A stretch of DNA of 64,000 nt from a virus (taxonomy: Duplodnaviria; Heunggongvirae; Uroviricota; Caudoviricetes). The stretch covers positions 1-64,000 of IMG/VR virus record IMGVR_UViG_3300046787_000353; one strand, 5' to 3'. This document shows positions 1 to 64,000 of the stretch, one piece after another. Both the position numbers and the translations under genes were made by a program. The notes under the pieces are model-generated. The model was not told where the DNA came from, made no database searches, and saw only the letters and a list, made by a program, of their open reading frames with translations. Positions within the stretch are counted from its first letter, which is position 1, and the number at the start of each line of letters is the position of its first letter.

Positions 1-12
1 CGCACATATCCA

Positions 13-181
13 AGGAATGTTAATAACTTTTCTATTTTACATAATAACTGTTATAGTTCATTCAGTCGCATTGTTGATAACTTTCTTAGTCGATTGGTAG
101 TCAACGAGTTAGCCAAAAAGTTATTAACATTCCCCTTTGCGATTCCCTTTTAGCTCGGATTCACCGGTGTTAATAACTTTT
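13..181. repeat. Cluster of GTTAATAACTTT repeats. A perfect 18-bp inverted repeat GGAATGTTAATAACTTTT lies at 13-30 and 118-135, with a direct copy at 163-181 and a degenerate copy at 49-67.
   Basis: Read directly; the reverse complement of 118-135 equals 13-30. The region 1-530 has no convincing ORF. Confidence 0.7.
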
Positions 182-529
182 TTTGGTAGTTTCAGCGAGA
201 AAACCTTTAGACGTGCGGCGCACAGACCGAACTCAGCACCCTTTAAATCACGATTACATCTGTAAACCGGGGTTACAATTGTAAATTTTTTTTCTGCTAG
301 GCGCATGTGAATGGGTGGGATACTCCATAGCTTTTCTCTATCCTATCCCTGGCAATATAGTTTATTGTTATATATTCGTATATACTTATATATTTTGATA
401 CCCAATGACTTCGTTACACTCTATAACCGATAGACTCGTATTGCCCCCTCATTTAGTCCCTATTGAACGATTTTGATACAACCCAGCGATTATACACTAA
501 CTTAATGAAAATTCCATCAGCAAGGGATT

Positions 530-952
530 CTATGGATGGTAGTTTGTAGTGTGATTGTTCCCCCATCTTCCCTCAAAATCCAGTGAATTCTCCTTTATAA
601 ACCCTCTTAATCGATTCTTATCGTTTAGGATATTCCTATCGATTACTATCAGTTCGCTATGGTTTCCACTTTGAATGTGAGCATGATAGGTTTCATCTAC
701 AAAGGGAATGTGTTCTATCTCCCCTATCGTATTAAATGATTCTCTATCGATTACCCATTGTATCGTATTGTTATGTGTTATTAATCCTATATCGTTTAGA
801 TGGTGTATCTGGACTTCTAATTCATAATGGTTATATGTGTATATCTTTGTAGTGTGTTTTATATCTACTATGGATTCACTTCCTATCTCCATTGTGTTTA
901 TATCCGATATGTTCTCTATGGTTATTCTCTTTCTCTTCTTATCCTTATCCAT
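530..952 (-). CDS. hypothetical protein (140 aa)
   Basis: Long minus-strand ORF in a uniformly minus-strand gene array. Confidence 0.5.
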   Translation of the reverse strand: MDKDKKRKRITIENISDINTMEIGSESIVDIKHTTKIYTYNHYELEVQIHHLNDIGLITHNNTIQWVIDRESFNTIGEIEHIPFVDETYHAHIQSGNHSELIVIDRNILNDKNRLRGFIKENSLDFEGRWGNNHTTNYHP

Positions 953-999
953 ACTCTATACTACTTACTGAATTACTACTTGAATTAGCTATTTTATTT

Positions 1000-1398
1000 T
1001 TATATCGGTTTTCCGAGTTGGTAATTGGCCTTCATACTACGATACCCCGCCAACATAAACTCTCTCATACTCTTTGGAGTTTCCAATATCTTTCTTTCTA
1101 ATACAAACTCAATCCCATCGATTATATTATTCACTCCCACTTCCGTTGCCCAATATGCCATTATTGATTTGGATTTGAACCATGGTTCTCTATTGATTAC
1201 TAACCACATCGATACCCCTCCGGATTCCCACACTTCTATTATGTAGGATTCAATCCATTTTGAGTTTTTCCATAAACCATTGGATAGCCTAATATACATT
1301 CCACTTCCATTCCACCCACCTTCTTCGATGAAGTTTATCTTTTCGATTCCTTTTATTGTCAACATAGGTTTTAAATTTGTTGTATTGGAAATTTCCAT
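1000..1398 (-). CDS. hypothetical protein (132 aa)
   Basis: Minus-strand ORF. Confidence 0.5.
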   Translation of the reverse strand: MEISNTTNLKPMLTIKGIEKINFIEEGGWNGSGMYIRLSNGLWKNSKWIESYIIEVWESGGVSMWLVINREPWFKSKSIMAYWATEVGVNNIIDGIEFVLERKILETPKSMREFMLAGYRSMKANYQLGKPI

Positions 1399-1769
1399 AA
1401 TTGATAGTCCTCACTCATTATCCTTTGGACTTCACTATCTTTATATATCCTTTCCAATATCCTACTCTTTACCTTGTCGATTTCTTTAAAATCTTCAATT
1501 GGGATTCTATCCCCACTATATCCTCTCCGGAGTCCATTGATACTCCAACCATCTTGGACTCCATCCATTGGTAGGTATTTTGCGGATTGACTACGGAATA
1601 CCTTCCATTCGAATTCCAACTCTTCACCATACAACTTCCAAAATCGTATTGAGAAATTGTATTCGAACTCCGTCCCTCCGATGTATTTGAAATTGATTCG
1701 ATAATCCCCATACGCAAAATCCCCATTGAATTTCTTTGGATTCTTTATTTCTATTATTCTAACTCCCAT
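1371..1769 (-). CDS. hypothetical protein (132 aa)
   Basis: Minus-strand ORF overlapping its neighbour by 28 nt. Confidence 0.5.
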   Translation of the reverse strand: MGVRIIEIKNPKKFNGDFAYGDYRINFKYIGGTEFEYNFSIRFWKLYGEELEFEWKVFRSQSAKYLPMDGVQDGWSINGLRRGYSGDRIPIEDFKEIDKVKSRILERIYKDSEVQRIMSEDYQLWKFPIQQI

Positions 1770-1842
1770 ACCTTTACTTTATTTATTACTCCATTCCAAG
1801 CTCAATCCCTTCCACACTCAATCGAACGTGATTGGACTACTA

Positions 1843-2079
1843 TCAAAAAAATTTCCTATTTCGACTCGGTCCCCCAGCCCCCTCCGATTCCGTTGCCTCT
1901 TCTATATACCCTAACATCATTTGATTTGTTAATCTGTTTTCTAATGTTACCCAGTCTCTTGTCTTTGTAAGGTATTTAAATTGTTCTAGTTGAAACTCTG
2001 CTGAATCCCATACATCGGTATTTTCCCACTTGTCACTCATTCTATACCTCTTACCTCTATATTCGAAAGTGTATTCCAT
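1843..2079 (-). CDS. hypothetical protein (78 aa)
   Basis: Minus-strand ORF. Confidence 0.4.
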   Translation of the reverse strand: MEYTFEYRGKRYRMSDKWENTDVWDSAEFQLEQFKYLTKTRDWVTLENRLTNQMMLGYIEEATESEGAGGPSRNRKFF

Positions 2080-2082
2080 ATC

Positions 2083-2385
2083 CTAATTAAATCTCCAAGC
2101 TTCGTTTCTCAATTCAGAAATGAAATCACCTACGTTTTCAAATGATTCCTTAGTTAAGAATTTATATTGTAAATCCCTATTGTTTTTCAGCGCATACCTA
2201 CCTTCACTATCCCTTCGTTCCAATCTGAATATAATGTTATTCCAAGGATTACCCTGTTCTACTATTCGAACTACATATACATCCCCACCTTCGAATGTAT
2301 TATCTATTGTCCAACGTCTTTTTGGTGTTACCAATGTGAGTCCTTTTTGTCCAATTAGTTTATCAAAATTCTCTATTTTCAACAT
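2083..2385 (-). CDS. hypothetical protein (100 aa)
   Basis: Minus-strand ORF. Confidence 0.5.
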   Translation of the reverse strand: MLKIENFDKLIGQKGLTLVTPKRRWTIDNTFEGGDVYVVRIVEQGNPWNNIIFRLERRDSEGRYALKNNRDLQYKFLTKESFENVGDFISELRNEAWRFN

Positions 2386-2400
2386 AATGATTTGTTTTTG

Positions 2401-2718
2401 TTATACCAATTTTGCTAATATTCTTTTCAGTTCATTCACAAATTCGGATACCGAGTTCAAATTTTTGGTGATTACCATCGTTTCGGTTTGATATCTAGCC
2501 CCATATATCCACATATAATATGAACCAGATATTAGATTCCTTCCTAATACGATTGGTAAAGAATCCAAATCGGTATATTTTTCATACCCTTCTTTTGGAT
2601 AATAGAATATATAATAATCATCGTGTATTTTCACACGTTCTATACTCTCACCATTGCATAACATTAGTTTGATATTCTCTACGTTCTTTATTGTAAGCAT
2701 ACGGATTTGTTTTATCAA
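2401..2718 (-). CDS. hypothetical protein (105 aa)
   Basis: Minus-strand ORF. A promoter-like ctgcaatatacaaaat motif sits just upstream at about 2730-2750. Confidence 0.5.
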   Translation of the reverse strand: MIKQIRMLTIKNVENIKLMLCNGESIERVKIHDDYYIFYYPKEGYEKYTDLDSLPIVLGRNLISGSYYMWIYGARYQTETMVITKNLNSVSEFVNELKRILAKLV

Positions 2719-2781
2719 TTAATATTCTGCAATATACAAAATATAATGGATAAAACAAAGCGTTAATATGTTAAAGTTATG

Positions 2782-3282
2782 TTAAAATGGAATTTCGTTG
2801 TATTCCCCTTCGATACCCTTTACTAATAATTCTTTGATGAATATAGGGTCTTTTAGATTAGATAATGGAATTGCTGTTTCATTTGGTAGTTCACTTCCGA
2901 ACCATTTGGACCAAACTACTTTGGTATCATTATCGTATCCGATTCTACGTTCGATTGTCAATTTACCATGCGAACCAAGGATATCTTTAATTCTCCAAGT
3001 GTAGTTATCCGATGGGTGTTCTAAGTTCCTACCTATGTAGGTTATTTCGTATTCAAACAATCCCTTTATGAATTTCCCATTTAGCTTTTCAGCATTCTTT
3101 AATGTGAATAACTCCAGCTCCTCGTCTTTTACCTTCGCAGGAGGAGTAACCTTATTCATTTCTTTTATCAGCTCATTCAATGATTCGTATATACCCCCTA
3201 ATTGTGAGGTGCTATTACTCCCACTCTTATAATTGTTACTTAGTAAATTGGCGAGTATATCTTCATAATCTTTCGTTTCCAT
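2782..3282 (-). CDS. hypothetical protein (166 aa)
   Basis: Minus-strand ORF. Confidence 0.5.
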   Translation of the reverse strand: METKDYEDILANLLSNNYKSGSNSTSQLGGIYESLNELIKEMNKVTPPAKVKDEELELFTLKNAEKLNGKFIKGLFEYEITYIGRNLEHPSDNYTWRIKDILGSHGKLTIERRIGYDNDTKVVWSKWFGSELPNETAIPLSNLKDPIFIKELLVKGIEGEYNEIPF

Positions 3283-3292
3283 TCGTTTTGTT

Positions 3293-3532
3293 TTAAAATT
3301 TATCTATTTGTGTTTTCTTTTTATTAAGATGTATTCTCGTTGTGTCTGAAAACATTAATGTATCACCTACTTTTACTTGATTGATGAATACATGCTCTTT
3401 GAGTTCATATATCATTACTTCACGCTTTAGGTCGAATATAACATTCATTTGTAAAAGTATGATTGCAATTAGGAATAACATCCCAACAACCCATACGTTC
3501 TTTACTATCCATTTTACTTTTGGTCTTCTCAT
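3293..3532 (-). CDS. small membrane protein (79 aa, one TM segment)
   Basis: Hydrophobic stretch VVGMLFLIAIILL. Confidence 0.4.
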   Translation of the reverse strand: MRRPKVKWIVKNVWVVGMLFLIAIILLQMNVIFDLKREVMIYELKEHVFINQVKVGDTLMFSDTTRIHLNKKKTQIDKF

Positions 3533-3673
3533 TTAACCGTGTTTAATTATTAATAAAAATATCAACCATCCCCAGCCATCTCTACCATTAGCTGCTAAAT
3601 ATACTATACCGGCTAAGCATACGATATCAAATACTCTATCCATTACATTACTAAATCGTGCTCCATCCATATC

Positions 3674-4102
3674 CTAACTCATTAAATCTTTATCAGTAAT
3701 GTCCTCAACCTTGTCGATTCTCAATACAGAACCTTGTCCATGCATCACCTGAATTACATACGAACCAATGTAGTATGCTCCTCCGGTAAAATCGTTTAAA
3801 TACTTTTCATCATCGCAAGGTTTACAATATTCATGTGCATATTCCAACGCCAACCATAGTAGAGATTCTCTGGGTTCGATTGACATATCATACTCCCTAT
3901 CTCTATACTCATCAGAATAGTATTTATCCATTAACTTTTCAATACAGCCATCCAAATCTCCTTCACATCTTTGTTTGAATTTCTCAATCCAACGTTTTTG
4001 ATGTGCATCTTCTCTTTCCATTTTCAACCCCCATTGACGAATAGATTCTTTACCCTCATCGGTTTCTAAAAAATCTTTCATTTTTTGTAACATATCACTC
4101 AT
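3674..4102 (-). CDS. hypothetical protein (142 aa)
   Basis: Minus-strand ORF. Confidence 0.5.
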   Translation of the reverse strand: MSDMLQKMKDFLETDEGKESIRQWGLKMEREDAHQKRWIEKFKQRCEGDLDGCIEKLMDKYYSDEYRDREYDMSIEPRESLLWLALEYAHEYCKPCDDEKYLNDFTGGAYYIGSYVIQVMHGQGSVLRIDKVEDITDKDLMS

Positions 4103-4105
4103 ATC

Positions 4106-4855
4106 TTAGTGTGTTTTTAACCAGATTTTTACTTTCTGAATTGTTTCTTTAATTTTCGTATTAGTTTTCAGTATCTTCACAACCTCACCAATTGGACCAT
4201 GCTCTACAACGGCATCCAATGTTGCTTTACCTATGTGAGTTAACTCATTTTGAATTCGGTTTGCCTTTCTATCCGTAACTCTCGGCTCAGATTGCGGTGG
4301 TGGTGGGATAAATCTACCCATATCTACTAATTCTTTTAACTTATCTAACTCTATTCTGGCAGTCTTTATTTCATCGGCAAATTGGTTAGTTATCTGCGAT
4401 GAATTATCTATTGCCATTAATCTATTGGTACGAAACGTATCGAATGATGGTAAGGCTGATGATGTAATGTGTCCCATAGTTGGGTGCACCCCAATTTTAC
4501 CATCTATAAATTTTTTATGTAACTCGTGATTAAGTATTTTATCAATACACATTTCAATAGTTCTCAATACTCTTGCCATACCCATCGATTCAGGCGTTAA
4601 TGCGTATGATTGCCTCACACCTGAACCAGTATGCTTCAATCGTATTGTATTGATATCGGACATTTCCATTTCCAACTCAATTTCATCTTGATATTCCAGC
4701 CCCATATACGTTATTTCTGCCGTATATAGTTCAGCGTAGATATCGGTTGATAGCGAATTATTTACCGATGGTGGATATAATCCTTCACCAGTTGTTTTTA
4801 TTACATATCCTTTGTAACCACATCCACTTAATTTATGCCATCCGTTAAGTTTCAT
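4106..4855 (-). CDS. hypothetical protein (249 aa)
   Basis: Minus-strand ORF. Confidence 0.55.
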   Translation of the reverse strand: MKLNGWHKLSGCGYKGYVIKTTGEGLYPPSVNNSLSTDIYAELYTAEITYMGLEYQDEIELEMEMSDINTIRLKHTGSGVRQSYALTPESMGMARVLRTIEMCIDKILNHELHKKFIDGKIGVHPTMGHITSSALPSFDTFRTNRLMAIDNSSQITNQFADEIKTARIELDKLKELVDMGRFIPPPPQSEPRVTDRKANRIQNELTHIGKATLDAVVEHGPIGEVVKILKTNTKIKETIQKVKIWLKTH

Positions 4856-5179
4856 CTAATAGTATATTTTTCTTATTGAATAAAAGTTTCCCTTTATCGG
4901 TGAAAACGATTTTAGTAAATATTCCTCAGCTTCTGCTATTGTTTTGAATTTCATTATCAGTTCCGGAATGACTTTACTACCACCATCGACCAATACTGGT
5001 TCGGATTGTATATCAAATATATCCATTTCCATTCCCATTGAAGTATATGATTGTTGAGTTCTAATTCCATGCTTTGTTCCTATCATGTGCGGATAATAGT
5101 CCCTATCATTTATCCATCGGACTCCCTCATATAGCCATTGATTCTCACTACATTCATATATTACAAAATATCCAGTCAT
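4856..5179 (-). CDS. hypothetical protein (107 aa)
   Basis: Minus-strand ORF abutting the upstream gene. Confidence 0.5.
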   Translation of the reverse strand: MTGYFVIYECSENQWLYEGVRWINDRDYYPHMIGTKHGIRTQQSYTSMGMEMDIFDIQSEPVLVDGGSKVIPELIMKFKTIAEAEEYLLKSFSPIKGNFYSIRKIYY

Positions 5180-5235
5180 TTTTATTATTTATTATTATTC
5201 AAATATACAAAAAATAATCGAATTATACAACTATT

Positions 5236-5448
5236 TTACCAACTATCTGTGTCAGTTAAGTCTAATTCTAACTTAGTTAAGTGATTATATACCTTAATAC
5301 CATCGCCCATTCCGAATGGAGTAACCGACCAAGTCATCAATCCATATTCACCATACAAATCTTTGATTTTGGCTATCCATTCATTATAACGTTTTTGCTG
5401 TGTATCCGTTAGTGATATCGTTATCACTTTGTTTTCTGTTTTCGGCAT
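5236..5448 (-). CDS. hypothetical protein (70 aa)
   Basis: ORF overlapping the 3' end of the cytidylyltransferase gene in another frame. Confidence 0.3.
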   Translation of the reverse strand: MPKTENKVITISLTDTQQKRYNEWIAKIKDLYGEYGLMTWSVTPFGMGDGIKVYNHLTKLELDLTDTDSW

Positions 5449-5851
5449 CTGCTACTCTTTTTCTTAATTCAGTTGTGCTATAATTGTGAGTTCGTTTATT
5501 GAAATAAAAATCCATATCTAAATTACTCCCAGTAAAGATTTTTGTTTCATATTCTTGTCCAAGTATTCTAATATCAATATCATTTGTCTGCAATATCGTT
5601 AGTAGCTCCTCTTCGGTTGTGTATGGTATGATTGCATCCACATACTTAACTGCATCCAATTGAATGAATCGTTCGTAATATGATTGGATTGGTTTATTCT
5701 TTTCAGGTCTGTCCACCGTTGGGTCAACTTGTAACCCACAAATTAAATAATCACATTGCGATTTAGCCTCTTCTAACATTAGAATGTGGCCTGTGTGTAG
5801 TAAATCAAATGTACTACAAGTAAATCCTATAATTTCAGTATTATTCATCAT
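5384..5851 (-). CDS. Cytidylyltransferase-family nucleotidyltransferase (TagD / RfaE domain II / NMNAT-like)
   Basis: N-terminal GFTCSTFDLLHTGH carries the (H/T)xGH motif of the nucleotidylyltransferase superfamily. The rest of the 155-aa protein resembles glycerol-3-phosphate cytidylyltransferase or ADP-heptose synthase domain II. Confidence 0.7.
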   Translation of the reverse strand: MMNNTEIIGFTCSTFDLLHTGHILMLEEAKSQCDYLICGLQVDPTVDRPEKNKPIQSYYERFIQLDAVKYVDAIIPYTTEEELLTILQTNDIDIRILGQEYETKIFTGSNLDMDFYFNKRTHNYSTTELRKRVADAENRKQSDNDITNGYTAKTL

Positions 5852-6203
5852 TATTATCTGTTAATCCGAAACTTTGAGAGATACGTTTGATTTCTTCCAA
5901 CTCTTCTGCTCGGTGTTTATCTTCTTCTATGATACGTTCCATCGTTCTAACCGATTTTGGTTTGAATGTTCCGAATAGTTTTTCTTTAAAACGCTTCAAC
6001 ATTCCCTTACGCTTACCTTCCTTTTCAACTGAATGTCCTTCGTTTTCTTCCATACGAGTCATTCTCTTTTGTAAACCATGTAATTTCTTAGCTGCTTTAG
6101 CCTTATCAATTTTCTTCTCGCTCATATATTTATCTAAATTTTGTATGTAAGTTGTCCCATCTTTCAATGGAAATATTTTGGTCAAATATTCTTCCCTATT
6201 CAT
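5841..6203 (-). CDS. hypothetical Lys/Glu-rich protein (120 aa)
   Basis: Minus-strand ORF. Confidence 0.45.
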   Translation of the reverse strand: MNREEYLTKIFPLKDGTTYIQNLDKYMSEKKIDKAKAAKKLHGLQKRMTRMEENEGHSVEKEGKRKGMLKRFKEKLFGTFKPKSVRTMERIIEEDKHRAEELEEIKRISQSFGLTDNNDE

Positions 6204-6447
6204 TCGGCATCATCCAAACGTGTATTGGTGTAAATTCTCCACCATAGGCTCGTAGAATATTAAACTCTACATATTCAGCCGCAGTTTCCCAATCCCAATC
6301 ATTTTGTTTCATCAACTCAACTTCCATACGATGGATATCATAAACCGCACATGCCTCTTCGGTAATACCGATTATGCAATTATCCAACCCATCCCATAGT
6401 ATAGCTTGTGGATTGATTTCTTTGATTTTCGTTCGTTGGTAACTCAT
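6196..6447 (-). CDS. hypothetical protein (83 aa)
   Basis: Minus-strand ORF. Confidence 0.45.
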   Translation of the reverse strand: MSYQRTKIKEINPQAILWDGLDNCIIGITEEACAVYDIHRMEVELMKQNDWDWETAAEYVEFNILRAYGGEFTPIHVWMMPNE

Positions 6448-6635
6448 CTACTTTTGCGTTTTACGTTTCAATAGTTCGGACTCAAGTTTAGCTATCTTTG
6501 TTTTATAACTTTCGATTGCTATACTTCTACTCCACTTACCCATATTATTAACGGGTTCTTTATCTTCGTAATACTTTAATTTTTCTTTTAACTCTTTGAG
6601 TTCTTTGTATAATGGCATGTGGCCCTCCTTTCTGT

Positions 6636-6845
6636 TTATGGTGTTTCTAATGATTGTATGTACTCAATGTGAGCTTGTGCGCTTTTGCATCTTTCCTCAT
6701 ACATTACTCTAACAATCTTACCCAATACAGCATCGCTCTTTTCATTCTGAATGATATTAGCTGGTATTGTTAAGAATCGTTGTGCATCGTTTGCCATTTC
6801 AATCATTTGCCTACGATACGTCTGTGCTTCTGTATGTGTTCCCAT
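6636..6845 (-). CDS. hypothetical protein (69 aa)
   Basis: Minus-strand ORF. Confidence 0.4.
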   Translation of the reverse strand: MGTHTEAQTYRRQMIEMANDAQRFLTIPANIIQNEKSDAVLGKIVRVMYEERCKSAQAHIEYIQSLETP

Positions 6846-7123
6846 TAGATAACCGATTTGATTCTACTATAATTAAAACTTCTCCATCCTTCTTTCTCCG
6901 TATCCCATACTGTGATGTTATCGGATTCGATTGGGTTACCATTTTCATCCAACTTAACAACCGTATCGGTTTTTGGGTGGAATTCCGTTGGTATCTTACT
7001 AATCATCTTAGTACATACCATAGTTCTATCATCGCCATCAGCCTTAGTGAATGTGACTGAAACTACTTCGTTCTGCAACTTCTCTACCAATTCCTGCTTT
7101 GTAATCTGTAATTCTGCTACCAT
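6845..7123 (-). CDS. hypothetical protein (92 aa)
   Basis: Minus-strand ORF. Confidence 0.45.
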   Translation of the reverse strand: MVAELQITKQELVEKLQNEVVSVTFTKADGDDRTMVCTKMISKIPTEFHPKTDTVVKLDENGNPIESDNITVWDTEKEGWRSFNYSRIKSVI

Positions 7124-7133
7124 ATTTGTTATT

Positions 7134-7433
7134 TTAATTTATATTAATATATTCCGAATTCTTATACATTTGTTTTGAAAGTACTTCCCCTTTCCAATTC
7201 TCAATAATCCATTCAGCAGATTTCACATCTTTAAGTGGATATTGGCTCGATTGCCATATTTTGAAAGGTAATGGGAAATAATTCGTTCGTGCCCAAACTC
7301 TTCGTTGTGGCTGATACAACTTAGTTCCATTATCAACCCACGTTCGAATACGATATTGTGGTCTGGCATTGGTTTCTAATACTATCACTCCCAATAGAAT
7401 TAGTATCATTACTCTCATTTTGTTCATATACAA
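7134..7433 (-). CDS. secreted small protein (99 aa, N-terminal signal peptide)
   Basis: N-terminus MYMNKMRVMILILLGVIVLETNA resembles a signal peptide. Confidence 0.45.
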   Translation of the reverse strand: MYMNKMRVMILILLGVIVLETNARPQYRIRTWVDNGTKLYQPQRRVWARTNYFPLPFKIWQSSQYPLKDVKSAEWIIENWKGEVLSKQMYKNSEYININ

Positions 7434-7460
7434 ATATAAGGAAACTTTTCCACATTTCCA

Positions 7461-7492
7461 AACAAAAAAGGGATAACTTTCGTCATCCCTTT
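7461..7492 (-). terminator. rho-independent terminator
   Basis: Hairpin agggat/atccct at 7470-7490, followed on the minus strand by a U-run (plus-strand A-run 7463-7469). Confidence 0.55.
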
Positions 7493-7601
7493 GTGTTAGG
7501 TTTTTCTTTTATAATTACCCTTTTTTTGCTGTTCTTTTACAGTCTGTTTAGCCATTTTCTTACGATTAGCTTTCTTTTGTTCTCTGATTGTCATTTCTTA
7601 T

Positions 7602-8225
7602 TTAGTTATAGTGAATAAAATTACAAATTGCGTAACGTTCACCATCCATAACCTTCGTTACTTCGTGTGGTATTTGATTTTTAGTATAGTCTAACACAAC
7701 CACATTCCCCAACTCCGGAATGACTTCTATCTTTTCGCCAGTATTGGTATCGGTTACAATTAAGCAACCACCATTGGCTTTATCATAGTTTTCGTTTAAG
7801 TAAATTAATATCCCAGCGATTCTACTTGCATCGCCACCATCGGTATGGTCTTTTATAAATGAACCCTTATTGAATAGTGTATATGAAAAGTTATTCTTAA
7901 TAAGATTGGTATCGATTGAATAGTATTTGCTGAATATCTTATTGAGTAATTCAATTACCTTTGTATGATTGAAATCAACGTGTAAGTTGAACCAAGACTG
8001 ATACACACTATCACCATACTCACTCAACCATTCATCTCGTTTAGCATTATATGTTTCATCGGTACGTTCATCCAATTCAAATATAAGTGGGAACTTATCA
8101 ACCGAATGTAGACAAGTATTGCCACCAGCGATACGTTTGTGAGCAGATTCAAACTCTTTTAGAAAGGATATATCTACTTCATCCAATTTGAATATATCAT
8201 AGCCAACCTTAGTAATATCAATCAT
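7602..8225 (-). CDS. 2OG-Fe(II) oxygenase superfamily protein (prolyl-4-hydroxylase / PhyH-like)
   Basis: HTDGGD (HxD) and IPHEV motifs with a downstream RYAI are typical of the double-stranded beta-helix 2OG oxygenases common in phages. Confidence 0.65.
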   Translation of the reverse strand: MIDITKVGYDIFKLDEVDISFLKEFESAHKRIAGGNTCLHSVDKFPLIFELDERTDETYNAKRDEWLSEYGDSVYQSWFNLHVDFNHTKVIELLNKIFSKYYSIDTNLIKNNFSYTLFNKGSFIKDHTDGGDASRIAGILIYLNENYDKANGGCLIVTDTNTGEKIEVIPELGNVVVLDYTKNQIPHEVTKVMDGERYAICNFIHYN

Positions 8226-8436
8226 TTTCTATTATTGTTGCTTCTTCAATTAAATTTACAAATAAGTATTCATTTGTTTGTCTTGAAATCAATATTTTTT
8301 CAGAACCAACCCATTGTTTTACAATATCAGCCGATTCACCCTCCAATTGAATTTTAAACTTATCAATTGGGAATGCTCTGATTACCTCATATAATTCATC
8401 ATCCTTTCTTAGTAGATTTGCTTTTCTCATTTCCAA
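8218..8436 (-). CDS. hypothetical protein (72 aa)
   Basis: Minus-strand ORF. Confidence 0.4.
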   Translation of the reverse strand: MEMRKANLLRKDDELYEVIRAFPIDKFKIQLEGESADIVKQWVGSEKILISRQTNEYLFVNLIEEATIIEND

Positions 8437-8768
8437 AAGATTTGAATTGTTAATATACTAACTGCTAATATCAAACATACTATTGTTTTAGATGTCATAG
8501 CTTCTCCGAAGATAAAGTAACTCATTGAAGCAAATACAATTATACCCTCACCAAATCCTATAAGACGGGATGGCCATATTTCACCATTAAAGTGCTCAAC
8601 AAATGCCTCTACTGATTTGATGTATAACCAAGCCATTGGGATTGACATTGCTAATAGGGCTAATGGATATCTCTGATACCATTGCCACTTTATATTACCT
8701 TGTAGTTGTAAAAATGTAAGGATTTGAGCTACGAGTCCATAGCCTAATCCTATAAATAACTTATTCAT
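8427..8768 (-). CDS. integral membrane protein (113 aa, 3-4 TM segments)
   Basis: Several hydrophobic segments. Confidence 0.5.
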   Translation of the reverse strand: MNKLFIGLGYGLVAQILTFLQLQGNIKWQWYQRYPLALLAMSIPMAWLYIKSVEAFVEHFNGEIWPSRLIGFGEGIIVFASMSYFIFGEAMTSKTIVCLILAVSILTIQIFWK

Positions 8769-8780
8769 ATTTTGTTTTTA

Positions 8781-8966
8781 TTAATCCAAATAATCGGATA
8801 CATCGATTCCATCGTTGCTAGCCTCATCATCATCGTAGATTTCATCTTCGATTTCTAACAAAGATTCCCAGATGTTATCGATTAGTGGGTTAGTAACTCC
8901 TTCATCTTCCATATCTTTCAAATCTTGTTTGATGGATTGTACGAGTTTTAAAATTGCTTGTTTCAT
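8781..8966 (-). CDS. small acidic protein (61 aa)
   Basis: Asp/Glu-rich minus-strand ORF. Confidence 0.35.
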   Translation of the reverse strand: MKQAILKLVQSIKQDLKDMEDEGVTNPLIDNIWESLLEIEDEIYDDDEASNDGIDVSDYLD

Positions 8967-8968
8967 AA

Positions 8969-10153
8969 TTAAAATTTATTGAAAATAGTTTCTAATGGTT
9001 TGTTATAAAAATTTTCAATAAATATAGTATTATTTTTTTTATTCCAAAAATACTCATAATGTAAATCGTGTAAATCCGTTTTACTCATTGTAAGTATATC
9101 TTTTAATCTACCTTTTATAGTAGCCATTCTTAATCTATCATCTTCTATTGTATCATAGTTGTGATTCCAATTCGGTAAGGCTACATCAAACCCAAACCTT
9201 TCAGTTAAATATTTGATTGTATTTGGCTTCGATACCATTATAAATGGTACATTCATTCGTAATGCTTTACAAGTCTTTTCACTAATGCTACACCAATCCA
9301 ATCGAGTATCCATAGTTGGCTTACAATCATTCCTATGATAGAAATGTGTTTCCGGTACTATCTCAAAGTATGTATTGATGTAATTCATAAAGTTGACATG
9401 CGATGGATAGTTGTGGTATTTCCACTTATCTGATATATCAAAGTCAATACTATTTGGAATACGTTCCAATACTTTAAAGTTTCTGAACTCAACCTCATTA
9501 TGTGGTGGTATGAACTCTCTATATAACTCCGGCTGAAATGATTCATCGGTAGAACTCCAAATGAAATCTTCATCCAGCCACCCATTCACATATAAGTAAT
9601 TCAGCAACTCTACTTTGTGGAATCTAATATGACCCGATAGAAACAATCCTTTAGATATCTTTTGAAACTTATTTGACCACCCATTCAAATCATTAAATTG
9701 ATTTATGAACTTTGGTATATACATTGATGTATGATATGCATGATGTTCAAAGAATAGGATATCATCTGATATAGGTTTCAAATTCTTATCTATGAAATAC
9801 AATTCCTTACTACATTCTTTTCTACAAAAATCATATAGCTCAATATTAATCTCTTGATTATCATAACACGATAGTTCAATGAATACATTTTTACATTCCA
9901 TTTGAAATACCTGCTTCAACTTATCCAAAAATACAGAATCTTCCATATCAATTGTACCGATTGAAAGTACTATTGATGTATTTACATCTACATTTTCAAA
10001 ATTAGTGTAATCAATTCTGAAATTCTTTTCAGAAAACGATGTGAGTAATTCCGTTAATTCATCGTATGGTTTTACATTCTGGTAATACCATTGGAATCCA
10101 CCCAATATTTTATCATCTCGTCTTAGTAACTTAACGAAGCAAACTTTTTTCAT
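8969..10153 (-). CDS. Putative glycosyltransferase, GT10 (alpha-1,3-fucosyltransferase)-like motif; paralog 1 of 4
   Basis: YFEIVPET ... SISEKTCKALRMNVPFIMV resembles the FxxFENS...YxTEK(L/I)xxAL...VPVV signature of GT10 enzymes. It shares this motif block with 10131..11219, 26730..27827 and 27969..28979. Confidence 0.45.
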   Translation of the reverse strand: MKKVCFVKLLRRDDKILGGFQWYYQNVKPYDELTELLTSFSEKNFRIDYTNFENVDVNTSIVLSIGTIDMEDSVFLDKLKQVFQMECKNVFIELSCYDNQEINIELYDFCRKECSKELYFIDKNLKPISDDILFFEHHAYHTSMYIPKFINQFNDLNGWSNKFQKISKGLFLSGHIRFHKVELLNYLYVNGWLDEDFIWSSTDESFQPELYREFIPPHNEVEFRNFKVLERIPNSIDFDISDKWKYHNYPSHVNFMNYINTYFEIVPETHFYHRNDCKPTMDTRLDWCSISEKTCKALRMNVPFIMVSKPNTIKYLTERFGFDVALPNWNHNYDTIEDDRLRMATIKGRLKDILTMSKTDLHDLHYEYFWNKKNNTIFIENFYNKPLETIFNKF

Positions 10154-11219
10154 ACTTATTTAACATTTCTGCTTTAAACAACCCAAACTGCTTTTTGTTG
10201 TAAAGATGTTTATCCTTTATTATATCTATATTGGATTGATATTTCTCTTTAATATTGTTAGAATATAATTGAGATATAATATGAGCCATTCTATCGGTAT
10301 CATCCACTATCATATCAAATTCATAATCAAATAACTCATCATACAATTTAAACCCCCACTCTTGTAATTTAGCAAATGAATTGGGTAAACAAAATGATAT
10401 GAATGGATATCCAAGAGATAATGGTTTGAATGTCTTTTCTGAAAAGTTTAAGAATTCCAAATCACCTTTGGCCGGATTAATAGAATGATAGTATATACTC
10501 TCACTAATAATTTCAGCATAATGGTTTGTATAGAAATCTAAGTTAGGTTTAACTCCTGCATTATTGAATATGTAATCAGTTCCATTACCTTTGTTATGAT
10601 ATATTGTATCATCTTGAATGTTGTAATCCAACATCTTTGGTAACTTACTATGTATATCCATCAATTGATACACATCTTTGAATTCATACGGAATCTCTTC
10701 TATTAGTAATTTACTATCAACTGCCCTCTGACTCCAATCTATATTTGATAACTCATTCAGTTTAAACATTTGTTCTAAGAATAGTAATCTATGATATCTA
10801 GCATGCCCTCCTAAATAAAAATAGTCATTGTGTTTACTATCATTCGATATAGTAAACTCCAATTCAGATACCCTAAACAATAGTGGGTCTATGTAGATAA
10901 AATTATCCTTCTCAACGGCATTTTTACTTATAACATACATCTCATTTGCACTCACCCATCTTAGAAAGTTATTCATATCCCAAAATCGTACTACAAAATC
11001 CGCAGCACTGAAATCTATAAATACTTTATCATATTCGGTGAAGTCTAAAGATAATACCAACTTATCCATTGCATAAGTTCCGGCATAAAATAGATGTAGA
11101 ACCTTCTTATCTGTATTGAATTTAGAATATAGATACTCTTTAGCAAAGTTTAACTCCACATAGGATTCATCCAAATCTACGATTTCATTATGTTTGTCGA
11201 ATATCTTAAATTCAATCAT
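10131..11219 (-). CDS. Putative glycosyltransferase, GT10-like motif; paralog 2 of 4
   Basis: YAEIISES ... NFSEKTFKPLSLGYPFISF; paralogous to 8969..10153. Confidence 0.45.
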   Translation of the reverse strand: MIEFKIFDKHNEIVDLDESYVELNFAKEYLYSKFNTDKKVLHLFYAGTYAMDKLVLSLDFTEYDKVFIDFSAADFVVRFWDMNNFLRWVSANEMYVISKNAVEKDNFIYIDPLLFRVSELEFTISNDSKHNDYFYLGGHARYHRLLFLEQMFKLNELSNIDWSQRAVDSKLLIEEIPYEFKDVYQLMDIHSKLPKMLDYNIQDDTIYHNKGNGTDYIFNNAGVKPNLDFYTNHYAEIISESIYYHSINPAKGDLEFLNFSEKTFKPLSLGYPFISFCLPNSFAKLQEWGFKLYDELFDYEFDMIVDDTDRMAHIISQLYSNNIKEKYQSNIDIIKDKHLYNKKQFGLFKAEMLNKYEKSLLR

Positions 11220-11512
11220 AGTAGTTGTTGTAAATCTCTAATCTTAGCACATTGTTCGTACTCTTCAATTGTTATAAAATAGTTCATTGCCTTATCCAAT
11301 GCAAGTCCAATGTGTTCCCTTTCTATTAAGAATACTACATTATCGGATATGTTTGATACCAGTATAGCTTGAATACTTTCTAAATCACTATTTAGTAATT
11401 TCTCACAATATCTAACTATCTCCGAATATATTACATATCGATGCTCTTTCAACCAAGCCTTAACTGATTGATTTCCTACATCGATATGTAATATTAGTGG
11501 GTTTTCATTCAT
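11216..11512 (-). CDS. hypothetical protein (98 aa)
   Basis: Minus-strand ORF. Confidence 0.45.
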   Translation of the reverse strand: MNENPLILHIDVGNQSVKAWLKEHRYVIYSEIVRYCEKLLNSDLESIQAILVSNISDNVVFLIEREHIGLALDKAMNYFITIEEYEQCAKIRDLQQLL

Positions 11513-12003
11513 ACAAATAAGTATTCCAAACCTTTAGTATTGGCACGTTTGAATACAATATCCATTTCAGATTTGGTTGTGGTTTGCTTACATTGTTTCT
11601 TATACCATTTGTATAAATCCTCCAATGTACCTTTACCACGTTGATGTTCTAATGATTTCTCCCAAAGGTCTTTACCAAACTCCTCCGCTAATTGTGCTTT
11701 AAGTGTCCAAAGAATTTTATTCTCATTCTTATGAGCTTCCTCTTCCAACTTCAATGCTCTCTTTCGGTATCTTTGTCTGGCTTCAACGGCAGCTTGAATA
11801 CGATTCTGCTCATCCGTACCCCCATAATTCTTATAAGCAGTTTCATAAGCCATTTGGGCAGTTTCTTTAAGACTTTCAACCTCACTAAACATATAAGAAT
11901 AATCAAAGTCACCATTTCGTATCTTTAGTAAAAGTGGGGCGTTAGCCTTTAAAGGTTTGGAAACTCTACCTTTGGTCCACCATCTGAATTTATTTTGCGC
12001 CAT
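11509..12003 (-). CDS. hypothetical basic coiled-coil protein (164 aa)
   Basis: Minus-strand ORF. Confidence 0.5.
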   Translation of the reverse strand: MAQNKFRWWTKGRVSKPLKANAPLLLKIRNGDFDYSYMFSEVESLKETAQMAYETAYKNYGGTDEQNRIQAAVEARQRYRKRALKLEEEAHKNENKILWTLKAQLAEEFGKDLWEKSLEHQRGKGTLEDLYKWYKKQCKQTTTKSEMDIVFKRANTKGLEYLFV

Positions 12004-12185
12004 TCTTTTTGTTTTTGTTCTAAAAAATCCATTGATTCTGAACTACCTACCAACGAATCATATTTACGATATCTATTGACAAATTGTTCTAAGCCAGATT
12101 GTTCAAACTCTTCTGTTATTTTTTCAATCGTTGGTAGGTAGCATTGATTAAATCCCATCGCCATCCTCCTCCGTATATGACTCAC
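11949..12185 (-). CDS. hypothetical protein (78 aa)
   Basis: Minus-strand ORF overlapping its neighbour. Confidence 0.35.
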   Translation of the reverse strand: MSHIRRRMAMGFNQCYLPTIEKITEEFEQSGLEQFVNRYRKYDSLVGSSESMDFLEQKQKEWRKINSDGGPKVEFPNL

Positions 12186-12366
12186 CTAATTCTTTAATAG
12201 CATCTCGCCAGCTATCATCCATATATCCACTAGCCAATGTAAGTTTGTGAAATACTTCCAATAATTCATAAATGTCCAAATCAGAATGGTCAACTTCAAT
12301 ACTTACCTTTTTATCATACATTTCGGCGGTAAATGTTGCCGGTTTTTTAAAATCTTCTATACTCAT
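12148..12366 (-). CDS. hypothetical acidic protein (72 aa)
   Basis: Minus-strand ORF. Confidence 0.4.
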   Translation of the reverse strand: MSIEDFKKPATFTAEMYDKKVSIEVDHSDLDIYELLEVFHKLTLASGYMDDSWRDAIKELGESYTEEDGDGI

Positions 12367-12377
12367 AATAATTTAGT

Positions 12378-12719
12378 TTAATCGAACCATTGTTTACGGT
12401 TAGTTTTTATATTCTTAATCCCTTCATCGGTGTATTTTGGGTCAACTCCAATCTTAGAAGCCGCTTCGGCTATCTTTTCAGCTCTATAATCATCACCTTG
12501 CTTGCCAATCTCTTTAGCTCTTTTCAACTCCTCATCACTTAACTCACTTCCTTTTGTTAGAGCAGCAAAGTTCTTAGTTTGGTACGTTCCCAATGGACGA
12601 GTAAATTGTTTTAGGTAAGCTGCTTTATCATCTAAATAAGCTAAGAAAGCATCAAAGTCCTTATCTCCCAATTCATTCAATTCCAATTCGGTTAGTTCAT
12701 TCTGTGGGTCAAATTTCAT
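12378..12719 (-). CDS. hypothetical protein (113 aa)
   Basis: Minus-strand ORF. Confidence 0.5.
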   Translation of the reverse strand: MKFDPQNELTELELNELGDKDFDAFLAYLDDKAAYLKQFTRPLGTYQTKNFAALTKGSELSDEELKRAKEIGKQGDDYRAEKIAEAASKIGVDPKYTDEGIKNIKTNRKQWFD

Positions 12720-13036
12720 TTGTTTAAATCGTTTGGTGGTAAGTTATATACTAATTCGCCATTCTCATTTACGGATGTTTGCACAAGTCCCTCTGAAACT
12801 AAATCAGCCAATGCGATACTAATTCTGTCCTTTGTAATCTCTGAACATAATTCTATGAACTCCTCATCTGTTAAGAATGCATCATTCTCTTGTTCCCATT
12901 TATACTGCATCTTAATTTGTAACTCTCTTCGTAGTTCTGATGGTGATATGAATGGCTGCTCACTAAAGAAACCATTTTCAGCCAATACATCCACTAATTC
13001 GGTTGCCATTTCCGTTATCTCATTCAATATATCCAT
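12716..13036 (-). CDS. hypothetical acidic protein (106 aa)
   Basis: Minus-strand ORF. Confidence 0.5.
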   Translation of the reverse strand: MDILNEITEMATELVDVLAENGFFSEQPFISPSELRRELQIKMQYKWEQENDAFLTDEEFIELCSEITKDRISIALADLVSEGLVQTSVNENGELVYNLPPNDLNK

Positions 13037-13358
13037 TTTTAATATTGTATATGTTATTTAATCTAATTAATATCTCGTTGAATTCATTACTACCATCTCC
13101 CAATACTTCACCTAATACCGATGTGATATCCCAATCCGAATATTTCAGTTTGATACTATCATTCATTTGTTCCAACTCAACATCGGTAGCGAATGGATAT
13201 GGCGGTTGCTCTGCCCAAAATTGTTCCTCAAGTTTGGCACGTTCTGTGAAATCTTCTTCACGCATTTGTAACCATTGTTGAAATTGCAACTCATCATCGA
13301 TGTAGTCATCTCCCATTTCCTCTTGATACTCCATAAAAAGTTCTTTGATTGCTCCCAT
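13020..13358 (-). CDS. hypothetical acidic protein (112 aa)
   Basis: Minus-strand ORF. Confidence 0.5.
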   Translation of the reverse strand: MGAIKELFMEYQEEMGDDYIDDELQFQQWLQMREEDFTERAKLEEQFWAEQPPYPFATDVELEQMNDSIKLKYSDWDITSVLGEVLGDGSNEFNEILIRLNNIYNIKNGYIE

Positions 13359-13359
13359 A

Positions 13360-13731
13360 TTATTTACTGGTTTTAATGTTTGATATAATATTTTCTAATA
13401 ATTCTACTTCATTCTGAAAGATAGTTTCTTCAAACTCATTTCTATCAGCTTCGATGAACATATTTACCATTTCAACTAATTTCTTTTGATATTCTGAATT
13501 AATTGTATTGGTTAAAGTAAATTTGTGATTAGTAATCGATACACTAAAATCTTCCACCTTTGCCCAATACGATAATCGTTTATTTACCATAAAGTATCTA
13601 CCAGTCAATGGTGCAATTTTTAAATCAGTATCAGGTTGTTCACACAACATTTTAATAACGTTGTACGTTAATTCCTCTCTCTCATTCATTTTGTAAGGAG
13701 GCCAAAGTTTTTCTTTAAAGTATTTTATCAT
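13360..13731 (-). CDS. hypothetical protein (123 aa)
   Basis: Minus-strand ORF. Confidence 0.5.
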   Translation of the reverse strand: MIKYFKEKLWPPYKMNEREELTYNVIKMLCEQPDTDLKIAPLTGRYFMVNKRLSYWAKVEDFSVSITNHKFTLTNTINSEYQKKLVEMVNMFIEADRNEFEETIFQNEVELLENIISNIKTSK

Positions 13732-13775
13732 CTGTTTTAAGTTTTAATTGTTATACAATATACGAAAAATAATTG

Positions 13776-14306
13776 TTATTTCAAAATAATTCGTTCGGTT
13801 TTTATAATATTATTATATCGAACTACAACAGTCATAGTATCACCTCGCATCTCCCATTTGGGTGCTATTACGGTATTGATACTACCATCTACTGAATTGT
13901 AGGATGATTTGTTTATAGTAGGAACTAATGCATTTACATTACTTATTAATGGTGGTAACTTAACTACCATAAACTGACCCGTATATTCATTTAGATACGT
14001 TTTTGTTATAGTGGCAATGGTATCACCTTGTCTTAGATTCCAATATAAGTTACTCTCCCATTCCACCTTAGCTCTCGGTGCCGTTGGAACTCTATCATTG
14101 ATTCTAATTGAACCACTAATGGTATGAATGTTTTGAGTTTCTTTTGAATACAATGTAAAATAATAATACCCATTCACATCTTTGGGTAAACGGGCATCTA
14201 TACTCAATTCAACTGATTCTTTTTGTGGGTATATATCTTCGGGTGTGCAACTGAACATTCCGAATGATAATATCAATAGTAGTATGTATTTCATATTATG
14301 CAACAT
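13776..14306 (-). CDS. putative lipoprotein (176 aa)
   Basis: Signal peptide with lipobox-like LSFGMFSC. Confidence 0.5.
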   Translation of the reverse strand: MLHNMKYILLLILSFGMFSCTPEDIYPQKESVELSIDARLPKDVNGYYYFTLYSKETQNIHTISGSIRINDRVPTAPRAKVEWESNLYWNLRQGDTIATITKTYLNEYTGQFMVVKLPPLISNVNALVPTINKSSYNSVDGSINTVIAPKWEMRGDTMTVVVRYNNIIKTERIILK

Positions 14307-14556
14307 AACAATGTGTATTAGTTAATGCTAATAATTTAATCACTCTAAGGTTATCCGAATCGGCTCTACTAACTGCTTCAACTAAATTGTTGTTACATAC
14401 AGCTTCTACAAACCCACCTCCAGTCATAATACCATCTCTATGCATCATAATGGAAATCATAATATCCACATTGTGTTTTGTTACATCAACTTGCCAAGCT
14501 TGGGCAAATCGAACGGCTTCTTTTTCGTAATTTTCTCTTAATAGTTGGTAGTCCAT
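14296..14556 (-). CDS. hypothetical protein (86 aa)
   Basis: Minus-strand ORF. Confidence 0.45.
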   Translation of the reverse strand: MDYQLLRENYEKEAVRFAQAWQVDVTKHNVDIMISIMMHRDGIMTGGGFVEAVCNNNLVEAVSRADSDNLRVIKLLALTNTHCYVA

Positions 14557-14558
14557 AG

Positions 14559-14744
14559 TTATAGTGTTAAATGTGATAGTTTACTTTGTAGGTTTTTCAT
14601 GTGTTTACATGGTGAGAATCTTCGGAAGCCTCTTGCTTCACATTTACAATCAACGATTTTCCAATCTTCAACTGTAACTTGGTAGTATTTTAACTTTCCA
14701 GTCTTTTTATCTCTACTACCCATTTCGGTGTATTTCCATTTCAT
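14559..14744 (-). CDS. small Cys-containing protein (61 aa)
   Basis: CKCEARGFRRFSPCKH suggests a possible zinc-binding site. Confidence 0.35.
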   Translation of the reverse strand: MKWKYTEMGSRDKKTGKLKYYQVTVEDWKIVDCKCEARGFRRFSPCKHMKNLQSKLSHLTL

Positions 14745-14745
14745 A

Positions 14746-15090
14746 TTAGATACCTTGCTCTCTTCTTAAATCATACTCTTCTTTCTCAATTTCATTATAT
14801 TCAACTACCTTTAAATAAGGTTTGAAATCGGTCATATAATAACCTCGCAATCCGGCAAAGAATAACATCTCATCGATGAACATTTTTCGAACGTAGGTCA
14901 TATCGGATGAACCAAACCCCTGGTCGGAATCCCAATCGGAATATTCATTAGCAACAATTTCTAATGAATTAAATACTGCATCGGAATAAGTAAATCCGTT
15001 ATTAGTTGGGAATTGTTTTCTGATAACATCGTATCCTTCTATTAATGAAGAACTCTCGTGAACGATTGATAAATTAAATGGTAAGCTCAT
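14746..15090 (-). CDS. hypothetical protein (114 aa)
   Basis: Minus-strand ORF. Confidence 0.5.
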   Translation of the reverse strand: MSLPFNLSIVHESSSLIEGYDVIRKQFPTNNGFTYSDAVFNSLEIVANEYSDWDSDQGFGSSDMTYVRKMFIDEMLFFAGLRGYYMTDFKPYLKVVEYNEIEKEEYDLRREQGI

Positions 15091-15146
15091 AGTTTTAAGT
15101 TTTAAAGTTTAACGTTATTGATACTCTCTCAACCTCAACAACAAAG

Positions 15147-15178
15147 TAAAGATACAAAATAGTGCTGATATTGCCAAA
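15147..15178 (-). promoter_or_regulatory. Bacteroidetes sigma-A-type promoter, class 1 (-33 TTTGGCAAT ... -7 TATCTTTA)
   Basis: Minus-strand TTTGGCAATATCAGCACTATTTTG-TATCTTTA lies upstream of the 14746..15090 start. It belongs to a repeated motif family. Confidence 0.55.
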
Positions 15179-15213
15179 TATTTGAGTAAATTTTAACAAA
15201 TATTTAACATATA

Positions 15214-15624
15214 TTAATTAATCTTATATAACTTAACCTTCCGTATCTTAGTCTGCTTATCCTTCTTACCTACCAATATATCAACCCTATTCCGATGTCG
15301 TTTATTCATCACATCCCTAATTGTATATTCGCCATCATACTTACCAGCTCCTTTAATACGAATCTTAGTTCCAAACCTATACTTACGTTTCAAATCCCTA
15401 CTAACTGCCACTATTCGGTGTCTTTTGGGGTTTCTTTCACTTATCTTGAACCCACTTGCAGTAATCAATGGTGTGGAGTCCGTTTCCTCTATCGATGGTG
15501 TATAAGTTGTAACAGTCACCACCTCCGATGGGATATCCACATTCATATCTAAATCCGAATCAGTCCGAGTCAACTCAATAGGTGATACTATTATAATAAA
15601 TGATAATATAAGGTTTAAATGCAT
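15214..15624 (-). CDS. 3D-domain protein (MltA / lytic-transglycosylase-like fold), secreted
   Basis: TASG...IVAVSRDL...FGTKIRI...GEYTIRDVMNKRHRNRVDILVG matches the three-Asp 3D domain pattern. It also has an N-terminal signal peptide. Confidence 0.65.
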   Translation of the reverse strand: MHLNLILSFIIIVSPIELTRTDSDLDMNVDIPSEVVTVTTYTPSIEETDSTPLITASGFKISERNPKRHRIVAVSRDLKRKYRFGTKIRIKGAGKYDGEYTIRDVMNKRHRNRVDILVGKKDKQTKIRKVKLYKIN

Positions 15625-15633
15625 AATCTGTGT

Positions 15634-15978
15634 TTAATAACCAACAAAAAAGTATTTCAATTCAGGCGCAAATCCATCCTTTACAATTTCAGGATAAATT
15701 TCATTCAACCAATAGTTTTCACATCTATCCAATGCATCCATAGATTCATTGTAGATATCATTAAATGAAAACCCATCACCAAACCCATGTGCACATATTG
15801 ATTTGGATATCTTACGAAGTGATTTCTCATCACCATCTTTGAATATCTGAAACAATGCGGTTTCGATGTTTTGTTTAACCTCCTTAGATATTATATCATT
15901 GTGGTCATACATCTCCTTACTCCAAGGCTTGGTAATTTCTATACCATACTTAACCTCTCTTACTTTATTTGCTCTCAT
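15634..15978 (-). CDS. hypothetical protein (114 aa)
   Basis: Minus-strand ORF. Confidence 0.5.
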   Translation of the reverse strand: MRANKVREVKYGIEITKPWSKEMYDHNDIISKEVKQNIETALFQIFKDGDEKSLRKISKSICAHGFGDGFSFNDIYNESMDALDRCENYWLNEIYPEIVKDGFAPELKYFFVGY

Positions 15979-15988
15979 AATGTTGTTT

Positions 15989-16462
15989 TTAATAGTTTGA
16001 TTTACGATTGTGTTTATATATGATACTCAATTCCTTTGTATCATAATACGCCGGTAAGTATCTCCACCCAGTTTCTCTATATTTCTTTAGAGAATCATCT
16101 TCTTTGGCAATGTATGCCAACTTACCATCATAATACACAAAGATAGCACCTGTGAATCTATTTTGTATAATGGTAGTGTATGATGATGACATTGCTGCTC
16201 CACCCATACCACCCCAACCACATGATGTGCTACCCCAACTTTGTTTTACTATATAAATGTTTATATCCTTCCAATACGAAAACGATTGGTCATCCATATA
16301 TTTACCACCTCTACTCTTTTGTATAAACAAATCCATATACTCTTTACAACTATCTTTATAGTTTGCCTCACCGGATTGTGATAACCAATTGATAACCTTT
16401 TCATAGTTAACCACCGATTGCATCACCTCACACATTTCACTCATTCCTAGCTCTGCTCTCAT
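15989..16462 (-). CDS. hypothetical protein (157 aa)
   Basis: Minus-strand ORF. Confidence 0.5.
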   Translation of the reverse strand: MRAELGMSEMCEVMQSVVNYEKVINWLSQSGEANYKDSCKEYMDLFIQKSRGGKYMDDQSFSYWKDINIYIVKQSWGSTSCGWGGMGGAAMSSSYTTIIQNRFTGAIFVYYDGKLAYIAKEDDSLKKYRETGWRYLPAYYDTKELSIIYKHNRKSNY

Positions 16463-16465
16463 ATC

Positions 16466-16831
16466 TTACTCATTTATTTCAATTAAATTAACATCATGCA
16501 AGTTTGTCGTAACCCATACATCTAATTCCTCAAATGTATCGAAGTATAAACGAACATCATCTCTCCATCCACTAGCGAATGTTATTTTTACCATTGGTCT
16601 ACGATATAATTCATCACCTCTTACTATGTATTCATCCATCTCATCCGAATCAATAAAGTAATAATCACTTTTACCCGGTATAGCCCAACCAGCCACAGTA
16701 TGTGATAAAACTATATTAGTGAATGGTAGTTTAACAATCTTTTCCGGATAAAATTTATACTTTTCTTTTAAAGTTTCTTTGAATAAAGTTACTGAAATTA
16801 TCTGGTCTTTGTTTATCTGTTTATTACTCAT
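16466..16831 (-). CDS. hypothetical protein (121 aa)
   Basis: Minus-strand ORF. Confidence 0.5.
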   Translation of the reverse strand: MSNKQINKDQIISVTLFKETLKEKYKFYPEKIVKLPFTNIVLSHTVAGWAIPGKSDYYFIDSDEMDEYIVRGDELYRRPMVKITFASGWRDDVRLYFDTFEELDVWVTTNLHDVNLIEINE

Positions 16832-16832
16832 C

Positions 16833-17297
16833 TTATCCTACTTTAGTGTAAATTGTTTCTCCGTTACTGAATCTGGCAGCAACTCCAAGTGGTTCTGAAT
16901 ATTGTGAGTAGATATTTTCGATAAATTCAACATATCCTTCACATATTGCAGTTACTAATGTATCATCAGCGTATTCATCATCTTGATATCCATTAACATA
17001 CAAGCTAACGTGCCAATCTAAATTACAACCTTCATAGTAACCACTACGAATAACAGGTGTAACATATATTTCAACCTCATCATCGCCGATGGTTACTGAA
17101 TTACTAAATGAACCTAATGATTTTGATGAATATGACCTCAATTCGTTTGGGTCAGTTTTGCCATAATCCGAAAAATCCGAATGATTGTTGAATTCCGATT
17201 CTAAGTTAGAAACTAAATCTTCATAATCGAATTCGTTTTCTAATTCAACTGCGAAAATGTGTGTAGCGTTTACGTTGTGAAAATTTGATGTAGCCAT
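16833..17297 (-). CDS. hypothetical acidic protein (154 aa)
   Basis: Minus-strand ORF. Confidence 0.5.
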   Translation of the reverse strand: MATSNFHNVNATHIFAVELENEFDYEDLVSNLESEFNNHSDFSDYGKTDPNELRSYSSKSLGSFSNSVTIGDDEVEIYVTPVIRSGYYEGCNLDWHVSLYVNGYQDDEYADDTLVTAICEGYVEFIENIYSQYSEPLGVAARFSNGETIYTKVG

Positions 17298-17333
17298 AAT
17301 TTTAAGTTTTAAGTTTTAAGTTTTATTTGTTTA

Positions 17334-17615
17334 TTAGTAGAACAATCCGTTCCACACTAACCAAGATGGTTGTTTTTTAATTCCAGCCTTTGGATTTTTA
17401 TTGCCAGATTTATATTGGGATGGCATCTCCATCGTATAACACACATTCCCGCATCTACTAACCGAAACCAACATACTACTATTTGTAGATGAATGATTAT
17501 CGGAAAATACTTTACCAACTGCTGATTTTAATTCGTTTATCTTACTCATATTTTTAGGTTTTAAGGTTAATCTCTCTCTCAATCTTATATTCAAATATAC
17601 AACATTTTGAGCCAA
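17334..17615 (-). CDS. hypothetical protein (93 aa)
   Basis: Minus-strand ORF. Confidence 0.45.
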   Translation of the reverse strand: MAQNVVYLNIRLRERLTLKPKNMSKINELKSAVGKVFSDNHSSTNSSMLVSVSRCGNVCYTMEMPSQYKSGNKNPKAGIKKQPSWLVWNGLFY

Positions 17616-17644
17616 ATGTCAAGGACTTTAACATTTATTTAACA

Positions 17645-17845
17645 TTAAAGTTCCTCAATAATTCCCAATATTTCAGCTACTATAAAGAAAGCTCCTGATG
17701 GAGTTAATAACCCGTTACATAATGCGATACCTGCAATAATTCGTAGTATTGATTTAACGATACTAATTCGAAAATGCCAATTTGTTTTTGATTCTTTTAC
17801 TTGCATATTATTTGATTTTTTATATTGTGATTTAATAGTTAACAA
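17645..17845 (-). CDS. small membrane protein (66 aa)
   Basis: Hydrophobic C-terminus. Confidence 0.35.
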   Translation of the reverse strand: MLTIKSQYKKSNNMQVKESKTNWHFRISIVKSILRIIAGIALCNGLLTPSGAFFIVAEILGIIEEL

Positions 17846-18191
17846 CTGAACGTTTACAACTGCCGGTTCTCATAGTGAACCAATTCCAATTCTCATCGGA
17901 AACGAACCTATTCCAATTAGGACCTGTAACCATACAACGTTTAGATGAATCATAGTAACAAACGTATATCTCTTTTAAACATCTACGAACCGATGAATAA
18001 TACGAAGATGGGTTACAATTTTTAGGATTATCACCTAACATCTTCACCATTAACTCCGTCCAAGTGGGAGCTGGATTATTACTCATTTCATATACTAACA
18101 AATCATATACCCTAATAAGGTATTGTTTGTTTAAGGAATCATACCCAATTTTAGATTCAAACAAATCATAATCGAAGTTTACTTTACTCAT
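17832..18191 (-). CDS. hypothetical Cys-rich protein (119 aa)
   Basis: Minus-strand ORF. Confidence 0.45.
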   Translation of the reverse strand: MSKVNFDYDLFESKIGYDSLNKQYLIRVYDLLVYEMSNNPAPTWTELMVKMLGDNPKNCNPSSYYSSVRRCLKEIYVCYYDSSKRCMVTGPNWNRFVSDENWNWFTMRTGSCKRSVVNY

Positions 18192-18349
18192 ATCTCTTAT
18201 CTTTTTTATTATACTACAATATACAACTTTTTGCCGATGCTGCCAAATATTTTAGTAGTTATTTTCAAAAAAAGCATAAGTCATTGATTACCAATAAGTT
18301 ATAAACCTATGATAATCAATGAGTTATGATATTATAAAAAATCTATATA

Positions 18350-18751
18350 TTAATCAACTAATTCGATACGAATTGTCCCATCGGGGTTAAACCATCCCTT
18401 AATTCGATAAGGATTTTTATCTGCATTGGAGGCCGATTCTAAATACCCAGTAAGGTGGGGTTTATCTCCATATTCGGCATTTTCTTTTAGGGTTCTGAAT
18501 TCAATAGTTTGAGTAATTAATGCTTTATCTGCATTCGGCATAACATTACCAAACACACCATAATCATTACTCATCGATTCACGTTGCATATTCATACTAC
18601 TGAACCCACTAATTCGTAAGTGACCTGCGGCAAGTAATCTACCCAATTTTCTATCCCAAGCTTCTTGGCTGATTCCTTCTTTCTTTGGTTTTGAGAATTT
18701 ACGTTTATCTCTTAGTTCTTGTACCTGTGTTTTACTATACCTTCTTGCCAT
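18350..18751 (-). CDS. hypothetical protein (133 aa)
   Basis: Minus-strand ORF. Confidence 0.5.
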   Translation of the reverse strand: MARRYSKTQVQELRDKRKFSKPKKEGISQEAWDRKLGRLLAAGHLRISGFSSMNMQRESMSNDYGVFGNVMPNADKALITQTIEFRTLKENAEYGDKPHLTGYLESASNADKNPYRIKGWFNPDGTIRIELVD

Positions 18752-18755
18752 CTTA

Positions 18756-19325
18756 CTACTTATTTAAAAATCCTATTACTTTATCTTTAATTCCACATTG
18801 CTTTATCCCCTCATTACTTCTAGCCGTTAATACAAAGTTATCAAGTCCATAACCTTGATTGTATTCCGGACTCATATTAAGGTCATCTATTGCAACCCAT
18901 TGCTCTACGTTGGGATTCAATTCCAAATATTGTTGTATTTCCAATATTCTTTTTTTACTATACCACCCTTTCCAACTGAATAGTCCATCTGTGGTTTTAT
19001 CAAAATCACCTAAGTTTGGTGTGAATGCAATTGGTCTTTTACTAATACCTTGCTCAATGTAGTAATCACCCAACTCTTCTAATGTAGCGTGTAGTTTCCA
19101 ATCTGAACTAACAACTATTTCAGCTCCAGTTTCATCGAGTATCTCATTCAATATCTTAATAGCCTTTACATCGAAATTATCCAATCTTACATTAACAGGT
19201 GCTTCTTTTAGAATTGATGATGATTCGGGATTTTCTGAACGATATTTACTCCACTTCTTACCTCTACTTCCCCAATTGTTGGAGAGGCAAATTACACCAT
19301 CGTTATCTAAAAATATTGCCTTCAT
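18756..19325 (-). CDS. HAD-superfamily hydrolase-like protein
   Basis: N-terminal IFLDNDGV carries the DxDG(T/V) HAD motif I. Confidence 0.5.
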   Translation of the reverse strand: MKAIFLDNDGVICLSNNWGSRGKKWSKYRSENPESSSILKEAPVNVRLDNFDVKAIKILNEILDETGAEIVVSSDWKLHATLEELGDYYIEQGISKRPIAFTPNLGDFDKTTDGLFSWKGWYSKKRILEIQQYLELNPNVEQWVAIDDLNMSPEYNQGYGLDNFVLTARSNEGIKQCGIKDKVIGFLNK

Positions 19326-19327
19326 TG

Positions 19328-19588
19328 TTATAAGTTTTGTATTCTTTCTAAAATCTCCGTAACTTCATTTTCATTCAGATGACCTATTACATCATCTGTA
19401 ATATCAGTATTATATGCTATCTCACCATCTTCCGAAAGAACTGCTAATTCATATAATCCATTAGAACCACCATAGCTGTAAGGTCCTTTGATTACACTCA
19501 CACCATATCCGTTATCAAAATATGTTCTAGCAGCTATTCCCATCCCATCTGGCAATTGTCTGAACGTTAAATCATTAAATGTTTTCAT
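19328..19588 (-). CDS. hypothetical protein (86 aa)
   Basis: Minus-strand ORF. Confidence 0.45.
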   Translation of the reverse strand: MKTFNDLTFRQLPDGMGIAARTYFDNGYGVSVIKGPYSYGGSNGLYELAVLSEDGEIAYNTDITDDVIGHLNENEVTEILERIQNL

Positions 19589-19653
19589 TTGTTTTAGATT
19601 TTATATTATTGAAGATAGTAGGGGAATCGAACCCCTACTCGTTCCAAACTATC

Positions 19654-20577
19654 TTATTTCATTCCTTTATATAATTGTGGTGCAGTTCCGTAAACAGGTA
19701 ACTTACCATCCCATTTGTTAATCCATTCTAATTGTAATAACATAGGTGTAATTGTTCTTTGTTTCAAACTATTTGCTTCTGCTTCTGCTTTAGCTGCTGT
19801 TAACATCGCCTGAGCGTTACCATTTGCGGTTGCTACTTTAATCTTCGCCTGTGCTTCAGCCGTTTTAACTTCGTTCTCAGCTCTTAATGCTGCCTGAACT
19901 GCGTTGTTCTTAGCTTCAATTGATTTCTTAAATGTTTCAGGGTAAATCAAATTAGATGTGAACTGATTGATTACAAATCCCTCCTTTAATAATTGACCAT
20001 CTAATAATCTACGAACTTCAATTTCAAATACTGCTCTATTACTAATCAATTCATCAGCCGTATATTTGTTAGTTGCCAATCTGAATGCATCATACACTGC
20101 GGTTTTTAAGAATCCCTCTTCGATATCTTCCAAAGGTCTACGATACTTACTAAAGATTGCAGGAACTTTATCTCTCTGAACCGAATAATTCATAATAGGT
20201 GATACTGAAAATTCAGAACCATCTTTACTATTTACTACGAATGAATTCTCATTTTTGTATTCTTTATGCTGAATGAATGTAGGGAACTCATAAACTGTGG
20301 TTGTAAATGGATTATAGAATACCATTCCGGTAACTGCTACAACATCATCTACGCCTTTGTTATCACCATACTGATTAACTTTTACACCCACATGCCCTGC
20401 ATCAATTCGTTCGCAAGAGTTAAATACGAATGTTGATACTAATAAAAATGCTACTACGCTTAAAATAATTCTCATAATTGTTTTTGTTTGTTTTGTTTTT
20501 TCTAATTTATTTTGTTCAATTTGCTCATCCGATAATCGGTTTCCCCATCTATCGTAACTATCACTATACATTCCCAT
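19654..20577 (-). CDS. SPFH / band-7 (prohibitin/HflKC-like) domain membrane protein
   Basis: An N-terminal TM anchor is followed by an SPFH-like core (HVGVKVNQYGDNKGV...) and an Ala/Glu-rich coiled-coil tail AEAQAKIKVATANGNAQAMLTAAKAEAEA. Confidence 0.7.
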   Translation of the reverse strand: MGMYSDSYDRWGNRLSDEQIEQNKLEKTKQTKTIMRIILSVVAFLLVSTFVFNSCERIDAGHVGVKVNQYGDNKGVDDVVAVTGMVFYNPFTTTVYEFPTFIQHKEYKNENSFVVNSKDGSEFSVSPIMNYSVQRDKVPAIFSKYRRPLEDIEEGFLKTAVYDAFRLATNKYTADELISNRAVFEIEVRRLLDGQLLKEGFVINQFTSNLIYPETFKKSIEAKNNAVQAALRAENEVKTAEAQAKIKVATANGNAQAMLTAAKAEAEANSLKQRTITPMLLQLEWINKWDGKLPVYGTAPQLYKGMK

Positions 20578-20580
20578 AGG

Positions 20581-20913
20581 TTATTGGTTTTTGGATTTAG
20601 GATTATGCGGAGGTAACGGAAATCCATCTTTTTTTATTTTCTTAGTGTATTTACGTTTTGTCTTTGGTTTTGGAATATAATCCAATTCCGTTTCACCAAA
20701 TTCTTTTTGAGCTTCCTCTTTTGAAATTGGTTTAAATAATGCATCAACGTAAACATACGCTGCTAATCCTTCAATAAATCCCAATATACCTCCGAATATA
20801 TTTATAATCGTATTCGATGCTGTGAGTGCTGGTGCAACTACAAATGTAAATACTAATAGGATTGAACCCAATACCAAAAATGGTGTGATTATTCTTTTAA
20901 TTCGTTTTATCAT
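20581..20913 (-). CDS. membrane protein (110 aa, 2-3 TM segments)
   Basis: Hydrophobic segments. Confidence 0.5.
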   Translation of the reverse strand: MIKRIKRIITPFLVLGSILLVFTFVVAPALTASNTIINIFGGILGFIEGLAAYVYVDALFKPISKEEAQKEFGETELDYIPKPKTKRKYTKKIKKDGFPLPPHNPKSKNQ

Positions 20914-21146
20914 AATATGATTTTTTTAGTTATATTTAAAATTGTTTGTTCATCTTCTTTGGATAATCTCCATTTGTTGTTGAATAGTTTGTGAACTTGC
21001 TCATTCCAATCATCATCTACACTTTTATCACTATCATCCTTTTTAGCTATAAAACCATCTTCATATAGTTCATCTACCAATTGTTGCTTTTCTCTATCAG
21101 ACATGCTCCATAAGATGTCCTCAATTTCAATATCAATACTTGCCAT
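20910..21146 (-). CDS. hypothetical acidic protein (78 aa)
   Basis: Minus-strand ORF. Confidence 0.4.
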   Translation of the reverse strand: MASIDIEIEDILWSMSDREKQQLVDELYEDGFIAKKDDSDKSVDDDWNEQVHKLFNNKWRLSKEDEQTILNITKKIIL

Positions 21147-21156
21147 AATTTATAAT

Positions 21157-21351
21157 TTATTTTTGATTGTTAAATCCAGTTATCTGCATTCTGGGTTCGA
21201 AGTTAACGAATTGTTTTACTTCATCTTCTCTATTGTGGATTATAGCTGCTGTCATGTGCAACAATTCCAAATCCCACTCATCGGCTACCCATCTTTTAAA
21301 TAATTTGGTTAGAATCTTTGATTCGATTTTTTGTAATAATTTTTGTATCAT
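21157..21351 (-). CDS. hypothetical protein (64 aa)
   Basis: Minus-strand ORF. Confidence 0.35.
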   Translation of the reverse strand: MIQKLLQKIESKILTKLFKRWVADEWDLELLHMTAAIIHNREDEVKQFVNFEPRMQITGFNNQK

Positions 21352-21368
21352 AGTTAATAAGTTTTAGA

Positions 21369-21827
21369 TTACCAACTTGCGTAATACTCAAATTCATCAG
21401 CCCCATCATCTTCTAAGATTTCAGTCAAATACTTAATTGTATTGGCAACATCTTTGAAATACCACTCATCGTATTCTGTTCCCCCGAAGAAGAACCCACT
21501 TGCTGATGGTAATAAGGTAGGTGCTAATGAATTATCTTCAATAACTTTGTTACACACATCTAACAATTCTTCCAACTTTTCTCTACTAACAAACGAATTC
21601 TGGCAGTTATCAATCCCATCCTGCACATTTTGAACAAACCAATTGTGAATTTGATTTGCTTTTCTCCAATAGGCAACTTCCTCAACGATGTATCTAATAC
21701 GTTCTGGTTTGATTGTTTTATCAATCTCACCACCGGTTTTTACCTCTACTTCTGTTCGGTATTCAGGCTTTACCCATTCACCTTGTCTAACATAATTCTT
21801 CTTGTACAAATAACTGTCTAATCCCAT
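21369..21827 (-). CDS. hypothetical protein (152 aa)
   Basis: Minus-strand ORF with a promoter motif upstream. Confidence 0.5.
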   Translation of the reverse strand: MGLDSYLYKKNYVRQGEWVKPEYRTEVEVKTGGEIDKTIKPERIRYIVEEVAYWRKANQIHNWFVQNVQDGIDNCQNSFVSREKLEELLDVCNKVIEDNSLAPTLLPSASGFFFGGTEYDEWYFKDVANTIKYLTEILEDDGADEFEYYASW

Positions 21828-21868
21828 AATTTTAAATTTTAAAGTTTAAGTTTCTTAATTTTTATACT

Positions 21869-21900
21869 GCAATATACGAAATTCTATCGATATTGCCAAA
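21869..21900 (-). promoter_or_regulatory. promoter, class 1 (TTTGGCAATATC ... TATATTGC)
   Basis: Minus-strand TTTGGCAATATCGATAGAATTTCG-TATATTGC sits about 40 nt upstream of the ATG at 21827. Confidence 0.5.
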
Positions 21901-21910
21901 TATTTGAGTG

Positions 21911-21948
21911 GTTTTTTTTAAAAAAGAAAGGAGGAAATTTCTTCCTCC
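21911..21948 (-). terminator. rho-independent terminator after 21974..23203
   Basis: ggaggaa/ttcctcc hairpin plus a U-run on the minus strand. Confidence 0.6.
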
Positions 21949-21973
21949 CTCTCAATCAACTATTAAACTATTA

Positions 21974-23203
21974 CTACCACACAATAGTATCTTCGGTCAC
22001 ATCATCTTTTGCTTCGTTAAAAAGTTTAGATTCTGCTTCATCATTTTTAATATACTTTTGAACCAACTGCTTCATAAATACTCTCTCTGAATCCAATCCT
22101 CCATCATTAGAGAAGTAAGGTAAGATAGCGATATCAGCTGCTTCTAACAATGTAAATCCATCGTAAATCAAACCGGCTGCTTCTACGTTAGTACGAGTAG
22201 ATACCGTAGTTGATACCTTGCTGGCATCAGTCTTAATCAACTCACGAGTAGTTGAAGCGATTTCAGCCAAAGCGTTTAATGAATACTCATCAGCTTCTGG
22301 ATAGATAAGTTTCAACAAATCAAACTCTGATTGTTTATCTAACAAATCCATCTCAATAGTTACAAATCTGTCCATCATAGCACGGTCCATAATACGAGTT
22401 GATGTATATTCATTACCGATGTTAGCCGTAGCGATGAAAGTAACTCCACTTGCTACACTTACAATTGGAGAACCCTCAGCCTCATCCAAACGTAAGTAAC
22501 GTTGCCCCTGGTCTAACACAGTCATTAAGATATTCCATGCTTCTGGGTGAGCTCTACTCAACTCATCTAATAAGATGATAGCGTTAGGAGTTTTGATTGC
22601 TTTAACGAATGCTGATTCACTAAAGAAAGTTCCTTTATCTTTATCGAAGTGAGTGTTACCGATTAAGGTTGCTCTCGGGTCTTGCGTTGCTCCTAAGTTG
22701 AAGTAGAAATCAGGTCGGTTAAGTGATTTAACCAATGATTGAGCCGCCAATGTTTTACCACAACCAGTTGGTCCACACATCATAATGTTTTTACCACGAA
22801 CTGCTGAACGAAGTAAATACTTCCACTTCAATGGTTCGATGAACAATCCTTTAGGTTTCAACTCCTGTCCGTTTTGGTGGATGAAATCTTTAAGAGCCTC
22901 ATGTGTATCAAATGATTCGGTAACAGAATCAGCGGTGTTTTCGGAAGTTGGTTGAGCCAATGTTTTGAACTCATCCATCTCCACTAATTTGTAGGTTAAT
23001 GCCCCACTTTTACCAACGTAACCTCTAATTGCTTTACCTTCAGCTTCTGCTGTTTTCATACGAGCTTTAGTAACTCCGGCTACTTTGGCGTAAGTTTTAT
23101 CATCCGTAGTTAACATAGCGAATGAACGGCCAATCTTAATAACTTTGTAAATTTCATTTGTGAAACCTACGTTTAAATCTTTTTTTGTTTTGGTAGTACT
23201 CAT
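21974..23203 (-). CDS. MoxR-family AAA+ ATPase (CbbQ/NirQ/NorQ/GvpN-like; CobS-like in phages)
   Basis: Walker A MMCGPTGCGKT, a Walker B LLDELSRA motif, and ATANIGNEY...RIMDRAMMDRF. Confidence 0.85.
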   Translation of the reverse strand: MSTTKTKKDLNVGFTNEIYKVIKIGRSFAMLTTDDKTYAKVAGVTKARMKTAEAEGKAIRGYVGKSGALTYKLVEMDEFKTLAQPTSENTADSVTESFDTHEALKDFIHQNGQELKPKGLFIEPLKWKYLLRSAVRGKNIMMCGPTGCGKTLAAQSLVKSLNRPDFYFNLGATQDPRATLIGNTHFDKDKGTFFSESAFVKAIKTPNAIILLDELSRAHPEAWNILMTVLDQGQRYLRLDEAEGSPIVSVASGVTFIATANIGNEYTSTRIMDRAMMDRFVTIEMDLLDKQSEFDLLKLIYPEADEYSLNALAEIASTTRELIKTDASKVSTTVSTRTNVEAAGLIYDGFTLLEAADIAILPYFSNDGGLDSERVFMKQLVQKYIKNDEAESKLFNEAKDDVTEDTIVW

Positions 23204-23540
23204 AATAGTATCTGTTTTAAAGTTTAATATGTCTCTTAATTTTATTCTGCAATATACGAATTAATTTCCAATTGCACAAGCTTTTTGTGAATTATTTTTA
23301 TAAAATTTATTCATTTCCTTTTCAGCCTGATTCAATAGTTTTTGTGATTCTTTCTTATTCCCTTTGAATAATAACTCCATCGCTTTGATGGTCAATTGTC
23401 TGTGTTTTGGTAGTTTGTTCATCTCTTATCTTTTATTACTTCGTAAAGATAGTAAATATTGTCCGTATTGCCAAATATTTTAGCAAATTTTAACAAAATT
23501 TTAACAAAAAAGTCGTAAGTAATTGATATAGAAAGAGTTA

Positions 23541-23565
23541 TGAAAAGGGAGGGTTTTCCCTCCCA
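23541..23565 (-). terminator. rho-independent terminator after 23586..25871
   Basis: gggaggg/ccctccc hairpin. Confidence 0.55.
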
Positions 23566-23585
23566 ATCCATAGGGCTTTCCGAGC

Positions 23586-25871
23586 CTAAGATTTTCTTAA
23601 AAACATCTCATTCATTGTTTTGGCAACTTCGAACATATTCTCCACGTTAACACTTTTTGCATCACGTCCGTAACATTGTTCGAATAATCTCCAAGCAGAT
23701 GTGTTTTTTACATCAGTATATTCACTAATAAAATATGATAATACATTAATACCAGCCGATTGCATCTTCTTAATTTGCTTATTAGTATGTTTAGCGGCGG
23801 CAGGACCTGTATATTGAATACCATCTCCACCATTACTAATTGAATAACAAGGTTCACCATCGGAGAAGTTCAAGAAGTATGAATCAGAATCATTAGTAGC
23901 CGGTATCAATTGCTTCTGAATTGCTTCGAAACACAAACCTTCCGGTGTTGTATTATTTGCTCTTAGGATACCCATATAACGAGCGAACGTTCTAAAGTTA
24001 CCTTTACGAGAATCATATACAACAGCGATGTAAGGTAAAGAACGAGAACCACTATCGGTAGAACGAATGGATACCTGAACGTTGATGTTACGAGCCATTT
24101 CACAAGCCTTAACAATAGCCACAGTCGATGTGATTGCTTTCTTAATCTTAGAACCACTCATTGAACCAGAGTAGTCAATTGAGATATGAAGATTGGCTTT
24201 CTTATATTGGTCAACTTCTTTAGTGAAGAAAACGTTCTCGTTATCATATCCAAGCGAAGCAACCATTCTACCATCAATCTTACCTTTAGTAAGGCGAGAG
24301 TAAACTGTTTCTCTACTTTCGTTACGAACTTGCAACTTCTTACCTAATATAGTTCCTAATGTGATACCTCTACGAACCTCATCTTCTGCCCACTTTTGTG
24401 GTTCACCACTTTTCCAATCTACCGAACTGAATGGAAAATCTTTATCTGAAATCATTTTATCGGTAAGGTTCTTAACTACAATACAATCAACACCTTTGTT
24501 GTGTCCGTATCCATCTGGGTTGTAATCATTACCAACACGAACTAATTCAGTATCCGAAGCGGAGATGTTTTCTAACTTCTCAATTTCAGTTTTAGAAACT
24601 TGCTTTTTCTTAATCTTACCATCTAAAAACTCTTTTTGCTTTTTGATTTTGTTATCAAGTTGTTTCTTTTGGTTACCTGTCATTGATTGTTTACCTTTAA
24701 CATCACCCTTAGCCTCACCAGCGGGAGCTTCTGATGAATCTGATTCAGAAGGCGTTCCTTCCACATCACCGGCATCCATATTGATACCACTTCCATTACC
24801 ATCGCCATCGGATTCTCCATTAGATTCTCCACTACCTTCACCATCTTCACTTTCGGTGGTTTCACCATCCGATTCACCATCGCCTTTATCTTTTTGCTTT
24901 TGGCCGCCAGATGCGTCTGGCAATTCAATATGATTTAAGATTTCGGTAACAACATCAATTGAAAGATTAAATGCATCTTCCGTTGATTTCAAACGTTCGA
25001 TGTTACTTAAATTGATTAATCGATAAATTGCTCTCAAACCTTTTAATTTAGAAAGGTCAGTTTCTTCATTGTGAAGGTTGATGATTCTAAACATATAAGA
25101 ATCGATAGTTTCATCGGTATATTCATCCGAAGCGATTCCCTTAGTAATCATCTTATCATTAAAGTAATGGTCATACATCGATGAATAGTAATCTCTATAA
25201 CCAGGTGCCGAATTGTAGATGTATTGGTCAATACGTCTGTCCTCAATCCAGTTGGTTAATTGTCCAACTAATGTTTCAATCTCTTTATTGATGGTGATTT
25301 TTGAACCAATCTTACCTGATTTCAAAAACATCTCAGCGAATCCAGCTTTGTATTTTAAACCATCAATTTTTTGTAAAATAGCGTTATCAATATAGTCATC
25401 ACTATATGGGATTGGATATCCATTCTCAATTGCTTCTTTGTTTTGAATAGCCGCATTACTTCTAAGATATCGAATGGTATCGGTAATACTACTCATTTCA
25501 GATAACAAACTAAAATCGGATAACACAATGTGTGAACCCTCATGCAATGCTAAACCAACGGAAACATCAAAGTTATCATCCACATCAGCGGAAAGGATAA
25601 CTCTCTTACCATCAGTCATTGAATCTGATTTGGTAGCGAATGTAACCGGAATACTTTTTTGTGTAACAATTTGAACGAAATTGGAGATAGCTCTCCTCGT
25701 TGCTGATAACTTATACAAGTCATTTGTTTTCTTAAATGCCGATAACTTATCTTCATCTAAATCACTATACTTGTCTAAGTAATCGTATGATGTATTATAC
25801 TCATCATACCAATATGAACTAGCGGATTTCTTTTGAACACCACCACTTTTTAATCTGTTGTACCAACTCAT
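23586..25871 (-). CDS. von Willebrand factor A (vWA) domain protein with acidic low-complexity tract (CobT-like partner of the MoxR ATPase)
   Basis: MIDAS motif DYSGSMSG (DxSxS). Central region DKGDGESDGETTESEDGEGSGESNGESDGDGNGSG. Adjacent to the AAA+ MoxR gene. Confidence 0.8.
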   Translation of the reverse strand: MSWYNRLKSGGVQKKSASSYWYDEYNTSYDYLDKYSDLDEDKLSAFKKTNDLYKLSATRRAISNFVQIVTQKSIPVTFATKSDSMTDGKRVILSADVDDNFDVSVGLALHEGSHIVLSDFSLLSEMSSITDTIRYLRSNAAIQNKEAIENGYPIPYSDDYIDNAILQKIDGLKYKAGFAEMFLKSGKIGSKITINKEIETLVGQLTNWIEDRRIDQYIYNSAPGYRDYYSSMYDHYFNDKMITKGIASDEYTDETIDSYMFRIINLHNEETDLSKLKGLRAIYRLINLSNIERLKSTEDAFNLSIDVVTEILNHIELPDASGGQKQKDKGDGESDGETTESEDGEGSGESNGESDGDGNGSGINMDAGDVEGTPSESDSSEAPAGEAKGDVKGKQSMTGNQKKQLDNKIKKQKEFLDGKIKKKQVSKTEIEKLENISASDTELVRVGNDYNPDGYGHNKGVDCIVVKNLTDKMISDKDFPFSSVDWKSGEPQKWAEDEVRRGITLGTILGKKLQVRNESRETVYSRLTKGKIDGRMVASLGYDNENVFFTKEVDQYKKANLHISIDYSGSMSGSKIKKAITSTVAIVKACEMARNINVQVSIRSTDSGSRSLPYIAVVYDSRKGNFRTFARYMGILRANNTTPEGLCFEAIQKQLIPATNDSDSYFLNFSDGEPCYSISNGGDGIQYTGPAAAKHTNKQIKKMQSAGINVLSYFISEYTDVKNTSAWRLFEQCYGRDAKSVNVENMFEVAKTMNEMFLRKS

Positions 25872-25979
25872 AGCTCGGAAATTTATTTGTTGTTATTAAT
25901 TATTTATTCTGCAATATACGAAATATAATCGGAAAAGTCAAGTCTTTTTTCAATTATTTTGTTAAAAGTTATTAACAAT

Positions 25980-26207
25980 TTAGTATTGGGTAAACCCAGT
26001 TAGGATAGGATATCCTTTAACTATCGTAACAATTGCTTGTATTTTAGGGTTTTGAACCTCATCTAATTCCTTATACAAATACCCATCAAAGAGTCCATAT
26101 AACATATTAGTCAAATTAAAATCTTCTTGTTCTGAAATTATATTTAGAATTTCTTCTCTCACTTCGCCATTCATATTGGCATGTCTATCGAATCTTGTGT
26201 AACTCAT
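25980..26207 (-). CDS. hypothetical protein (75 aa)
   Basis: Minus-strand ORF. Confidence 0.4.
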   Translation of the reverse strand: MSYTRFDRHANMNGEVREEILNIISEQEDFNLTNMLYGLFDGYLYKELDEVQNPKIQAIVTIVKGYPILTGFTQY

Positions 26208-26335
26208 TCTTAATGTGTTTAGGTTTTCTACTATATTTTTTTTTGTTCTTATAGATATTTGGACGAGTAGCCATTCTGATTTCAGCCATACTCAATACCA
26301 CTTTCTCTAATTTAATCTTTTCCATATTATGTAGA

Positions 26336-26575
26336 TTAAACGGCTTCTAACCATTGGTTATAAATGTAATCGTAATCGTGTCCAGTTATCTCTGAAAATT
26401 TTTCAAAAACTCTTTCTCTGATGATACTATCACCAACACCAATATATTCGTAAACACAATTACCACGAATCGCTGCCCACAAACCAGCGAAAGTAGCTTC
26501 TGAATTAATCTCAACACCCAACTCATCGGTTGGGTAATTCTCTAAGTAAAATTCTCTAATAGTCATATCTCTCAT
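26336..26575 (-). CDS. hypothetical protein (79 aa)
   Basis: Minus-strand ORF. Confidence 0.4.
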   Translation of the reverse strand: MRDMTIREFYLENYPTDELGVEINSEATFAGLWAAIRGNCVYEYIGVGDSIIRERVFEKFSEITGHDYDYIYNQWLEAV

Positions 26576-26589
26576 TTTTTATTACATAG

Positions 26590-26621
26590 TAAATATACGA
26601 AATAGTGCCCATATTGCCAAA
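26590..26621 (-). promoter_or_regulatory. promoter, class 1 (TTTGGCAATATGGGCACTATTTCG-TATATTTA)
   Basis: -33 TTTG and -7 TAnnTTTa with a 20-nt spacer, upstream of the 26336..26575 start. Confidence 0.55.
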
Positions 26622-26693
26622 TATTTTAGCAAGTTTTAGCAAATTTTAACATATATTTAACATATATTTTTTAATGTAATATGTAGATATTAG

Positions 26694-26722
26694 GCATAAA
26701 AAAAGGGATAAAATCTATCCCT
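26694..26722 (-). terminator. rho-independent terminator after 26730..27827
   Basis: agggata/tatccct hairpin plus a U-run. Confidence 0.55.
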
Positions 26723-26729
26723 TTGAGTA

Positions 26730-27827
26730 TCAATTAGTTAGCAAATTCACCATCCAGCCGTATCCACCTACCCCATATTCCTTATTTGCCTCACCGGTTA
26801 TCTTTATAACTAAATTTCGATTATGGTTAAGTTTACGTTGGGTTTCAATACTATTGTAATAATCCACATTCATATTGTCAAAAAACTCATCATCCGAATT
26901 AAAGAATGTTTCAAATCCCAATTCTTTTAATTTGGTTATCAACTTACAATGCTTTGGCATGGTATGTATAACGTTCATATAAAACATTGGAAATATTGTT
27001 TTTGTGAATATAGATGCGAAATTGTATCTTGGATTATCCATATTATCCGTAAATGCGTAGCATGCTTCTATTACGATGTTAAACATACTATCATTGTGCA
27101 TTTCTATAAGCCGTTCTCTTTGAGCCATTTGTAAAGAACCCACATCGAACTTTTCAGTTTCCGGTATAATTGATAACTCTCTAAGATAATCAAAATCGAT
27201 ATCACCGGCCAACTTAATCTCTTCCTCCGAATACCAATCCCTCATACCCATCAATCCCTCTTTGGATTTATCATTAAACCCATTCACATTGTGGTAGCTT
27301 ATAATGTTATTACTATTATATAGTAGATTACGTTTATGCAATTCCCATACGATATAATCCTTTCCTAAGTTTCGGTTGAATGCGCAGAATTTTAATAACG
27401 TATTTCGTTCACCCACATTTACCTCCATTGCTTTATGGTTGGTATGTTTCAGTAAATCTATACATTTTATAAAATTAACTCCAATAGGTCTATAATGTAT
27501 TAAATCTGAATTATATTTTTTAGATAAAATATCCTCATATCCAAATGTAAAGGTATCAAATAGGATTAGCTTATTAGTTGCTATGCAATGTTCAATGAAT
27601 TCATACATATAATCAATACGAATATGTTCTAACGTAGAAAATATAACTATATTATATCCATTCGTTTTTGATATTAGGTCTTGATTGAAATGTTTAATCC
27701 CTCCAACCCCATCACCATTATGTAGATATAGTGGTATGCCGGTTTTTCTACCAAATACACATATATCATCTCGGGTGATACCCAATCGTTCACTATAAAA
27801 TGTTTCATTAAAATTTGAAATCTTCAT
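26730..27827 (-). CDS. Putative glycosyltransferase, GT10-like motif; paralog 3 of 4
   Basis: Shares the C-terminal motif block with the other three paralogs (IFTKTIFPMFYMNV...LGFETF). Confidence 0.4.
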   Translation of the reverse strand: MKISNFNETFYSERLGITRDDICVFGRKTGIPLYLHNGDGVGGIKHFNQDLISKTNGYNIVIFSTLEHIRIDYMYEFIEHCIATNKLILFDTFTFGYEDILSKKYNSDLIHYRPIGVNFIKCIDLLKHTNHKAMEVNVGERNTLLKFCAFNRNLGKDYIVWELHKRNLLYNSNNIISYHNVNGFNDKSKEGLMGMRDWYSEEEIKLAGDIDFDYLRELSIIPETEKFDVGSLQMAQRERLIEMHNDSMFNIVIEACYAFTDNMDNPRYNFASIFTKTIFPMFYMNVIHTMPKHCKLITKLKELGFETFFNSDDEFFDNMNVDYYNSIETQRKLNHNRNLVIKITGEANKEYGVGGYGWMVNLLTN

Positions 27828-27968
27828 CAGCTTGAAGTCCTTTTGGGATTTGTGTTTGGGGTTTATTTCCTACCACTGTTATTTTAGTAGTTGGCTGTTG
27901 GTTACCACTTTGTAGTAATTCCTTTATCTCCTCCAATAGCTTGATTATAGTTTCAGCGTGCTGGTCTG

Positions 27969-28979
27969 TCATATTATATTATGCTTTTTAAATACATTTA
28001 CCGATAACATCTTATCAATTACAGCTAAGTTGTTTGTTTGAATTATCTCATTGGAATCATAACATTCAATCAATGAATCAATAATAGCTTTGTTGGTATA
28101 TTCCTTTATGAATTTAGAATTTGCGAACCAAAACCCAGCATCATGCAAATCTTTCATGTGCTCCGGTGAAGTTATCATCATCATATTGATATCCAATAAT
28201 TCCATCCAAGCCCCCTTTAATATCTTCTCCGATGTGAAGTAAGGTAGATTGGGTTGAAAGTTAAAATGTGTTTCCGATGTGATGAAGTAATTACATTCTC
28301 TGAAATCAAATGGTGTAGAGAAATGTGGATTCTTTAACCCAATCGATAACTTATACAAAGCCTCTCTTGGATATGAAAAAGATATACTATCTGATTTACT
28401 ATCAAAGTAATCTATATAATCATATCTCCAATTCCTAATATTTTCTCTATCTTGTTTCCAAGAACTCAATCCATAATATCCAATTTTGTATTTTTTAGGA
28501 TATGTCACCCTATCCGAATATGTTCTGTCTATATGACAAGAACCTATTAGAAAATTGAAGTAATGGAATGATAGTACCATATCATACACATAATTTGGAT
28601 GATTTGCCAATTCAGGCATATACGTTGAAGTATATACTTTGATTCCCAAATCCAATACAATCTTCCAATTGTTATTTACATCGAACATCCCCTCGCCATA
28701 GTGCCACAATATGAAGTATTTCTTAGAATGGTCTAACTTAGACCAAACTCCCAATACCTCCTCATTTGCTGAATGGAATTGTAATACGTTGGCTAAATCA
28801 AGCTCAATGATATCGTACCCATTCGTTTTTAGCTTACTCTCCGATGAATCAAATACAAATGTATGTTCATTGGTTTTAAATGTATAACGAGTGCCTTTGA
28901 ATGTGGATTCGATTATCTCATCCTTATAAGATTCTTCGGCTAAAAAGTATCCAATTTGGGTTGTAAATTTTATTATCAT
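27969..28979 (-). CDS. Putative glycosyltransferase, GT10-like motif; paralog 4 of 4
   Basis: FITSETHF...YFTSEKILKGAW matches the CFENS...YVTEKILDAY motif pair of bacterial alpha-1,3-fucosyltransferases. Confidence 0.45.
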   Translation of the reverse strand: MIIKFTTQIGYFLAEESYKDEIIESTFKGTRYTFKTNEHTFVFDSSESKLKTNGYDIIELDLANVLQFHSANEEVLGVWSKLDHSKKYFILWHYGEGMFDVNNNWKIVLDLGIKVYTSTYMPELANHPNYVYDMVLSFHYFNFLIGSCHIDRTYSDRVTYPKKYKIGYYGLSSWKQDRENIRNWRYDYIDYFDSKSDSISFSYPREALYKLSIGLKNPHFSTPFDFRECNYFITSETHFNFQPNLPYFTSEKILKGAWMELLDINMMMITSPEHMKDLHDAGFWFANSKFIKEYTNKAIIDSLIECYDSNEIIQTNNLAVIDKMLSVNVFKKHNII

Positions 28980-29236
28980 TCAGTTTCGATAATTAAATAT
29001 TTTTCAAACCTTTTGGCTTCTTTTGGGTTTACTTCCCTAAAATATTCCAATGTAATCTCATATCTGCCTAATTCGTTTTTTGAATTAAACAATTCGATAT
29101 CCAATGAATCTATCTTTGCTTTATATTCTTTATCACTAACTCTCAATTTTTCCAATTCTTTATTCTGTCCGTAGATAGTATAAAGTAATGCCAGAACTGT
29201 CCCAGCCGTTAATAACGGATTGAAGTATTTTTTCAT
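28976..29236 (-). CDS. membrane-anchored coiled-coil protein (86 aa)
   Basis: Hydrophobic N-terminal segment. Confidence 0.45.
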   Translation of the reverse strand: MKKYFNPLLTAGTVLALLYTIYGQNKELEKLRVSDKEYKAKIDSLDIELFNSKNELGRYEITLEYFREVNPKEAKRFEKYLIIETE

Positions 29237-29248
29237 AGTATTATTGTT

Positions 29249-29869
29249 TTAATCCCACCAACCTCGCATATCTGCACCATTGTACCATTTATCCCATGCT
29301 GTTGATACTTCTTCGGGTTTAAGTGTTTTTTTCAATTTGTTCCAATCTAAATTGGATTGTCCTTTAAATATATTCCACAACTCTCTCCACTCTTTCTCTT
29401 CAAGATTACGAGCCGCTTGGAATACTTTTCTATTATGTGCTTTTTCTGCTTTGGTTTCATTCTCAATCAACCTACTTACACCAGCCTCAACTTCTTCAAA
29501 TTCCCAATCACGTAATACCAATGGGCCTAATTCAAGTTCTACTCTATCAATGTAGTCATCATTCATAATGTGGTCAAGTAATTCAACTGCTCTTTGCATT
29601 TTGGCAATCTTCTTATTTCTACTTTCAGGAACCTCATTTCCATTATGCATACCTTTCTCCATAATTTTAATAGAAGTTTGTAATGCCTCCAATGTATAAC
29701 GATAATCATACCATCTATGATTCCATAACATCTTACGAAATCTATAAATATTTTTAAGGAATGCCGGAATTTTGTATCGGATTACTTCATAAGTTTTATA
29801 CCACCAACTTTGGTGTCTGATTAGAGTTTTTAAGCTATCTCCGAAGCTATCTGCGAATTGTACTTTCAT
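29249..29869 (-). CDS. hypothetical protein (206 aa)
   Basis: Minus-strand ORF. Confidence 0.5.
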   Translation of the reverse strand: MKVQFADSFGDSLKTLIRHQSWWYKTYEVIRYKIPAFLKNIYRFRKMLWNHRWYDYRYTLEALQTSIKIMEKGMHNGNEVPESRNKKIAKMQRAVELLDHIMNDDYIDRVELELGPLVLRDWEFEEVEAGVSRLIENETKAEKAHNRKVFQAARNLEEKEWRELWNIFKGQSNLDWNKLKKTLKPEEVSTAWDKWYNGADMRGWWD

Positions 29870-29888
29870 AATTTTTATTTTTATCGGC

Positions 29889-30293
29889 TTAAACCGTATG
29901 TTCTATTTGCACTCTTACACAATTTTGTGGTAATCTGTGTATGTGTCTGTAATTATTTATATATCCCATCATATTTGCTGAACCAATTGCGTTAGCTGAA
30001 TGTACCACTACATCTACTACACGTTGCCCATCTAACCATTGATTCACCAACCACTTCACACAATCCATTCCAGTCTTTTCTAAAATGTTATCGTAGTTTA
30101 ATTCGTAGTTGTGATATACATTCTTATGCCATTCAGCCATAGCGGTATCCCCCAAATCGTGGTCTAATGAAATCAATTCGATATTATCCAACCCAATGTA
30201 TTGAATTGTAGATACGAATTGGTCATAGTTCCTAACTATTGTCCAACCATCTCCTACTGGAGTTCTTACATCATCTAAATATATTCTTGTCAT
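29889..30293 (-). CDS. hypothetical protein (134 aa)
   Basis: Minus-strand ORF. Confidence 0.5.
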   Translation of the reverse strand: MTRIYLDDVRTPVGDGWTIVRNYDQFVSTIQYIGLDNIELISLDHDLGDTAMAEWHKNVYHNYELNYDNILEKTGMDCVKWLVNQWLDGQRVVDVVVHSANAIGSANMMGYINNYRHIHRLPQNCVRVQIEHTV

Positions 30294-30299
30294 AACTCT

Positions 30300-31100
30300 T
30301 TATATAAAATCAACTATATCATTTTTTTCAAAATCATAGTCGAATGTTAATGGATAATTATTTACTTCATAACTCAAATCGCAATTACACCCATTAAACG
30401 CATATCCCCATCCAGTGTTTCTATATCCGTATGCTTCGTGGATGTGACCTGAAAAATGTAATTTAGGATTAACTTCATTCAATCTAAGATATAATTGCTC
30501 ACATCCCACATTCAATCCACCATATTGAGTTCTATCACAATAACTATGTATCGGTCCATGTGTAATAACAATATCAGTATCTAATGGGATTCCATTCCAT
30601 ACTTCGTTTATATCATACCCTCTATCTTTGTTGAATGCCCATCCATATCCAAATGATGGTGTGATTGGCGAACCCCATATTTTTAACCCATCAATTGTTA
30701 TATCTGAATTTTCTAAATAATAAACATTATCATTTAAGCCATTCGTTAATAACTCAATCAACCAATCCGGCTTACCTTCCGCTGGAATATGTTCATTACC
30801 TTCGGTATCCCATACAGAACGTTTACCATCGAAGTAATCAATTTTATTCTGCATTAACTTTTCAGAATCAAAAGACATATCGTGGTTACCTGCAATAAAG
30901 ATTTTGTGAGTGTAGTTATCGATTCCATTAAACCATTTAATAAATGATTCAACTTCTCTTTTTCTACCTAAAGAAGATATATCGCCACTATGGATAAGAA
31001 TATCACCACCTGCCAACTTACCACTAAGTTGATTGTGTTTGTTGTGGGTGTCCGATATGTGGGTGATTCTCTTCATCATAATTGTAACTTTCATGTCCAA
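30300..31100 (-). CDS. Calcineurin-like metallophosphoesterase
   Basis: Motifs ISDTH, GDISSLG, GNHD, ITHGP and SGHIHEAYG. Confidence 0.75.
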   Translation of the reverse strand: MDMKVTIMMKRITHISDTHNKHNQLSGKLAGGDILIHSGDISSLGRKREVESFIKWFNGIDNYTHKIFIAGNHDMSFDSEKLMQNKIDYFDGKRSVWDTEGNEHIPAEGKPDWLIELLTNGLNDNVYYLENSDITIDGLKIWGSPITPSFGYGWAFNKDRGYDINEVWNGIPLDTDIVITHGPIHSYCDRTQYGGLNVGCEQLYLRLNEVNPKLHFSGHIHEAYGYRNTGWGYAFNGCNCDLSYEVNNYPLTFDYDFEKNDIVDFI

Positions 31101-31278
31101 CGATTTGGTATGCTTCCATTAAGGAATCCAATGCGATGGATAATTGTTTTTGAACATCCGGCAATTTATCGGATAGTGGGTGATTTAATATATGGTCATC
31201 CAATGTACAAGCTAAAACGTGGATTCTATCCATCAATTCCAAATAATGTCCACTATTTATTTTATACTCTTCTTCCAT
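31024..31278 (-). CDS. hypothetical protein (84 aa)
   Basis: Minus-strand ORF overlapping its neighbour. Confidence 0.35.
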   Translation of the reverse strand: MEEEYKINSGHYLELMDRIHVLACTLDDHILNHPLSDKLPDVQKQLSIALDSLMEAYQIVGHESYNYDEENHPHIGHPQQTQST

Positions 31279-31295
31279 TATATTTTAAATAAAAG

Positions 31296-31470
31296 GCTGT
31301 TGAGGGAGGATTCGAACACTCCACGATGCGATTCAGTAAGTAACACTTTCGGCGGCCGCCTGGTGGTCTACCCCATATTACTTACCTATTTCGTACTCAC
31401 CACCCCCGAGACAGGAGGGCTTGTCTGCCCGGTCATAACAGAGATGACCTTTTCCAACACTCAACAATTT
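31296..31470 (-). ncRNA. tRNA-like element of about 175 nt. The 5' and 3' ends can pair as an acceptor stem (GTTGAG/CTCAAC, then G-CC), and a TTCGAAT T-loop-like motif is present. It does not fold as a canonical tRNA.
   Basis: Intergenic region immediately 3' of tRNA-Ser(TGA) on the minus strand. Minus-strand 3' end reads ...GGAGTGTTCGAATCCTCCCTCAACAGCC. Confidence 0.25.
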
Positions 31471-31471
31471 G

Positions 31472-31557
31472 CGGAAGGAGTAGGATTCGAACCCACGGTA
31501 CCTTTCAGTACACCTGATTTCAAGTCAGGCGCGATAGACCAACTCTGCCATCCTTCC
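31472..31557 (-). tRNA. tRNA-Ser (anticodon TGA), type II with long variable arm
   Basis: Acceptor GGAAGGA/TCCTTCC, anticodon loop CTTGAAA, T-arm GTGGG-TTCGAAT-CCCAC. Confidence 0.8.
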
Positions 31558-31576
31558 AATGTAGTAAATATATATA

Positions 31577-31966
31577 CTACTTTTTAGTTTTAGTATTAGT
31601 TAATGAATTGATAATGGCAACTAATCTTTCGATTTCTTTATCTTTATTATCAATTATATCAATAAACGTAGGTTCAATTGAATTAAGTACTTCTATTTTT
31701 GCCTCTATCTTAGCTAACTCAATACCTCTTTCTTCTTTAGTTGAATGAAATTCATGCTCATATTCAGCCAATTGTATATGACATTGCTTTTCCATTTCAA
31801 CAACTTCTTTTAATCGTTTAACCTTATGAGTTTCAATCTCATTATCTACCTGATTATGTTTTTCTCTACGATATAATTCAATTTCTCTATCGATTATACG
31901 TTTTTCAATTTCTAAATCTCTCGAATCCTGAGCGTTAGTATCATTTGATTTGTTTCTTCCAAACAT
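31577..31966 (-). CDS. coiled-coil protein (129 aa)
   Basis: Glu/Lys-rich heptad-like sequence. Confidence 0.45.
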   Translation of the reverse strand: MFGRNKSNDTNAQDSRDLEIEKRIIDREIELYRREKHNQVDNEIETHKVKRLKEVVEMEKQCHIQLAEYEHEFHSTKEERGIELAKIEAKIEVLNSIEPTFIDIIDNKDKEIERLVAIINSLTNTKTKK

Positions 31967-32190
31967 AGTGTTAATTTTAAAAATGAGTTTATGGGGAATG
32001 ATTCCAAATATAAAGGTTATCCAGTTTCAGCGAGGTTTGAATTTATTGATATCACGCGACAAGAGACCCTAATATTTTTGAAGTTTGTTAATTATTCATT
32101 ATCTTATTCGTTCATCCGCTATTTGGTGTCATAGTTGAATTGTAAGAATAAACTAAATAAATGGTTTCAAACCCCACTCACTCAATATTT

Positions 32191-32649
32191 TTAGATTTGA
32201 GTTGTTGCGTTATGAACATCCAATTCATCTTGCAACTGCTCAATTTTTACATTTAGAATATCCACTCTTTTTTGGATATCTACAATTGATAATTCTACCT
32301 CTTTTACTGAAACAACACTTCCATATCGGGAGTCTTGCTTTCCTTCATCCGTTGGAACTTTCTTTAATTCCTTTACCAAACCTTTCAATTCAGCCAATGC
32401 GAAGATTTTATCATACACCGGTTGGTTTGCTCTATGCAATTCGGCTTTCAATTGAACCAACTCATTTGTCAATTCGGTAACCTTATCCAATGTTTCTGCC
32501 ATTGAATATCTACGAGGATTTCCTTCTTCTATTGAATTATACTTTTTCAAAATCTCATATTGAGCTTTTAAATCTGCAACCAATTTGTTTTTTGCCTTTA
32601 AGGCCTGTTTAACGTTCATATATTTAAGTTTTATCGTTTTGTTATACAA
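32191..32649 (-). CDS. coiled-coil protein (152 aa)
   Basis: Minus-strand ORF. Confidence 0.5.
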   Translation of the reverse strand: MYNKTIKLKYMNVKQALKAKNKLVADLKAQYEILKKYNSIEEGNPRRYSMAETLDKVTELTNELVQLKAELHRANQPVYDKIFALAELKGLVKELKKVPTDEGKQDSRYGSVVSVKEVELSIVDIQKRVDILNVKIEQLQDELDVHNATTQI

Positions 32650-32685
32650 ATATACAATTAATATTTCAATTTTCCAAATTTATTT

Positions 32686-33261
32686 TCATAATATATCACA
32701 TTTTTTTAAAGCGTATGATAGAGCCAATCCTTCACCATTATCCAATCCCTTATATTTTGTTTGCTCCGAACACATTTTTCGAAATATTGGCTGTATTTCT
32801 CGTAAAAGGCGTAACATAGATTTTGTATTAATATCCTTACCAAAAAATAATTCAGTTTCTCGTATGGCAGGTAATCGTTTGTAGTCTATTCCTACACTAT
32901 TACAATAATCTATAAATGGATTAAAATAATTGGTATATTTAAAATAATCTTCAAAGTAATCACCATAAGGCCAATGTGATTTAAAATAAAATTGAGTATC
33001 TGTGTTAAAGTTAAAATCAACTTCATCTATTTTATTTATATCAATATAGAATACATCATCTTTAAATTTCTCAACCATTTGTAAACTGAAATACAACTTG
33101 TCGAAATATGAAAATCTATTGTTTGGATATTTTTCACAATAAAATACATCATCGATAATAACATCAGTTAATAGGCAAACTTTGTAGTTTGATAATTTGC
33201 GTAATACCTCATTAATCTTATCGGAATACCCATATCCTACGGCAACCAATGCTATTATCAT
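32686..33261 (-). CDS. hypothetical protein (191 aa), possibly a nucleotide-sugar transferase-like fold
   Basis: The N-terminus MIIALVAVGYGYSD is reminiscent of GT-A families. Weak. Confidence 0.3.
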   Translation of the reverse strand: MIIALVAVGYGYSDKINEVLRKLSNYKVCLLTDVIIDDVFYCEKYPNNRFSYFDKLYFSLQMVEKFKDDVFYIDINKIDEVDFNFNTDTQFYFKSHWPYGDYFEDYFKYTNYFNPFIDYCNSVGIDYKRLPAIRETELFFGKDINTKSMLRLLREIQPIFRKMCSEQTKYKGLDNGEGLALSYALKKCDIL

Positions 33262-33269
33262 AATCCTTT

Positions 33270-33920
33270 TTAATATCTTTGGTAAGTTTCTTCTTTTGTT
33301 ATTTCCTCACCACTCCATTCTACCAATGGACACATCTTCTTATATCCAGCAACTATCATCCATCCTATCATTTTGGTAACAGACCACTTCAATGGATTAA
33401 TCCAATTGAAAAATCTAACAATCCAATCTGCCAGATAGTGTCCGAATTTCTCAATAGCCCAAACTAGTCCCAATACGAATCCAACCATACTAACAACTAA
33501 TATCATTGCTACTGCTAATTCGATAAGTTTAGATGTAGTTATCACCGTATATAATCCAAAAATAAGACCGATGGCTCCTCCTATGAATAATAGATACAAA
33601 AATCCTTTACCAACTATCTTACCGATTTTATCCATACGGTCTTGTTTAATTTTATCCAACTTTCTTCTCTCATTCCATTCAGCCAACCATTCCTCATGCG
33701 ATTGAGGTGGTTTAACCACTTCTTTTGGCTTTGGAATAAAACTACCAATCCACTTACTTGCTTTTTCTAATCCTCGCCCTGCTGATAAGAATGGTGTAAC
33801 TAAACACAATCCAACGATTGTCCAAAAGTATGGACAAAGTGATGCCGGTGCTTTTGTGTATGGCAATTCTTTTTTAAATAATCTGTAATGCCAACTTTCT
33901 CTGTTTAATGTAACTTTCAT
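33270..33920 (-). CDS. integral membrane protein (216 aa, about 4 TM segments)
   Basis: Several hydrophobic segments. Confidence 0.5.
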   Translation of the reverse strand: MKVTLNRESWHYRLFKKELPYTKAPASLCPYFWTIVGLCLVTPFLSAGRGLEKASKWIGSFIPKPKEVVKPPQSHEEWLAEWNERRKLDKIKQDRMDKIGKIVGKGFLYLLFIGGAIGLIFGLYTVITTSKLIELAVAMILVVSMVGFVLGLVWAIEKFGHYLADWIVRFFNWINPLKWSVTKMIGWMIVAGYKKMCPLVEWSGEEITKEETYQRY

Positions 33921-33937
33921 TGTTTTATATTTTATAA

Positions 33938-34132
33938 TTAATCTTCATCTTCAATTTCATCGGCAAATAGTTCATACTGAACTTCATCCGGTATATGTGA
34001 ATACCCATATACATCTAAATTGTAATCATTTGCCCAATCTTCTTTAGCCATTGCCTTTGCTTCTTCTTCTGAATTAGCTTCATAAATGTTATCAACATAG
34101 ATTATGATTTTGCCTGTAACACTATATTCCAT
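33938..34132 (-). CDS. small acidic protein (64 aa)
   Basis: Minus-strand ORF. Confidence 0.35.
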   Translation of the reverse strand: MEYSVTGKIIIYVDNIYEANSEEEAKAMAKEDWANDYNLDVYGYSHIPDEVQYELFADEIEDED

Positions 34133-34589
34133 ATTCTAATATTTTAGTTCTTAATGCGAATAATGCTTTATTGAAATCTTCAAATAATGGGATGTTATAT
34201 CGAGTACATACTACTCCAACATTTCCTTTTCTCCAAAACTCATCCGGACAACATACAATCATCTTTCTGTCATTGGCATGCAATCCTAATTCTAATAAGG
34301 ATATTGGTGATTTAGTTTCAGGTGAGAAGTTCATAAATATGATACCACAATTTTCCATTGCGTTCATCTCCCAATTCACTTGCTCATTGAATTGAACACT
34401 ATCATGCGACCAACTACTATCCCAATCATCTCTACGAGGATTAAAGAATGTTACATCTACATCTTTAAATTCATTTTCTACTCTCTTCTGCCATTCTTCA
34501 GCTGCTCCCATTTCAATAGAGCCTGCTAAAAAGATACCAACATTGAACTTTTGAGTATCGGTACTTCCTGGTTTAATTATTTGTGCCAT
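34122..34589 (-). CDS. Nucleoside 2-deoxyribosyltransferase-like protein (Rcl/DNPH1-type fold)
   Basis: GIFLAGSIEMG near the N-terminus and SLLELGLHANDRKMIV (catalytic Glu context) fit the family pattern. Confidence 0.55.
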   Translation of the reverse strand: MAQIIKPGSTDTQKFNVGIFLAGSIEMGAAEEWQKRVENEFKDVDVTFFNPRRDDWDSSWSHDSVQFNEQVNWEMNAMENCGIIFMNFSPETKSPISLLELGLHANDRKMIVCCPDEFWRKGNVGVVCTRYNIPLFEDFNKALFALRTKILEYGI

Positions 34590-34590
34590 A

Positions 34591-36129
34591 CTATTTTAAT
34601 CTTTCTTTAATTTCAGTTAAGGTCGTTTGATTGTAGAATGTACCATCTTTATAGATTGTTTGTAAAAACCCTCTACCTTCACCCTCCCAAGTTACTTTAT
34701 CAAATAACACATATTCACCATCGGTATTTTTATCAACCCACAACAAGCCTGTTGCTGATTTCTTAGTTCCATCATCAGTAATAGGGTCTTTGAAGATTTC
34801 TCTACCAACACCATCTACTTCAACATAAGTTGCTTTCATTGCGAATCCAAAAGTATCACGAGTGTTATACTGATATGTGAATGAACCAATGCCCAATACA
34901 ACGTTTGTAGATGCGAACCCTTTTGCTTCTAACCGAGCGCAGATTTCATTCGCCCGTCCAATTGTGATTGAATCACCATAAATGGCTCCAATGTGAGAGT
35001 CTAAAACTTTGTAACCTTGCTCATTGATTGTTCCACCAAATACATCCCAAAGTAATTCAATAACACCTTTATATTGATTAGGAGTAACTACCTTTCCTTC
35101 ATTGTATTCTAACTCCCCATAAAAATCTACTAAATAATTTCCATTTTCATCTTGTAGTTCCTTATAATCGGTTCTATTCCAAGAATGACCTCTATCACCA
35201 CATAAAATATCAATTGGGTCACCACTATCAGGTCTGATTACCAATTTACCATCTCTTGCTAAGATTTCTTCTTTAAGAGTAACGATATGCTCGGTACATA
35301 CCTTCCATAAATCCCACGTATCACTTACAACTGATAAAATACCTTTTGGATAAGTTTCTAATAATCTACGGAATGTCCCAACCTCATCATCTTTACTTCC
35401 TGCACACATTACACTATGTTCGGTTGCGTTTACTGAACCTCCAACGAATCCTTCTTCACCATAGAACTTTCTTGCTCCGTAAATAGCAGGTAAACTATCA
35501 GTTCCACTAAATGATGTTAAGTGTCCTAATCCACTAGCGATTGTAGCTTCAACTGAATCCATACCTCTCATTGAGAAGTCATGTCCTTGCCAATCAACAA
35601 ACCAACCCTTTTCAGCATCGGTCTTTTCTTGCCACTTAGTTAATACCTTACGATAGGTATGTGCAATGGTAGCAGATGTCATTGGTTTCCATAGTAAATT
35701 GGAAATGATTGTTTCTAAGTAGTTTGTTACCCAATAGAACTCTGGCAATGTATTGTAGATTGTTAATACAGGTACTTTCATTGGAACTAATGTACCTTCT
35801 TCAATTGCTTTTACATTGATAGGTAAATAACCTAAATCATGCAATTGTTCAAAATGAGTAACATCATAATCAGTTCCTAAATATAATGATAATTCACGTT
35901 TCATTTCTCCACAAACTTCATCTTTTGGTTTAGAGAAAAACTCCTTCTCAAATGCTTCGTGGATTTGTTTCATAATCATTTGTTGTCCAAATGATACTAC
36001 GTTATCACACCCAGTTGGTGCGTATTTGTTACTTCTCGGTGTGAAGTTAGAATATACTAATGTAGTTCCTTGCGGGTATTGTTGGTGGTGACCTGTTTTG
36101 TAACCATCTGTCAGTAATAGTGGATTCAT
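34591..36129 (-). CDS. nadV: Nicotinamide phosphoribosyltransferase (NAMPT/NadV)
   Basis: MNPLLLTDGYKTGHHQQYP, HDFSMRG and VIRPDSGDP motifs are shared with NAMPT. Confidence 0.9.
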   Translation of the reverse strand: MNPLLLTDGYKTGHHQQYPQGTTLVYSNFTPRSNKYAPTGCDNVVSFGQQMIMKQIHEAFEKEFFSKPKDEVCGEMKRELSLYLGTDYDVTHFEQLHDLGYLPINVKAIEEGTLVPMKVPVLTIYNTLPEFYWVTNYLETIISNLLWKPMTSATIAHTYRKVLTKWQEKTDAEKGWFVDWQGHDFSMRGMDSVEATIASGLGHLTSFSGTDSLPAIYGARKFYGEEGFVGGSVNATEHSVMCAGSKDDEVGTFRRLLETYPKGILSVVSDTWDLWKVCTEHIVTLKEEILARDGKLVIRPDSGDPIDILCGDRGHSWNRTDYKELQDENGNYLVDFYGELEYNEGKVVTPNQYKGVIELLWDVFGGTINEQGYKVLDSHIGAIYGDSITIGRANEICARLEAKGFASTNVVLGIGSFTYQYNTRDTFGFAMKATYVEVDGVGREIFKDPITDDGTKKSATGLLWVDKNTDGEYVLFDKVTWEGEGRGFLQTIYKDGTFYNQTTLTEIKERLK

Positions 36130-36165
36130 AATTTATCTTTTTAATTATATTCAAATATACGAAAT

Positions 36166-36603
36166 TTATACGGGATTTCCTAATCTATCGGTGGGTTTTT
36201 TATACATTGTTACAACCATTCGTAAATCATCATAAACCTGCTTCAACCCAGCTCTATCATCCAATAGTGCTGAAAAGAATGGTTTACGGGATTCCCAACC
36301 CAAATCGATACCATCCGTATTGATACCATCGCAAGGGATACCATTATCCTTCAAATACTTTTCAACAAATTCCAAATCCTTTTGGGCTGTCCAACAAATC
36401 AACTTACAATTCATCTCCTTCAAATCTCGCAGTAATTCAACTACATAATCATAGGTTGCCCCAGTTTGATGGTAATCATATACCGTACCATCGAAATCAT
36501 ATCCAATGGTAAGTGAACCATATTTTCTATACTCATCCATCAATCTTCGTAAAGATTTGCCGGTTTCTAAATATTCATCAGTACGTGTCATATTAAAATA
36601 CAT
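36166..36603 (-). CDS. small HAD-superfamily hydrolase-like protein
   Basis: DFDGTVYD (HAD motif I). Confidence 0.45.
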   Translation of the reverse strand: MYFNMTRTDEYLETGKSLRRLMDEYRKYGSLTIGYDFDGTVYDYHQTGATYDYVVELLRDLKEMNCKLICWTAQKDLEFVEKYLKDNGIPCDGINTDGIDLGWESRKPFFSALLDDRAGLKQVYDDLRMVVTMYKKPTDRLGNPV

Positions 36604-37456
36604 TTAATTGTTTTGTATTGGTTTTAACTCCATATTCATCATCTGCTACATCTCTGTAACTATTGGTACAATAGATACCATCGAAGTATCTGTTTAACTC
36701 CTCAAATCCGGCACTAAAGATACCATGTGTAACGATTAAATAAACTGAAGCGGTTGCTCTACTATCTTTGATTGCCTTAGCAAGTTCAATGAATGTTCTA
36801 CCACCATCACAAATATCATCTATGATTACATATTTCAATTTATTATGCTGGTCCAAAGTTGGGATTTCCGTTCTAAGAATTTTACCCGTTTTCATATCTC
36901 TAACTTTTGTAGCGGTTATGATTTTCTCAATACCAAACTCCTTAGCTACATCGAATATTTTCTTATATGCTCCTGCATCAGGTGATACCAATACCACATC
37001 TTCTTCCTCACCATCTTTAATCAAATAAGAAAGTGCATCATCAACTAATTCAAAGTTATTTTTTTTAGTGTAGTTGTTCAAACATGCTTCCAATACATCC
37101 GAATGAGGGTCTAAGACAGTAACATCTTTAAAGTTCTGTGAATTTATAATCGGGCAGATAACTTGCTTTAAATAGTTAACTCCGCCTCTTAGGAATTGTC
37201 TATCAGAACGAGAACCTAAGAAATAAGGAACTGCTAATGATATATTGGTAATACCCAAGTTTAACAATGCCTGATTAGCACATATAATCAATTCTAAATC
37301 TTTAAAATTGTTCAATCTACTTATAATTGTAATGGGTGATTTGTAATCCACAATGGTATTAATATCAATATCAATAGTCTGTTGACCATCTGGAAATTGA
37401 GAAATACGAAATTTTGGATTACTCTTATCGGGGTTAACTAAGTTTAAATAGCTCAT
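36593..37456 (-). CDS. prs: Ribose-phosphate pyrophosphokinase (PRPP synthetase)
   Basis: LAVPYFLGSRSDRQ aligns with PYFGYARQDRK, VLVSPDAGAYKK with VVVSPDVGGVKR, and YVIIDDICDGGRTF with the PRPP-binding VIVDDMVDTGGT motif. Confidence 0.85.
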   Translation of the reverse strand: MSYLNLVNPDKSNPKFRISQFPDGQQTIDIDINTIVDYKSPITIISRLNNFKDLELIICANQALLNLGITNISLAVPYFLGSRSDRQFLRGGVNYLKQVICPIINSQNFKDVTVLDPHSDVLEACLNNYTKKNNFELVDDALSYLIKDGEEEDVVLVSPDAGAYKKIFDVAKEFGIEKIITATKVRDMKTGKILRTEIPTLDQHNKLKYVIIDDICDGGRTFIELAKAIKDSRATASVYLIVTHGIFSAGFEELNRYFDGIYCTNSYRDVADDEYGVKTNTKQLNVF

Positions 37457-37527
37457 TATCTTATAACTTTTAATTTATTAATATACTCAAATATACGAAA
37501 TATAAGTGAGATAGCCAAATATTTTAA

Positions 37528-37558
37528 CAAAAAAAGAGCAACTATTTTAGTTGCTCTT
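37528..37558 (-). terminator. rho-independent terminator after the RNA ligase gene
   Basis: agagcaact/agttgctct hairpin plus a U-run. Confidence 0.6.
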
Positions 37559-37563
37559 TCAAT

Positions 37564-38706
37564 TTAGTGAGAATCGCCTACATTGTGTTTCTCTCCGTAG
37601 ATTAAATAATCAGGGTTGATTACTTTAGCTACTTTTTGTCTTTCACCTGTATAGTATTTGATTACAATTCCTTCCTCTGGCACTTTAGAACCTTTGATGA
37701 AGTTGTTGAATACAAAACTATCTTGTACATCTTGCGACCATTTGCCAAAATACAATATTGGAACGTATGGTAAATCTAAAAATTCAAATGTGCTATTAGC
37801 ATTCATTGGTGTCATATATTTACCATCAACCGTAATATCGAATCCAGCAAAATCAATAGTATCTAATCCATACTCATAGTTCTTTTGAACCCCTTTACCA
37901 TAGATTTCACCATAGATTACAAACCCACTACCAATTTCTTCTGGACTATATGTAGCCCTTACGATTTGCCATAACTTACGTTTGATATCTAAATCATTCG
38001 CAATGTTATACCAAACGTTTGTATCATAGAAACCTTGTGAGTCTGAACCTTTCTCCACATTGTGAGAACCAACCACATATTCGTAGTCAATCCAACCGTC
38101 GGCCAATCCAAAGAATTTCTTAACTTTATCAAAGAATGATAATTTGGTTTTTTTACAAATACCATATCTTGCATTAGTTCCGTGAATCTTACGAGTGATT
38201 TCCACAAAGTCGTCTTCGGTAAACATTCCAGCTACGTTTTTCAAATTCGGAAATTTGTAGTAGATATGGAAGTTTGGATTATCTTTGTATTTAATCTTTC
38301 TACCACTTGCCAATTGAATTTGTTTAACAGGTGGTTCAAATTTACTAACACCAAAGATATCCATACAATCGCTACCTTCTTTCAAATCCCAATCTCCCAT
38401 AGTAGTTCTACCATGTAAGTATTTATGTGGAATGATTAAACATTCTGAATATACACCTCTTAACTTTACAGTCCTAACTCTATTACCTTTACGAAGATAG
38501 CTTGTTACACCCATCTCTTCCGATAAGCCTTCCGGAATTACAGCATCGGTGGTTGCGATGATTACATTATCACCTACGATTTGTTCACCTTTTTTGCTAA
38601 TACAATTCCACCCACCTGCTACGATTAACTCAATGTTATCTGCTCCTGGGATTTCTCTTACTTCGTTTACTTTTGCAACGAAACAAACTGAATTTTGATT
38701 TTCCAT
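37564..38706 (-). CDS. ATP-dependent RNA ligase, Rnl2 (T4 RnlB)-like, with N-terminal tRNA-binding-like OB region
   Basis: Nucleotidyltransferase motif I RKIHGTN equals T4 Rnl2 EKIHGTN. Residues 10-50 (AKVNEVREIPGADNIELIVAGG...EQIVGDNV) resemble the Myf/EMAP tRNA-binding domain pattern. Confidence 0.75.
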   Translation of the reverse strand: MENQNSVCFVAKVNEVREIPGADNIELIVAGGWNCISKKGEQIVGDNVIIATTDAVIPEGLSEEMGVTSYLRKGNRVRTVKLRGVYSECLIIPHKYLHGRTTMGDWDLKEGSDCMDIFGVSKFEPPVKQIQLASGRKIKYKDNPNFHIYYKFPNLKNVAGMFTEDDFVEITRKIHGTNARYGICKKTKLSFFDKVKKFFGLADGWIDYEYVVGSHNVEKGSDSQGFYDTNVWYNIANDLDIKRKLWQIVRATYSPEEIGSGFVIYGEIYGKGVQKNYEYGLDTIDFAGFDITVDGKYMTPMNANSTFEFLDLPYVPILYFGKWSQDVQDSFVFNNFIKGSKVPEEGIVIKYYTGERQKVAKVINPDYLIYGEKHNVGDSH

Positions 38707-38717
38707 TTCTTATATCT

Positions 38718-38948
38718 TTATTTTAAGAACCATTCAAATGATTGCTTGATTATTGATAAATTAACTTCTTGACAGATTACCCATTTTATCCAAGCCAATG
38801 GCCAAAATAAGAAATCTATAAATGCCCAAAAACCACTTTGGTTAATGGTATATCCGATTATAGCTGTTGGTAATGCGAATATAATGTTTGGTAATGATAC
38901 CGGTCTGATTGAAATTGTTCTTTTTGCCATCTTATTTAATTTTTTCAA
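38718..38948 (-). CDS. small membrane protein (76 aa)
   Basis: Two hydrophobic segments. Confidence 0.4.
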   Translation of the reverse strand: MKKLNKMAKRTISIRPVSLPNIIFALPTAIIGYTINQSGFWAFIDFLFWPLAWIKWVICQEVNLSIIKQSFEWFLK

Positions 38949-39657
38949 ATGTAGGTTTTAACCACAATATGTTGTTTTTGAATATATAATCTCTTAATTT
39001 TGGATTCTGATTAAGTATCTCTAATGTTTTCAATGTATCATGTTTGAAACACTTTAATAACTCTTCTCTGATTCTCTCAATTGATACCACTCCCATCTTA
39101 CCTTCGTAGTCAAAGTTGTATATGAAGTAATCTAAGTATGATAATCTAAATCCCTTCGTGATAGAGAACCTAATTGCTCTTATAATACGAAGTGGGTCAT
39201 CTTCAAATGTTACTTTGGGTGCCAATGGTGTTATCAATATCATACGTTCTAAATCCATTTGACCATTAAACAAATCAATTAGATTACCATCTTCATCTTC
39301 CGCCATAGCGTTGACTGTAAAATCTCTACGAATCAAATCATCTTCCAATGTTCCCAATTCTAAGATTGGTCTACGAGTCCCTTCCACATACCCAACTTCC
39401 TTTCTTGCCATTACAAAATCGGCAACCATTCCAGCGTATTTATGTTCTTTGGGAAATTTAGCACGGATAGTAAAACAATCAGGTGTAGAAAGGAATATTT
39501 CAAATTCATTATGTTCCAACCATTTGGTCATAATATCAAATCCTTCCTCCACTGTCCTATCTAAGTTGTCCAAAACAAATGTGAAGTCAATATCATTTGT
39601 ATCAACCCCTAACAATCTATCTCTAACACAACCTCCTACTTTAAATATCTTTGGCAT
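38932..39657 (-). CDS. cca: tRNA nucleotidyltransferase (CCA-adding enzyme), minimal head+neck form
   Basis: GGCVRDRLLG...DIDF and LEDDLIRRDFTVNAMA..DGNLIDLFNG...DL match class-II CCA enzyme motifs. Confidence 0.85.
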   Translation of the reverse strand: MPKIFKVGGCVRDRLLGVDTNDIDFTFVLDNLDRTVEEGFDIMTKWLEHNEFEIFLSTPDCFTIRAKFPKEHKYAGMVADFVMARKEVGYVEGTRRPILELGTLEDDLIRRDFTVNAMAEDEDGNLIDLFNGQMDLERMILITPLAPKVTFEDDPLRIIRAIRFSITKGFRLSYLDYFIYNFDYEGKMGVVSIERIREELLKCFKHDTLKTLEILNQNPKLRDYIFKNNILWLKPTFEKIK

Positions 39658-39681
39658 AATCTCTCATTTTTTATTACATAG

Positions 39682-39713
39682 TAAAGATACAAAATTAGAT
39701 TGATATTGCCAAA
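39682..39713 (-). promoter_or_regulatory. promoter, class 1
   Basis: Minus-strand TTTGGCAATATCAATCTAATTTTG-TATCTTTA upstream of the ATG at 39657. Confidence 0.55.
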
Positions 39714-39732
39714 TATTTTAACATTTATTTAA

Positions 39733-40116
39733 CTATAACATCAATTGAAATCTATCTCTCATTTGTTTTAATTTATCATCCGGCACTCCATGCTCATTTA
39801 CTCCCCCATGTCTATTTTCTACTACTAATGAATATACTCTGTATCCATGTTCTTTAGCTAATTCAAAGTAATAATCCATTTCCCAAGTCTGAGTAAATGT
39901 ATTTGATACTACTATCTTTTCAGTGTTATTTGTCATCCAAACTCTTACTGCATTTTGACACCAAGCGTGAGCTTCTTTTAATTTAGAAGCATCAAATTTA
40001 TATTCACCTTTGTCTATAAAATACTTATCGGCCTCCATGTGTGAACCTCCTAATGACTTTGCCAATGTTGATTTACCACTTCCCGGCAATCCTCTTAATA
40101 AGAATAATTCTTTCAT
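39733..40116 (-). CDS. P-loop kinase, polynucleotide 5'-kinase (T4 Pnk kinase-domain)-like
   Basis: Walker A GLPGSGKST (T4 Pnk has GCPGSGKST). About 127 aa. Sits next to the RNA ligase and CCA genes. Confidence 0.55.
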   Translation of the reverse strand: MKELFLLRGLPGSGKSTLAKSLGGSHMEADKYFIDKGEYKFDASKLKEAHAWCQNAVRVWMTNNTEKIVVSNTFTQTWEMDYYFELAKEHGYRVYSLVVENRHGGVNEHGVPDDKLKQMRDRFQLML

Positions 40117-40119
40117 AAC

Positions 40120-40308
40120 TTATAATTTTGTTTTAAATAAATCAATAGCTTTTTGCTTATCTTCTTCGGATGCGTTTTCCAATATAGATAGGATTATAAA
40201 ATCCATATCAGTATCATCAAATTTTTCAATAGTAGTAGTATATGTTTCAACATCTACTCCCAATTCTTCTGCTAACATTTGGTCAAACAAATCAAATATA
40301 CCTGCCAT
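40120..40308 (-). CDS. small acidic protein (62 aa)
   Basis: Minus-strand ORF. Confidence 0.35.
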   Translation of the reverse strand: MAGIFDLFDQMLAEELGVDVETYTTTIEKFDDTDMDFIILSILENASEEDKQKAIDLFKTKL

Positions 40309-40311
40309 AAT

Positions 40312-40974
40312 TTACTTTTTATAGTTTTCTACAATTGTATGATGGTCTTTATCTAAGAATCCATCGATAGGTTGTTTATCCAATATCTTCAATACTTCAC
40401 TCATACTGATTGGAAATAATCCGTTACCATCAACTCCAACATCCATCACTTTACCTCTACCAACTCTTCTGCTAGGCGGTAAGTGAACGTGTCCATGTAA
40501 GTGAGGAACTCCTTTACCCAACCCATCCCAACTTGCAATTGGAAAGTGCATTAGAACAAAATGTGCTCCAACATGCTTACCACTTCCATCAGGCCATTTG
40601 ATACTCAAATCTAAGTATTGGTTAACCGAACTGAATAAATCAGCTACACCATCTTTGTTTTTGGCAATGTGATGGTCGTGGTTACCTAATATCAAATGTA
40701 TGTTTTGGCAAACAATTCTGTTTCTGAAATCAGCGATTGAATCAAATCCACCAAAACTCCAATCACCTAAGTGAATTAGGATATCATCATATCCAACAAG
40801 TGAGTTGATATTGTTAACCAATACGGAGTTCATTTCACCCAATGTATCGAAATCTCTGAAATGGTTATCACCACTTCTATCCCATTGAGTTGTTCCTTTA
40901 CAAATGTTAGCATGGTTGTAGTGGGTATCACTTGTGAACCATACTTTTTGTCCTTTGTTTAATAATATTTTCAT
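40312..40974 (-). CDS. Calcineurin-like metallophosphoesterase (candidate RNA-end healing phosphatase)
   Basis: Motifs GDWSFGG, GNHDHH and HLHGHVH. Confidence 0.75.
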   Translation of the reverse strand: MKILLNKGQKVWFTSDTHYNHANICKGTTQWDRSGDNHFRDFDTLGEMNSVLVNNINSLVGYDDILIHLGDWSFGGFDSIADFRNRIVCQNIHLILGNHDHHIAKNKDGVADLFSSVNQYLDLSIKWPDGSGKHVGAHFVLMHFPIASWDGLGKGVPHLHGHVHLPPSRRVGRGKVMDVGVDGNGLFPISMSEVLKILDKQPIDGFLDKDHHTIVENYKK

Positions 40975-40989
40975 AATCTATATTTTTTT

Positions 40990-41181
40990 TTATCTGTCAG
41001 CTAATCTTTTGAAAACTGCTGCGATTTCTGGTTTTTCTAATTTCTTTTTTAAAGATTCCCATTTATCAGCCAAAAATTGGTTGTATTCAGCTTCACTTTT
41101 AAACCCCATTTTTTTCCAATCCATTTTCATAACTCTCATTGTTTTATTCTGCAATATACAACATTTTGAATCAAATGTCAA
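40990..41181 (-). CDS. hypothetical protein (63 aa)
   Basis: Minus-strand ORF. Confidence 0.35.
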   Translation of the reverse strand: MTFDSKCCILQNKTMRVMKMDWKKMGFKSEAEYNQFLADKWESLKKKLEKPEIAAVFKRLADR

Positions 41182-41202
41182 GTAAAATATGTTAAAGTTT
41201 TG

Positions 41203-41418
41203 TTAATTTCTTCTACACCTAGCACATTCGCACTTCTCCATTCGGTATCTGTTACATCCTTTGGCATATATCCACCCTTCTTCTAATAGTTTATTATGTC
41301 TTTCCATACATAACTTCTCAATACGTTCAGCGGTCTTAATATCACCTTTCAAACGTGCTTTTCTAGATGCTGAATTTGTTCCAACTTCCCGTATTCTAAG
41401 AGTTCCACTATAATACAT
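41203..41418 (-). CDS. small Cys-rich (zinc-ribbon-like) protein (71 aa)
   Basis: CxxxHN...CNRY...CECARC. Confidence 0.4.
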   Translation of the reverse strand: MYYSGTLRIREVGTNSASRKARLKGDIKTAERIEKLCMERHNKLLEEGWIYAKGCNRYRMEKCECARCRRN

Positions 41419-42016
41419 CTTCTAATGAATTAGGGTAATATAATAGAGTTGGATTCTTTTTCTGAATATCAATGTTCGGATACTTTTCACTAAATGTTTT
41501 AACATCAAATCGTTCAGTAATTAGATGATATCCATTTTTAGTTGGTATAGCTGCTATTAACTTATCACCTTCGGGTCTTAATGAATGTATGAATGCTGTA
41601 ATTTCAACTAATAAATTAGTATCTTTATCATCAATATCAACTATCCATCTTTTCTCTTGAGTTTTAATTTGCCCAACTACGGAATCGAATAATCCTTTCT
41701 GATTAGTATTACCATCTTGTATTCGTTGTGCAAGAGCAACCATCATATTCAGAGATACATCAAAGTGGTTTTGTTTCTGAACGTGGATATATGCCCTTGC
41801 TTTGAACATTTCACATAGTTGGATTATCTCATCCCATCTACGTTCTAAATGGTCTATACTTTCAATACAATAAGTTTTGATTGTTCGAACCGATTGATGA
41901 TTATCTCTCTCATCTTCGGGTTGGTCTTTTTTACGTTTAAAAACGTATAACATATAAAAATCTCCCTTTTTTTCGAAGTTTAAAAGGGGTCTTACTAACT
42001 CTAAATTGTTTATCAT
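41408..42016 (-). CDS. hypothetical protein (202 aa)
   Basis: Minus-strand ORF with a class-1 promoter upstream (42030-42065). Confidence 0.5.
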   Translation of the reverse strand: MINNLELVRPLLNFEKKGDFYMLYVFKRKKDQPEDERDNHQSVRTIKTYCIESIDHLERRWDEIIQLCEMFKARAYIHVQKQNHFDVSLNMMVALAQRIQDGNTNQKGLFDSVVGQIKTQEKRWIVDIDDKDTNLLVEITAFIHSLRPEGDKLIAAIPTKNGYHLITERFDVKTFSEKYPNIDIQKKNPTLLYYPNSLEDVL

Positions 42017-42113
42017 AACTCTCTTATTTTTTATTACATAGTAAATATACGAAATTCAAATGAGATTGCCAAATAAAACACAAGTTATTTTTGAAAAAAT
42101 GATAGTAATATTG

Positions 42114-42184
42114 TTACCCGAGCAGGATTCGAACCTACCCTAACTGCACCAAAAACAGTTGTGCTACCGCTACACCATCAGGCA
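42114..42184 (-). tRNA. tRNA-Gln (TTG)
   Basis: Acceptor TGCCTGA/TCGGGTA, D-stem GTGT/GCAC, anticodon loop TTTTGGT, T-arm GTAGG-TTCGAAT-CCTGC. Confidence 0.7.
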
Positions 42185-42318
42185 AAATTCTCAAGCATTC
42201 TACTTCCCGCAGCACGAAATTGTATCTTACTTAGCCCATCGTTGGCGGTATGGGTACTTGAGTTATTGTAAATGAACAAAACCTATTGTTCTTTTGGCTT
42301 TTTACATAAGCCCATTTG

Positions 42319-42390
42319 AGCAGGTATTCGGACTCGAACCGAAATCTCCGACTTGGAAGGCCGGAACACTAACCATTGTGCTATACCTGC
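42319..42390 (-). tRNA. tRNA-Gly (TCC)
   Basis: Acceptor GCAGGTA/TACCTGC, anticodon loop CTTCCAA, T-loop TTCGAGT. Confidence 0.8.
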
Positions 42391-42451
42391 ATGCATCCCG
42401 TTACTCGTGCACGAGCGGTGGCACTACGGGACCGATGTTATTCCACTATCG

Positions 42452-42523
42452 AGCGAGAGATGGGGTTCGAACCCACGACCCTCACCTTGGCAAGGTGATG
42501 CTCTACCGCTGAGCTACTCTCGC
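42452..42523 (-). tRNA. tRNA-Gly (GCC)
   Basis: Acceptor GCGAGAG/CTCTCGC, anticodon loop TTGCCAA. Confidence 0.8.
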
Positions 42524-42659
42524 AAATTGTGTAGGATGCGCCCACCTACACCACACTTTTAGTAGTATGTTGCCACGCTACCACGTTTCGAGTTGTTTAA
42601 CGACCTACTCTGAATGTCAGCCGCCAGGGTGTGCTTCACGTTAAACCCGGAGACGCTTA

Positions 42660-42736
42660 TGGTGGACCAGATAGGGCTCGAACCTATGACCTACTGATTA
42701 TGAGTCAGGCGCTCTAACCAACTGAGCTACAAGTCC
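42660..42736 (-). tRNA. tRNA-Met (CAT), CCA encoded
   Basis: Anticodon loop CTCATAA. 3' end is ...CTGGTCC-A-CCA. Confidence 0.75.
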
Positions 42737-42875
42737 AATTAAGAGAAGCTTGGGTCTTTCGGGGTTACTGATTGAGTGCAATAAGTGAGCTCTTCCTACT
42801 ATTAACCCTTTTTCGGAAATCAATACACTCTACTTCTCAATTACAGCTATACTACTTCTCTTTTGTGGAGCTACT

Positions 42876-42948
42876 CGGATTCGAACCGAGGATTCCTGCG
42901 TGCAAGGCAAGTGTGTTAGCCAACTATACCATAGCCCCAAATTTGGAT
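42876..42948 (-). tRNA. tRNA-Ala (TGC)
   Basis: Acceptor GGGGCTA/TAGCTCC, anticodon loop CTTGCAC. Confidence 0.75.
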
Positions 42949-42996
42949 AGATATGGTTCTATCCGGACCAGAACATTCTCCCTAGGGAGATGCCAG

Positions 42997-43081
42997 TATC
43001 GGAGGTGGGACTCGAACCCACACGACCCCTTCGGGTCAATGGATTTTAAGTCCATCGGGTCTACCATTCCCCCACTCCGAT
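42997..43081 (-). tRNA. tRNA-Leu (TAA), type II
   Basis: Acceptor ATCGGAG/CTCCGAT, anticodon loop CTTAAAA, long variable arm. Confidence 0.75.
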
Positions 43082-43212
43082 AGTTCACTTTACATTCCAA
43101 AGTGTAAGTAGGTTTAGTTGTGGACTTTCCTTCCAGTAGAACTCTCATTTTATTGATTATCGGGTCTGTTATTCTACAATTTTAACGTATTGACCATACA
43201 CGTTGAGTATCG

Positions 43213-43290
43213 CTGTCAGGGCCGGACTCGAACCGGATAAGCAACCACTTTATTGGATTTGGGACCATCCCGCATTACGCCCACCTAACA
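43213..43290 (-). tRNA. tRNA-like gene, anticodon undetermined (good acceptor and T-arm; D and anticodon arms irregular); possible pseudo-tRNA
   Basis: Acceptor TGTTAGG/CCTGACA, T-arm CCGG-TTCGAGT-CCGG. Confidence 0.35.
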
Positions 43291-43292
43291 AT

Positions 43293-43535
43293 TTAATATC
43301 CTATTTCATCTTTAATTTTCCATTGGGTATCAATTGGAATTCGTTCAATTCTTTCAACTGGAACAAACCCATCAAACCCACTTTCTTTAACATCTTCAAA
43401 ATGTTCAATGGTATCCAAATAGAAACCGAATGAATATCTGATGTATTGGAATTTATCACCATCCCAATATGCCACATGGTTGTTTCTACTAAACCCATTA
43501 TACCAGCCTTCTTTCATTTCATTTTTTGGTATCAT
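43293..43535 (-). CDS. hypothetical protein (80 aa) embedded in the tRNA island
   Basis: ORF between the tRNA-like gene and tRNA-Arg with no tRNA overlap. Confidence 0.4.
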   Translation of the reverse strand: MIPKNEMKEGWYNGFSRNNHVAYWDGDKFQYIRYSFGFYLDTIEHFEDVKESGFDGFVPVERIERIPIDTQWKIKDEIGY

Positions 43536-43551
43536 ACTCTTTTATTTTTTG

Positions 43552-43625
43552 TGAACCCATCAGGAATCGAACCTGAAACCTACACATTAGAAGTGTGTTG
43601 CTCTATCCAATTGAGCTATGGGTCC
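43552..43625 (-). tRNA. tRNA-Arg (TCT)
   Basis: Anticodon arm ACACA-CTTCTAA-TGTGT, T-loop TTCGATT. Confidence 0.8.
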
Positions 43626-43630
43626 AGTTG

Positions 43631-43703
43631 CGGGACCGACGGGAGTTGAACCCGCTCCATACTCCGTGACAGGGAGATATCTTAACCGTTTGACCTCGGC
43701 CCC
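43631..43703 (-). tRNA. tRNA-Asp (GTC)
   Basis: Acceptor GGGGCCG/CGGTCCC, anticodon loop CTGTCAC, T-loop TTCAACT. Confidence 0.75.
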
Positions 43704-44081
43704 AAATTTGATAGGTGACCATCCTATCGTGAAATGATATACCATTTCTTTTCTTTATAGAATCCGAAGATACTGCAGGAACATTTTTTAGCACCCTCTT
43801 TCTTATCCCGCTTATAGATTTTACGCCATAAGAATTGCGGTAAGAGTAGGGTCAAGCTGAGAACTCATTTGTGTTGTCTTGTCAGTATCAAAACTCCTGC
43901 ACCAAGCTTGCCAAATCGTATTCCTTTCTCAAGGGAACAACACATCTACCATTACTGATAGTATCTTTATGTAAATTATTGCCAGTTCCTCAAATATCTA
44001 AAGATACTGTTCTATTGTTTCTGCGTTATCAATTTCAAACGTTTGGAATAATTTACAAAGGTATTCAATGTTTAACCTATT

Positions 44082-44154
44082 GAGCCTTCTGTCGGATTCG
44101 AACCAACGACCTGCTGATTACAAATCAGCGGCTCTACCAGCTGAGCTAAGAAGG
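44082..44154 (-). tRNA. tRNA-Thr (TGT)
   Basis: Acceptor GCCTTCT/AGAAGGC, anticodon loop TTTGTAA. Confidence 0.8.
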
Positions 44155-44210
44155 CATTTAATAATCAAAGTGTATTCTTCCCTTTCTACTACCGAACCAC
44201 CCTCACCAGG

Positions 44211-44235
44211 TAGTTCAGGTGGGAGTCGAACCCAC
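44211..44235 (-). other. tRNA 3' fragment (T-arm GTGGG-TTCGACT-CCCAC plus 3' acceptor strand), a remnant lacking a 5' body
   Basis: T-arm-like motif only 18 nt from the 3' end of tRNA-Glu, with no room for D and anticodon arms. Confidence 0.4.
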
Positions 44236-44253
44236 ATTCTCTTTAATTATTTG

Positions 44254-44325
44254 TAGCCCGTAGGGGAGTCGAACCCCTCTTTCCAGAATGAAAACCTGAC
44301 GACCTAACCGATAGTCGAACGGGCC
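44254..44325 (-). tRNA. tRNA-Glu (TTC)
   Basis: Acceptor GGCCCGT/ACGGGCT, anticodon loop TTTTCAT, T-arm AGGGG-TTCGACT-CCCCT. Confidence 0.75.
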
Positions 44326-44382
44326 TACTTAATTACTATCACTATTTCAAAGAACTATCGGAGTATTACCGATTTTGTTTTA

Positions 44383-44420
44383 CAAATATACGAAATATAT
44401 TTTACATTTCCTAATATTTT
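44383..44420 (-). promoter_or_regulatory. promoter, class 2 (TTAGGAAATGTAAAATATATTTCG-TATATTTG); a 49-nt exact repeat of 48393..48441
   Basis: Exact -7 TAnnTTTG, with TTAG in place of the -33 TTTG. Lies upstream of 44422..44886. Confidence 0.5.
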
Positions 44421-44421
44421 T

Positions 44422-44886
44422 TTACATTTTTACTAAATGGTCAGCGCAATATGTTGCCATTGTTCCAAATGTTTTATATCTCACTTTATATCCCATTCCT
44501 TCAACCATACCAACCGCTTGTCTGAACACTTCGTTTGATTTATACTTAGGGTCTGGGTTCAAATCCACATCAATCCAAGTTGCTTTCTGAATACCTGCTT
44601 TTTGTAAATCTTCAGCGGTTTCAACTGCGAACCAAACTTCATTTAACAATCTTACAGAACGAGTCCACTCTCTTTGAGCTGCCCATTTCCTATAAAGAAC
44701 GTGTGCTCCTCTTCCTGGTGTGTATAGTGCTACTACAATCGCATATATAGTTTTATCTTTACTATTTTGCGAATCACACCCTACCAATATTTCAATGTTC
44801 GGGTTTGATACAATATAATCTTTGATATATGTATCCAATTCGACCTGAGTCCCATCTTGTAATTTCCTATAAACCATAATCATCAA
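44422..44886 (-). CDS. hypothetical protein (154 aa) within the tRNA island
   Basis: Clean ORF flanked by tRNAs with its own promoter motif. Confidence 0.55.
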   Translation of the reverse strand: MMIMVYRKLQDGTQVELDTYIKDYIVSNPNIEILVGCDSQNSKDKTIYAIVVALYTPGRGAHVLYRKWAAQREWTRSVRLLNEVWFAVETAEDLQKAGIQKATWIDVDLNPDPKYKSNEVFRQAVGMVEGMGYKVRYKTFGTMATYCADHLVKM

Positions 44887-44892
44887 ATTTTG

Positions 44893-44965
44893 TACTCATA
44901 GAAGGATTCGAACCTTCAAAAACTGGGTTCTAAAGCCAGTGCGGTTACCAGTTACGCCATACGAG
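44893..44965 (-). tRNA. tRNA with anticodon TAG (nominally Leu-CUA) but type I (short 5-nt variable arm); atypical
   Basis: Acceptor GCTCGTA/TATGAGT, D-loop AACTGGTAA, anticodon loop TTTAGAA, T-arm GAAGG-TTCGAAT-CCTTC. Confidence 0.55.
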
Positions 44966-44981
44966 CAATTAATACTATCTG

Positions 44982-45062
44982 CGGAGGGCAGAGTAATCGA
45001 AACTCGACCTTTTACAATCATCGGTTTAGCAAACCGACTACAACACCCGTTGCTTACCCTCC
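44982..45062 (-). tRNA. tRNA-Ser (GCT), type II
   Basis: Acceptor GGAGGGT/GCCCTCC, anticodon arm TCGGT-TTGCTAA-ACCGA, 14-nt variable arm. Confidence 0.75.
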
Positions 45063-45069
45063 TTTTTTG

Positions 45070-45144
45070 GGTGAAAAATGGGCTTCGAACCCACAACCTT
45101 CCGAATCACAATCGGATGCTCTAACCAGTTGAGCTATAATCACC
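45070..45144 (-). tRNA. tRNA-His (GTG) with G-1:C73
   Basis: Anticodon arm TCCGA-TTGTGAT-TCGGA, D-arm GCTC-AACTGGTTA-GAGC, an extra 5' G pairing with discriminator C. Two U-U mismatches in the acceptor stem. Confidence 0.65.
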
Positions 45145-45212
45145 ATATTTTGTATAATATATTATCCATTTATCCCTAAATACCAGGTTTTTGTATAGTA
45201 TATTATACATCG

Positions 45213-45282
45213 TTGCATGTATGAGGTTCGAACTCATTTGGCCATCCTTATGAGAGATAACTCTTTTCCACTAAGCCATGCA
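45213..45282 (-). tRNA. tRNA-like gene, anticodon CAT (Met/Ile2-like) with weak D and anticodon stems; possibly degenerate
   Basis: Acceptor TGCATGG/ACATGCA, T-arm ATGAG-TTCGAAC-CTCAT, anticodon loop CTCATAA. Confidence 0.4.
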
Positions 45283-45349
45283 ATTTGTGGAATCGAACCA
45301 CTTTCCCAACTCTACGTCGGGCGATATATCCAATATCCTTCACCGGTTG

Positions 45350-45420
45350 AGTTAAGTGTTGGATTCGAACCAACGTATAAGGGTTTGCAGTCCTTCGCCT
45401 AACCACTCGGCCAACCTAAC
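45350..45420 (-). tRNA. tRNA-Cys (GCA)
   Basis: Acceptor GTTAGGT/ACTTAAC, anticodon loop CTGCAAA, T-arm GTTGG-TTCGAAT-CCAAC. Confidence 0.7.
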
Positions 45421-45488
45421 ATTTAGTCTATTGTTATCTGAATATTGGTAGTATTACTACTATTATTGGATAATAATTAAACTTATTG

Positions 45489-45560
45489 TATCTCCGGAGA
45501 GAATCGAACTCCCATTTACCGGTTCGTAGCCGATTGTTCTATCCGTTAAACTACGGAGAT
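45489..45560 (-). tRNA. tRNA-Arg (ACG)
   Basis: Perfect acceptor ATCTCCG/CGGAGAT, anticodon loop CTACGAA. Confidence 0.8.
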
Positions 45561-45563
45561 ATC

Positions 45564-45830
45564 CTATCTATACTTTCGTATCATTTCAAACACCTTGCCA
45601 ATATCAGTTAATTTCATAATTTGGTCATTTCTGATTGGTAAGAATGCGATGGTGAATCCGTGGTTACCTTGAAAGAAATCTTCTCTCTTTATCCTATTCC
45701 CATTTACTTTTTCAAGGTATATCCAAGGATAGTTTCCAGCTAATTCCACTTCAATACCAATTTTTCTCAATCTCGGAACTAACCGATTTATTACATTATC
45801 TTCCATTGTGTCTTTCTGTTGTGTTTCCAC
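45564..45830 (-). CDS. hypothetical protein (88 aa)
   Basis: Minus-strand ORF abutting the 5' end of tRNA-Arg(ACG). Confidence 0.45.
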   Translation of the reverse strand: METQQKDTMEDNVINRLVPRLRKIGIEVELAGNYPWIYLEKVNGNRIKREDFFQGNHGFTIAFLPIRNDQIMKLTDIGKVFEMIRKYR

Positions 45831-45985
45831 GTTTTGTAACTTCTATACTTTGCCGAAGAATGTCCTTTTTTAAAGTTCAATCCTTCATCCCAATACGGAG
45901 GATACTCCATATCTAGCCAAATTAATCTGTAATGTTTGGAACAAGTTGCTTTGTTCAATCTCTGTCTGTTAGTTTTTACACTCAT
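45791..45985 (-). CDS. hypothetical basic protein (64 aa); possibly the N-terminal part of a frameshifted or split gene with 45564..45830
   Basis: ORF overlapping the downstream ORF by 40 nt in another frame. Confidence 0.3.
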   Translation of the reverse strand: MSVKTNRQRLNKATCSKHYRLIWLDMEYPPYWDEGLNFKKGHSSAKYRSYKTWKHNRKTQWKIM

Positions 45986-46052
45986 TTTTGCTCAATTTTA
46001 GGTTAATAAACCTAATGAGCATCGAATTTCTTTTTCATAATTTTACATTTAG

Positions 46053-46121
46053 CACGGATTGAAGTAATCGAAACCTCTCCTATGGATTTGGAGTCCATTT
46101 GGCTACCTTAGCCTAACCCGT
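46053..46121 (-). tRNA. tRNA-Trp (CCA)
   Basis: Acceptor ACGGGTT/AATCCGT, anticodon arm ATGGA-CTCCAAA-TCCAT, T-loop TTCGATT. Short D-loop. Confidence 0.6.
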
Positions 46122-46181
46122 ATTTATGTTTCATAGTTTATATGTGAGTTTAAACCTTACTACGTTACTATGAAACATCAG

Positions 46182-46255
46182 TTGGAATAGTGGGACTCGA
46201 ACCTACAACCCCCGCCGTATCAGGGCGGTGCGCTAACCAATTGCGCCATATTCCA
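46182..46255 (-). tRNA. tRNA-Ile (GAT)
   Basis: Acceptor TGGAATA/TATTCCA, anticodon arm CCGCC-CTGATAC-GGCGG. Confidence 0.8.
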
Positions 46256-46261
46256 ATATTG

Positions 46262-46337
46262 TCGGGTGAGCAGGATTCGAACCTGCGTGCTCTCGCGTCC
46301 AAGGCGAGCGAGATAAACCTGACTCCTCTACCACCCG
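46262..46337 (-). tRNA. tRNA-Pro (TGG)
   Basis: Anticodon arm CTCGC-CTTGGAC-GCGAG, T-arm GCAGG-TTCGAAT-CCTGC. Confidence 0.75.
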
Positions 46338-46391
46338 TTGGTGGATGGATTATTTTTTTAAAGTAGAATTCGCCAACCTCAAAACTACTAT

Positions 46392-46465
46392 GTGACCCCT
46401 TTGGGACTCGAACCCAAGACTCCCTCATTAAAAGTGAGGTGCTCTAACCAGCTGAGCTAAGAGGT
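46392..46465 (-). tRNA. tRNA-Lys (TTT)
   Basis: Acceptor GACCTCT/AGGGGTC, anticodon loop CTTTTAA. Confidence 0.8.
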
Positions 46466-46471
46466 CATTAT

Positions 46472-46544
46472 GTGGAGGTGAGTGGAATCGAACCACTTCC
46501 TTTCGCTCTTCAGGCGAACGCTTCTACCAAGTTAGCTTCACCTC
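46472..46544 (-). tRNA. tRNA-Phe (GAA)
   Basis: Acceptor GGAGGTG/CACCTCC, anticodon loop CTGAAGA. Confidence 0.8.
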
Positions 46545-46552
46545 CAATTTTA

Positions 46553-46629
46553 GGAGCAGAGATAGGATTCGAACCTATAACCTAATCCGGCCACATTACC
46601 GGTTGCACGTCCAATTGTGCTTCAACGCT
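46553..46629 (-). tRNA. atypical tRNA-like gene. It has a good D-arm and T-arm, but the acceptor pairs poorly and the anticodon stem CCGG/CCGG carries an 8-nt loop TAATGTGG. Identity undetermined.
   Basis: D-arm GCAC-AATTGGAC-GTGC, T-arm ATAGG-TTCGAAT-CCTAT. Confidence 0.35.
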
Positions 46630-46635
46630 CATGTT

Positions 46636-46720
46636 GTGGGAGCAGAAGGATTCGAACCTACTACCTATGCCGGTTACCAGATTTACAGTCTGGCGCCTAA
46701 CCAATTCGTGCGTTACTCCC
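46636..46720 (-). tRNA. tRNA-Tyr (GTA), type II
   Basis: Acceptor GGGAGTA/TGCTCCC, anticodon arm CCAGA-CTGTAAA-TCTGG, long variable arm. Confidence 0.8.
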
Positions 46721-46788
46721 AATTTCCAATTTTGTTATCACCATTTCCCCTCTAAACGAGCGGCGTGTTCCGGATTGGTAACCGTTAG

Positions 46789-46861
46789 TAGGAGATATAG
46801 GATTCGAACCTATGGCCCCCGCCATGTAAGGGCGGTGCTCTTACCGCTGAGCTAATCTCCT
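46789..46861 (-). tRNA. tRNA-Val (TAC)
   Basis: Acceptor AGGAGAT/ATCTCCT, anticodon arm CCGCC-CTTACAT-GGCGG. Confidence 0.8.
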
Positions 46862-46896
46862 AATTTAATTGCCAGTATTTCAATGAACTACATTCT

Positions 46897-46968
46897 GCGG
46901 GGAAAGAGAATTTCGAAATCTCGACCTACGGATTAACAGTCCGCCGCTCTGCCTCTGAGCTATATCCC
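46897..46968 (-). tRNA. tRNA-Asn (GTT)
   Basis: Acceptor GGGGATA/TTTCCCC (one mismatch), anticodon loop CTGTTAA, T-loop TTCGAAA. Confidence 0.65.
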
Positions 46969-46969
46969 C

Positions 46970-47010
46970 AAAACAAAAAACCCCTAACCGATTTGTATTC
47001 AGTTAGGGGT
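46970..47010 (-). terminator. rho-independent terminator upstream (on the minus strand) of the main tRNA array
   Basis: cccctaac/gttagggg 8-bp stem followed by UUUUUUUGUUUU on the minus strand. Confidence 0.65.
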
Positions 47011-47232
47011 TCTTAAATATTCTATTATTTAATACATTTACATCATATCTCCTGCTATAATGTCCCCTAACGTAGTATCTTGCTTGTCCAAATTACTAAA
47101 CACACAAATCCCTGCCCATGTTCTTTCTAACATCGGTAGATAATTGGCTGTATGTATTGTTAAGGTTTTCATTGCTAATATATATGTAAAAATTTATTAA
47201 TCGTTTGTTTTTGTTAAAATAATTTAATTTTT

Positions 47233-47304
47233 GAGCGAAACCAAGGAATCGAACCCCAACTTGCAACCTGGACGGCTGCCGTGCTACCACTACACTAATC
47301 TCGC
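47233..47304 (-). tRNA. tRNA, nominal anticodon TCC (Gly-like), with G instead of U at position 33 and GU-rich T-stem; atypical
   Basis: Acceptor GCGAGAT/GTTTCGC, D-arm GTGT-AGTGGTA-GCAC, anticodon arm GCAGC-CGTCCAG-GTTGC, T-loop TTCGATT. Confidence 0.5.
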
Positions 47305-48397
47305 GTTTTGAGCGGTGCGAAGGTTTTGCTCCCCCTCTACCTATCTGGAATGATAGATGTGCTACTATTACACCAATACCGCTTATATAAGGATGAGAAT
47401 ACTCCTTTTTACGAACCAACTTTAGAAAGATTATTGTTTCCTTTCATTTCCACTCCCTTTTGAGAAGTATCAATCCAATGTGGGTAATTATAGATTTACC
47501 AATCTTTGAGTTTCAAACTACTCTCTTCCTACTCCTTTTCTTCAACCCTGCCGAGCTGATTCACACTTGCGATGTTAGAAACCTTTCAAAAGAATCACAG
47601 ACCTCTTGCGGAGGTATCGTGGCAGGGAACAACTCCCTACTATGTACACACCTTTCATCTGAAACTGGCAAACACTTATGCTTTATGTTTATCTTATAGA
47701 TTTTTCATCAAATTGAAATTATAAAGTTTTGTGGTCGTAGATGGGTTCAGGTAGCGGTTTGCCTCTAGCTCCGTTATCTTTTGAACAACAGAATACTAAA
47801 CTACCCGATGTGTTATCTCTAACACCATATTTCAAGTCAACTTCACTACCCACTCTTTGGTGAGATGTAGGTAAGGATAATAACAACACCACTTGTTCTT
47901 TATCATACCTTTCGGTTTTAAGTCAACTCTTATACTGAATCACGCAATGATAAGGAGAGATTAAGTCCTTACTTCTTGCAATAATTCTATGGATTATTCT
48001 TTTTGGTGTTCCCACCTCAACTGAACTATCTACTTAGCCCAGTCATCTCCCCACTTTCTTTACAGTGTCACCCTCAATACTAAAGGGGAAATGATATTCC
48101 ACTTGCCTACTCAAGTTCATAACCTTACAGGGTTACAAACCGCAGGATAGTTAACCAACTACCCCACTTTATCCTACTTTCGTAGTTTATTTCACGACCA
48201 TAGGCGGCCGTTGTTACACTATGTAGAACGAATCTACTATGTGTAATCTTTTCAATAATTTAAAGAACGTTTTGTTTCACAAATATACGAAAACTTTTTC
48301 AAACTTCCAAATATTTTTTAAACTTTTTTTATAAATCTAACTACCCGAGTATCTTTCATCACCTATAAGGGTTTACATCATCTTTACTTTTGTTTTA

Positions 48398-48436
48398 CAA
48401 ATATACGAAATATATTTTACATTTCCTAATATTTTT
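48398..48436 (-). promoter_or_regulatory. promoter, class 2; the middle of three tandem promoter-like repeats (about 48280, 48398, 48513) that face the ORF-free 47305..48260 region
   Basis: caaatatacgaaa ... tttacatttcctaatattttt units. Minus-strand -7 TATATTTG. Confidence 0.5.
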
Positions 48437-48571
48437 TAAACTTTTTTTTGTTGAACATTTTCGGCTATGTTTACTTACACCATCTATACTTCCTACTTCT
48501 GAATCAACTTTGTAAATATACGAAAACATTTTTACATTTCCTAATATTTTTACAAATATTTTTAATCTTTG

Positions 48572-48644
48572 TTGCGGGAGAGGGATTCGAACCCCCGACC
48601 TTATGGTTATGAGCCACACGAGCTACCACTGCTCTATCCCGCTA
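48572..48644 (-). tRNA. tRNA-Met (CAT), second copy, with unpaired A1:A72
   Basis: Anticodon arm TGTGG-CTCATAA-CCATA, T-arm GGGGG-TTCGAAT-CCCTC, D-arm GAGC-AGTGGTA-GCTC. Confidence 0.7.
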
Positions 48645-48690
48645 TATATCTTAAAGAACGTTATTCTATATATTCATATTTATATATATA

Positions 48691-48725
48691 CAAATATACG
48701 GAAAAAATATTAAATTTACAAATAT
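48691..48725 (-). promoter_or_regulatory. promoter upstream of tRNA-Met(CAT) 48572..48644
   Basis: Minus-strand TTTGTAAATTTAATATTTTTTCCG-TATATTTG with a 20-nt spacer. Confidence 0.5.
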
Positions 48726-48888
48726 TTTTTAAAATAATTTTAAGGTATCCGGCTTTATAGTTTCGTTTCACTCTTATTGAAACTAATATTTAGAGAGTCA
48801 CGTAGTCGGTTTTATTACTACTGGCTTCAACCTTTCAATTATTATAATACAAATATACAAAATAAATTCGATATATCCTAGTCTTTTT

Positions 48889-49872
48889 TTATTTTTTTAT
48901 TGCTTTTTTTACAATATTTGTTGCAGCTTGTTTAACCGCATGGTTATCATCGTATTTAAGTGCCGATTTAACCTTAATCATCTTACCAGTATCAGGGTTT
49001 TTAACCATTTGGTCTAATACATCTTTAGGTAACATTGATTTTAATTTCATATCGTTTGATTTTGCAGGTGCTTTTGGTTCGAATTTTAATGGCTCATCTT
49101 TCACAGGATTATGCTTTAATGAAAATGGATTCCATAAACCTCTACTATCTACTTCCTTCGAAGTTGATGGTGCAACTTTAGCATCTTTCTGATGTGGATA
49201 CTTTGTTGGGTTATATGGTTCTAAATCCGATGTGTTTACATTACCATCCGCATCAGTCTTAGTTTCACCTCTTTCATCCGCCAATCTTACAATACCAACT
49301 GTATTAGTTTTTTTATTGTAAACAACATCATCTACATCATATAATGGCTCTTCTGCCTTTGGTTCGAATGTAAATACTTGCCCACCTTTTAATTTACTAT
49401 ACCCTTGTGCAATTTTACCAGGTGAGAACTTTCCAATGTTAAATGATTCTCCTGATTTTGAATCAATGAATGTAGCTTCTCCTTTTGCTTTAGTTTCTTC
49501 ATCGGCGAACAATACACTATCTTGTTGATATTTGTTCCCCAATTTCAATACATCATCCCTTGTTATGTTTGGGATGAATAGAGATTTCTCTTGAGTTGGA
49601 ACTTTCATATCATCCGGACAATCCTTATATTCAGTATCAGGTTTTCTACATTCCTGCCACATGCCATCTACGTGAACAAACCCATATCCCATACTTCTCA
49701 AGTCGGCCTCAAGTTGTTTGTTTCTTTGTTTGTTTTCAGCAGGTGTTAATTCACCTCTACTAGCAGTTACTACACCCCAATTTTTCATTTTAGGGTTGGA
49801 AACAACGTGTTGGTAAATTCTACCTAATGATGCTTCGTTTAAATCGTATCTATTTTTAACTGTAAAGTTCAT
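48889..49872 (-). CDS. hypothetical Lys-rich protein (327 aa)
   Basis: Long minus-strand ORF. Confidence 0.55.
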   Translation of the reverse strand: MNFTVKNRYDLNEASLGRIYQHVVSNPKMKNWGVVTASRGELTPAENKQRNKQLEADLRSMGYGFVHVDGMWQECRKPDTEYKDCPDDMKVPTQEKSLFIPNITRDDVLKLGNKYQQDSVLFADEETKAKGEATFIDSKSGESFNIGKFSPGKIAQGYSKLKGGQVFTFEPKAEEPLYDVDDVVYNKKTNTVGIVRLADERGETKTDADGNVNTSDLEPYNPTKYPHQKDAKVAPSTSKEVDSRGLWNPFSLKHNPVKDEPLKFEPKAPAKSNDMKLKSMLPKDVLDQMVKNPDTGKMIKVKSALKYDDNHAVKQAATNIVKKAIKK

Positions 49873-50624
49873 TATTTCTTAATTATATTTGCGTTTTTTA
49901 ATATTCTTGCATTAGTTACCCATTGTTTACCAATATTGTTTTTCAATGGTTCTCTAATAAATCCATCTACGGATTTTTGGATTTGCGATGTGATGTTATT
50001 ACCTGTATTGGAGTTATCAACGATACGGAAGTTACCACCAAATAAACTTTGGAATGCTCCTAAGTTATGTTGACACTCTTTCCATATTTCACTAACCAAT
50101 GTTTCTGGCAATACTCTATCTCTTTTTGAATTACGAAATTGAGCCACTTCCAATGAAGTATTAACAAACACCATAAAGGTATCGTATCCCAATTCCTCTG
50201 CTCTTTGCTTCTGCTTTCTGATTTTATTAACATCATCACCAGTCCCATCGATAATCATACCCAATCTACCGGCTTCGTAAAACTCTCTAGTCTTTTGTGT
50301 TACGGCTTTAGCTTTTTCTCTAACACCATTCTTATCTTTGGTAATAAAATCCCAAAGCTCAGGTTGAGTTTTTTCTATTTGAGCTAAATCTTTAGGGTTA
50401 ATTCCACTCTTCTTTAATTGAGCTTCGAATGCCGTATCCGAATTTATAGATTTTAAACCACTTGCTGAAAATGATGATATTCCCTGAATACCAAACAAAT
50501 CACCAGCTACTTTGGATTTACCACTACCAGGTCCTCCTGCTAAGAATATACATTTAAGAATACCCGGGTCATCGACACCCTCATTCAGCATACTATTACT
50601 AAGTAAGTCTTTTAACTTTATCAT
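49872..50624 (-). CDS. P-loop NTPase / nucleotide kinase-like protein (zeta-toxin/AAA_33-like fold)
   Basis: Walker A FLAGGPGSGKS. The N-terminus MIKLKDLL is shared with the next two genes. Confidence 0.5.
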   Translation of the reverse strand: MIKLKDLLSNSMLNEGVDDPGILKCIFLAGGPGSGKSKVAGDLFGIQGISSFSASGLKSINSDTAFEAQLKKSGINPKDLAQIEKTQPELWDFITKDKNGVREKAKAVTQKTREFYEAGRLGMIIDGTGDDVNKIRKQKQRAEELGYDTFMVFVNTSLEVAQFRNSKRDRVLPETLVSEIWKECQHNLGAFQSLFGGNFRIVDNSNTGNNITSQIQKSVDGFIREPLKNNIGKQWVTNARILKNANIIKK

Positions 50625-50935
50625 TATGATATTTTCTTTACGATTTCATCCATATCAACCTCATAAGCGTATCCTGCTCCTGGGTATCTTGTATCTGGAT
50701 TAAATTTAACCTGAGTCAATCTTTCCAATCTGACAATCATTAGTTGATTGAATATCTTATCCTTATCCCCACTTCCAATACCAGCTTTAATTGATTCAAT
50801 GGTATCTAATCCCTTACTATCAGGTATTAATATTACACTAGCACCTTTTGATGTTACTGTAAAGTTTATACTATCTCCTCTTTCGAATTTGATATTAGTT
50901 TTACTTTCTGCTAATAAATCTTTTAATTTTATCAT
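50624..50935 (-). CDS. hypothetical protein (103 aa) with the shared MIKLKDLL N-terminus
   Basis: Minus-strand ORF; start codon overlaps the downstream stop. Confidence 0.5.
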   Translation of the reverse strand: MIKLKDLLAESKTNIKFERGDSINFTVTSKGASVILIPDSKGLDTIESIKAGIGSGDKDKIFNQLMIVRLERLTQVKFNPDTRYPGAGYAYEVDMDEIVKKIS

Positions 50936-50936
50936 T

Positions 50937-51185
50937 TTATATTTTTTCTGAATAGACGATTTGTCCGTGATTATCTTCGATACTCATAGTAGCTCCACTA
51001 TGCTTTCTCTTAGCTGCTTCGTATGCCGCAGGGATTGCATCTTTTATCTTTACCAAATCTTGGTCTATTACTTTGTTATTTTTAATAATAACAACCGACC
51101 AAGGACCAGACAAACTGCCCTTACGAACACCAGCCATAATCTTTGACCAACTACCCTCCTTTAAAAGAGATGTCAATTTTATCAT
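50937..51185 (-). CDS. hypothetical protein (82 aa) with an MIKLTSLL N-terminus
   Basis: Minus-strand ORF. Confidence 0.45.
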   Translation of the reverse strand: MIKLTSLLKEGSWSKIMAGVRKGSLSGPWSVVIIKNNKVIDQDLVKIKDAIPAAYEAAKRKHSGATMSIEDNHGQIVYSEKI

Positions 51186-51223
51186 CGTTTTTGTTTTATT
51201 ATAAATATAAAATATTTTAAAAA

Positions 51224-51629
51224 TGGTGGAGGTGGAGGGATTCGCACCCTCGTCCAGAATACGGCCTAATAAACCTCATTCACAAGCTTATTTAGTTTTT
51301 CTTAACTAACAAAATAAATAGTTTCTAATTCCCCGTTGCTACTATTAAACTTAGATGGTTCTATTGTTAAGGATAATTACCAAAAACACTTCCTATTTCT
51401 TTTCGGATAGAAATCACACCTGGTTTCACATTCTTTTTTACCTCACGATGTGTGCGAGGAAGGATTAGGCTGCTACAGCGTAATCAGCACCTACGAAAGA
51501 CATAGCATCTTCGAAGGTCATTGTAGATAATTCTACTGCGTTTATTGTTCGATAGGTATTTAAGGATTTCCATCTAACCCTGCTTGCAATTATACTAAAT
51601 CATCGCTCCTGTCAAATCTAGTCACCCCC
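51224..51629 (-). ncRNA. ssrA: tmRNA (ssrA-like transfer-messenger RNA), about 406 nt, CCA encoded
   Basis: Minus-strand 5' end GGGGGTGACTAGATTTGACAGGAGCG aligns with E. coli GGGGCUGAUUCUGGAUUCGACGGG. An internal frame reads ...GCT GAT TAC GCT GTA GCA GCC TAA, i.e. ...ADYAVAA-stop (compare the ...ENYALAA tag). The 3' end GGACGAGGG-TGCGAAT-CCCTC-CACCTCC-A-CCA aligns with E. coli GGACGCGGG-UUCAACU-CCCGC-CAGCUCC-A-CCA. The 5' GGGGGTG pairs with the 3' CACCTCC. The region has no ORF. Confidence 0.8.
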
Positions 51630-51649
51630 ATATAGTGTATATATATGTA

Positions 51650-51934
51650 TTATTTTTCTATAATGATTACTTGTCCTTCCATCACACCCAAATTTGATTT
51701 TTCACTAAATGAATAGGTTGATGCCTTTGTAGTATCTTTTTTGGTAAGAATCCATAATGATGAACCTTCTTTCCAAGTTACATTCACTAAACGAACACCT
51801 TCTTCTAATTCAATAGTTTCAGTTCCACCCCATACTCTTGCTCTATTGTTTTCAGTACAAGATGCTAATAACGCAATTCCCAATAATCCTAATAATACTT
51901 TTTTCATAATGTTCTTTTTTATTTTATAATCCAA
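51650..51934 (-). CDS. lipoprotein (94 aa)
   Basis: Signal peptide with lipobox LLASC. Confidence 0.5.
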   Translation of the reverse strand: MDYKIKKNIMKKVLLGLLGIALLASCTENNRARVWGGTETIELEEGVRLVNVTWKEGSSLWILTKKDTTKASTYSFSEKSNLGVMEGQVIIIEK

Positions 51935-52304
51935 CAGAAGCCCACTCTAAATTAGCGAAACCACCATCTCTTGTAACCGGCACTCCGAATGCTCTATCTC
52001 TTTGTGGGTCAGTTGAAGAGTTGTTATTGATTAAGATTCTCTCTTCTCTACCAATACCCATTACCAATTGGTGGTATCTGAATCCTGCAGTTGCCATTTG
52101 TTCTTGTGTGATTATTCGTAAGTTCTCTGGTCTTGCAGTTGTTAGAACGATGTAATGACCGGCTTCATACCATTCATTCATCTTCTCTTTAACACCTGGT
52201 AAAACATTAACTTTATTACCATCTAAATCTTCGAAACGAACTTGCTCTATTAAAGTACCATCAATATCACTAAAAATCGTTTTGTATCCTTGTTCTTTTT
52301 TCAT
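51924..52304 (-). CDS. small HAD-superfamily phosphatase-like protein
   Basis: FSDIDGTL (motif I) and VLTTARP (motif II). Confidence 0.55.
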   Translation of the reverse strand: MKKEQGYKTIFSDIDGTLIEQVRFEDLDGNKVNVLPGVKEKMNEWYEAGHYIVLTTARPENLRIITQEQMATAGFRYHQLVMGIGREERILINNNSSTDPQRDRAFGVPVTRDGGFANLEWASVGL

Positions 52305-52389
52305 CTTTGTTGTTTTAGTTATTCTTATCTCTTATTACTTAGTAAATATACGAAAAAAGTTTGGAATTGCCAAACTTTTACACTCTTTT

Positions 52390-52605
52390 TTATCGATATA
52401 ATGTTACAATTCTACCGAAATATCTATCAAATGTTTGAACTAAATTCTCATAGTCTCCACTCATCATTTCGGATTGAATAGCTTTATTATCCAATCCCAA
52501 TTGTCGAGCCAACGTACCAGCAGTTCCTAATAGAAAGTAAGCGTTACCTTGAGGACCTGTTAAATCAATTTCTATTCCGAATTTTTCTTCTTTTTCTAAT
52601 ATCAT
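52390..52605 (-). CDS. hypothetical protein (71 aa)
   Basis: Minus-strand ORF. Confidence 0.4.
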   Translation of the reverse strand: MILEKEEKFGIEIDLTGPQGNAYFLLGTAGTLARQLGLDNKAIQSEMMSGDYENLVQTFDRYFGRIVTLYR

Positions 52606-52623
52606 AATTGTAGGATTTGAGGA

Positions 52624-53202
52624 TTAAATGAATTGTAATGCTTTTTGAATATCGGTGTCTTTGCATTTGTAAGATTTACATTTTGCAATCGCTTGTTCCA
52701 ATGTTATCTTACCCCACACATATTTACCTTCTTGCATATCGATTAACATTCTCTTTACATCTGGCCAAGAAGCGAAAGGAGCTTTAGGTTGAAAATGAAC
52801 ATATTTGGAATTGAAATCCAATGTAGTCCCCTTATCAGTTTTACCACTCTCACCATATTCGTAGATATCTTCCATACCATTGTAACGACCTCCTTGCATC
52901 ATATTAGCGAAAGAGTTTAAATCTGTATAGATTGGAGAATCGTATGATATCTCATCGCCATTAGGAAAACAAGCATACAAGTCAGAAGAAGAACCACCGG
53001 AGAAAGTTTGTGATTTACCCCACACTAACAAATCAGGATATTTAGCCTTTACATATTGTTTGAACAACAAAGGAACTTCTTTTCTTCCAATACTGATTGA
53101 TGGAGTTGCCAAAGGTTCACCCCAATAAGAAGTAGTTCTTAAACATTCGTTTGGTAATTCAAAATTAACACCCAACCAAGTAAATTTCATTTTAGATTTC
53201 AT
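52624..53202 (-). CDS. hypothetical protein (192 aa)
   Basis: Minus-strand ORF. Confidence 0.5.
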   Translation of the reverse strand: MKSKMKFTWLGVNFELPNECLRTTSYWGEPLATPSISIGRKEVPLLFKQYVKAKYPDLLVWGKSQTFSGGSSSDLYACFPNGDEISYDSPIYTDLNSFANMMQGGRYNGMEDIYEYGESGKTDKGTTLDFNSKYVHFQPKAPFASWPDVKRMLIDMQEGKYVWGKITLEQAIAKCKSYKCKDTDIQKALQFI

Positions 53203-53278
53203 AATTTTAAGTTTTAAGTTTTAACGTTTTATTCTGCAATATACAACATTTTGAGTTAAATGTCAAGGTTTTTTTCAA

Positions 53279-53737
53279 TTATTTTTTGAAATTTTTTAAG
53301 TTTTTTATAATAGCATCCACCCTAAGTTTTGTTTCTAAATTTCCGTATCCAGTATAACTCTTTACAAAACAAAAGGTAGTAATATTACCACCTCTCACAA
53401 TACAATATATCTCATTACCATTGGATTCACCATTATCATCTGTTAATGATACTACTAATTGTTTCCCATAAGATTCTGATTTAGATACCTCACTATCAAA
53501 TTTGGTAATGGATAGTGGAAATTGAGTAACTTTAATAGCATAATCCTTATTAGTTGGAAAATTGGTTTTTTCTATATCAGCTACTATTCCTTTAATCTGA
53601 TTTTTAATCAAATCATTTAGTTTAATAACACCAACTTTTGTATAATTTCCGGTGGTGGTTTCGTATGATACCGATAACTCCGATTGAGTTAGAATTCGTT
53701 GGTCTAGTCTTTCTGTAAAGTGTTTCATCTCTCTCAT
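53279..53737 (-). CDS. hypothetical protein (152 aa)
   Basis: Minus-strand ORF with a class-1 promoter immediately upstream. Confidence 0.5.
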   Translation of the reverse strand: MREMKHFTERLDQRILTQSELSVSYETTTGNYTKVGVIKLNDLIKNQIKGIVADIEKTNFPTNKDYAIKVTQFPLSITKFDSEVSKSESYGKQLVVSLTDDNGESNGNEIYCIVRGGNITTFCFVKSYTGYGNLETKLRVDAIIKNLKNFKK

Positions 53738-53750
53738 TTTTATTACATAG

Positions 53751-53782
53751 TAAAGATACGGAATAGTGCCGATATTGCCAAA
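53751..53782 (-). promoter_or_regulatory. promoter, class 1 (TTTGGCAATATCGGCACTATTCCG-TATCTTTA), about 14 nt upstream of the ATG
   Basis: Matches the -33 TTTG / -7 TAnnTTTG architecture. No Shine-Dalgarno sequence, as expected in Bacteroidetes. Confidence 0.55.
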
Positions 53783-53804
53783 TATTTTAACATATATTTA
53801 ACAA

Positions 53805-54245
53805 TTATTTTAGGTAAGATGGACCATATACAGCCCATTGAGTAGTTCCATCGATGATGTTACCTCTACTATGTTTTGCCGGAGATTTCCATGTGGCTGG
53901 TTTCAATAAATCACCTTTTTTGATAGGTGAACCTTTTAAATCACCATCTACTCTACTGATGAACCCCCAACAAGACGTTCCATCCCATAGACGAATGTAT
54001 TTATTACCTATTTCAACACCTAAATCCGTTCTACCTACCATAGAACTCATATTTTTATAGTGTTCTTTACGTGCAGCGTTTACTTTCTCAATAAAGTTAG
54101 CTACGATTGGGTTAGATTTTAAGTAATCTAATGCCTTTTGGTCTGTGTTTCTCATATTCTTATCATTTATTACATAGTAAAGATACGAAATTCCATTCAG
54201 ACTGCCAAACTTTTTATGGATTATTTTAGCAAAAAAATAACCCAT
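53805..54245 (-). CDS. hypothetical protein (146 aa)
   Basis: Minus-strand ORF. Confidence 0.5.
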   Translation of the reverse strand: MGYFFAKIIHKKFGSLNGISYLYYVINDKNMRNTDQKALDYLKSNPIVANFIEKVNAARKEHYKNMSSMVGRTDLGVEIGNKYIRLWDGTSCWGFISRVDGDLKGSPIKKGDLLKPATWKSPAKHSRGNIIDGTTQWAVYGPSYLK

Positions 54246-54489
54246 TGAAAATCAATGAGTTATATATTAGTTTGTTCTCTTATTTACTACCCCTTATTCC
54301 TGGTCAAATGGTAGAAAAATGTACTTTTTGGTATCCCCACATTCGTTAGGTTCTGCCAAAGTTTCATTGTTGATTTCCAACCAATCTGCTACTTCACTTG
54401 CTGTCATAGATTCACAACCTTCTACCGCAGTAGATGTACAAGCTAAACATATTTTAAATAATTCTTCCATATTCGTTTTGTTTTATTTA

Positions 54490-55314
54490 CTATAAATATA
54501 AAGTTTTTATCTTATCGTATAAAATATCCCCAAATATTCTATTTCCATCAATACAAAGATGTCCTTCTGGAAACAATAAAGGAAATCCCCTATCTCCCAT
54601 CCAATCACTACCTGTTAATCTCATACGTTTAGACCATTCCATAGGAGTTTCGCCACCAAATAGGTCAATCCAATACGGATTAGTTTCAATTTCGATTTGA
54701 ACCTCTCTCACCCATTCTATCAGATGTATCTTAATATGTGGGTACTGAATCCTTAGTGAATCAAACCATTTGGTTAACTCCATCACAAATATACGATACC
54801 TCTCCCCCAGTAATTCAAAGTTCTGATGTAAGGTGGTATCAACCCACTTTAAATCCATTTTCCCTACCGCTAATCCACTTTCAATCAGTTGGGCTAGTTC
54901 CAATCCACTCATCGGTGTAGACCCCTCTAAATCAAAGGAAAACGAGCGAAACGGATGGGTTAGTTGGAAAACGATGGATTCCACGTCGTTAAGTCCCCGA
55001 TTTTGGATGTATTCCACCAATGTCGAAAGGGATTTTCCGTTGGAGTTTCCCGGTTGAGATAAGTTCACCTCTTCCAATCCCAATCGTTTTGAAAGGAGTT
55101 TGGACCACCTATTGGTTTTTATGAAATCCATTTGTTCCTTTGAGAGTCTATCCCATTGTTGACCCCTTCCAATCCAATCCATTCCGTATGATTGAGGTGA
55201 AGCCAATTCCAATCCCTGTCCCCAACTCCAACTACAACCGGTGAATACCATTTTATTCATAGGATATGGATTTCCTATCCATTGAGATGTTTTTACAAAA
55301 ACGAATATCGGCAT
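54490..55314 (-). CDS. hypothetical protein (274 aa)
   Basis: Minus-strand ORF. Confidence 0.5.
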   Translation of the reverse strand: MPIFVFVKTSQWIGNPYPMNKMVFTGCSWSWGQGLELASPQSYGMDWIGRGQQWDRLSKEQMDFIKTNRWSKLLSKRLGLEEVNLSQPGNSNGKSLSTLVEYIQNRGLNDVESIVFQLTHPFRSFSFDLEGSTPMSGLELAQLIESGLAVGKMDLKWVDTTLHQNFELLGERYRIFVMELTKWFDSLRIQYPHIKIHLIEWVREVQIEIETNPYWIDLFGGETPMEWSKRMRLTGSDWMGDRGFPLLFPEGHLCIDGNRIFGDILYDKIKTLYL

Positions 55315-55523
55315 TACTCAATGTCCATATCTCACCATTATCCATCGCACATACCCAAAGAAGATTATGTTCTTGTGAGTAATCGATACACATAAAGGCA
55401 TATCCCTCCATCTTATCGGATACCCTAACTATCGGAATCATCGGATTTAATTGAATGTGAGAATGCATAACTATCAAAAAATTTTGGGTTTACGACTCGG
55501 TCTCCCCAGCCCCTCTCCGTTTT

Positions 55524-56117
55524 TTAGTGTTTATGTTTAACTTCGTGCTCTTCCCAAGGTTTAGTTGGTTTGGTATTAGGAAAACTGAAACATCTCCATT
55601 TCTTAGATTTATCAAAATAGATATGCTTTACCATAACAGTTGGAACAGTTGCTCCTGATGATAATTTGATTGATTTTGGTCCGAATATCAATTCCACTTT
55701 AATTGTAAGTGGTTCTACATCATCCCATTTTCTTTCTTGCTCTTCTAACAATCTCCACTCGCCTCTATTCATATATTGGTCTTGCAATGCGCAATTCAAA
55801 TATGAGAAAGTTTGTTTAAGATTTTCCATATTATCAGAAAATGTTGCAGCCGGTGCCAAATGTCCTTTATCATAAACATTCGTTTTATAATCAGCCCCAT
55901 CGGATGTAATGATTCCCTTTTCAGTATAGAAATCCATTGCCCCTCTATTTACCTTCGTAGGTCGATTAATTGAATGATACGTTAATTCGATTGGTTGTTG
56001 TAGTTGTTGTGAATATATCACTTGAAACACTTGATTAGTAATTTGTACATTCTCTTGCGCAGATAACGATAATGTTACACATAACGTAACAATCATACTT
56101 AATAAAACTCTCTTCAT
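55524..56117 (-). CDS. Secreted DNA/RNA non-specific endonuclease (Serratia NucA family)
   Basis: N-terminal signal peptide MKRVLLSMIVTLCVTLSLSAQ. Active-site-like DKGHLAP (DRGH motif) and NCALQDQYMNRGEW (metal-binding Asn context). Confidence 0.65.
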   Translation of the reverse strand: MKRVLLSMIVTLCVTLSLSAQENVQITNQVFQVIYSQQLQQPIELTYHSINRPTKVNRGAMDFYTEKGIITSDGADYKTNVYDKGHLAPAATFSDNMENLKQTFSYLNCALQDQYMNRGEWRLLEEQERKWDDVEPLTIKVELIFGPKSIKLSSGATVPTVMVKHIYFDKSKKWRCFSFPNTKPTKPWEEHEVKHKH

Positions 56118-56356
56118 TTTTGCTTATTTAATAGTTTGGTATAATACAAATATAGCCCAAAAAAGAATCCCGCAATACAATACAAAACGAAGTTCGCCTT
56201 CCATAAACTTCCTGTCAGTAGTAGTAGGGAATATTGTACGGCATCGAATCCAAAAGGATTGAAGAATAATGCTAACATTAGGACTAAATCTTTGTAGAAA
56301 TGAAGCCTTTTGTGTTTCTCTCTTAATGTGTTTTTTATTTTTCCTATCACAATCAC
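56114..56356 (-). CDS. small membrane protein (80 aa)
   Basis: Two or three hydrophobic segments. An alternative frame, 56124..56360, overlaps it. Confidence 0.4.
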   Translation of the reverse strand: MIVIGKIKNTLREKHKRLHFYKDLVLMLALFFNPFGFDAVQYSLLLLTGSLWKANFVLYCIAGFFFGLYLYYTKLLNKQK

Positions 56357-56631
56357 TCATTCTTTTTTGGTTTGGTTAATAATAGGTAACCTTTCGTATA
56401 AGTATATAATTGTATAATTTAAGGAACTTTCATAATAGTATTAGGAATATCCTATTTTTCTTTCTTTTTCACAATTTTAGCGCATATTTATATTAAAAAA
56501 ATATAATATATGTTAAATTTAGTTATCGCACTTTTACTTATGTGTAGTTCATTGGGAATCACACTTTCAAAAACAAATAAAGAGGAAGTTATCCGTAAAC
56601 CAAGACAACACACCGAACCATTGAAATTGGA

Positions 56632-58038
56632 TTAGAGCATCATACGTGTTCCAATCAAAAAGTTACTTGTAAGTGGTGTTCCCGGTGTAGTATTCACATT
56701 CAATTTATAATTAAATGAGAATCCAAATCTCTTAGTTATTTTGTAATCAAATGAAGAACCTACCAAAAATCCAAAGTGTCTACCTACCATAGTATTTCCA
56801 GTAAATGTATTATATCCCATCGGTGAATACATTGCAAATAATTGTGGAGATAATGATAATTTTTTGGAGTACTGAAATGGTTTAGTCCAAAATACTACTG
56901 CTGATGTTGATATCGATACATCCCATTTTTGCTTACTTCCTGGCAACATTAACATAACTGTGCCAACGTTGTATCCATATACTCCTAATTTCGGATGTGG
57001 TTTAATCCAAGTATATCCAACCAATCCCATCCAATTACCTTTCAAATATGCAGTTGTTAGGGAATAAGAATTTATTGCTTTTAATTTCCCACCTTCGAAA
57101 TCCATTTTAGTTACACCACCACTTAATGCGAATTGGTCTAATGAACTCCATATCATCGATGTTAATGAATAGGTAACATCTCCAGCCATAGAACTTCTAC
57201 TAATACCTACATTTGCTATTGCGTTATAAGTACCATCTACGTTTTCAGCCGTTGTTAAATCTGATGATATTAATAATGGGTTAAGATTTTGTGCCTTTTC
57301 TTTCTTCTCCTCCTTTTTTTCCTCTTTCTTCTCTTCCGATTTACTCTCCTCTTTTTTCTCTTCCTTTGATTCCGATTTAGCTTCTTCCTTTTTCTCTTCA
57401 GTCTTACTTTCGGATTTACTTTCCGATTTTGATTCCGTTTTAGCTTCAGTCTTTGTTTCAGTTTTACTTTCGGATGATGATGAACTACTACTGCTAGATG
57501 ATGAACTGCTCGATGGAGATGATGTATTACTACTACTAGCGGGTGGTGGTGTTGATGTAGGTGGCGGAGCTGCCGCTGCCGATGCCGTAGAACTTGCAGC
57601 AGCTGATGCGGAACTACTAGCAGCAGTTGATGCCGATGATGATGCCGCCGAACTTGCGGCTGCCGAAGCAGCGGTACTTGCCGCAGCGGATGCTGCTTGG
57701 GTTGCAGCCGAACTTGCTGCCTGTGAAACGGCTTGACTCACAGTCTGTTGAACAGTCTGTACTACAACGGGACTAGTTTGGCATGCTAATGTACTATAAA
57801 CTAAATAAGTAGTTTGTAACCATAGTTGTAGTTGCCCACTCTGAACTTCCAATGGAGTAAATACTTTAACTTGGTCATAGAATGAAACTACTGCGTTTCC
57901 ATTTACATACTTAGTGGTAGCTACCTTAACTTCTCCAGTACATTTATCTATAAATGTTTGGGTATAAGTTTGTCCTTTCGCTTGTTGAGCGAATAAAACG
58001 ATAGCAATTAATATAACACTTAGTATCCATTTTTTCAT
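56632..58038 (-). CDS. Secreted protein with long Ala/Ser/Thr/Pro and Lys/Glu/Ser low-complexity linker and a C-terminal beta-barrel-like domain (OMP-like)
   Basis: Signal peptide. Repeats of the types AASSAATQAASAAAS and SESKTE/KKEE. The C-terminal 200 aa have alternating hydrophobic beta-strand character and end in TRMML. Confidence 0.55.
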   Translation of the reverse strand: MKKWILSVILIAIVLFAQQAKGQTYTQTFIDKCTGEVKVATTKYVNGNAVVSFYDQVKVFTPLEVQSGQLQLWLQTTYLVYSTLACQTSPVVVQTVQQTVSQAVSQAASSAATQAASAAASTAASAAASSAASSSASTAASSSASAAASSTASAAAAPPPTSTPPPASSSNTSSPSSSSSSSSSSSSSSESKTETKTEAKTESKSESKSESKTEEKKEEAKSESKEEKKEESKSEEKKEEKKEEKKEKAQNLNPLLISSDLTTAENVDGTYNAIANVGISRSSMAGDVTYSLTSMIWSSLDQFALSGGVTKMDFEGGKLKAINSYSLTTAYLKGNWMGLVGYTWIKPHPKLGVYGYNVGTVMLMLPGSKQKWDVSISTSAVVFWTKPFQYSKKLSLSPQLFAMYSPMGYNTFTGNTMVGRHFGFLVGSSFDYKITKRFGFSFNYKLNVNTTPGTPLTSNFLIGTRMML

Positions 58039-58041
58039 TTA

Positions 58042-58761
58042 TTATTTTTCAAATATACCACGCTTTACCATTTTACTCAATATGTTAGCACAAGCTATAT
58101 CCAATGCTTTTTTAGTTGAGGTGGAAATTGTTGATTGGTTAAATTTAATTGGGTCTACCGTTGCATCCGATAAAAAAGTCAATTCTCGTTTAGTAGTTGC
58201 TTCACCCAATCCCGATGCTGCTATAACCGTACCTGTTTCGGCGTCCGTAAATCTAACTTGTAAACCTAAACGGGTTACCATCATATCTTTGATACCATCT
58301 TTTAAACTAATGGATTCATCTTCTGAAACTGAATAGTCATATACTTCAATTTCTACAAAGTAATGCGCTAAACGAATCTTTCCTCTACCATCTAATTTAT
58401 CTTCGGAAATACCTTTTTGAGAAGCCTGAAATTGTTTAACCATTCTGTTTTTAATTTCAGTCTTGTCCTCTGTAAAGATAAACCTGTTAAGATTATCCAA
58501 ATATTCCAACGTGATATTAGCCACACCCAAACCCACTTTCTTTTCTTTGAGTTCTGGATATTGCTCATAAACTTCATCACCAATACCACATTTAAGGATT
58601 TGAATTGGAATTTGTTTACCATCATAATCTAAAAATTGTGAAATGTCAGTTTTCTTTTCGAAACTTGCTTTATATTGTTCAGTTTGAACTTTTCCGATAG
58701 TTTGCCCAAACATAGTTACACTACATAATAGGAAACTCAATAATACTAATAGATTTTTCAT
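58042..58761 (-). CDS. secreted protein (239 aa, signal peptide)
   Basis: N-terminus MKNLLVLLSFLLCSVTMFGQ. Confidence 0.55.
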   Translation of the reverse strand: MKNLLVLLSFLLCSVTMFGQTIGKVQTEQYKASFEKKTDISQFLDYDGKQIPIQILKCGIGDEVYEQYPELKEKKVGLGVANITLEYLDNLNRFIFTEDKTEIKNRMVKQFQASQKGISEDKLDGRGKIRLAHYFVEIEVYDYSVSEDESISLKDGIKDMMVTRLGLQVRFTDAETGTVIAASGLGEATTKRELTFLSDATVDPIKFNQSTISTSTKKALDIACANILSKMVKRGIFEK

Positions 58762-58792
58762 ACATAAATTGTTTTGTGTTTATGTATAAATA

Positions 58793-58828
58793 TAAAAAAA
58801 AGGGAGAAACTAATGTTCTCCCTTTTTA
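58793..58828 (-). terminator. rho-independent terminator (bidirectional hairpin)
   Basis: agggagaa/ttctccct stem flanked by A-runs and T-runs. Confidence 0.6.
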
Positions 58829-58832
58829 ATTA

Positions 58833-59129
58833 CTATCCTATTTCCTCATCTTTAGGTGTTTCCTTCTTATGAGTAAACTTATCTAATGTATCAGCTCCCA
58901 TTCCGATTGCCGTTATTACCATTACTGCGTTTACCAAATCTGCCGAAGGTTTGAAATCTTCATGTGAGAATGAGTTTAATGTCATTGTTACACATAAGAA
59001 TAATGCTCCTGCGAATGCGATTACCGGTTTTACTGATATCGAACCTCTTTCATCTTTGAAAATTTCGATTATCCATTCTTTAAATGTCATAGTTTTGTCT
59101 TTTAATTGTTTATAAACTATGTAACTCAT
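58833..59129 (-). CDS. small membrane protein (98 aa, 2 TM segments), holin-like topology
   Basis: Two hydrophobic helices and a charged C-terminus. Confidence 0.4.
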   Translation of the reverse strand: MSYIVYKQLKDKTMTFKEWIIEIFKDERGSISVKPVIAFAGALFLCVTMTLNSFSHEDFKPSADLVNAVMVITAIGMGADTLDKFTHKKETPKDEEIG

Positions 59130-59141
59130 TCAGTAACCATA

Positions 59142-59762
59142 TTATCCTGCCATTTCGGCTTCTTCATCTTTAATCTTCCCACACTTCAAACATTCTTCTT
59201 CACCATCACCATCTAAGTCACCCCAAACGTGCTCACATTGTCTGTGTTTAAAGTATTCATCGATTTTACCATCACCATCGAAATCTAACCCATCCATTAC
59301 ACCATCTCCATCTTCATCAATTTCAACACCTACTTTAGCTTGGACAGGAGCTTGGACAGATTGTCCAACTTCAACTTGGTCGGTAGCTTGGTCACTAACT
59401 TGGTCGGTTGTTGGTAATACCAATGGTGCTATACTCATTGGAACTATTGGAGTATTTGGTAAATCTGCTGTATTACTTAACGATGTCCCATCTTCCTCAT
59501 CCATTTTCTGAACTAACATTTTATCCTTATCGGTATCACTAAACCAATAGTCAATGATTTTACCATAAGAACCAATAAATGCTCCTAATAATAATAAAAG
59601 AAGTTCTTTCCATTCTCCCGCAATTGGTGATTGCCCTAATATAGCGGCAAACATACCACCAATTATTAACATAAATCCTCCTAATACTAACGCAGTGATA
59701 TACCACCTACGTCTCATCATACTACTCAATAGGTCTTTAAAACCACTTGGTTGTTCTGCCAT
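59142..59762 (-). CDS. membrane protein with C-terminal DxDxDG calcium-binding-like repeats
   Basis: N-terminal TM segments. DGDGVMDGLDFDGDGKIDE and DLDGDGEEECLKCG. Confidence 0.5.
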   Translation of the reverse strand: MAEQPSGFKDLLSSMMRRRWYITALVLGGFMLIIGGMFAAILGQSPIAGEWKELLLLLLGAFIGSYGKIIDYWFSDTDKDKMLVQKMDEEDGTSLSNTADLPNTPIVPMSIAPLVLPTTDQVSDQATDQVEVGQSVQAPVQAKVGVEIDEDGDGVMDGLDFDGDGKIDEYFKHRQCEHVWGDLDGDGEEECLKCGKIKDEEAEMAG

Positions 59763-59788
59763 TTTGTTATTCTCTTTATTTGTTTAAA

Positions 59789-60118
59789 TTACCATTCAGC
59801 TGGTTTCTCTTTGAACTCATCTCCTTCTTTTTTCTTAGGAGCGGGGGCCGGTGCTGCTTTAGCAGGTGCCGCAGATGCTGCTCCACCATTTCCACCTCTT
59901 TCGATAATCACAGTCTTACCCGCTGATTGTTGCTGAGATTGTTGATTTGAGTTTGTAATATTGATTACAGGTGCCGCTTGTACGGGAGCAGGTGCTTCTT
60001 CACCACCACCCAATAAGGTAGTAGCCCATACTCCAGCTGCCGTTACTATTGTTCCTAATGTACCAATGATGGTTTTCTTTAATCCACTCATTGTTCCTTC
60101 TTGTTCTTCTTCTGCCAT
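59789..60118 (-). CDS. Ala/Pro-rich membrane-anchored protein (109 aa)
   Basis: TM segment followed by an APAPVQAAPV low-complexity stretch. Confidence 0.45.
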   Translation of the reverse strand: MAEEEQEGTMSGLKKTIIGTLGTIVTAAGVWATTLLGGGEEAPAPVQAAPVINITNSNQQSQQQSAGKTVIIERGGNGGAASAAPAKAAPAPAPKKKEGDEFKEKPAEW

Positions 60119-60141
60119 TGTGTTAACGTTTTGTTTGTTTA

Positions 60142-60504
60142 TTATAATTTATTGAAATCCGTAATTCCTAACATAACCCCACTAGCATTATAGATACCAA
60201 TTCTATATGCTGATGATGGTAATGCTTTGGTGTAAACTTTTAAGATATTATCTCCAACTTTTACACCCAATTGTTCTTTAGATACCACTTTATTTGCGAT
60301 ATCAAATATTTTAATCGTAATAGTTCCCGCCTCATCTGCTTTCACATTCATTGCAACTTCCGATGTTACAAATGCTGTTTCCAATTTGATTCCCATTGGT
60401 TTGGTTATTGTCAAATTAGGTGATATTGGTTCTGGCAAAATATCATCTTTACTGCATCCACCAAATCCAATTACTATTAATGCTACTATAAGTATTTTTT
60501 TCAT
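60142..60504 (-). CDS. lipoprotein (120 aa)
   Basis: Lipobox GFGGC. Confidence 0.5.
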   Translation of the reverse strand: MKKILIVALIVIGFGGCSKDDILPEPISPNLTITKPMGIKLETAFVTSEVAMNVKADEAGTITIKIFDIANKVVSKEQLGVKVGDNILKVYTKALPSSAYRIGIYNASGVMLGITDFNKL

Positions 60505-60505
60505 T

Positions 60506-60847
60506 TTATTTTATTATTATTGTTGTTTTTCCTATTTCTTTTTTAGTAACATCTTCTAATAACAAATATAAATATTGAGATTGTATCGAATTCGTATAAA
60601 TCTTTTTTACATTTTCTCCATATTGACCAATAAACCTTTCTCTACTAATTACTTGCCCACTCTCTTTATCAATTAAAGTCAATGTATATGTTCCTGCGGA
60701 TGGTAAATCGAAGTGTATAGATTGTCCGTTTACTACTTTACTTTCACCTACATTAAATATTTTTTCAACAGGCATAGTAGGTGTTGGTAAGTCGGGTTTG
60801 GTACACCCTACTAACAAAATCAATGATATTAATAGTATCTTCTTCAT
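60506..60847 (-). CDS. lipoprotein (113 aa)
   Basis: Lipobox LLVGC. Confidence 0.5.
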   Translation of the reverse strand: MKKILLISLILLVGCTKPDLPTPTMPVEKIFNVGESKVVNGQSIHFDLPSAGTYTLTLIDKESGQVISRERFIGQYGENVKKIYTNSIQSQYLYLLLEDVTKKEIGKTTIIIK

Positions 60848-63153
60848 TAGTTTACCTTTACTTTTAATTGTGTTCCACTCTTACTTACTGCATCAGTATT
60901 TGAAATTGAAGTCAATCCCAATGTACTACTTAATCCCTGCAATGGTAAGAATGTTATTTTATATTCAGTTGTTTTATCCAATATAGTTGAACCATCGGTT
61001 ATCAATGAACCCAATGTTATAGATGAACCTCTATCAGTTCCAAAATTAGTAGGCATTCCCTTTGTAGTGAATTCTACCTTTTCAAATTTTAGAGCAGTAT
61101 TATCATAGTTTAAATTGAATTGCGTACCAACTAACTCTTGTTGTAATGGGTCTACTGATATTGTTACTATCAATTTACCACCAACATTTTCACCCATTAG
61201 GTATGCGTTGATTTGATTGGAAACCGATTGAGTTGATAAACTCATTGTTCTATATGAATTGGTTACAACACTACTTATGGGTTGCTTTGCCGAATGAGAT
61301 AAGTTCACATCACCCAACCAAGTTACATTAACATTATATGTATTATTTAATACCCCACTATTCAAATTAAATGGATACAAACTTCTTGTTGAGTTGAATT
61401 GAGTATTCCAATTAGATTTAGTTATAGCATCGTATTCACTTTTACCATATATTTTCATCAAATAGGTTAATGCTGAATATTGTGTAAGTGGTTCTATTCC
61501 TGTCAAATGTTGTAATAGTTTGTAAGTATCTGCTTCATTGAATACCCCATTACCATCCACGTCTGCATTCATATATTGAATACCCGAAGTAAATTCATTT
61601 CCACTCTCATTTCCAAACAAACCACCATTTGATAGTTCTTTGAAAGCTAAATAAACATCCGTTACACTTACAATACTATTATACAATGTGTTCAATTCGG
61701 TTTGATTATTAGCGATTACATCAATTCCATGTTGTTTAAAACTTTGAATCGGTGAGAATTCGAATTCGGCGGTCAGTGCATAATATGAACCACCATTTCT
61801 AATATTAGATGTATATGATGAGCCTGCGAAATTAAATTGTGTAGTTGTATAAACATAAACCTCTGTCCAACCACTTGGGTCATAACTACTATAAGTTACC
61901 GGTCCATTATATAAATCAAATAATTGTAGATTACTAATTGTAGATGGGTCTGAAAGAATACCATTTACTTCTCTACTATCAATTCCAATCCTATATCTCT
62001 GATTATACGAATCATATTCATATATTACACACCACTCCACTTGTCCAGCAGTGGATGATACTTTAACACCACCATTTGATATTTTAGCAGTATCCAAATC
62101 ATTTGTAATATCTACCTTACCTAATCCACTTAATGCTCTCGATGTATTGGTTGTTACACCCCATACATTATTTAGATAAGTGTTTGCTTTTGCTGAAAAT
62201 TTAGTTTCATCCACATTACCACCAAAATCAAAATTGAATCGTGCAGTTAGAACTTCTCCATTTGAATGAGTTGTTGAATTGGTATAAAAATCAGTAAAAG
62301 TTTGGTCATCCGGATTACTCCAAGTTCCATACTCAATTACATAGGGATTGTTCCATTGGTTATATAAATCATTCCATTTATTACCATTCCATTTTGTTAC
62401 CGCATAATCCTCTCCATGATTATAACCATTTGGCTCACCCTGTGCCCAGTTGTTATATACTCCAGGAATATTTCCAGCAGTTGGTCCATTGGAAGTTTTC
62501 ATTACCGTTCCCTTTTCAGGTCCGGCATCAATTACCCAAGTTCCATCAATTACTTCATCCGTTGCAGCAAACCATATATTAGTTGCAGGTACATTTGCTT
62601 GAATAAACGCATCTTCATCTGCCGATGTTATTGTTACTAAATATCCTTGCTGTCCTTTGAATGTTGTAGCTAATGCGTTTGCTCTTGCAGTTTTATAGTA
62701 TGTACCCGTTGTTACAGGTTTATAAAAGTGTCCGTTTACACCATTGTAATAATAACCGGTTGGATTGATTGTTGCCGCAACTGATAATTTTACATTACCT
62801 TTTGTTGTACCGGTATTTACTTTTAACGATGCTAATGCCGTATTGATACTTACCATCGAACCCGTCACTACTAAACGAGTCTTATTACCAATTAAAGTAA
62901 ATCCACTTGCCGCAGTTAAACCGGTGTAGGTATTTAAGTAGAATGTTGTTCCCGATGGATATTCTACTAAACTAATTGATGCCAATATCACATCAGTTGT
63001 ATTGAATCCACTTAATACAAATCCACTTGCATCTTGTCCAGTTGTAGATGGTATAAACGATTTAGAGTCCGGAGCAGATACACTCTGTCCGAACCCTAAA
63101 AATGATGTTAATAATAATAAAAATGATATAACTACTTTTTTCATATTATTCAA
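60847..63153 (-). CDS. Secreted C-type lectin domain (CTLD) protein with dockerin/EF-hand-like Ca-binding loop; candidate receptor-binding / fibre protein
   Basis: Signal peptide. CTLD signature WFAATDEVIDGTWV ... NWAQGEPNGYNHGEDYAVTKWNGNKWNDLYN (WIGL-like, EPN and WND motifs). Dockerin-like DVDGNGVFNEADTYKLLQHL. Its C-terminal 100 aa are paralogous to 63146..63892. Confidence 0.75.
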   Translation of the reverse strand: MNNMKKVVISFLLLLTSFLGFGQSVSAPDSKSFIPSTTGQDASGFVLSGFNTTDVILASISLVEYPSGTTFYLNTYTGLTAASGFTLIGNKTRLVVTGSMVSINTALASLKVNTGTTKGNVKLSVAATINPTGYYYNGVNGHFYKPVTTGTYYKTARANALATTFKGQQGYLVTITSADEDAFIQANVPATNIWFAATDEVIDGTWVIDAGPEKGTVMKTSNGPTAGNIPGVYNNWAQGEPNGYNHGEDYAVTKWNGNKWNDLYNQWNNPYVIEYGTWSNPDDQTFTDFYTNSTTHSNGEVLTARFNFDFGGNVDETKFSAKANTYLNNVWGVTTNTSRALSGLGKVDITNDLDTAKISNGGVKVSSTAGQVEWCVIYEYDSYNQRYRIGIDSREVNGILSDPSTISNLQLFDLYNGPVTYSSYDPSGWTEVYVYTTTQFNFAGSSYTSNIRNGGSYYALTAEFEFSPIQSFKQHGIDVIANNQTELNTLYNSIVSVTDVYLAFKELSNGGLFGNESGNEFTSGIQYMNADVDGNGVFNEADTYKLLQHLTGIEPLTQYSALTYLMKIYGKSEYDAITKSNWNTQFNSTRSLYPFNLNSGVLNNTYNVNVTWLGDVNLSHSAKQPISSVVTNSYRTMSLSTQSVSNQINAYLMGENVGGKLIVTISVDPLQQELVGTQFNLNYDNTALKFEKVEFTTKGMPTNFGTDRGSSITLGSLITDGSTILDKTTEYKITFLPLQGLSSTLGLTSISNTDAVSKSGTQLKVKVN

Positions 63154-63892
63154 CTATTAAGTTTATCTTATTTCCACTTGCATCTACTGCATCTGATAAA
63201 ACAAAGTAGAACAATCCAGCCGTATTCGTTAATGGTGTCTTTGGTGTAAATATTAATTTATAAGGTGTGCCCACTTTTATTCTAGCCGTTTTTAATTGGT
63301 CAATAGAACCAAACGTTAATCTACCATTATCATGTGTAGAGAAGTTTGTAATTGTACTTCCAGCATCAAATACTACATTATCCAATGTTAATTTAGATTC
63401 ATCATAGTTCATTATCACTTGCAAACCTGCTAATTCTGCTTTTGTTAAAGTAGTAGTTAATACAACCTTACCACCTTCCAATGTAGAAGTTACACTTAAT
63501 TTAGCGGTTTCTAACGTTTTAGCTGCGTATGCCATTGGAGATGATACCGACATCGTTCTATTCATAGTTGAAATAGTAGGATTAATTGAATTTGTATATT
63601 GACCGGTTGCTACTTTAGTTGCAATTACCGATGGGTCTGATGAATGCGACCAATTCAAATCACCACCCCATGCGAATACCGCATCAACTACTTGCTGTGG
63701 TTGGGTGATAGTTACTTTATTCGTCACAACACCATCTAACCAACTTTGGTTTAATAATCCACTATACCATCTTACGGATGTTGATGTTGGTGTAGGAATC
63801 ATAGCATTTGAATCCACATTGATACCCATCACGTGTGCAAATAAATTATATGAATCACTCTCACTAAATGTAGTTTTTCCTTTTGTAATCAA
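63146..63892 (-). CDS. protein sharing the C-terminal domain of the CTLD protein (248 aa); N-terminally truncated paralog
   Basis: Aligned blocks are NVTWLGDVNLSHS/VFAWGGDLNWSHS, FNLNYDNTALKFEKVEF/VIMNYDESKLTLDNVVF and YKITFLP/YKLIFTP. Confidence 0.55.
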   Translation of the reverse strand: MITKGKTTFSESDSYNLFAHVMGINVDSNAMIPTPTSTSVRWYSGLLNQSWLDGVVTNKVTITQPQQVVDAVFAWGGDLNWSHSSDPSVIATKVATGQYTNSINPTISTMNRTMSVSSPMAYAAKTLETAKLSVTSTLEGGKVVLTTTLTKAELAGLQVIMNYDESKLTLDNVVFDAGSTITNFSTHDNGRLTFGSIDQLKTARIKVGTPYKLIFTPKTPLTNTAGLFYFVLSDAVDASGNKINLIVE

Positions 63893-64000
63893 TCCTACTT
63901 TCTTTTCTAATAATGGGTATGTAAAGAAGTTTGTAGTTCCACCTATATCAGTTTGAGAATGTCCTAAGAATGCTTTATATGCATCCGATACAGTTACGAT

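Follow-up and report, generated by a model that had tools for sequence, protein, structure and literature searches.

The window, that is, the whole stretch of 64,000 nucleotides analyzed here, derives from an uncultured freshwater phage. It was concluded, with reasonable though not high confidence, that the conserved core of the region studied is a co-transcribed three-gene pathway for RNA end healing and sealing, consisting, in this gene order, of a metallophosphoesterase, a mini-Pnk kinase, and an Rnl5 ligase. The substrate of this pathway is probably tRNA. Family assignments, intact catalytic residues, an operon-like arrangement, and gene fusions were observed directly and are described below. 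RNA-mending kits are a known kind of phage counter-defence, and the putative kit found here has unusual parts.

Organization of the locus

An earlier note on this DNA had named four gene products beside a tRNA island, namely, an RNA ligase, a CCA-adding enzyme, a polynucleotide kinase, and a metallophosphoesterase. All four open reading frames (ORFs) were found in place on the minus strand, and each matched the superfamily claimed for it (Table 1). In the Pfam search, all four scored over the gathering scores, and their PHROG matches were far stronger (E ~1e-40 to 1e-63). The motifs KIHGTN, GLPGSGKST, GNHDHH, HGHVH, GGCVRD..DID, and RRDFTVNA, which had been quoted for these products, were also present.

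Table 1. Positions of the features in the window.
Feature	Position	Strand	Basis or remark
cREC_REC (cyclic-phosphate-processing receiver) protein, 134 aa	29889..30293	-	PF20274, E 2e-22
Second metallophosphoesterase, unrelated to the first, 266 aa	30300..31100	-	Metallophos, E 1.8e-13
Intrinsic-terminator-like hairpin, 13-bp stem then T run	37532..37560	-	4 nt past the ligase stop codon
Rnl5-family ATP-dependent RNA ligase, 380 aa	37564..38706	-	Last gene of the unit
Orphan ORF, 76 aa, TTG start, hydrophobic	38718..38948	-	Overlaps the end of the CCA gene
Short class II tRNA nucleotidyltransferase, CCA-adding type, 241 aa	38932..39657	-	PolyA_pol head, PHROG, PDB
Minimal P-loop kinase, 127 aa	39733..40116	-	AAA_33, PHROG, AF2 model
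Small acidic ORF, 62 aa	40120..40308	-	Between phosphoesterase and kinase
Metallophosphoesterase, aq_1665-like, 220 aa	40312..40974	-	First gene of the three-gene core
tRNA island, 25 tRNA genes with embedded GOLLD RNA	42113..48643	-	ARAGORN and Rfam; immediately upstream of the module

The hairpin behind the ligase gene was the sole credible minus-strand terminator-like site between positions 34000 and 43000, the other one lying inside a tRNA gene. As a strong terminator-like site, it is predicted to mark the 3' end of the transcription unit. No terminator-like site was found between the tRNA island and the ligase, and the three-gene core appears to be co-transcribed downstream of the tRNA array. 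Auxiliary genes form a mosaic around the module, among them a NARP1-like NAD+ rescue pair directly downstream.

Conservation of the gene set

The comparison set comprised 80 IMG/VR loci with a ligase at 62–74% identity (60 ligases distinct at the 97% identity level). Kinase and phosphoesterase were each found in 60 of these 80 loci, always on the ligase strand, usually upstream of the ligase and often abutting, while the next commonest real neighbour gene occurred in only 24; such counts overstate the independent support because related loci share ancestry. In most of the loci that had the kinase, it was directly upstream of the ligase, and in approximately 20 it ended 2–6 nt short of the ligase start. 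About a quarter of the related loci had one of the two partners missing within 8 kb. The genes are conserved far beyond chance. A 2H/Acb1-like gene is among the neighbours in 16 loci.

Gene fusions were found as well. Kinase relatives with 42–56% identity are fused to an Rnl1-type RNA ligase (P0252, P0349, P0329, and P0318) or, in eight proteins, to an HD phosphohydrolase. The conserved same-strand synteny and the kinase–ligase and kinase–HD fusions bear out the functional link among kinase, phosphoesterase, and ligase that had been suggested. Moreover, in 166E36-1, ACP17, Brizo, and Amme-3, cultured phages of unrelated lineages, members of these kinase and phosphoesterase families flank a ligase of the Rnl1 type, which amounts to one ligase family taking the place of another in an otherwise fixed module. 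In cultured phages with an Rnl5 ligase (CcrPW and Pakpunavirus), neither the kinase nor the phosphoesterase lies next to the ligase.

The two small ORFs gave a different picture. The 62-aa ORF had no significant family match in Pfam or PHROG; homologues occurred in 11 of the 80 loci, but approximately 6 kb from the ligase, and this ORF is probably outside the module. The 76-aa ORF, with no family matches and no homologue among the 80 loci, is a doubtful gene and lies outside the module.

RNA ligase

In Pfam, the ligase matched RNA_ligase (PF09414, E 2e-14) and the PHA02142 OB-fold (PF21189, E 1.4e-11). TIGR02306 (RNA_lig_DRB0094) was matched almost over its full length, residues 10–368 of the protein aligning with positions 5–339 of the 341-position profile (E 3e-26). 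When the ligase profile was compared with the PDB, NgrRnl was matched across both domains (E 5.8e-42), whereas T4 Rnl2 was matched in residues 257–328 only, approximately 70 residues (E 6.6e-8). Accordingly, the enzyme is an RNA ligase and not a DNA ligase, but its family is Rnl5 (DraRnl/NgrRnl) rather than Rnl2 as first proposed.

The ligase shares its architecture and catalytic residues with the Rnl5 enzymes DraRnl of Deinococcus and NgrRnl of Naegleria. An N-terminal OB domain (~1–130) precedes the NTase domain (~150–375), and the C-terminal appendage is absent. Residues K170, E227, E312, K326, D53, and K121 of NgrRnl correspond to K173, E267, E345, K361, D54, and K122, which are invariant or nearly so. 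However, motif I is KIHGTN, as in T4 Rnl2, and not KxDG as in Rnl5. The TIGR02306 score of 92 bits is under the NCBIfam equivalog cut-off of 151 bits, and therefore the ligase was regarded as a divergent Rnl5 branch. The novel fusion to a tRNA-binding-like domain suggested earlier had to be given up because the N-terminal OB domain is what defines the Rnl5 family; the likeness to tRNA-binding proteins was sub-threshold (YgjH, E 0.23).

The 3'-OH strand of the duplex nick sealed by characterized Rnl5 enzymes is RNA. The Rnl5 OB domain contacts the ATP gamma-phosphate in adenylylation (PMC7261155). Characterized members seal duplex nicks, and their physiological substrates are not established (PMC4408790, PMC5397189). 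Phage homologues have already been noted in Aeromonas, Caulobacter, Mycobacterium, and Sinorhizobium phages (PMC4408790). The operon of DraRnl contains a DEDDh-like exonuclease (PMC5397189); the phage ligase, by contrast, has a kinase and a phosphoesterase as partners and lies beside tRNAs.

Kinase and phosphoesterase

The kinase matched AAA_33 (PF13671, E 1.9e-11), phrog_2071 (E 4e-40), and phrog_505, 'polynucleotide kinase' (E 1.5e-8). The top Foldseek matches of its AF2 model (pLDDT 84) included the T4 Pnk kinase domain (1ly1; E 9e-7, TM 0.71–0.75) and the CthPnkp kinase (TM 0.72–0.75). T4 Pnk was also the best PDB match of the kinase family profile, at full length, with K15, S16, and D30 aligned to T4 K15, S16, and D35. 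Thus, the P-loop and the general-base Asp (D35 in T4 Pnk) are conserved; T4 R38 has no equivalent, and the lid arginine R102 was aligned only approximately. As the earlier note had expected, the protein is Pnk-like and not a dNMP kinase, and on its fold and sequence it is proposed to be a 5'-OH polynucleotide kinase.

The phosphoesterase matched Metallophos (PF00149, E 5e-6), and all its metal ligands are invariant. Its calcineurin type was thereby upheld, but it is not of the lambda-phosphatase/Pnkp type; it belongs to the uncharacterized aq_1665 subfamily, and its nearest structures, aq_1665 and MJ0936, have no known nucleic-acid role. A 3'-end-healing activity is proposed, as 2',3'-cyclic phosphodiesterase and/or 3'-phosphatase. 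Membership of this functionally uncharacterized subfamily in the module is proposed purely from synteny. Metagenomic homologues of the kinase and the phosphoesterase number in the thousands.

tRNA island and CCA-adding enzyme

ARAGORN located 24 tRNAs within the island and one at 31471. Rfam added a tRNA at 43631–43703 and a tmRNA at 51224–51629, both missed by ARAGORN, the tmRNA lying approximately 2.6 kb further upstream of the array with its 25 tRNAs and GOLLD. Therefore, the island and tmRNA reported earlier are real, but the tRNA count is 26 instead of about 30. The module also adjoins a tRNA island in most relatives, at no more than 8 kb from the ligase in 31 of 40 examined, and one related locus, L025, has the same order of tmRNA, GOLLD, tRNA, phosphoesterase, kinase, and ligase. 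The island is presumed to be the substrate pool of the module.

The enzyme encoded between kinase and ligase consists of head and neck only. It matched the PolyA_pol head (PF01743, E 2.3e-18) and phrog_24229, 'tRNA nucleotidyltransferase' (E 3e-63, positions 5–242 of 245), and its PDB matches were CCA-adding enzymes (E 1e-19 to 1e-14). Its assignment to the CCA-adding type was upheld, but not its place as a conserved module member, as it was near the ligase in only seven of the 80 related loci. A simpler explanation for its presence is that 25 of the 26 tRNA genes in the window have no encoded CCA.

Comparison with known systems

T4 Pnkp and Rnl1 repair tRNA-Lys cut by the anticodon nuclease PrrC. 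The logic is the same here, with a phage 5'-kinase, 3'-end healing, and an ATP-dependent RNA ligase in separate genes, and the T4 Pnk kinase domain is structurally the nearest to the kinase studied. However, the T4 kinase is fused to a HAD/DxD-type 3'-phosphatase, whereas the 127-aa kinase stands alone and a metallophosphoesterase encoded separately is presumed to be the phosphatase. The ligases also differ, T4 Rnl1 being an anticodon-loop specialist and Rnl5 a nick sealer; breaks in the anticodon loop are the speciality of Rnl1 and not of nick sealers. Moreover, the T4 repair genes are not clustered beside tRNA genes, unlike the present module. As the earlier note pointed out, bacterial Pnkp (Clostridium thermocellum Pnkp/Hen1) has the same P-loop kinase, binuclear metallophosphoesterase, and ATP-dependent RNA ligase chemistries.

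Rnl1-type three-gene sets occur in Vibrio phages Brizo and 166E36-1, Pseudomonas phage Amme-3, Acidovorax phage ACP17, and phi92-like coliphages. They hold the same mini-kinase (41–52% identity) and phosphoesterase (31–37% identity) families beside an RNA ligase, with a Prs/NadV (NARP1-like) pair behind the set in Brizo and Amme-3, just as in the window. Their ligase, however, is of the ~300-aa Rnl1-like 'RNA ligase/tail attachment' type instead of Rnl5, and the sets often include an HD phosphohydrolase as well. Annotation of these genes goes no further than 'ATPase' and 'phosphoesterase', and the literature search found no paper that treats these sets as a module. A general RNA repair kit was reportedly described by Burroughs and Aravind in 2016 using comparative genomics. 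Jumbo-phage RNA-repair kits include tRNA arrays, RNA ligases, polynucleotide kinases, cRec, and CCA-adding enzymes, with 3'-phosphoesterases that are mostly HAD and 2H and calcineurin-like or HD 'in a small number' (Iyer et al. 2021, PMC7824862). The phage ligases named in that survey are Rnl1, Rnl2, and RtcB but not Rnl5, and a stand-alone 127-aa kinase family or an aq_1665-type phosphoesterase does not figure in it as a fixed three-gene set.

Proposed mechanism and alternative explanations

The enzymatic activities, RNA substrate, and counter-defence role that we infer for the module would combine as follows. A host ribonuclease, perhaps an anticodon nuclease as the earlier note suggested, would cut RNA, most plausibly tRNA, leaving 2',3'-cyclic-phosphate or 3'-phosphate and 5'-OH ends. 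The metallophosphoesterase would turn the 3' end into a 3'-OH, possibly helped in opening the cyclic phosphate by the cRec protein encoded nearby, and the 127-aa kinase would add a phosphate to the 5'-OH. The Rnl5 ligase, adenylylated on K173, would then seal the 3'-OH/5'-PO4 break. In the phage studied, the inserted CCA-adding enzyme may rebuild or add tRNA 3' ends; it would be needed in any case because almost no phage tRNA gene encodes CCA.

Mammalian PNKP cleans 5'-OH and 3'-phosphate ends, and kinase and phosphoesterase could do the same in nick repair of DNA or RNA–DNA junctions, with phage DNA damaged by host nucleases as the setting. Rnl5 would then link the 3'-OH of RNA with the 5'-phosphate of DNA, for instance where ribonucleotide patches or primer junctions occur. 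Such a role is consistent with the requirement of Rnl5 for RNA on the 3'-OH strand only, DNA being accepted on the 5'-phosphate and template strands, and with the activity of T4 Pnk-type kinases on DNA and RNA (PDB 1rpz and 1rc8 are among the top Foldseek matches). DraRnl also aids survival and genome reassembly following ionizing radiation (PMC5397189). Nevertheless, nick repair was considered unlikely, as the module is beside tRNA, tmRNA, and CCA-enzyme genes and not replication genes, the same kinase also occurs fused to or next to ligases of the Rnl1 type, whose role in T4 is tRNA repair, and an ATP-dependent DNA ligase is encoded separately near the set in Amme-3.

It is quite improbable that the three genes function independently of one another and simply share an accessory or anti-defence island, with the ligase alone acting on RNA, the phosphoesterase degrading nucleotide immune signals or other small phosphoesters, and the small P-loop protein being a nucleotide or other small-molecule kinase. 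The kinase–RNA ligase and kinase–HD fusions tie the kinase to RNA-end chemistry, its fold is nearest to polynucleotide and not nucleotide kinases, and the three genes recur in a fixed same-strand order even in very distant phages whose ligase is of another family. What speaks for independent functions is the auxiliary-gene mosaic with its NAD+ rescue pair, the 2H/Acb1-like neighbour in 16 loci, the nearest structures of the phosphoesterase, and the proposal that phage calcineurin-like enzymes are cyclic-nucleotide phosphodiesterases (PMC7824862). Very little weight was given to maturation of the phage's own structured RNAs, in which tRNA, tmRNA, and GOLLD precursors would be processed or ligated, for example, by joining fragments or circularizing precursors. 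The module is apparently co-transcribed downstream of the tRNA and GOLLD array, with the tmRNA further upstream, L025 keeps this order, and the CCA enzyme clearly serves RNA maturation in this phage. However, Rfam scores the contiguous tRNA genes as normal, full-length tRNAs, none looks split or permuted, and cultured phages have the three-gene set without an adjacent tRNA array or GOLLD. To our knowledge, no bacterial or phage tRNA maturation step requires a 5'-kinase and a ligase.

Downstream cRec region

The cREC_REC gene lies 7 kb downstream of the ligase in the phage studied, and homologues are found approximately 2.3 kb downstream in 21 of the 80 related loci. Operon links of the cRec family to RNA ligases have been reported (PMC7824862). 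The protein, a predicted cyclic-phosphate processor, is a candidate for an additional end-healing component. The second metallophosphoesterase gene adjoins the cRec gene, downstream of tRNA-Ser. With homologues approximately 4 kb downstream of the ligase in 24 of the 80 loci, its product is a possible, putative accessory component.

Gene organization of the locus

The region at 37564-40974 contains four substantial, closely packed ORFs, all on the minus strand, which encode a metallophosphoesterase, a P-loop kinase, a tRNA nucleotidyltransferase (CCA enzyme), and an RNA ligase. Every family that the earlier note had named for these genes scored above the Pfam gathering threshold, and the support from PHROG was stronger. 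In the order of minus-strand transcription, the tRNA island is followed by three small or unknown ORFs, the phosphoesterase, the kinase, the CCA enzyme, and the ligase. The hairpin located 4 nt past the ligase stop codon was the sole credible minus-strand terminator-like site in 34000-43000. Therefore, the transcription unit appears to end at the ligase, and the ribose-phosphate pyrophosphokinase (Prs-like) and NadV-like genes past the hairpin appear to form a separate unit. No near-identical DNA was found among GenBank phages, and the phage is without a close cultured relative; the best identity of the ligase to cultured phages was approximately 26%. A PADLOC scan returned only a generic P-loop match.

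Features of the window discussed in the text
Feature	Position	Strand	Remarks
CobS-like and CobT-like genes	21974-25871	-	CobS-like AAA+ ATPase (409 aa, phrog_249); CobT-like protein (761 aa, weak phrog_5298 match)
cREC_REC (cyclic-phosphate-processing receiver) gene	29889-30293	-	PF20274, E 2e-22
Second calcineurin-like metallophosphoesterase	30300-31100	-	unrelated to the first
Isolated tRNA-Ser	31471-31557		
Nucleoside 2-deoxyribosyltransferase-like gene	34122-34589	-	PF15891, E 1e-32
NadV/Nampt-like gene	34591-36129	-	
Small HAD-like ORF	36166-36603	-	
Prs-like gene	36593-37456	-	
Terminator-like hairpin	37560-37532	-	13-bp stem, T run
RNA ligase	37564-38706	-	380 aa
Small ORF	38718-38948	-	doubtful relevance
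tRNA nucleotidyltransferase	38932-39657	-	241 aa
P-loop kinase	39733-40116	-	127 aa
Small ORF	40120-40308	-	doubtful relevance
Metallophosphoesterase	40312-40974	-	220 aa
ORF of phrog_14949	41408-42016	-	202 aa
tRNA island	42113-48643	-	25 tRNA genes
tRNA-Met	42660-42736		3' CCA encoded
Extra tRNA	43631-43703	-	Rfam, 52 bits; not found by ARAGORN
RNaseH_like ORF	44422-44886	-	154 aa; PF04308 (DUF458/YkuK family), E 8e-20
GOLLD RNA	47390-47808	-	full length; RF02032, 292 bits (gathering score 150)
tmRNA	51224-51629	-	Rfam, 80 bits, full model; missed by ARAGORN
Large ORF	56632-58038		no PHROG match
Large ORF	60847-63153		no PHROG match

Assignment of the encoded enzymes

From its sequence, the ligase is predicted to be a member of the Rnl5 family (DraRnl/NgrRnl). 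Pfam identified an RNA_ligase domain and, at residues 10-93, the PHA02142 OB-fold (PF21189, E 1.4e-11). With the family profile, residues 7-178 of the ligase were aligned to NgrRnl 7-176 (E 6e-27), and a profile of 22 homologues matched NgrRnl in the PDB across both domains (E 5.8e-42). The lysine nucleophile of motif I, K173 in KIHGTN, corresponds to NgrRnl K170, while E267, E345, and the motif V lysine K361 correspond to E227, E312, and K326, respectively; in the N-terminal domain, the conserved D54 and K122 correspond to D53 and K121. The six NgrRnl residues are those that its structure shows in contact with ATP and metals (PMC7261155). K173, E267, E345, and K361 were invariant across 22 sequences, among them the ligases of CcrPW and Pakpunavirus. 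The polypeptide stops 19 residues past the motif V lysine, the alignment reaches NgrRnl 336/340, and no C-terminal domain lies behind the NTase domain. The Rnl5 signature defined by Shuman's group comprises an N-terminal OB domain promoting lysine adenylylation, an NTase domain, and no C-terminal appendage, and the window ligase has precisely this layout. Moreover, the DraRnl model TIGR02306 (RNA_lig_DRB0094) was matched at 5-339 of its 341 positions (E 3e-26), and the score of 92 bits against an equivalog cut-off of 151, which is a curation choice and not a structural feature, suggests that the ligase represents a divergent branch of Rnl5.

The earlier note had regarded the protein as an Rnl2-type ligase with a possibly novel tRNA-binding fusion. 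Neither proposal was upheld, as the Rnl2 C-terminal domain is absent, the profile of 22 homologues matched T4 Rnl2 (2hvq) at residues 257-328 only (E 6.6e-8), and the N-terminal OB domain is known Rnl5 architecture. The Rnl2 model TIGR02307 covered 37 ligase residues and scored 20 bits, where the cut-off is 197. The form of motif I resembles that of T4 Rnl2, which explains the Rnl2 assignment. For the Myf/EMAP tRNA-binding N-terminus proposed in that note, the match to YgjH (E 0.23) was below significance, and the Rnl5 OB domain was preferred. Phage homologues of Rnl5 are already on record (PMC4408790).

The 127-aa kinase is predicted by sequence and model to be Pnk-like. When its AF2 model (pLDDT 84) was compared with the PDB using Foldseek, ranks 1-15 were occupied by the T4 Pnk and CthPnkp kinases (E 9e-7 to 2e-5, TM 0.70-0.75). 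The best match was the T4 Pnk kinase domain (E 9e-7, TM 0.71-0.75, 22-24% identity), followed by the Clostridium thermocellum Pnkp kinase, and the shikimate, gluconate, and APS kinases ranked below the polynucleotide kinases. T4 Pnk was also the best PDB match of the family profile, with the whole length aligned. The P-loop G9-LPGSGKS-T17 and D30 were invariant in 29 homologues, and K15, S16, and D30 align to T4 K15, S16, and D35, where D30 represents the general-base Asp. R102, likewise invariant, was aligned inside the T4 R122-R126 lid segment, and T4 R38 fell in a gap of this alignment without a counterpart in the window kinase. As T4 Pnk and CthPnkp were the closest by both fold and profile and no dNMP kinase match arguing otherwise was seen, the original reading of the protein as a Pnk, not a dNMP kinase, was retained. 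In T4 Pnkp, the kinase is fused to a HAD-type 3'-phosphatase, whereas the window protein consists of the kinase domain alone, with no such C-terminal domain.

The phosphoesterase gene encodes a true metallophosphoesterase from the unstudied aq_1665 subfamily. The protein carries the calcineurin-like metal-binding motifs DxH, GD, GNH[DE], H, and GHxH and lies outside the lambda-phosphatase-like subfamily typical of the bacterial Pnkp phosphatase domain. Its identification with the phosphatase of extended NARP1 operons was rejected, since the latter belongs to the Macro-domain proteins (bioRxiv 10.64898/2026.01.28.702374).

In the case of the CCA enzyme, Pfam identified a PolyA_pol head (E 2.3e-18), and the best PDB matches were CCA-adding enzymes. 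The motifs GGCVRD (8-13), DID (22-24), RRDFTVNA, and FEDDPLRIIRAIRF (templating motif class (E/D)DxxR) were present. The match was confined to the first approximately 210-250 residues of 390-580-aa enzymes, which indicates that the body and tail domains are absent, and the PHROG family in which the protein falls consists of phage proteins that are just as short. It is thus predicted to be a short class II tRNA nucleotidyltransferase with head and neck and putative CCA specificity. Among the 26 window tRNA genes, a single tRNA-Met encodes the 3' CCA, and the remainder mostly have C-A-A or similar past the discriminator base. Therefore, the phage tRNAs require CCA to be added once their 3' ends have been processed, and this need is a sufficient reason for a phage-borne enzyme, with or without a role in 3'-end repair.

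Linkage of the three genes

A scan of IMG/VR yielded 80 related loci whose ligases have 62-74% identity to that of the window, on contigs of up to 271 kb, and all ORFs in these loci were clustered. The kinase and the phosphoesterase were each found in 60 of the 80 loci; no other real gene family occurred in more than 24. The loci hold 60 distinct ligases at 97% identity, but the counts are not independent because the loci share common ancestry. Both genes were always on the ligase strand. The kinase was upstream of the ligase wherever present, ending 2-6 nt before the ligase start in approximately 20 loci, and the phosphoesterase was usually upstream of the kinase. As the CCA enzyme was near the ligase in 7 of the 80 loci, it was placed outside the conserved core. 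Accordingly, the four-gene module described in the earlier note was reduced to a core of phosphoesterase, kinase, and ligase.

When the kinase profile was used in an exhaustive HMMER search, 10,875 representatives (50% clustering) were returned. Among the best 150 of these, four proteins (P0252, P0349, P0329, and P0318) carry the kinase fused in either order to a T4 Rnl1-type ligase, and eight carry it fused to an HD phosphohydrolase; the kinase domains of the fused proteins are 42-56% identical to the window kinase. A tblastn search of the window with the fused proteins found no Rnl1-type ligase and no HD domain. Distant cultured phages have an Rnl1-type "RNA ligase/tail attachment" gene flanked by members of these kinase and phosphoesterase families. 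The gene order is phosphoesterase, ligase, kinase (contiguous) in Vibrio phage 166E36-1; ligase, one ORF, kinase, three ORFs, HD, phosphoesterase in Acidovorax phage ACP17; phosphatase, ligase, kinase, one ORF, phosphoesterase, then Prs, phosphatase, NadV in Vibrio phage Brizo (Demerecviridae); and HD, phosphoesterase, two ORFs, ligase, kinase, Prs, NadV in Pseudomonas phage Amme-3. A fixed kinase-phosphoesterase pair whose ligase comes from one or the other of two unrelated families is as expected of a functional module. In CcrPW and Pakpunavirus, which are cultured and have an Rnl5 ligase, no kinase or phosphoesterase was found within 6 kb of the ligase, and Pakpunaviruses carry the kinase approximately 40 kb away (phage bmx-p3). 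This separation is one weak point of the module, and another is the phosphoesterase, whose presumed link to it is suggested by synteny alone.

Proposed pathway and alternative explanations

The heal-and-seal repair of RNA has established precedents in T4 Pnkp/Rnl1 and bacterial Pnkp/Hen1, and a pathway of this kind is the best-supported explanation of the three-gene core. The phosphoesterase, possibly together with cRec, would restore a 3'-OH at ends carrying a 2',3'-cyclic phosphate or a 3'-phosphate, the kinase would provide the 5'-phosphate, and the Rnl5 ligase would seal the break. The position next to the tRNA island (tRNAs within 8 kb of the ligase in 31 of 40 relatives), the apparent co-transcription, and the T4 precedent suggest tRNA as the substrate. 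Characterized Rnl5 enzymes seal 3'-OH/5'-PO4 nicks in duplexes with RNA as the 3'-OH strand. As these enzymes prefer duplex nicks and no natural substrate has been assigned to them (PMC4408790, PMC5397189), the repaired break may be in a stem, or the substrate may be other than the anticodon loop.

Nick repair at DNA or RNA-DNA junctions and the maturation of phage RNAs were weighed as alternatives, as was the explanation that the genes have unrelated functions and are co-located in an accessory island. The fusions of the kinase and the exchange of the ligase are explained less well by any of these three than by heal-and-seal. A broader proposal, which we offer tentatively and consider somewhat unlikely, builds on the heal-and-seal pathway. 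Phage Rnl5, the physiological role of which has been termed "uncharted", would be the sealing step of an RNA-repair operon (aq_1665-type phosphoesterase, mini-Pnk, Rnl5) co-transcribed with the tRNA/GOLLD array. The set, with Rnl5 or Rnl1, would be half of a conserved super-island of tRNAs, tmRNA, RNA repair, and NARP1-like NAD+ reconstitution that is common to unrelated phage families, rescues translation and NAD+, and counters tRNA-cleaving and NAD+-depleting host immunity.

Comparison with known systems

The cleavage of tRNA is a common bacterial anti-phage strategy, and T4 Pnkp with Rnl1 is, to our knowledge, the only well-studied phage repair answer. The window locus probably represents a different and environmentally abundant solution, with approximately 10,900 representatives of the kinase family at 50% clustering. 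The partners of this family are interchangeable, being Rnl5 or Rnl1 ligases and metallophosphoesterases or HD phosphoesterases. The analogy with bacterial Pnkp drawn previously held as a functional likeness but not in construction. CthPnkp combines kinase, metallophosphoesterase, and Rnl4 ligase in one polypeptide, whereas the window has three genes, an Rnl5 ligase, and no lambda-phosphatase-like domain in its phosphoesterase.

The concept of a phage RNA repair kit is already established. Comparative genomics of jumbo phages described kits of tRNAs, kinases, phosphoesterases, cRec, and CCA enzymes, in which phosphatases of the calcineurin-like and HD types are used "in a small number" of phages and Rnl1, Rnl2, and RtcB are the only ligases named (PMC7824862). 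Three aspects appear to be new: the widespread three-gene set in which the 127-aa kinase is unstudied and the phosphoesterase is of the aq_1665 type, unless described earlier by Burroughs and Aravind 2016 (NAR 44:8525); the occurrence of Rnl5 as its ligase in uncultured freshwater phages of a large clade; and the repeated presence of a NARP1-like NAD+ rescue pair at the same location. In databases, the kinase and phosphoesterase genes are labeled merely "ATPase" and "phosphoesterase". The locus provides the first contextual clue to the role of Rnl5 ligases in phages, and the aq_1665 subfamily gains a testable function. Moreover, cultured phages with the module (Brizo, Amme-3, ACP17, and phi92-like) are open to knockout and challenge with tRNA-targeting defenses.

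Neighboring genes and RNAs

The cRec gene adjoins the second metallophosphoesterase gene, which lies just downstream of the isolated tRNA-Ser. Homologues of cRec were located approximately 2.3 kb downstream of the ligase in 21 of the 80 related loci, and the second metallophosphoesterase family recurred near the ligase in 24. For the cRec family, gene neighborhoods predict 2',3'-cyclic phosphate RNA-end processing and association with RNA ligases (PMC7824862), and cRec may supply the cyclic phosphodiesterase step. In one related locus (L031:6886-7428) and 15 others, a 2H phosphoesterase with two HxT motifs is encoded approximately 3 kb downstream of the ligase. Both Pfam Acb1 (anti-CBASS) and 2_5_RNA_ligase2 are matched by this protein, which has no counterpart in the window and could act as a cyclic phosphodiesterase on RNA or break down nucleotide immune signals.

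Immediately past the ligase terminator, the Prs-like and NadV-like genes enclose the small HAD-like ORF, and together the two resemble the NARP1 pathway of NAD+ reconstitution (Adps and Namat). The pairing also follows the RNA-ligase/kinase cluster in Brizo and Amme-3. The nucleoside 2-deoxyribosyltransferase-like gene comes right after the NadV-like gene, and its product may be part of an NAD/ADP-ribose-handling unit.

Farther away, the window encodes the CobS-like and CobT-like proteins, and most other large ORFs were without any PHROG match. The ORF between the phosphoesterase and the first tRNA has homologues in 11 related loci (63-76% identity in most, 35-39% in three) and gave no informative match in Pfam or PDB. 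Within the tRNA island, the RNaseH_like ORF could encode an RNA-processing nuclease, the extra tRNA abuts tRNA-Arg(tct), and the GOLLD RNA is embedded with tRNA-Gly and tRNA-Met on either side. The related locus L025 matches the window in the order of tmRNA, tRNA-Met, GOLLD, tRNAs, phosphoesterase, kinase, and ligase; its GOLLD lies at 1673-2085 (279 bits), and its homologous tmRNA (274-644) was found by ARAGORN.

Follow-up and report, generated by a model that had tools for sequence, protein, structure and literature searches.

A tRNA, GOLLD and tmRNA gene island of an uncultivated large phage, with an apparently undescribed family of non-canonical tRNA-Gly-like RNAs

Background

Among freshwater Bacteroidetes phages, genomes of 293-331 kb with 31-34% GC and 5-25 tRNAs are on record (PMC9723584). 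In phage Mu, the Mom protein requires Gly-tRNAGly for the hypermodification of DNA adenine (PMC13219725). The phage KVP40 and the Pseudomonas phage Milchi encode a homologue of the PF04308/DUF458 protein in or near a tRNA array, a feature that recurs in the island described here. The window analyzed, the whole stretch of 64,000 nt from IMG/VR record IMGVR_UViG_3300046787_000353, contains an island of this known kind (tRNAs, GOLLD and tmRNA) which carries an apparently undescribed family of non-decoding tRNAGly. All island genes are located on one strand, and every feature given below is on the minus strand.

A similar layout is found in related IMG/VR phage contigs of 140-325 kb, in agreement with the comparison to jumbo phages made in an earlier sequence-only reading, and the GC content of the window (0.31-0.36) likewise bears out the AT-richness noted there. 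The eight relatives tested possess one-strand arrays of 21-25 tRNAs (22-26 ARAGORN calls including tmRNA), which include full-length GOLLD in all eight cases (293-322 bits) and tmRNA in six, and the gene order of the nearest ones, L001 and L002, is in common with this island. The host probably belongs to the Bacteroidota, as suggested by the promoter motif counts (6 matches in the window vs 2.5 expected, all on the coding strand), the scarcity of Shine-Dalgarno signals (a core-like sequence precedes only 1 of 52 ORFs) and the likeness to the freshwater Bacteroidetes phages.

tRNA genes and decoding capacity

ARAGORN at the default setting identifies 24 tRNAs in 42113-48643, and Rfam at the gathering threshold also identifies 24 in the island (E-values from 1e-3 to 7e-14); the two disagree on Asp-gtc and Ser-gct, and both add a Ser-tga outside the island. 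The 23 tRNAs named from the letters alone are all recovered by ARAGORN and/or Rfam, with the same isotypes and anticodons and ends within 1 nt, but that list overlooked three: Leu-TAG, one more Gly-TCC (RNA Y below) and the third of the CAU tRNAs. The accompanying estimate of about 30 genes holds only if tRNA-like elements are counted, whereas the plausible decoders in the island number 26; beyond these, there are 1-2 non-decoding Gly-like RNAs, 2 eroded pseudo-tRNAs and 2 T-arm/3' fragments. Low scores are few (just 4 calls below 40 bits), so that the alternative of many pseudogenes or a much smaller set of isotypes is not borne out, and the calls confirm coverage of all 20 amino acids by a same-strand island.

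The following tRNAs are found by both ARAGORN and Rfam (score in bits in parentheses): Met(CAU) b, 48571..48643 (63.1), with its own promoter unit at 48691-48722 and a candidate initiator because of its A1·A72 mismatch; Asn(GUU), 46897..46969 (60); Val(UAC), 46788..46861 (72.4); Tyr(GUA) with a long variable arm, 46636..46720 (39); Phe(GAA), 46472..46545 (61.9); Lys(UUU), 46392..46466 (69); Pro(UGG), 46261..46337 (56.4); Ile(GAU), 46181..46255 (66); Trp(CCA) with a short D arm, 46052..46121 (35.4); Arg(ACG), 45488..45560 (60.4); Cys(GCA), 45349..45420 (59.8); His(GUG), 45069..45143 (58.4), in which the previously noted G-1 is seen as a G-1:C73 pair; Leu(UAG), 44892..44966 (56.9); Glu(UUC), 44253..44325 (49.3); Thr(UGU), 44082..44155 (67.8); Arg(UCU), 43551..43625 (70.8); Leu(UAA), 42996..43081 (60); Ala(UGC), 42865..42938 (58.4); Met(CAU) a, 42660..42736 (67.7); Gly(GCC), 42451..42523 (70.5); a canonical Gly(UCC) with the loop CUUCCAA, 42318..42390 (66.9); and Gln(UUG), 42113..42184 (52.9). 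Ser(UGA), 31471..31557 (53), lies separately, as had been read before, at 10.5 kb from the island. Asp(GUC), 43630..43703, scores 52.1 bits with Rfam and is called by ARAGORN at a relaxed threshold only. The type II tRNA-Ser(GCU), 44981..45062, is an ARAGORN call that Rfam matches solely via the tRNA-Sec model (36.7 bits, sub-threshold); it is called at the equivalent position in relatives. The third CAU tRNA, 45213..45282, scores 22.1 bits with Rfam and contains a 3-bp D stem and a canonical loop, CUCAUAA; it shows 97-99% identity in L001 and L002 against a background of about 80%, and ARAGORN places Met(cat) at this position in L006 and L007. The encoded CCA is missing in 27 of 28 genes, Met(CAU) a being the sole exception.

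Across the 13,255 codons of the window (GC3 0.27), 97.5% are readable by this tRNA set: 48% through Watson-Crick pairs, a further 38% through standard wobble and 11% through four-way wobble of U34. The only unread codons are CGG (8) and AUA (327); the latter represents 34% of the Ile codons, and one of the three CAU tRNAs would have to be tRNA-Ile2 for it to be read. The anticodons contain U34 or G34 only, with one tRNA per codon box or half-box, plus the three CAU. The suggested preference for A/T-ending codons is supported, in that for 11 of the 13 U34 anticodons the matching codon is the one used most within its box or half-box; Gly (GGT, 0.46, above GGA, 0.37) and Ser (a tie of TCA and AGT at 0.31) depart from this. 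The 26 island tRNAs together with Ser-UGA form a minimal and essentially complete decoding set.

GOLLD RNA, tmRNA and transcription signals

The interval had been described as tRNAs with small ORFs. Its largest gene, which that description left as a 0.9-kb gap, is a full-length GOLLD RNA of about 884 nt (47390..48273). The Rfam model RF02032 matches over positions 1-416 of 416 with 292.3 bits (gathering score 150; E=1.5e-82); the modelled part, 47390-47808, comprises the last hairpin of the 5' domain, the linker and the 3' domain, and is preceded by a conserved 5' domain at about 47809-48210, an HMM of which finds this domain at 25 loci. An alignment of nine sequences (A1) contains 220 predicted pairs, 115 of them with compensatory changes, in both domains and the pseudoknot. 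An Rfam scan of the linker detects no tRNA within it. Homology to relatives starts at 48273, and the transcript is presumed to start at about the same position.

A predicted promoter of the GOLLD unit, TTTG-N20-TATATTTG, matches the motif at 48280..48311, inside the 59-nt repeat D1; we take this motif to be of the Bacteroidota -33/-7 consensus type. Three more 59-nt promoter units are repeated in tandem at 48388-48446, 48503-48561 and 48681-48739, separated by short conserved segments, and another at 44373..44431 (95% identity to the unit 48388-48446) is a predicted site of transcription restart ahead of tRNA-Glu. In this phage, the GOLLD unit is closed by an intrinsic-terminator-like hairpin of 16 bp with a T run (46976..47014); this hairpin is not found in L001, and in L019 a terminator is located 118 nt past GOLLD.

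Also overlooked in the earlier reading, a tmRNA is located 2.6 kb upstream of the island (51224..51629; RF00023, 80.1 bits, gathering score 47). Its tag, AVELSTMTFEDAMSFVGADYAVAA*, comes from ARAGORN at a relaxed threshold, and near-identical tags are obtained at the default setting in relatives; no SmpB gene to accompany the tmRNA is seen. The same reading passed over the RNA ligase, kinase, phosphoesterase and CCA-adding-enzyme genes on either side of the island. Downstream are the genes for an RNA ligase (37564-38706; PF09414+PF21189), a CCA-adding-type nucleotidyltransferase (38932-39657; PF01743), 2.5 kb from the island, a P-loop kinase (39733-40116; PF13671) and a phosphoesterase (40312-40974; phrog_547). 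A 250-aa P-loop kinase (49872..50624; AAA_33/Zeta-toxin-like, with a weak match to a polynucleotide-kinase PHROG) is encoded between the island and the tmRNA.

Glycine tRNA-like RNAs

Two tRNA-Gly-like RNAs follow GOLLD. RNA X (47311..47382) starts 8 nt past the GOLLD 3' end and has an anticodon stem of 6-7 bp with a loop of 6 nt (AUUCCA); its T loop, at 9 nt, is non-canonical, and its minimum free energy fold takes the form of a cloverleaf (z=-2.8). Identity to the counterparts of X in L002 and L004 is 93-94%, and homologues in L009, L011 and L015 have 6-nt loops on different stems. RNA Y (47233..47304) is called Gly-tcc by ARAGORN and scores 37.9 bits with the Rfam tRNA model; in its anticodon loop, C-GUCCA-G, U33 is replaced by G33, and a possible C32-G38 pair would leave a loop of 5 nt. 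Loops of the Y type with covarying stems are present in L001 (two copies), L009, L011 and L015. In an alignment of the Gly-like RNAs (A2), cloverleaf pairing reaches 94%, compared with 42-55% in slid controls, and covariation is present; G1-C72, C2-G71, G3-C70, U73 and the C35 and C36 of the UCC anticodon (tRNA numbering) are invariant in 13 of 13 sequences. By these comparisons, X and Y represent a conserved, covarying, non-canonical RNA family and not decay products. Both keep the GlyRS identity nucleotides. With anticodon loops shortened to 5-6 nt, neither RNA is likely to decode, although Y may yet read GGN in spite of its G33.

At each of the 80 Mom-family loci examined in IMG/VR, an RNA of this Gly-like type follows the Mom gene within tens of nucleotides of its end. 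In alignment A4, pairing amounts to 98.4%, 15 of 21 pairs show compensatory changes, and positions 32 and 38 are paired in 33 of 33 sequences. A model built from Mom-associated sequences only (R1) gives Y 61.1 bits, its top match in the window, well above the general tRNA model score of 37.9. X scores 49.7 bits under R1 (general model, 23.2), no better than the canonical Gly tRNAs, which reach 45-52 bits, below their general-model score; the T loop of X is also unlike that of the Mom-associated RNAs. No Mom homologue is detected in the window or in the examined flanks of relatives (hmmsearch; hhalign below 1% for 75 ORFs), so that X and Y lack their proposed partner here. The more distant GOLLD-bearing relatives L016, L019 and L023 have no Gly-like pair, and in L003 the pair is eroded; being missing in some GOLLD carriers, it is not needed for GOLLD.

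Possible functions of the island

The presence and boundaries of these genes, their conservation, covariation and synteny, and the codon coverage are direct observations, from which we infer expression, processing, charging and every function. Taken as a whole, a working model in which a large, uncultivated phage with a Bacteroidota host carries this as a composite RNA-gene island appears fairly likely. Transcription would proceed from several copies of the 59-nt promoter unit of the TTTG...TAnnTTTG type, and the phage would supply its own decoders, a ribosome-rescue RNA, and enzymes of tRNA repair and maturation. Such a set could sustain the translation of its AT-rich messages if host tRNAs run short or are degraded or cleaved, and the earlier suggestion that phage tRNAs may make up for depleted or cleaved host tRNAs would fit the flanking ligase, kinase, phosphoesterase and CCA-adding genes. 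Codon mismatch with the host and host shutoff are not separable as explanations because the host itself is a prediction. In this model, X and Y would be charged with glycine and feed a non-ribosomal aminoacyl-transferase, a Gly-donor role that their relatives beside Mom genes probably have as well.

Other elements within the island

The earlier mention of degenerate tRNAs is apt for four elements that resemble decay products, but not for the third CAU tRNA, X and Y, which are conserved. Two of the four, called by ARAGORN at a relaxed threshold only, match relatives by the T arm alone: 46553..46629, with a good T arm and an irregular anticodon loop (z=-0.9), and an eroded Leu-like pseudo-tRNA, 43212..43290. 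The others are T-arm and 3'-acceptor fragments: 45286..45348, read from the sequence, called as a tRNA by no tool and 87-89% identical in L003 and L026; and 44205..44252, of repeat family D3, with a local Rfam match at 44219-44235 and a T arm with 95% identity to the one in tRNA-Leu(UAA).

Directly 5' of tRNA-Gln, a conserved 76-nt element (42189..42264), a small RNA candidate without a match in an Rfam scan, keeps 93-96% identity in relatives as distant as L016 and L026; its closing stem covaries, and a second variant has the CCGCUAA motif in common. The small ORFs include a poorly conserved one of 44 aa after the Gly-like pair (47038..47172; 26-aa matches only, in L003 and L004), two overlapping accessory ones present in only some relatives (45564..45985; 88 aa, phrog_38683, and 64 aa) and one of 80 aa (43293..43535; phrog_18490; 96% identity, in L002 only). 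A 154-aa RNase H-like protein (44422..44886; PF04308/DUF458, Pfam E=8e-20) is also encoded within the island, and its homologues are found in or near tRNA arrays at 27 IMG/VR loci.

The tRNA set and its decoding capacity

A scan with ARAGORN at default settings detects 24 tRNAs at 42113-48643, all on the minus strand, together with Ser-tga at 31471-31557; Rfam (RF00005, gathering score 29 bits) places 24 island tRNAs and Ser-tga at 35-72 bits, with only four tRNA calls below 40 bits. Asp-gtc (43631-43703) scores 52 bits with Rfam and is called by ARAGORN only at a relaxed threshold, and the type-II Ser-gct (44981-45062) is an ARAGORN call with none from Rfam. The sequence-only reading of the island is correct as regards the tRNAs: all 23 that it listed are recovered with identical anticodons by ARAGORN and/or Rfam, all 20 amino acids are covered according to both tools, which also place Ser-TGA apart from the island, as claimed, and the G-1 ascribed to tRNA-His is readable in the sequence as a G-1:C73 pair. 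Its inventory was short of three genes, namely Leu-tag (44892-44966), a second "Gly-tcc" (47233-47304) and a CAU tRNA (45213-45282). Among the elements that it described as degenerate tRNAs, those at 46553-46629 and 43212-43290 and two T-arm fragments (44205-44252 and 45286-45348) indeed look like decay products, with at most one arm common to relatives; the description fails for the two tRNA-Gly-like RNAs X (47311-47382) and Y (47233-47304), which are conserved and, judging from their sequences, appear to be non-decoding glycine-acceptor RNAs.

The codon count rests on 57 long ORFs of the minus strand, with 13,255 codons in all. With a GC3 of 0.27 and U34 anticodons that fit the preferred A-ending codons, it bears out the claimed preference for A/T-ending codons. 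The phage tRNA set can read 97.5% of these codons, 48% by Watson-Crick pairing, 38% by standard wobble and 11% by U34 four-way wobble; the unread 2.5% are CGG (8 codons) and AUA (327 codons). There are no C34 anticodons except CAU and CCA. The usual reason for the presence of three CAU tRNAs is that one of them is a lysidine-type tRNA-Ile2, in which case AUA would be readable as well. The third CAU tRNA (45213-45282) scores 22 bits, below the threshold, has a canonical CUCAUAA loop, and is 97-99% identical in relatives with an overall identity of about 80%. The tRNA set comes close to the smallest that would make a complete decoder. A CCA end is encoded in one of the 28 tRNA and tRNA-like genes; in 23 of the 28, the discriminator base is directly followed by "CA" but not by a complete CCA, which may act as a signal for processing or for completion of the CCA.

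Several other calls are artifacts. The relaxed-threshold ARAGORN predictions at 43343-43423 (inside an 80-aa ORF) and 44348-44422 (a promoter unit) are false positives, as are the plus-strand calls and "permuted tmRNAs" obtained at this threshold, and the antisense Rfam matches to "Plastid-ycf2" and the like are mirror images of tRNAs.

Contracted-loop tRNAGly-like RNAs downstream of GOLLD

X and Y are encoded on the minus strand directly 3' of the large phage RNA GOLLD (Rfam RF02032). X starts 8 nt past the GOLLD 3' end. Its cloverleaf has an anticodon loop of 6 nt, AUUCCA, and an unusual T loop, and X also adopts this fold alone (z = -2.8). Y, labelled Gly-tcc by ARAGORN, has C-GUCCA-G as its loop, where G33 replaces U33 and positions 32 and 38 are paired. 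The AUUCCA loop of X is identical to that of the retrieved locus L127, and the GUCCA of Y to the loops of L059 and L145. The 26 genes besides X and Y have a regular 7-nt anticodon loop; among them is a canonical Gly-UCC elsewhere in the island (42318-42390), the loop of which is CUUCCAA.

X and/or Y are found at the same site in relatives L001, L002, L004, L009, L011, L015 and others, with stems that vary in sequence and retain pairing. In the window and these six named loci, the first Gly-like gene lies 7-11 nt past the GOLLD 3' end, and no promoter motif is found in between. In an alignment of 13 GOLLD-adjacent sequences (A2), the cloverleaf is 94% paired, compared to 42-55% with slid partners, and compensatory changes are seen in 10 of the 22 cloverleaf pairs. 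G1-C72, C2-G71, G3-C70, U73, C35 and C36, which form the established identity set of E. coli GlyRS, are invariant in all 13 GOLLD-adjacent sequences, X and Y included, as well as in all 33 sequences associated with genes of the family of Mom, the enzyme by which phage Mu modifies DNA adenine. A phage tRNA island may hold a mixture of RNA genes: standard annotation would label Y "tRNA-Gly", overlook the third CAU tRNA as well as X, and leave GOLLD as a gap.

Linkage to Mom-family genes

A search of IMG/VR for the Y-type pattern identifies 15 true copies, eight of which directly follow GOLLD, all in this clade, and seven of which are solitary, in contigs where Rfam sees neither tRNA nor GOLLD. 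These seven copies rule out that the X/Y type is GOLLD-specific. Three of the seven adjoin a Mom-family gene (PF25680, 111 bits), three adjoin a gene for a HEWxH protein, and the seventh is L063.

The Mom test set consists of 80 IMG/VR loci (L059, L074-L152) encoding Mom relatives with 54-100% identity to the probe. Under relaxed settings, ARAGORN calls a tRNA-like gene of the Gly type in 64 of these loci, with a median separation of 31 nt from the Mom gene end and the strands evenly split; among the 65 tRNA calls in Mom loci, 64 are Gly-type. A covariance model (R1), built only from the 33 Mom-associated sequences, yields a match of 52-70 bits at the same position in the remaining 16 loci, so that a contracted-loop RNA is present in all 80, no more than tens of nt away from where the Mom gene ends. 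In the alignment of the 33 sequences (A4), 98.4% of the cells are paired and 15 of the 21 pairs show compensatory changes. A sixth anticodon-stem pair (32-38; alignment pair 33-40) is formed in 33 of the 33, with four double changes, so the loop is truly 5-6 nt long. In the Mom-associated family the contracted loop holds UCC or ACC, as do the loops of X and Y. In Arthrobacter phage TaeYoung (KU160668.1), an unannotated 53-bit R1 match at about 46328-46399 overlaps the end of the gene for the Mom-like "acetyltransferase" gp72, which makes this phage a cultured system for the DNA-hypermodification hypothesis; no R1 match is found near the genes for the Mom-like proteins of Listeria phage LP-124 and Proteus phage P16-2532.

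In the window, Y is the top match of R1, with 61.1 bits against 38 bits for the general tRNA model, and X scores 49.7 bits against 23 bits, the latter below the threshold. The canonical Gly-GCC and Gly-UCC reach 51.6 and 45.5 bits with R1 and 70.5 and 66.9 bits, respectively, with the general model. The R1 scores of the family range from 52 to 77 bits and those of canonical tRNAGly from 45 to 52 bits, with Y above the canonical range and X within it. Y is a member of the contracted-loop tRNAGly-like family, and X probably belongs to it as well.

Mom of phage Mu is an aminoacyl-transferase that uses Gly-tRNAGly to produce N6-carbamoylmethyl-deoxyadenosine in DNA (PMC13219725; bioRxiv 10.1101/2023.03.24.534169); the use of Gly-tRNAGly by Mu Mom, the founding member of the family, was published in 2026 (PMC13219725), and neither of these texts mentions phage-encoded tRNAs. 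Mu Mom has the GNAT fold, and Mom-family genes adjoin an X/Y-type RNA in the 80 loci and in TaeYoung. Mu itself uses the host tRNAGly and carries no tRNA, whereas the window phage has the RNAs, and neither hmmsearch nor hhalign detects a Mom homologue in the window or in those flanks of the relatives that were examined. The neighbor of X and Y in the window is GOLLD, where the Mom-associated RNAs have the Mom gene.

The non-proteinogenic tRNAGly of Staphylococcus are glycine donors for FemXAB in cell-wall synthesis. The likeness lies in a glycine-accepting paralog that acts outside translation and is used by a GNAT-fold aminoacyl-transferase. The staphylococcal molecules, however, have a normal 7-nt anticodon loop and changes in the D and T arms, whereas X, Y and their kin have the sixth stem pair and a 5-6-nt loop. 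The conserved features of the contracted-loop family fit a glycine-charged RNA employed outside decoding. For small Mom phages, it seems somewhat more probable than the contrary that these RNAs are dedicated glycine carriers, barred from translation, that feed transferases like Mom; for the window phage, a role as dedicated glycine carriers for tRNA-dependent transferases is a tentative proposal, conceivable rather than favored. The linkage suggests that some phages bring a private co-substrate insulated from the ribosome. This class of glycine-tRNA look-alikes is widespread and apparently undescribed, and no description of the strict linkage between contracted-loop RNAs and Mom was found in the literature searched.

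The HEWxH...QP protein (131-150 aa) is encoded next to solitary Y-type RNAs in L056 (6057-6509), L061 (12085-12480) and L073, the last of which is on the same contig as clade member L005, and another copy (L044, 8750-9175) lies 4.3 kb from a GOLLD. The protein, in which the HEWxH...QP motif is invariant, has no Pfam or PDB assignment and no solved relative, and matches only DUF3920, weakly.

The GOLLD RNA

The RF02032 match at 47390-47808 scores 292.3 bits (gathering score 150) and covers model positions 1-416 of 416 without truncation; of the 5' domain, the Rfam model includes just the final part, besides the linker and the 3' domain. Homology with relatives begins at 48273, just after a promoter, TTTG-N20-TATATTTG, at 48311-48280. 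In the alignment of nine GOLLD sequences (A1), a conserved covarying structure extends from about 48210 to 47390, with 220 predicted pairs, 115 of them compensatory, including a pseudoknot (A1 columns 690-699 x 839-848) with compensatory changes in 7 of its 10 pairs; covariation is seen throughout the 3' domain. Given the start of homology, the promoter just before it and the covarying block, the RNA is about 880 nt long. It consists of a 5' domain of about 495 nt, an A-rich linker without a tRNA, and a 3' domain of about 275 nt. An HMM of the 5' domain matches 25 loci, four of which were not retrieved via the DUF458 gene of the island. In the window phage, a strong terminator at 47014-46976 ends the GOLLD unit; it is not present in L001.

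In env-38 GOLLD, the linker occupies positions 497-538 of 833 nt, and cryo-EM reveals a homo-oligomeric 14-mer nanocage, the only GOLLD so characterized (PMC12286853). GOLLD RNAs have been described from phage and prophage genomes, "often near tRNA islands" (PMC12286853, PMC6582537), and tRNAs adjoining and within GOLLD have been noted (PMC12286853). The window GOLLD resembles that of env-38 in the domain proportions with a variable linker, in the location in a phage tRNA island, and in the position downstream of a tRNA-Met (PMC12286853, PMC6582537). Known contexts include a prophage of L. brevis, marine env-38 and Mycobacterium tRNA arrays, whereas the window lineage is probably associated with Bacteroidota; its GOLLD is further set apart by its own Bacteroidota-type promoter and by the tmRNA regularly found alongside, and its sub-clade by the pair of non-decoding Gly-like RNAs fixed at the 3' end. 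The linkers of the GOLLD RNAs in L032, L033, L041 and L047 contain a tRNA, which is absent in the window GOLLD; the possibility that these linker tRNAs are of the Gly-like type is rejected, the actual types being Lys, Asp and a form with an 8-nt loop.

The Gly-like pair is missing from the distant GOLLD-bearing loci L016, L019 and L023 and is eroded in L003, which indicates that GOLLD does not depend on it. A functional tie, whereby GOLLD would hold, shield or deliver, for example, aminoacyl-tRNA-like cargo, is put forward only as a possibility, and an improbable one, because no Mom was found in the window or the examined flanks, GOLLD does not depend on the pair, and the linker tRNAs are of another type. 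If real, a glycine-carrier cargo at the GOLLD 3' end would be the first functional handle on this RNA, the function of which has been open since 2009. From this clade also come a clean and deeply covarying two-domain alignment and a promoter that is defined, and the neighbors of GOLLD recur reproducibly, namely the tRNA set, the tmRNA, genes for tRNA repair and CCA addition, and the Gly-like RNAs.

tmRNA, RNA repair genes and relatives

A tmRNA is encoded upstream of the island, at 51224-51629 (RF00023, 80.1 bits against a threshold of 47; model positions 1-374 of 374). It has tRNA-like ends, GGGGGUG...CACCUCCACCA forming the acceptor, and a tag frame that ends in hydrophobic ...AA and a stop, the tag predicted by ARAGORN being AVELSTMTFEDAMSFVGADYAVAA*. 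Near-identical tags are found in the relatives at ARAGORN default settings, and L029, which is only about 81-94% identical to the window, has the same tag. No SmpB is found among the approximately 70 window ORFs scanned, and host SmpB is assumed to be the partner. GOLLD and tmRNA occur within a few kilobases of each other also outside the DUF458 set (L030, L038, L047), in addition to 6 of the 8 relatives; no mention of this pairing was found in the GOLLD paper.

Downstream of the island are genes for an RNA ligase (37564-38706), a CCA-adding-type nucleotidyltransferase (38932-39657), a P-loop kinase (39733-40116) and a phosphoesterase (40312-40974), and upstream, like the tmRNA, is another kinase gene (49872-50624). 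The island itself includes a gene for an RNase H-like protein of 154 aa (PF04308/DUF458). The window contains no aminoacyl-tRNA synthetase genes. A 59-nt promoter unit is present in six copies, which appear to split the region into several transcription units. The combination of a tRNA set, GOLLD, tmRNA and RNA repair genes is an already known sort of phage feature, and the island most likely allows phage translation to proceed with components that the phage itself supplies, be it as codon compensation, as insurance against host shutoff or as protection from tRNA-cutting nucleases.

No close phage is found in GenBank, where megablast retrieves only single tRNAs and a distant blastn search of GenBank phages with GOLLD gives one 119-nt hit; in protein searches, the nearest proteins of cultured or GenBank phages are about 26-36% identical. 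The DUF458 probe retrieves 27 loci in IMG/VR, on contigs of up to 325 kb. All eight relatives scanned with Rfam contain a full-length GOLLD (293-322 bits) and six contain a tmRNA; the arrays of the relatives include 21-25 tRNAs on the same strand (22-26 ARAGORN calls, tmRNA included). The gene order in the nearest relatives, L001 and L002, from the IMG/VR records IMGVR_UViG_3300043410_001471 and 3300021962_000023, is the same as in the window; in the distant L016, L019 and L023, GOLLD and tmRNA come after the tRNAs.

The host is probably a member of Bacteroidota, as predicted from sequence signals: the motif TTTG-N18-21-TAnnTTTG has six matches, all on the coding strand, compared to 2.5 expected, and a Shine-Dalgarno-like core precedes only 1 of 52 ORFs. 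The clade pattern of the GOLLD 5' domain has no match in 185,579 species genomes. Large freshwater Bacteroidetes phages with 31-34% GC and 5-25 tRNAs are on record (PMC9723584). The window phage is similar to those among them that encode bS21 in size class, GC content, tRNA numbers, the lack of Shine-Dalgarno use and the predicted phylum; however, the window lacks the bS21 region, and the IMG/VR identifiers searched are absent from the supplements of that paper (PMC9723584). The huge phages of Al-Shayeb et al. (2020) carry up to 67 tRNAs along with tmRNA and genes for CCA addition and tRNA ligation (PMC7162821). Their islands share with the present one the same-strand array, the tmRNA, and the repair and CCA-adding genes (PMC7162821), but the window set is close to the theoretical minimum needed to read every codon and comes without aminoacyl-tRNA synthetases.

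As in the window, a DUF458 gene is located near tRNA clusters in phage KVP40 and Pseudomonas phage Milchi, at 1.4-5 kb in these unrelated genomes (L054, KVP40 167708-169719; L055, Milchi). A gene for a DUF7788/DUF2828 "RNA-binding protein" lies beside the DUF458 gene in KVP40 and about 4 kb away in Milchi. The window ORF 56632-58038, the only one compared, shows no similarity to this Ro-like protein.

Alternative explanations

In the simplest account, close to the sequence-only reading, the island compensates for codon usage and every irregular element, X and Y included, is a functionless decaying duplicate. The low GC3 (0.27) and the match of U34 anticodons to A-ending codons agree with it, as do the mosaic structure of the island, where accessory ORFs come and go, and the four decay products named above, none of which has a full-length counterpart in the relatives. 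Nevertheless, we regard it as quite unlikely: the set is nearly complete rather than aimed at a few rare codons, and the likely Bacteroidota host, of similar GC content, would leave little to compensate. Furthermore, the cloverleaf of X and Y is maintained through compensatory changes across phages with 62%-identical DUF458 proteins, the third CAU tRNA is 97-99% identical against a background of about 80%, and the contracted-loop type is fixed beside Mom in 80 of 80 loci.

The strict Mom linkage, which suggests another job for the X/Y type, also counts against an anti-defense scenario, under which the tRNAs replace host tRNAs cleaved by anticodon nucleases or other defenses aimed at tRNA, the ligase, kinase and phosphoesterase reseal cut tRNAs, and X and Y act as decoys or as variants that resist nucleases, and not as glycine carriers. 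The window encodes an RNA ligase, two P-loop kinases, a phosphoesterase, a HAD repair-domain protein and a CCA-adding-type enzyme; in published cases, phage tRNAs overcome tRNA-targeting defenses, some of them by changes in the anticodon loop (PMC10264068, PMC11555353, PMC11464382), and it is exactly in this loop that X and Y depart from canonical Gly tRNAs. A 5-6-nt loop, however, should abolish decoding, judging from tRNA structure, so that X and Y would be unable to replace a cut tRNA. As regards the canonical tRNAs, this scenario partly coincides with the favored explanation; it is a serious candidate that we consider less likely than not. It is also unlikely, and more clearly so, that X and Y are processing handles without a role of their own, with the tRNA shape attracting RNase P or RNase Z so that the GOLLD precursor is cut 8 nt past its last helix. 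The spacing of 7-11 nt without an intervening promoter motif in the window and six relatives would be expected from such handles, and other GOLLD classes contain or precede tRNAs (L041, L047), in line with the tRNAs beside and within GOLLD in the literature (PMC12286853). But any tRNA would serve this purpose, which leaves the conserved UCC, the GlyRS identity set and the contracted loop unexplained; the same RNA type is found away from GOLLD in 7 of the 15 pattern hits and in the 80 Mom loci, and the GOLLD RNAs of L016, L019 and L023 have no such neighbor.

Other conserved elements and genes

Upstream of GOLLD, the short segments between tandem promoter units (48329-48561, minus strand) are better conserved than GOLLD itself: for 48447-48502, the identity is 96% with L001 and 93% with L002. 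These segments may be small transcripts or mere spacers between stacked promoters. A 76-nt element directly 5' of tRNA-Gln (42189-42264, minus strand) is 93-96% identical in distant relatives, the GOLLD of which is 68% identical. Its closing stem CUCAAG/CUUGAG covaries, being CUCAGG/CCUGAG in L026, and a shorter variant with the CCGCUAA motif in common is found in L017, L020 and L023. The element has no Rfam match, and in thermodynamic tests neither the conserved spacers nor this element gives a significant result (z from -1.3 to +0.7). Between tRNA-Lys and tRNA-Pro lies a 54-nt spacer (46338-46391, minus strand) that is 100% identical in L001 and L003 while the flanking tRNAs differ, which points to mosaic recombination or to a functional element.

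Elsewhere on the minus strand of the window are genes for a protein with a "Swiss-army-knife" RNA repair HAD domain (18756-19325) and a non-specific DNA/RNA endonuclease (55524-56117), as well as a SAM-lyase-family domain protein (48889-49872) and a MoxR AAA+ ATPase with a neighboring 761-aa protein (21974-25871). This neighbor of MoxR matches the CobT VWA domain (PF11775) with 19.7 bits, below the cut-off of 21. A nicotinamide phosphoribosyltransferase-like gene adjoins a PRPP-synthetase-like gene (34591-37456, minus strand), and a cytidylyltransferase/NMNAT-like gene is located at 5384-5851 (minus strand). Together, these three genes presumably represent an apparent phage pathway of NAD+ reconstitution directed against NAD-depleting defenses.

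Follow-up and report, generated by a model that had tools for sequence, protein, structure and literature searches.

A complete GOLLD RNA gene of the env-38 type in the tRNA island of an uncultured large phage

A stretch of DNA without evident genes in the middle of a phage tRNA island raises the question of what it encodes, in particular when several promoter-like repeats point into it. We analysed such a stretch in the first 64,000 nucleotides of the IMG/VR record IMGVR_UViG_3300046787_000353 (Caudoviricetes); these 64,000 nucleotides are referred to as the window throughout. The original prediction, made from the sequence alone, described the segment at 47305..48560 as a source of structured non-coding RNA, possibly an intron remnant, a large sRNA or a ribozyme, or else as a cluster of micro-ORFs. 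Our data indicate that the ORF-free stretch is a complete GOLLD RNA gene on the minus strand, at ~48211..47390 (822 nt). A GOLLD RNA gene residing in the tRNA island of an uncultured large phage is the best explanation of the locus, and we put its probability at about 0.96.

The identity of the RNA is given by the Rfam scan that had been proposed as a check. Running cmscan on the whole window gave a match to the GOLLD family (RF02032) at 47808..47390 on the minus strand with 292.3 bits, against a gathering threshold of 150 bits, and an E-value of 1.5e-82; the match covers positions 1-416 of the 416 in the model with no truncation, and only two non-canonical pairs are flagged in the alignment. 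The RF02032 model spans the conserved 3' half of GOLLD only. For the rest we used GOLLD env-38, the cryo-EM construct whose sequence is given in the supplementary material of Kretsch et al. 2025 (PMC12286853). A local alignment pairs the window from 48209 to 47390 with env-38 from nt 3 to the last nt at 73% identity, where the residue numbers of env-38 are unreliable since the recovered sequence has 814 nt instead of the expected ~831 nt. The limits of the gene were set from the span of this alignment. Only GOLLD and tRNA families lie above the Rfam thresholds in 47000..48900, and a scan of the same interval in E-value mode added only the sub-threshold tRNA-like hit described below and noise (SpR08 and plastid UTR motifs, E >1). 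On every testable point, i.e. the model score, the helices and the pseudoknot of the 3' domain, the size and the two-domain layout, and the phage and tRNA context, the locus agrees with GOLLD. It is a further member of this known family and no new kind of element. The features of the locus are collected in Table 1.

Table 1. Features of the GOLLD locus, in window coordinates.
Feature	Position	Strand	Basis or remark
Full-length GOLLD RNA	47390..48211	-	env-38 alignment; 80 IMG/VR loci; 188/190 consensus pairs
GOLLD 5' domain (variable "cap", env-38 type), outside the Rfam model	47809..48211	-	alignment A1 and env-38 alignment
GOLLD conserved 3' domain, including the A-rich linker and pseudoknot	47390..47808	-	RF02032 model 1-416
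Predicted 5' leader	48212..48275	-	hairpin 48214..48246 and motif AACGTTCTTTAA at 48260..48271
Promoter repeat P1 (putative)	48270..48330	-	-35 TTGGAA at 48310..48305, 17-nt spacer, -10 TATATT at 48287..48282, A/T-rich upstream tract
Promoter repeat P2 (putative)	48388..48448	-	TAGGAA-N17-TATATT, -10 at 48405..48400; 87% identity to P1 (61 nt); exact core, matches the extended consensus
Promoter repeat P3 (putative)	48503..48563	-	-10 at 48520..48515
Promoter repeats P4 and P5 (putative), upstream of tRNA-Met	48681..48741, 48840..48900	-	repeat family
tRNA-Met(CAU), upstream of GOLLD	48571..48643	-	ARAGORN and Rfam, 63.1 bits
Non-canonical tRNA-like element	47311..47382	-	begins 7 nt past the last base of GOLLD; may serve as RNase P handle
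Atypical tRNA-Gly(UCC)	47233..47304	-	37.9 bits; ARAGORN and Rfam
Strong intrinsic terminator	46976..47014	-	16-bp stem and U tract; would close the transcription unit

At least 119 IMG/VR viral contigs match a degenerate pattern of the 3' domain, and the window GOLLD was matched in blastn by 117 of these loci, 80 of which hold full-length homologs (780-835 nt). All 80 begin with the GGCCG..UAUGGUC motif. The viral contigs that hold the homologs reach 333 kb, and the closest homologs, at loci L090, L071 and L010, are ~82% identical to the window copy. The homologous regions are thus neither protein-coding nor absent, either of which had been named as grounds for giving up the RNA interpretation; the structured non-coding element is retained on 80 viral contigs.

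The second proposed check, consensus folding with homologs, was carried out on an alignment of 41 non-redundant GOLLD copies with mutual identity below 92% (alignment A1). RNAalifold predicted 190 pairs on A1 and 147 of them have compensatory double changes. Paired cells make up 96.9% in this structure versus 39-43% when the partners are slid by 1-3 columns, and the covariation score is 0.621 versus 0.08-0.12 for the slid partners, with none of 500 shuffles reaching the observed values; since the alignment behind the prediction also served for the test, one control is biased towards the structure. The variety of pair types and the number of double changes are far beyond what relatedness alone would give. 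Some 35 helices make up the structure along the full 820 nt, with 20 of them in the 5' domain outside the Rfam model. The window copy keeps 188 of the 190 consensus pairs intact, a number equal to or above that of most homologs. Based on the covariation and on these intact pairs, we consider the 820 nt to be a conserved structured RNA and the window copy to be an intact member of the family. The structured non-coding RNA of the minus strand that had been predicted, with putative promoters feeding it, is therefore well supported, by the full RF02032 match together with the covariation over the 41 homologs. The high expression that was also predicted would follow from the stacking of the promoter repeats only.

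The 5' domain is homologous to env-38 nt 1-~420 (in the unreliable numbering mentioned above) and, like env-38, it opens with GGCCGCCUAUGGUC. Its 20 helices lie in columns 1-470 of A1, nearly all with compensatory changes. A GAAA-loop hairpin, CCGAAAGG, at 47908..47915 is aligned opposite the GAAA-loop hairpin GGGGAAACCCC of env-38, and probably corresponds to the conserved L11a loop of Kretsch et al. 2025. Helices 21-35 of A1, in the 3' domain, are also backed by compensatory changes. The A-rich linker (~47680..47745) is unpaired and poorly aligned. The strands CAGUUUCAGA and UUUGAAACU of the pseudoknot are complementary to each other, and CGCAA and CGGCA loops are present at the sites that we take as L21a and L21b. 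Two local hairpins had been singled out in the original prediction. One of them, "gtagaacgaatctac", is indeed the tip of a hairpin, which is the conserved one in the leader (48214..48246). The other, "ggcggccg", is not a separate hairpin; in the first helix of GOLLD it provides the 5' strand, which pairs with a partner ~100 nt downstream.

The segment had also been described as richer in GC than its surroundings. This is true for the GOLLD RNA, with 38.6% GC versus 34.1% for the window, 26.0% for the promoter zone at 48212..48900 and 27.9% for 47000..47232. For the whole span of 47305..48560 the value is 34.8%. The enrichment is real yet modest, and is a property of the GOLLD RNA rather than of the entire 47305..48560 segment.

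How could the RNA be transcribed? The three tandem promoter-like units noticed earlier hold up as copies of a 61-nt direct repeat, 72-87% identical to each other, and are three of five stacked copies (P1 to P5) within a co-oriented family of 14 putative promoters. The core of the repeat, TTTCGTATATTTGT, occurs 15 times in the window with up to two mismatches versus 2.09 times expected, and 14 of the 15 occurrences are on the minus strand. An extended consensus of ~30 nt, consisting of an A/T-rich tract, AAAATATTtGGaAAT, N13 and TTTCGTATATTTG, is found in 13-14 copies; it can be read as a -35-like TTGGAA/TAGGAA and a -10 TATATT with a 17-nt spacer between them, and would thus resemble a sigma-70 promoter. 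Most copies immediately precede ORF starts or tRNA genes, and they are co-oriented with the genes. A generic sigma-70 scan here found 7 sites versus 9.3 in shuffles, i.e. no enrichment, and hence the promoter case rests on the extended repeat family and not on the hexamers, whose agreement with sigma-70 is, by hand count, 9 of 12 for P1 and P4 and 8 of 12 for P2 and P3. We infer that P1 to P5 are five stacked copies of the phage's general sigma-70-like promoter, at 48279, 48397, 48512, 48690 and 48849, respectively. We searched for minus-strand terminator-like sites from 48900 down to 47014 and found none.

A leader of ~64 nt is predicted since the -10 element of P1 ends at 48282. The leader hairpin has a folding energy of -10.9 kcal/mol with a z-score of -2.28 (RNAfold). 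It is kept in 8 of 9 aligned sequences (the window and 7 relatives), with L004 being different, and a compensatory change from C-G to U-A is seen among the relatives. Exact copies of AACGTTCTTTAA occur in the leader and upstream of tRNA-Met and nowhere else. We also considered "CGGGTAGTT", between P2 and P1, as a duplicated fragment of GOLLD and rejected it; the 9-mer match is within chance and was not among the repeats returned by the repeat search.

The 3' side of the gene is more unusual. The "atypical tRNA" that had been placed at the end of the segment is a real tRNA-Gly(UCC). It has G33 in place of the near-universal U33, with a potential C32-G38 pair, and the G33 is preserved in the relatives. 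A canonical tRNA-Gly(UCC) is also found at 42318..42390, which makes the copy next to GOLLD redundant. Between this tRNA-Gly and GOLLD lies another element that folds as a cloverleaf. It scores 23.2 bits versus the threshold of 29 for the Rfam tRNA family (RF00005), and ARAGORN made no call at its position in the window. Its anticodon loop has 6 nt (or 8 nt), and neither its T-loop, AGCAAAA, nor its D-loop, which lacks GG, fits the consensus. Because of the score and these loops we call the element tRNA-like rather than a tRNA. The tRNA-like element is 93-94% identical in L071 and L010, while their GOLLDs are only ~82% identical to that of the window. Its position is taken by a genuine tRNA-Gly(UCC) in L090 and by another in L065, where it begins at +11.

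We examined the sequences downstream of GOLLD in the other loci as well. ARAGORN finds a tRNA that begins +7 to +17 nt past GOLLD in 14 of 77 loci, and misses several more. The tRNA-like elements occur 3' of GOLLD in the window, in L071 and L010 and, by reading of the downstream sequence, in L023 and L027. Intrinsic terminators are located 27-100 nt downstream of GOLLD in at least 37 of the 77 loci. No tRNA was found inside GOLLD in any of the 81 full-length copies examined. The order of tRNA-like element, tRNA-Gly and terminator suggests that the 3' end of GOLLD is released by RNase P, and in this clade cleavage at the tRNA-like element probably makes that end. The element may nevertheless be a poor substrate for RNase P, as it is below the tRNA threshold and without the T-loop and D-loop consensus. 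Elements shaped like tRNAs can set the 3' ends of long RNAs, as in the tRNA punctuation of mitochondria and in MALAT1/mascRNA via RNase P. The likeness to these systems, a tRNA-shaped element immediately 3' of a long structured RNA, is pure analogy, and the element here differs from them in being without canonical T-loop and D-loop features.

The neighbourhood of the gene is that of a large phage with many tRNAs. The window has 25 tRNA genes called by ARAGORN, all on the minus strand, and the whole-window Rfam scan gives 25 tRNAs and one tmRNA besides GOLLD; ARAGORN made no tmRNA call in the window, although it calls a tmRNA in the relatives. In 12 more loci a tRNA-Met precedes GOLLD by 93-490 nt. 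The complete order is seen in L090, namely tmRNA, tRNA-Met, GOLLD, tRNA-Gly(UCC) and then Asn-Val-Tyr-Phe-Lys-Pro-Ile-Trp. Most of this order from tmRNA to tRNA-Trp is kept in the further close relatives, whose contigs measure 180-200 kb. GOLLD is inserted in no tRNA or ORF and the flanking genes are intact. Among the proteins of the window, PHROG and Pfam matches include an RNA ligase, NAMPT, CobS/CobT-like, SAM-lyase-like and kinase-like ATPase proteins, which mark it as phage DNA. In 50,697 deposited phage genomes, blastn and megablast did not turn up any relative of the locus; the searches returned only tRNA matches and a single 119-nt match, to Acinetobacter phage vB_AciJM_313. The best tblastn match of the AAA/CobS-like protein is to Microcystis phage Mel-JY01 at 55%, which is too distant for assigning a host. 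None of the 185,579 GTDB species genomes matched the env-38-type pattern of the 5' domain, and a scan of the GTDB genomes with the 3' motif gave 30 MAG contigs, none of them a close relative.

The best-characterised relative is env-38, which comes from a marine metagenome and was solved by cryo-EM (PDB 9MEE; Kretsch et al. 2025, Nature 643:1135, PMC12286853). It forms a protein-free RNA cage of 14 copies with D7 symmetry, 380 Å across, in which the 5' domains make the caps, the 3' domains make the rings and the linker is inside (Kretsch et al. 2025, PMC12286853). The same authors state that GOLLD expression goes up during phage lysis and that the linker sometimes embeds tRNAs. GOLLD oligomers of 10, 12 and 14 copies have been reported (2026 review, PMC12990946), and the biological role of GOLLD is unknown in the literature of 2025-2026 (PMC12286853, PMC12990946). 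It was also suggested that GOLLD and ROOL may merely be co-transcribed with tRNAs (Weinberg 2017).

The window copy and env-38 have in common the 5' start (GGCCGC..UAUGGUCG), the two-domain layout, the A-rich linker and the 3' end (GUAUUCUCA.CCU). Env-38 is described as "downstream of Met-tRNA" (PMC12286853), and the window GOLLD is downstream of tRNA-Met as well. They differ by 27% in sequence and by several helix tips being shorter or longer, including a deletion of ~17 nt in the window copy around the GAAA-loop hairpin that we equate with L11a. A further difference is the tRNA-like element that follows the window copy, in place of characterised flanks. With the RF02032 family in general the window copy shares the full match to the 3'-domain model and a phage context beside tRNAs, the latter as described for the family (Weinberg et al. 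2009, as cited in Kretsch et al. 2025 and Weinberg 2017); its 5' half, however, is of the env-38 ("lake/marine") type. The GOLLDs of Lactobacillales, Streptococcus and Mycobacterium are chromosomal or prophage-borne, unlike the env-38 type seen here. Those of Streptococcus agalactiae and Mycolicibacterium have the same 3' domain and a tRNA-array neighbourhood (PMC12990946). In the Streptococcus agalactiae RNA (PDB 9L0R for a dodecamer and 9LMF for a decamer of the 3' domain), P9, P11a-c and P21b are absent and the oligomers are 10- and 12-mers. The Mycolicibacterium RNA has a tRNA-Phe inside the J13/15 linker, whereas the tRNA and tRNA-like genes here abut the 3' end. ROOL (RF03087-type) resembles GOLLD in being a large RNA of phages and prophages found close to tRNA islands, in assembling into a nanocage from RNA alone and in having no known function, but is unrelated in sequence and secondary structure, and the Rfam scan gave no ROOL match in the window.

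These observations suggest a possible course of events at the locus. Transcription would start from up to five stacked sigma-70-like promoters (AAAATATTtGGaAAT-N13-TTTCGTATATTTG), with P1 to P3 directly upstream of GOLLD and P4 and P5 before tRNA-Met. A single unit would contain tRNA-Met, GOLLD, the tRNA-like element and tRNA-Gly, and would end at the terminator at 47014..46976. RNase P would then cut where the tRNA-like element begins, 7 nt past GOLLD, and free the 3' end of the RNA, as in tRNA punctuation; in other family members an intrinsic terminator would take the place of this release. By homology with env-38, the RNA may fold into 5' cap and 3' ring domains and then form a closed protein-free nanocage of ~14 copies, with the A-rich linker pointing inward. 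Such an assembly is predicted only from the identity to env-38 and the retained GAAA, CGCAA and CGGCA loops. The 14-mer state here is an extrapolation from the 73% identity to env-38, and the number of copies per oligomer varies in the family. The RNA might play a role in lytic infection that is related to tRNAs or translation; this step is speculation from published hypotheses. The most likely of the published suggestions would, in our view, be that the cage encapsulates or sequesters cargo of the size of tRNAs or related to ribosomes; a cage that stores, shields or sequesters tRNA-related cargo is likewise speculative.

Could the locus be something other than a functional GOLLD gene? The noted absence of minus-strand ORFs of at least 60 aa is confirmed for the interior of the stretch, where the longest ORF within 47420..48394 has 57 aa (47719..47892); longer mechanical ORFs, at 47096..47419 (107 aa, TTG start) and 48395..48619 (74 aa), clip the edges and both cross tRNA, tRNA-like or promoter sequence. 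The overlapping plus-strand ORF is also there (47460..47699, 79 aa), as are two further plus-strand ORFs of 50-51 aa. With mechanical ORFs of 30-79 aa present on both strands, one could argue that small proteins are the products, from a cluster of micro-ORFs or from the 79-aa frame, and that the RNA structure is incidental. We regard this as extremely improbable. The segment homologous to the 79-aa frame is stop-free throughout in none of 40 aligned homologs, the median stop-free stretch being 45 aa, and we found no ORF position conserved across the same 40 homologs. The substitutions track the covariation of base pairs (the 147 pairs with double changes) and not a codon pattern, and the RF02032 match is far over the threshold. 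Large structured RNAs beside or inside phage tRNA genes are often group I introns, and by its location this RNA could be taken for a remnant of a group I or II intron, or for another known ribozyme class. However, nothing but GOLLD and tRNAs rises above noise in the Rfam scan of 47000..48900, the element interrupts no gene, and we know of no GOLLD with self-splicing or self-cleavage; we give this reading next to no weight. Might the gene then be a decaying, non-functional relic that still scores with the model? The adjoining tRNA-like element looks degenerate and the phage lineage is known from metagenomes only, but the near-complete set of consensus pairs, the untruncated model match and the retention of the promoter repeats and the conserved leader hairpin make a pseudogene very unlikely.

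A different kind of alternative accepts the GOLLD gene and disputes that it is a container. The RNA would instead serve as a decoy, or a sponge, for tRNA-directed enzymes such as host anticodon nucleases, RNase P or further factors of tRNA processing and defence, with the two tRNA-shaped modules at its 3' end as bait. It would account for the two tRNA-shaped elements with abnormal anticodon loops that directly follow GOLLD, for the higher conservation of the tRNA-like element than of GOLLD in L071 and L010, and for a tRNA-Gly(UCC) that the phage already has in canonical form; in addition, the RNA ligase and the kinase-like ATPase encoded in the window are of the kinds used in tRNA repair. On the other hand, a simple terminator without any tRNA-like module follows GOLLD in the majority of the family, and such a module is hence not essential to GOLLD in general. 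The higher conservation of the tRNA-like element could come from recent recombination, and no experiment ties GOLLD to nucleases. On balance we consider the decoy role unlikely, though less far-fetched than the alternatives above. We speculate, with similarly low confidence, that GOLLD in this clade may head a module with translation-incompetent tRNA mimics, i.e. the tRNA-like element and the tRNA-Gly(UCC) with G33, either of which could stay tethered to the cage or be released from it as bait or cargo. It is likewise doubtful, but conceivable, that the tRNA-shaped module contributes to the function of the GOLLD system, instead of being a handle for processing or a duplicate in decay. If true, the tRNA-mimic module would give a first indication from genetics that GOLLD cages work on host factors directed at tRNAs, such as anticodon nucleases or tRNA-processing enzymes.

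Taking the locus as a GOLLD gene, the mystery non-coding block should not be carried as novel, because any Rfam scan would annotate it. Only the tRNA-shaped module 3' of GOLLD, which departs from the canonical form and is conserved, is mildly novel. GOLLD is among the largest bacterial and phage RNAs of no known function, and the window adds a new complete copy of the env-38 type with defined flanks, namely the stacked promoter repeats, the leader hairpin, the tRNA-like boundary and the terminator. The cassette of tmRNA, tRNA-Met, GOLLD, tRNA-Gly and tRNA array is conserved and common to several large uncultured phages. With a predictable transcription unit and predictable processing signals, the locus offers a concrete construct for tests of cage assembly, of RNase P processing and of the link between GOLLD and tRNAs.

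Close to the 3' end of the GOLLD RNA gene lies a tRNA-like cloverleaf that scores 23.2 bits, under the tRNA threshold. Its anticodon loop AUUCCA has 6 nt, its T-loop reads AGCAAAA and its D-loop contains no GG. Among the IMG/VR viral loci with GOLLD homologs (L-numbers), L071 and L010 carry counterparts with 93-94% identity, a conservation that exceeds that of GOLLD itself. In L090 the equivalent position is occupied by a normal tRNA-Gly(UCC), and L065 has one at +11. We also observed that the sequence directly 3' of GOLLD in L027, at ~2648..2700 (+), resembles a truncated tRNA, and that the same appearance is seen downstream of the GOLLDs of L004 and L050. In these relatives the truncated tRNA consists of an acceptor stem and a T-arm, i.e. 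a 'minihelix', with GGUUCGAUUCC. Such a minihelix would fit a minimal form of RNase P handle, the proposed tRNA-shaped element at whose 5' edge cleavage would release the GOLLD 3' end.

In the GOLLD-adjacent tRNA-Gly(UCC), G33 replaces U33 and C32 could pair with G38. This G33-type anticodon loop is kept in L090, L065 and L110, among which the anticodon stem shows compensatory changes. The tRNA island also encodes a canonical tRNA-Gly(UCC), and the GOLLD-adjacent copy is therefore both redundant and atypical. The 44-aa ORF (see the table below) has no obvious ribosome-binding site, and the alignments of the window with its relatives stop short of it. This ORF probably does not represent a gene.

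Features on the minus strand of the window
Feature	Position	Strand	Remarks
GOLLD-adjacent tRNA-Gly(UCC)	47233..47304	-	anticodon loop C-G-UCC-A-G
canonical tRNA-Gly(UCC)	42318..42390	-	loop CUUCCAA; elsewhere in tRNA island
tRNA-like cloverleaf	47311..47382	-	starts 7 nt past GOLLD 3' end
44-aa ORF	47038..47172	-	between tRNA-Gly and terminator
predicted promoter copies	5199, 7430, 26589, 36151, 37487, 42041, 44382, 48279, 48397, 48512, 48690, 48849, 52342	-	extended consensus
12-mer AACGTTCTTTAA	48260..48271	-	in GOLLD leader
12-mer AACGTTCTTTAA	48651..48662	-	just before tRNA-Met
spacer segment AUAGGUGAUGAAAGAUACUCGG	~48345..48370	-	between P2 and P1
tmRNA, phage-encoded	51224..51629	-	Rfam 80.1 bits (threshold 47)
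tRNA	43631..43703	-	Rfam 52.1 bits; missed by ARAGORN
S-adenosylmethionine-lyase-family domain protein gene	48889..49872	-	PF23780, 47 bits
zeta-toxin/AAA_33 kinase-like ATPase gene	49872..50624	-	weak polynucleotide-kinase PHROG match
RNA ligase gene	37564..38706	-	PHROG 968, 1e-54
NAMPT gene	34591..36129	-	1e-196
CobS/CobT-like AAA and VWA pair	21974..25871	-	

The predicted promoters form a phage-wide family whose extended consensus is AAAATATTtGGaAAT-N13-TTTCGTATATTTG and whose copies lie mostly immediately upstream of tRNA genes or ORF starts. Five of them are stacked in no more than 600 nt around tRNA-Met and GOLLD. The 12-mer AACGTTCTTTAA has exactly two exact occurrences in the 64 kb, and its variants are kept at the same place in L004, L027, L065 and other relatives; it may serve as an operator, as a processing motif or as a motif of the leader. 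The segment AUAGGUGAUGAAAGAUACUCGG is conserved in L010, L065, L027, L002 and L109, where it separates the only predicted promoter from the GOLLD leader, an arrangement suggesting that P1, the promoter-like repeat nearest GOLLD, was inserted or duplicated in the lineage of the window and that the segment belongs to an ancestral leader.

The tag of the tmRNA, as read off the alignment, is AVELSTMTFEDAMSFVGADYAVAA. ARAGORN did not call this tmRNA in the window; it calls syntenic ones in L090, L071 and L010, with an almost identical and unusually long tag, and the tags differ in other relatives. The tRNA missed by the same program is probably a tRNA-Asp, by synteny with L071, in which tRNA-Asp(GUC) adjoins tRNA-Arg(UCU).

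The S-adenosylmethionine-lyase-family and kinase-like ATPase genes are the two directly upstream of the promoter array. The product of the former is a possible anti-restriction SAMase, and the kinase-like ATPase together with the RNA ligase hints that the phage may have a tRNA-repair capacity beside its large tRNA set.
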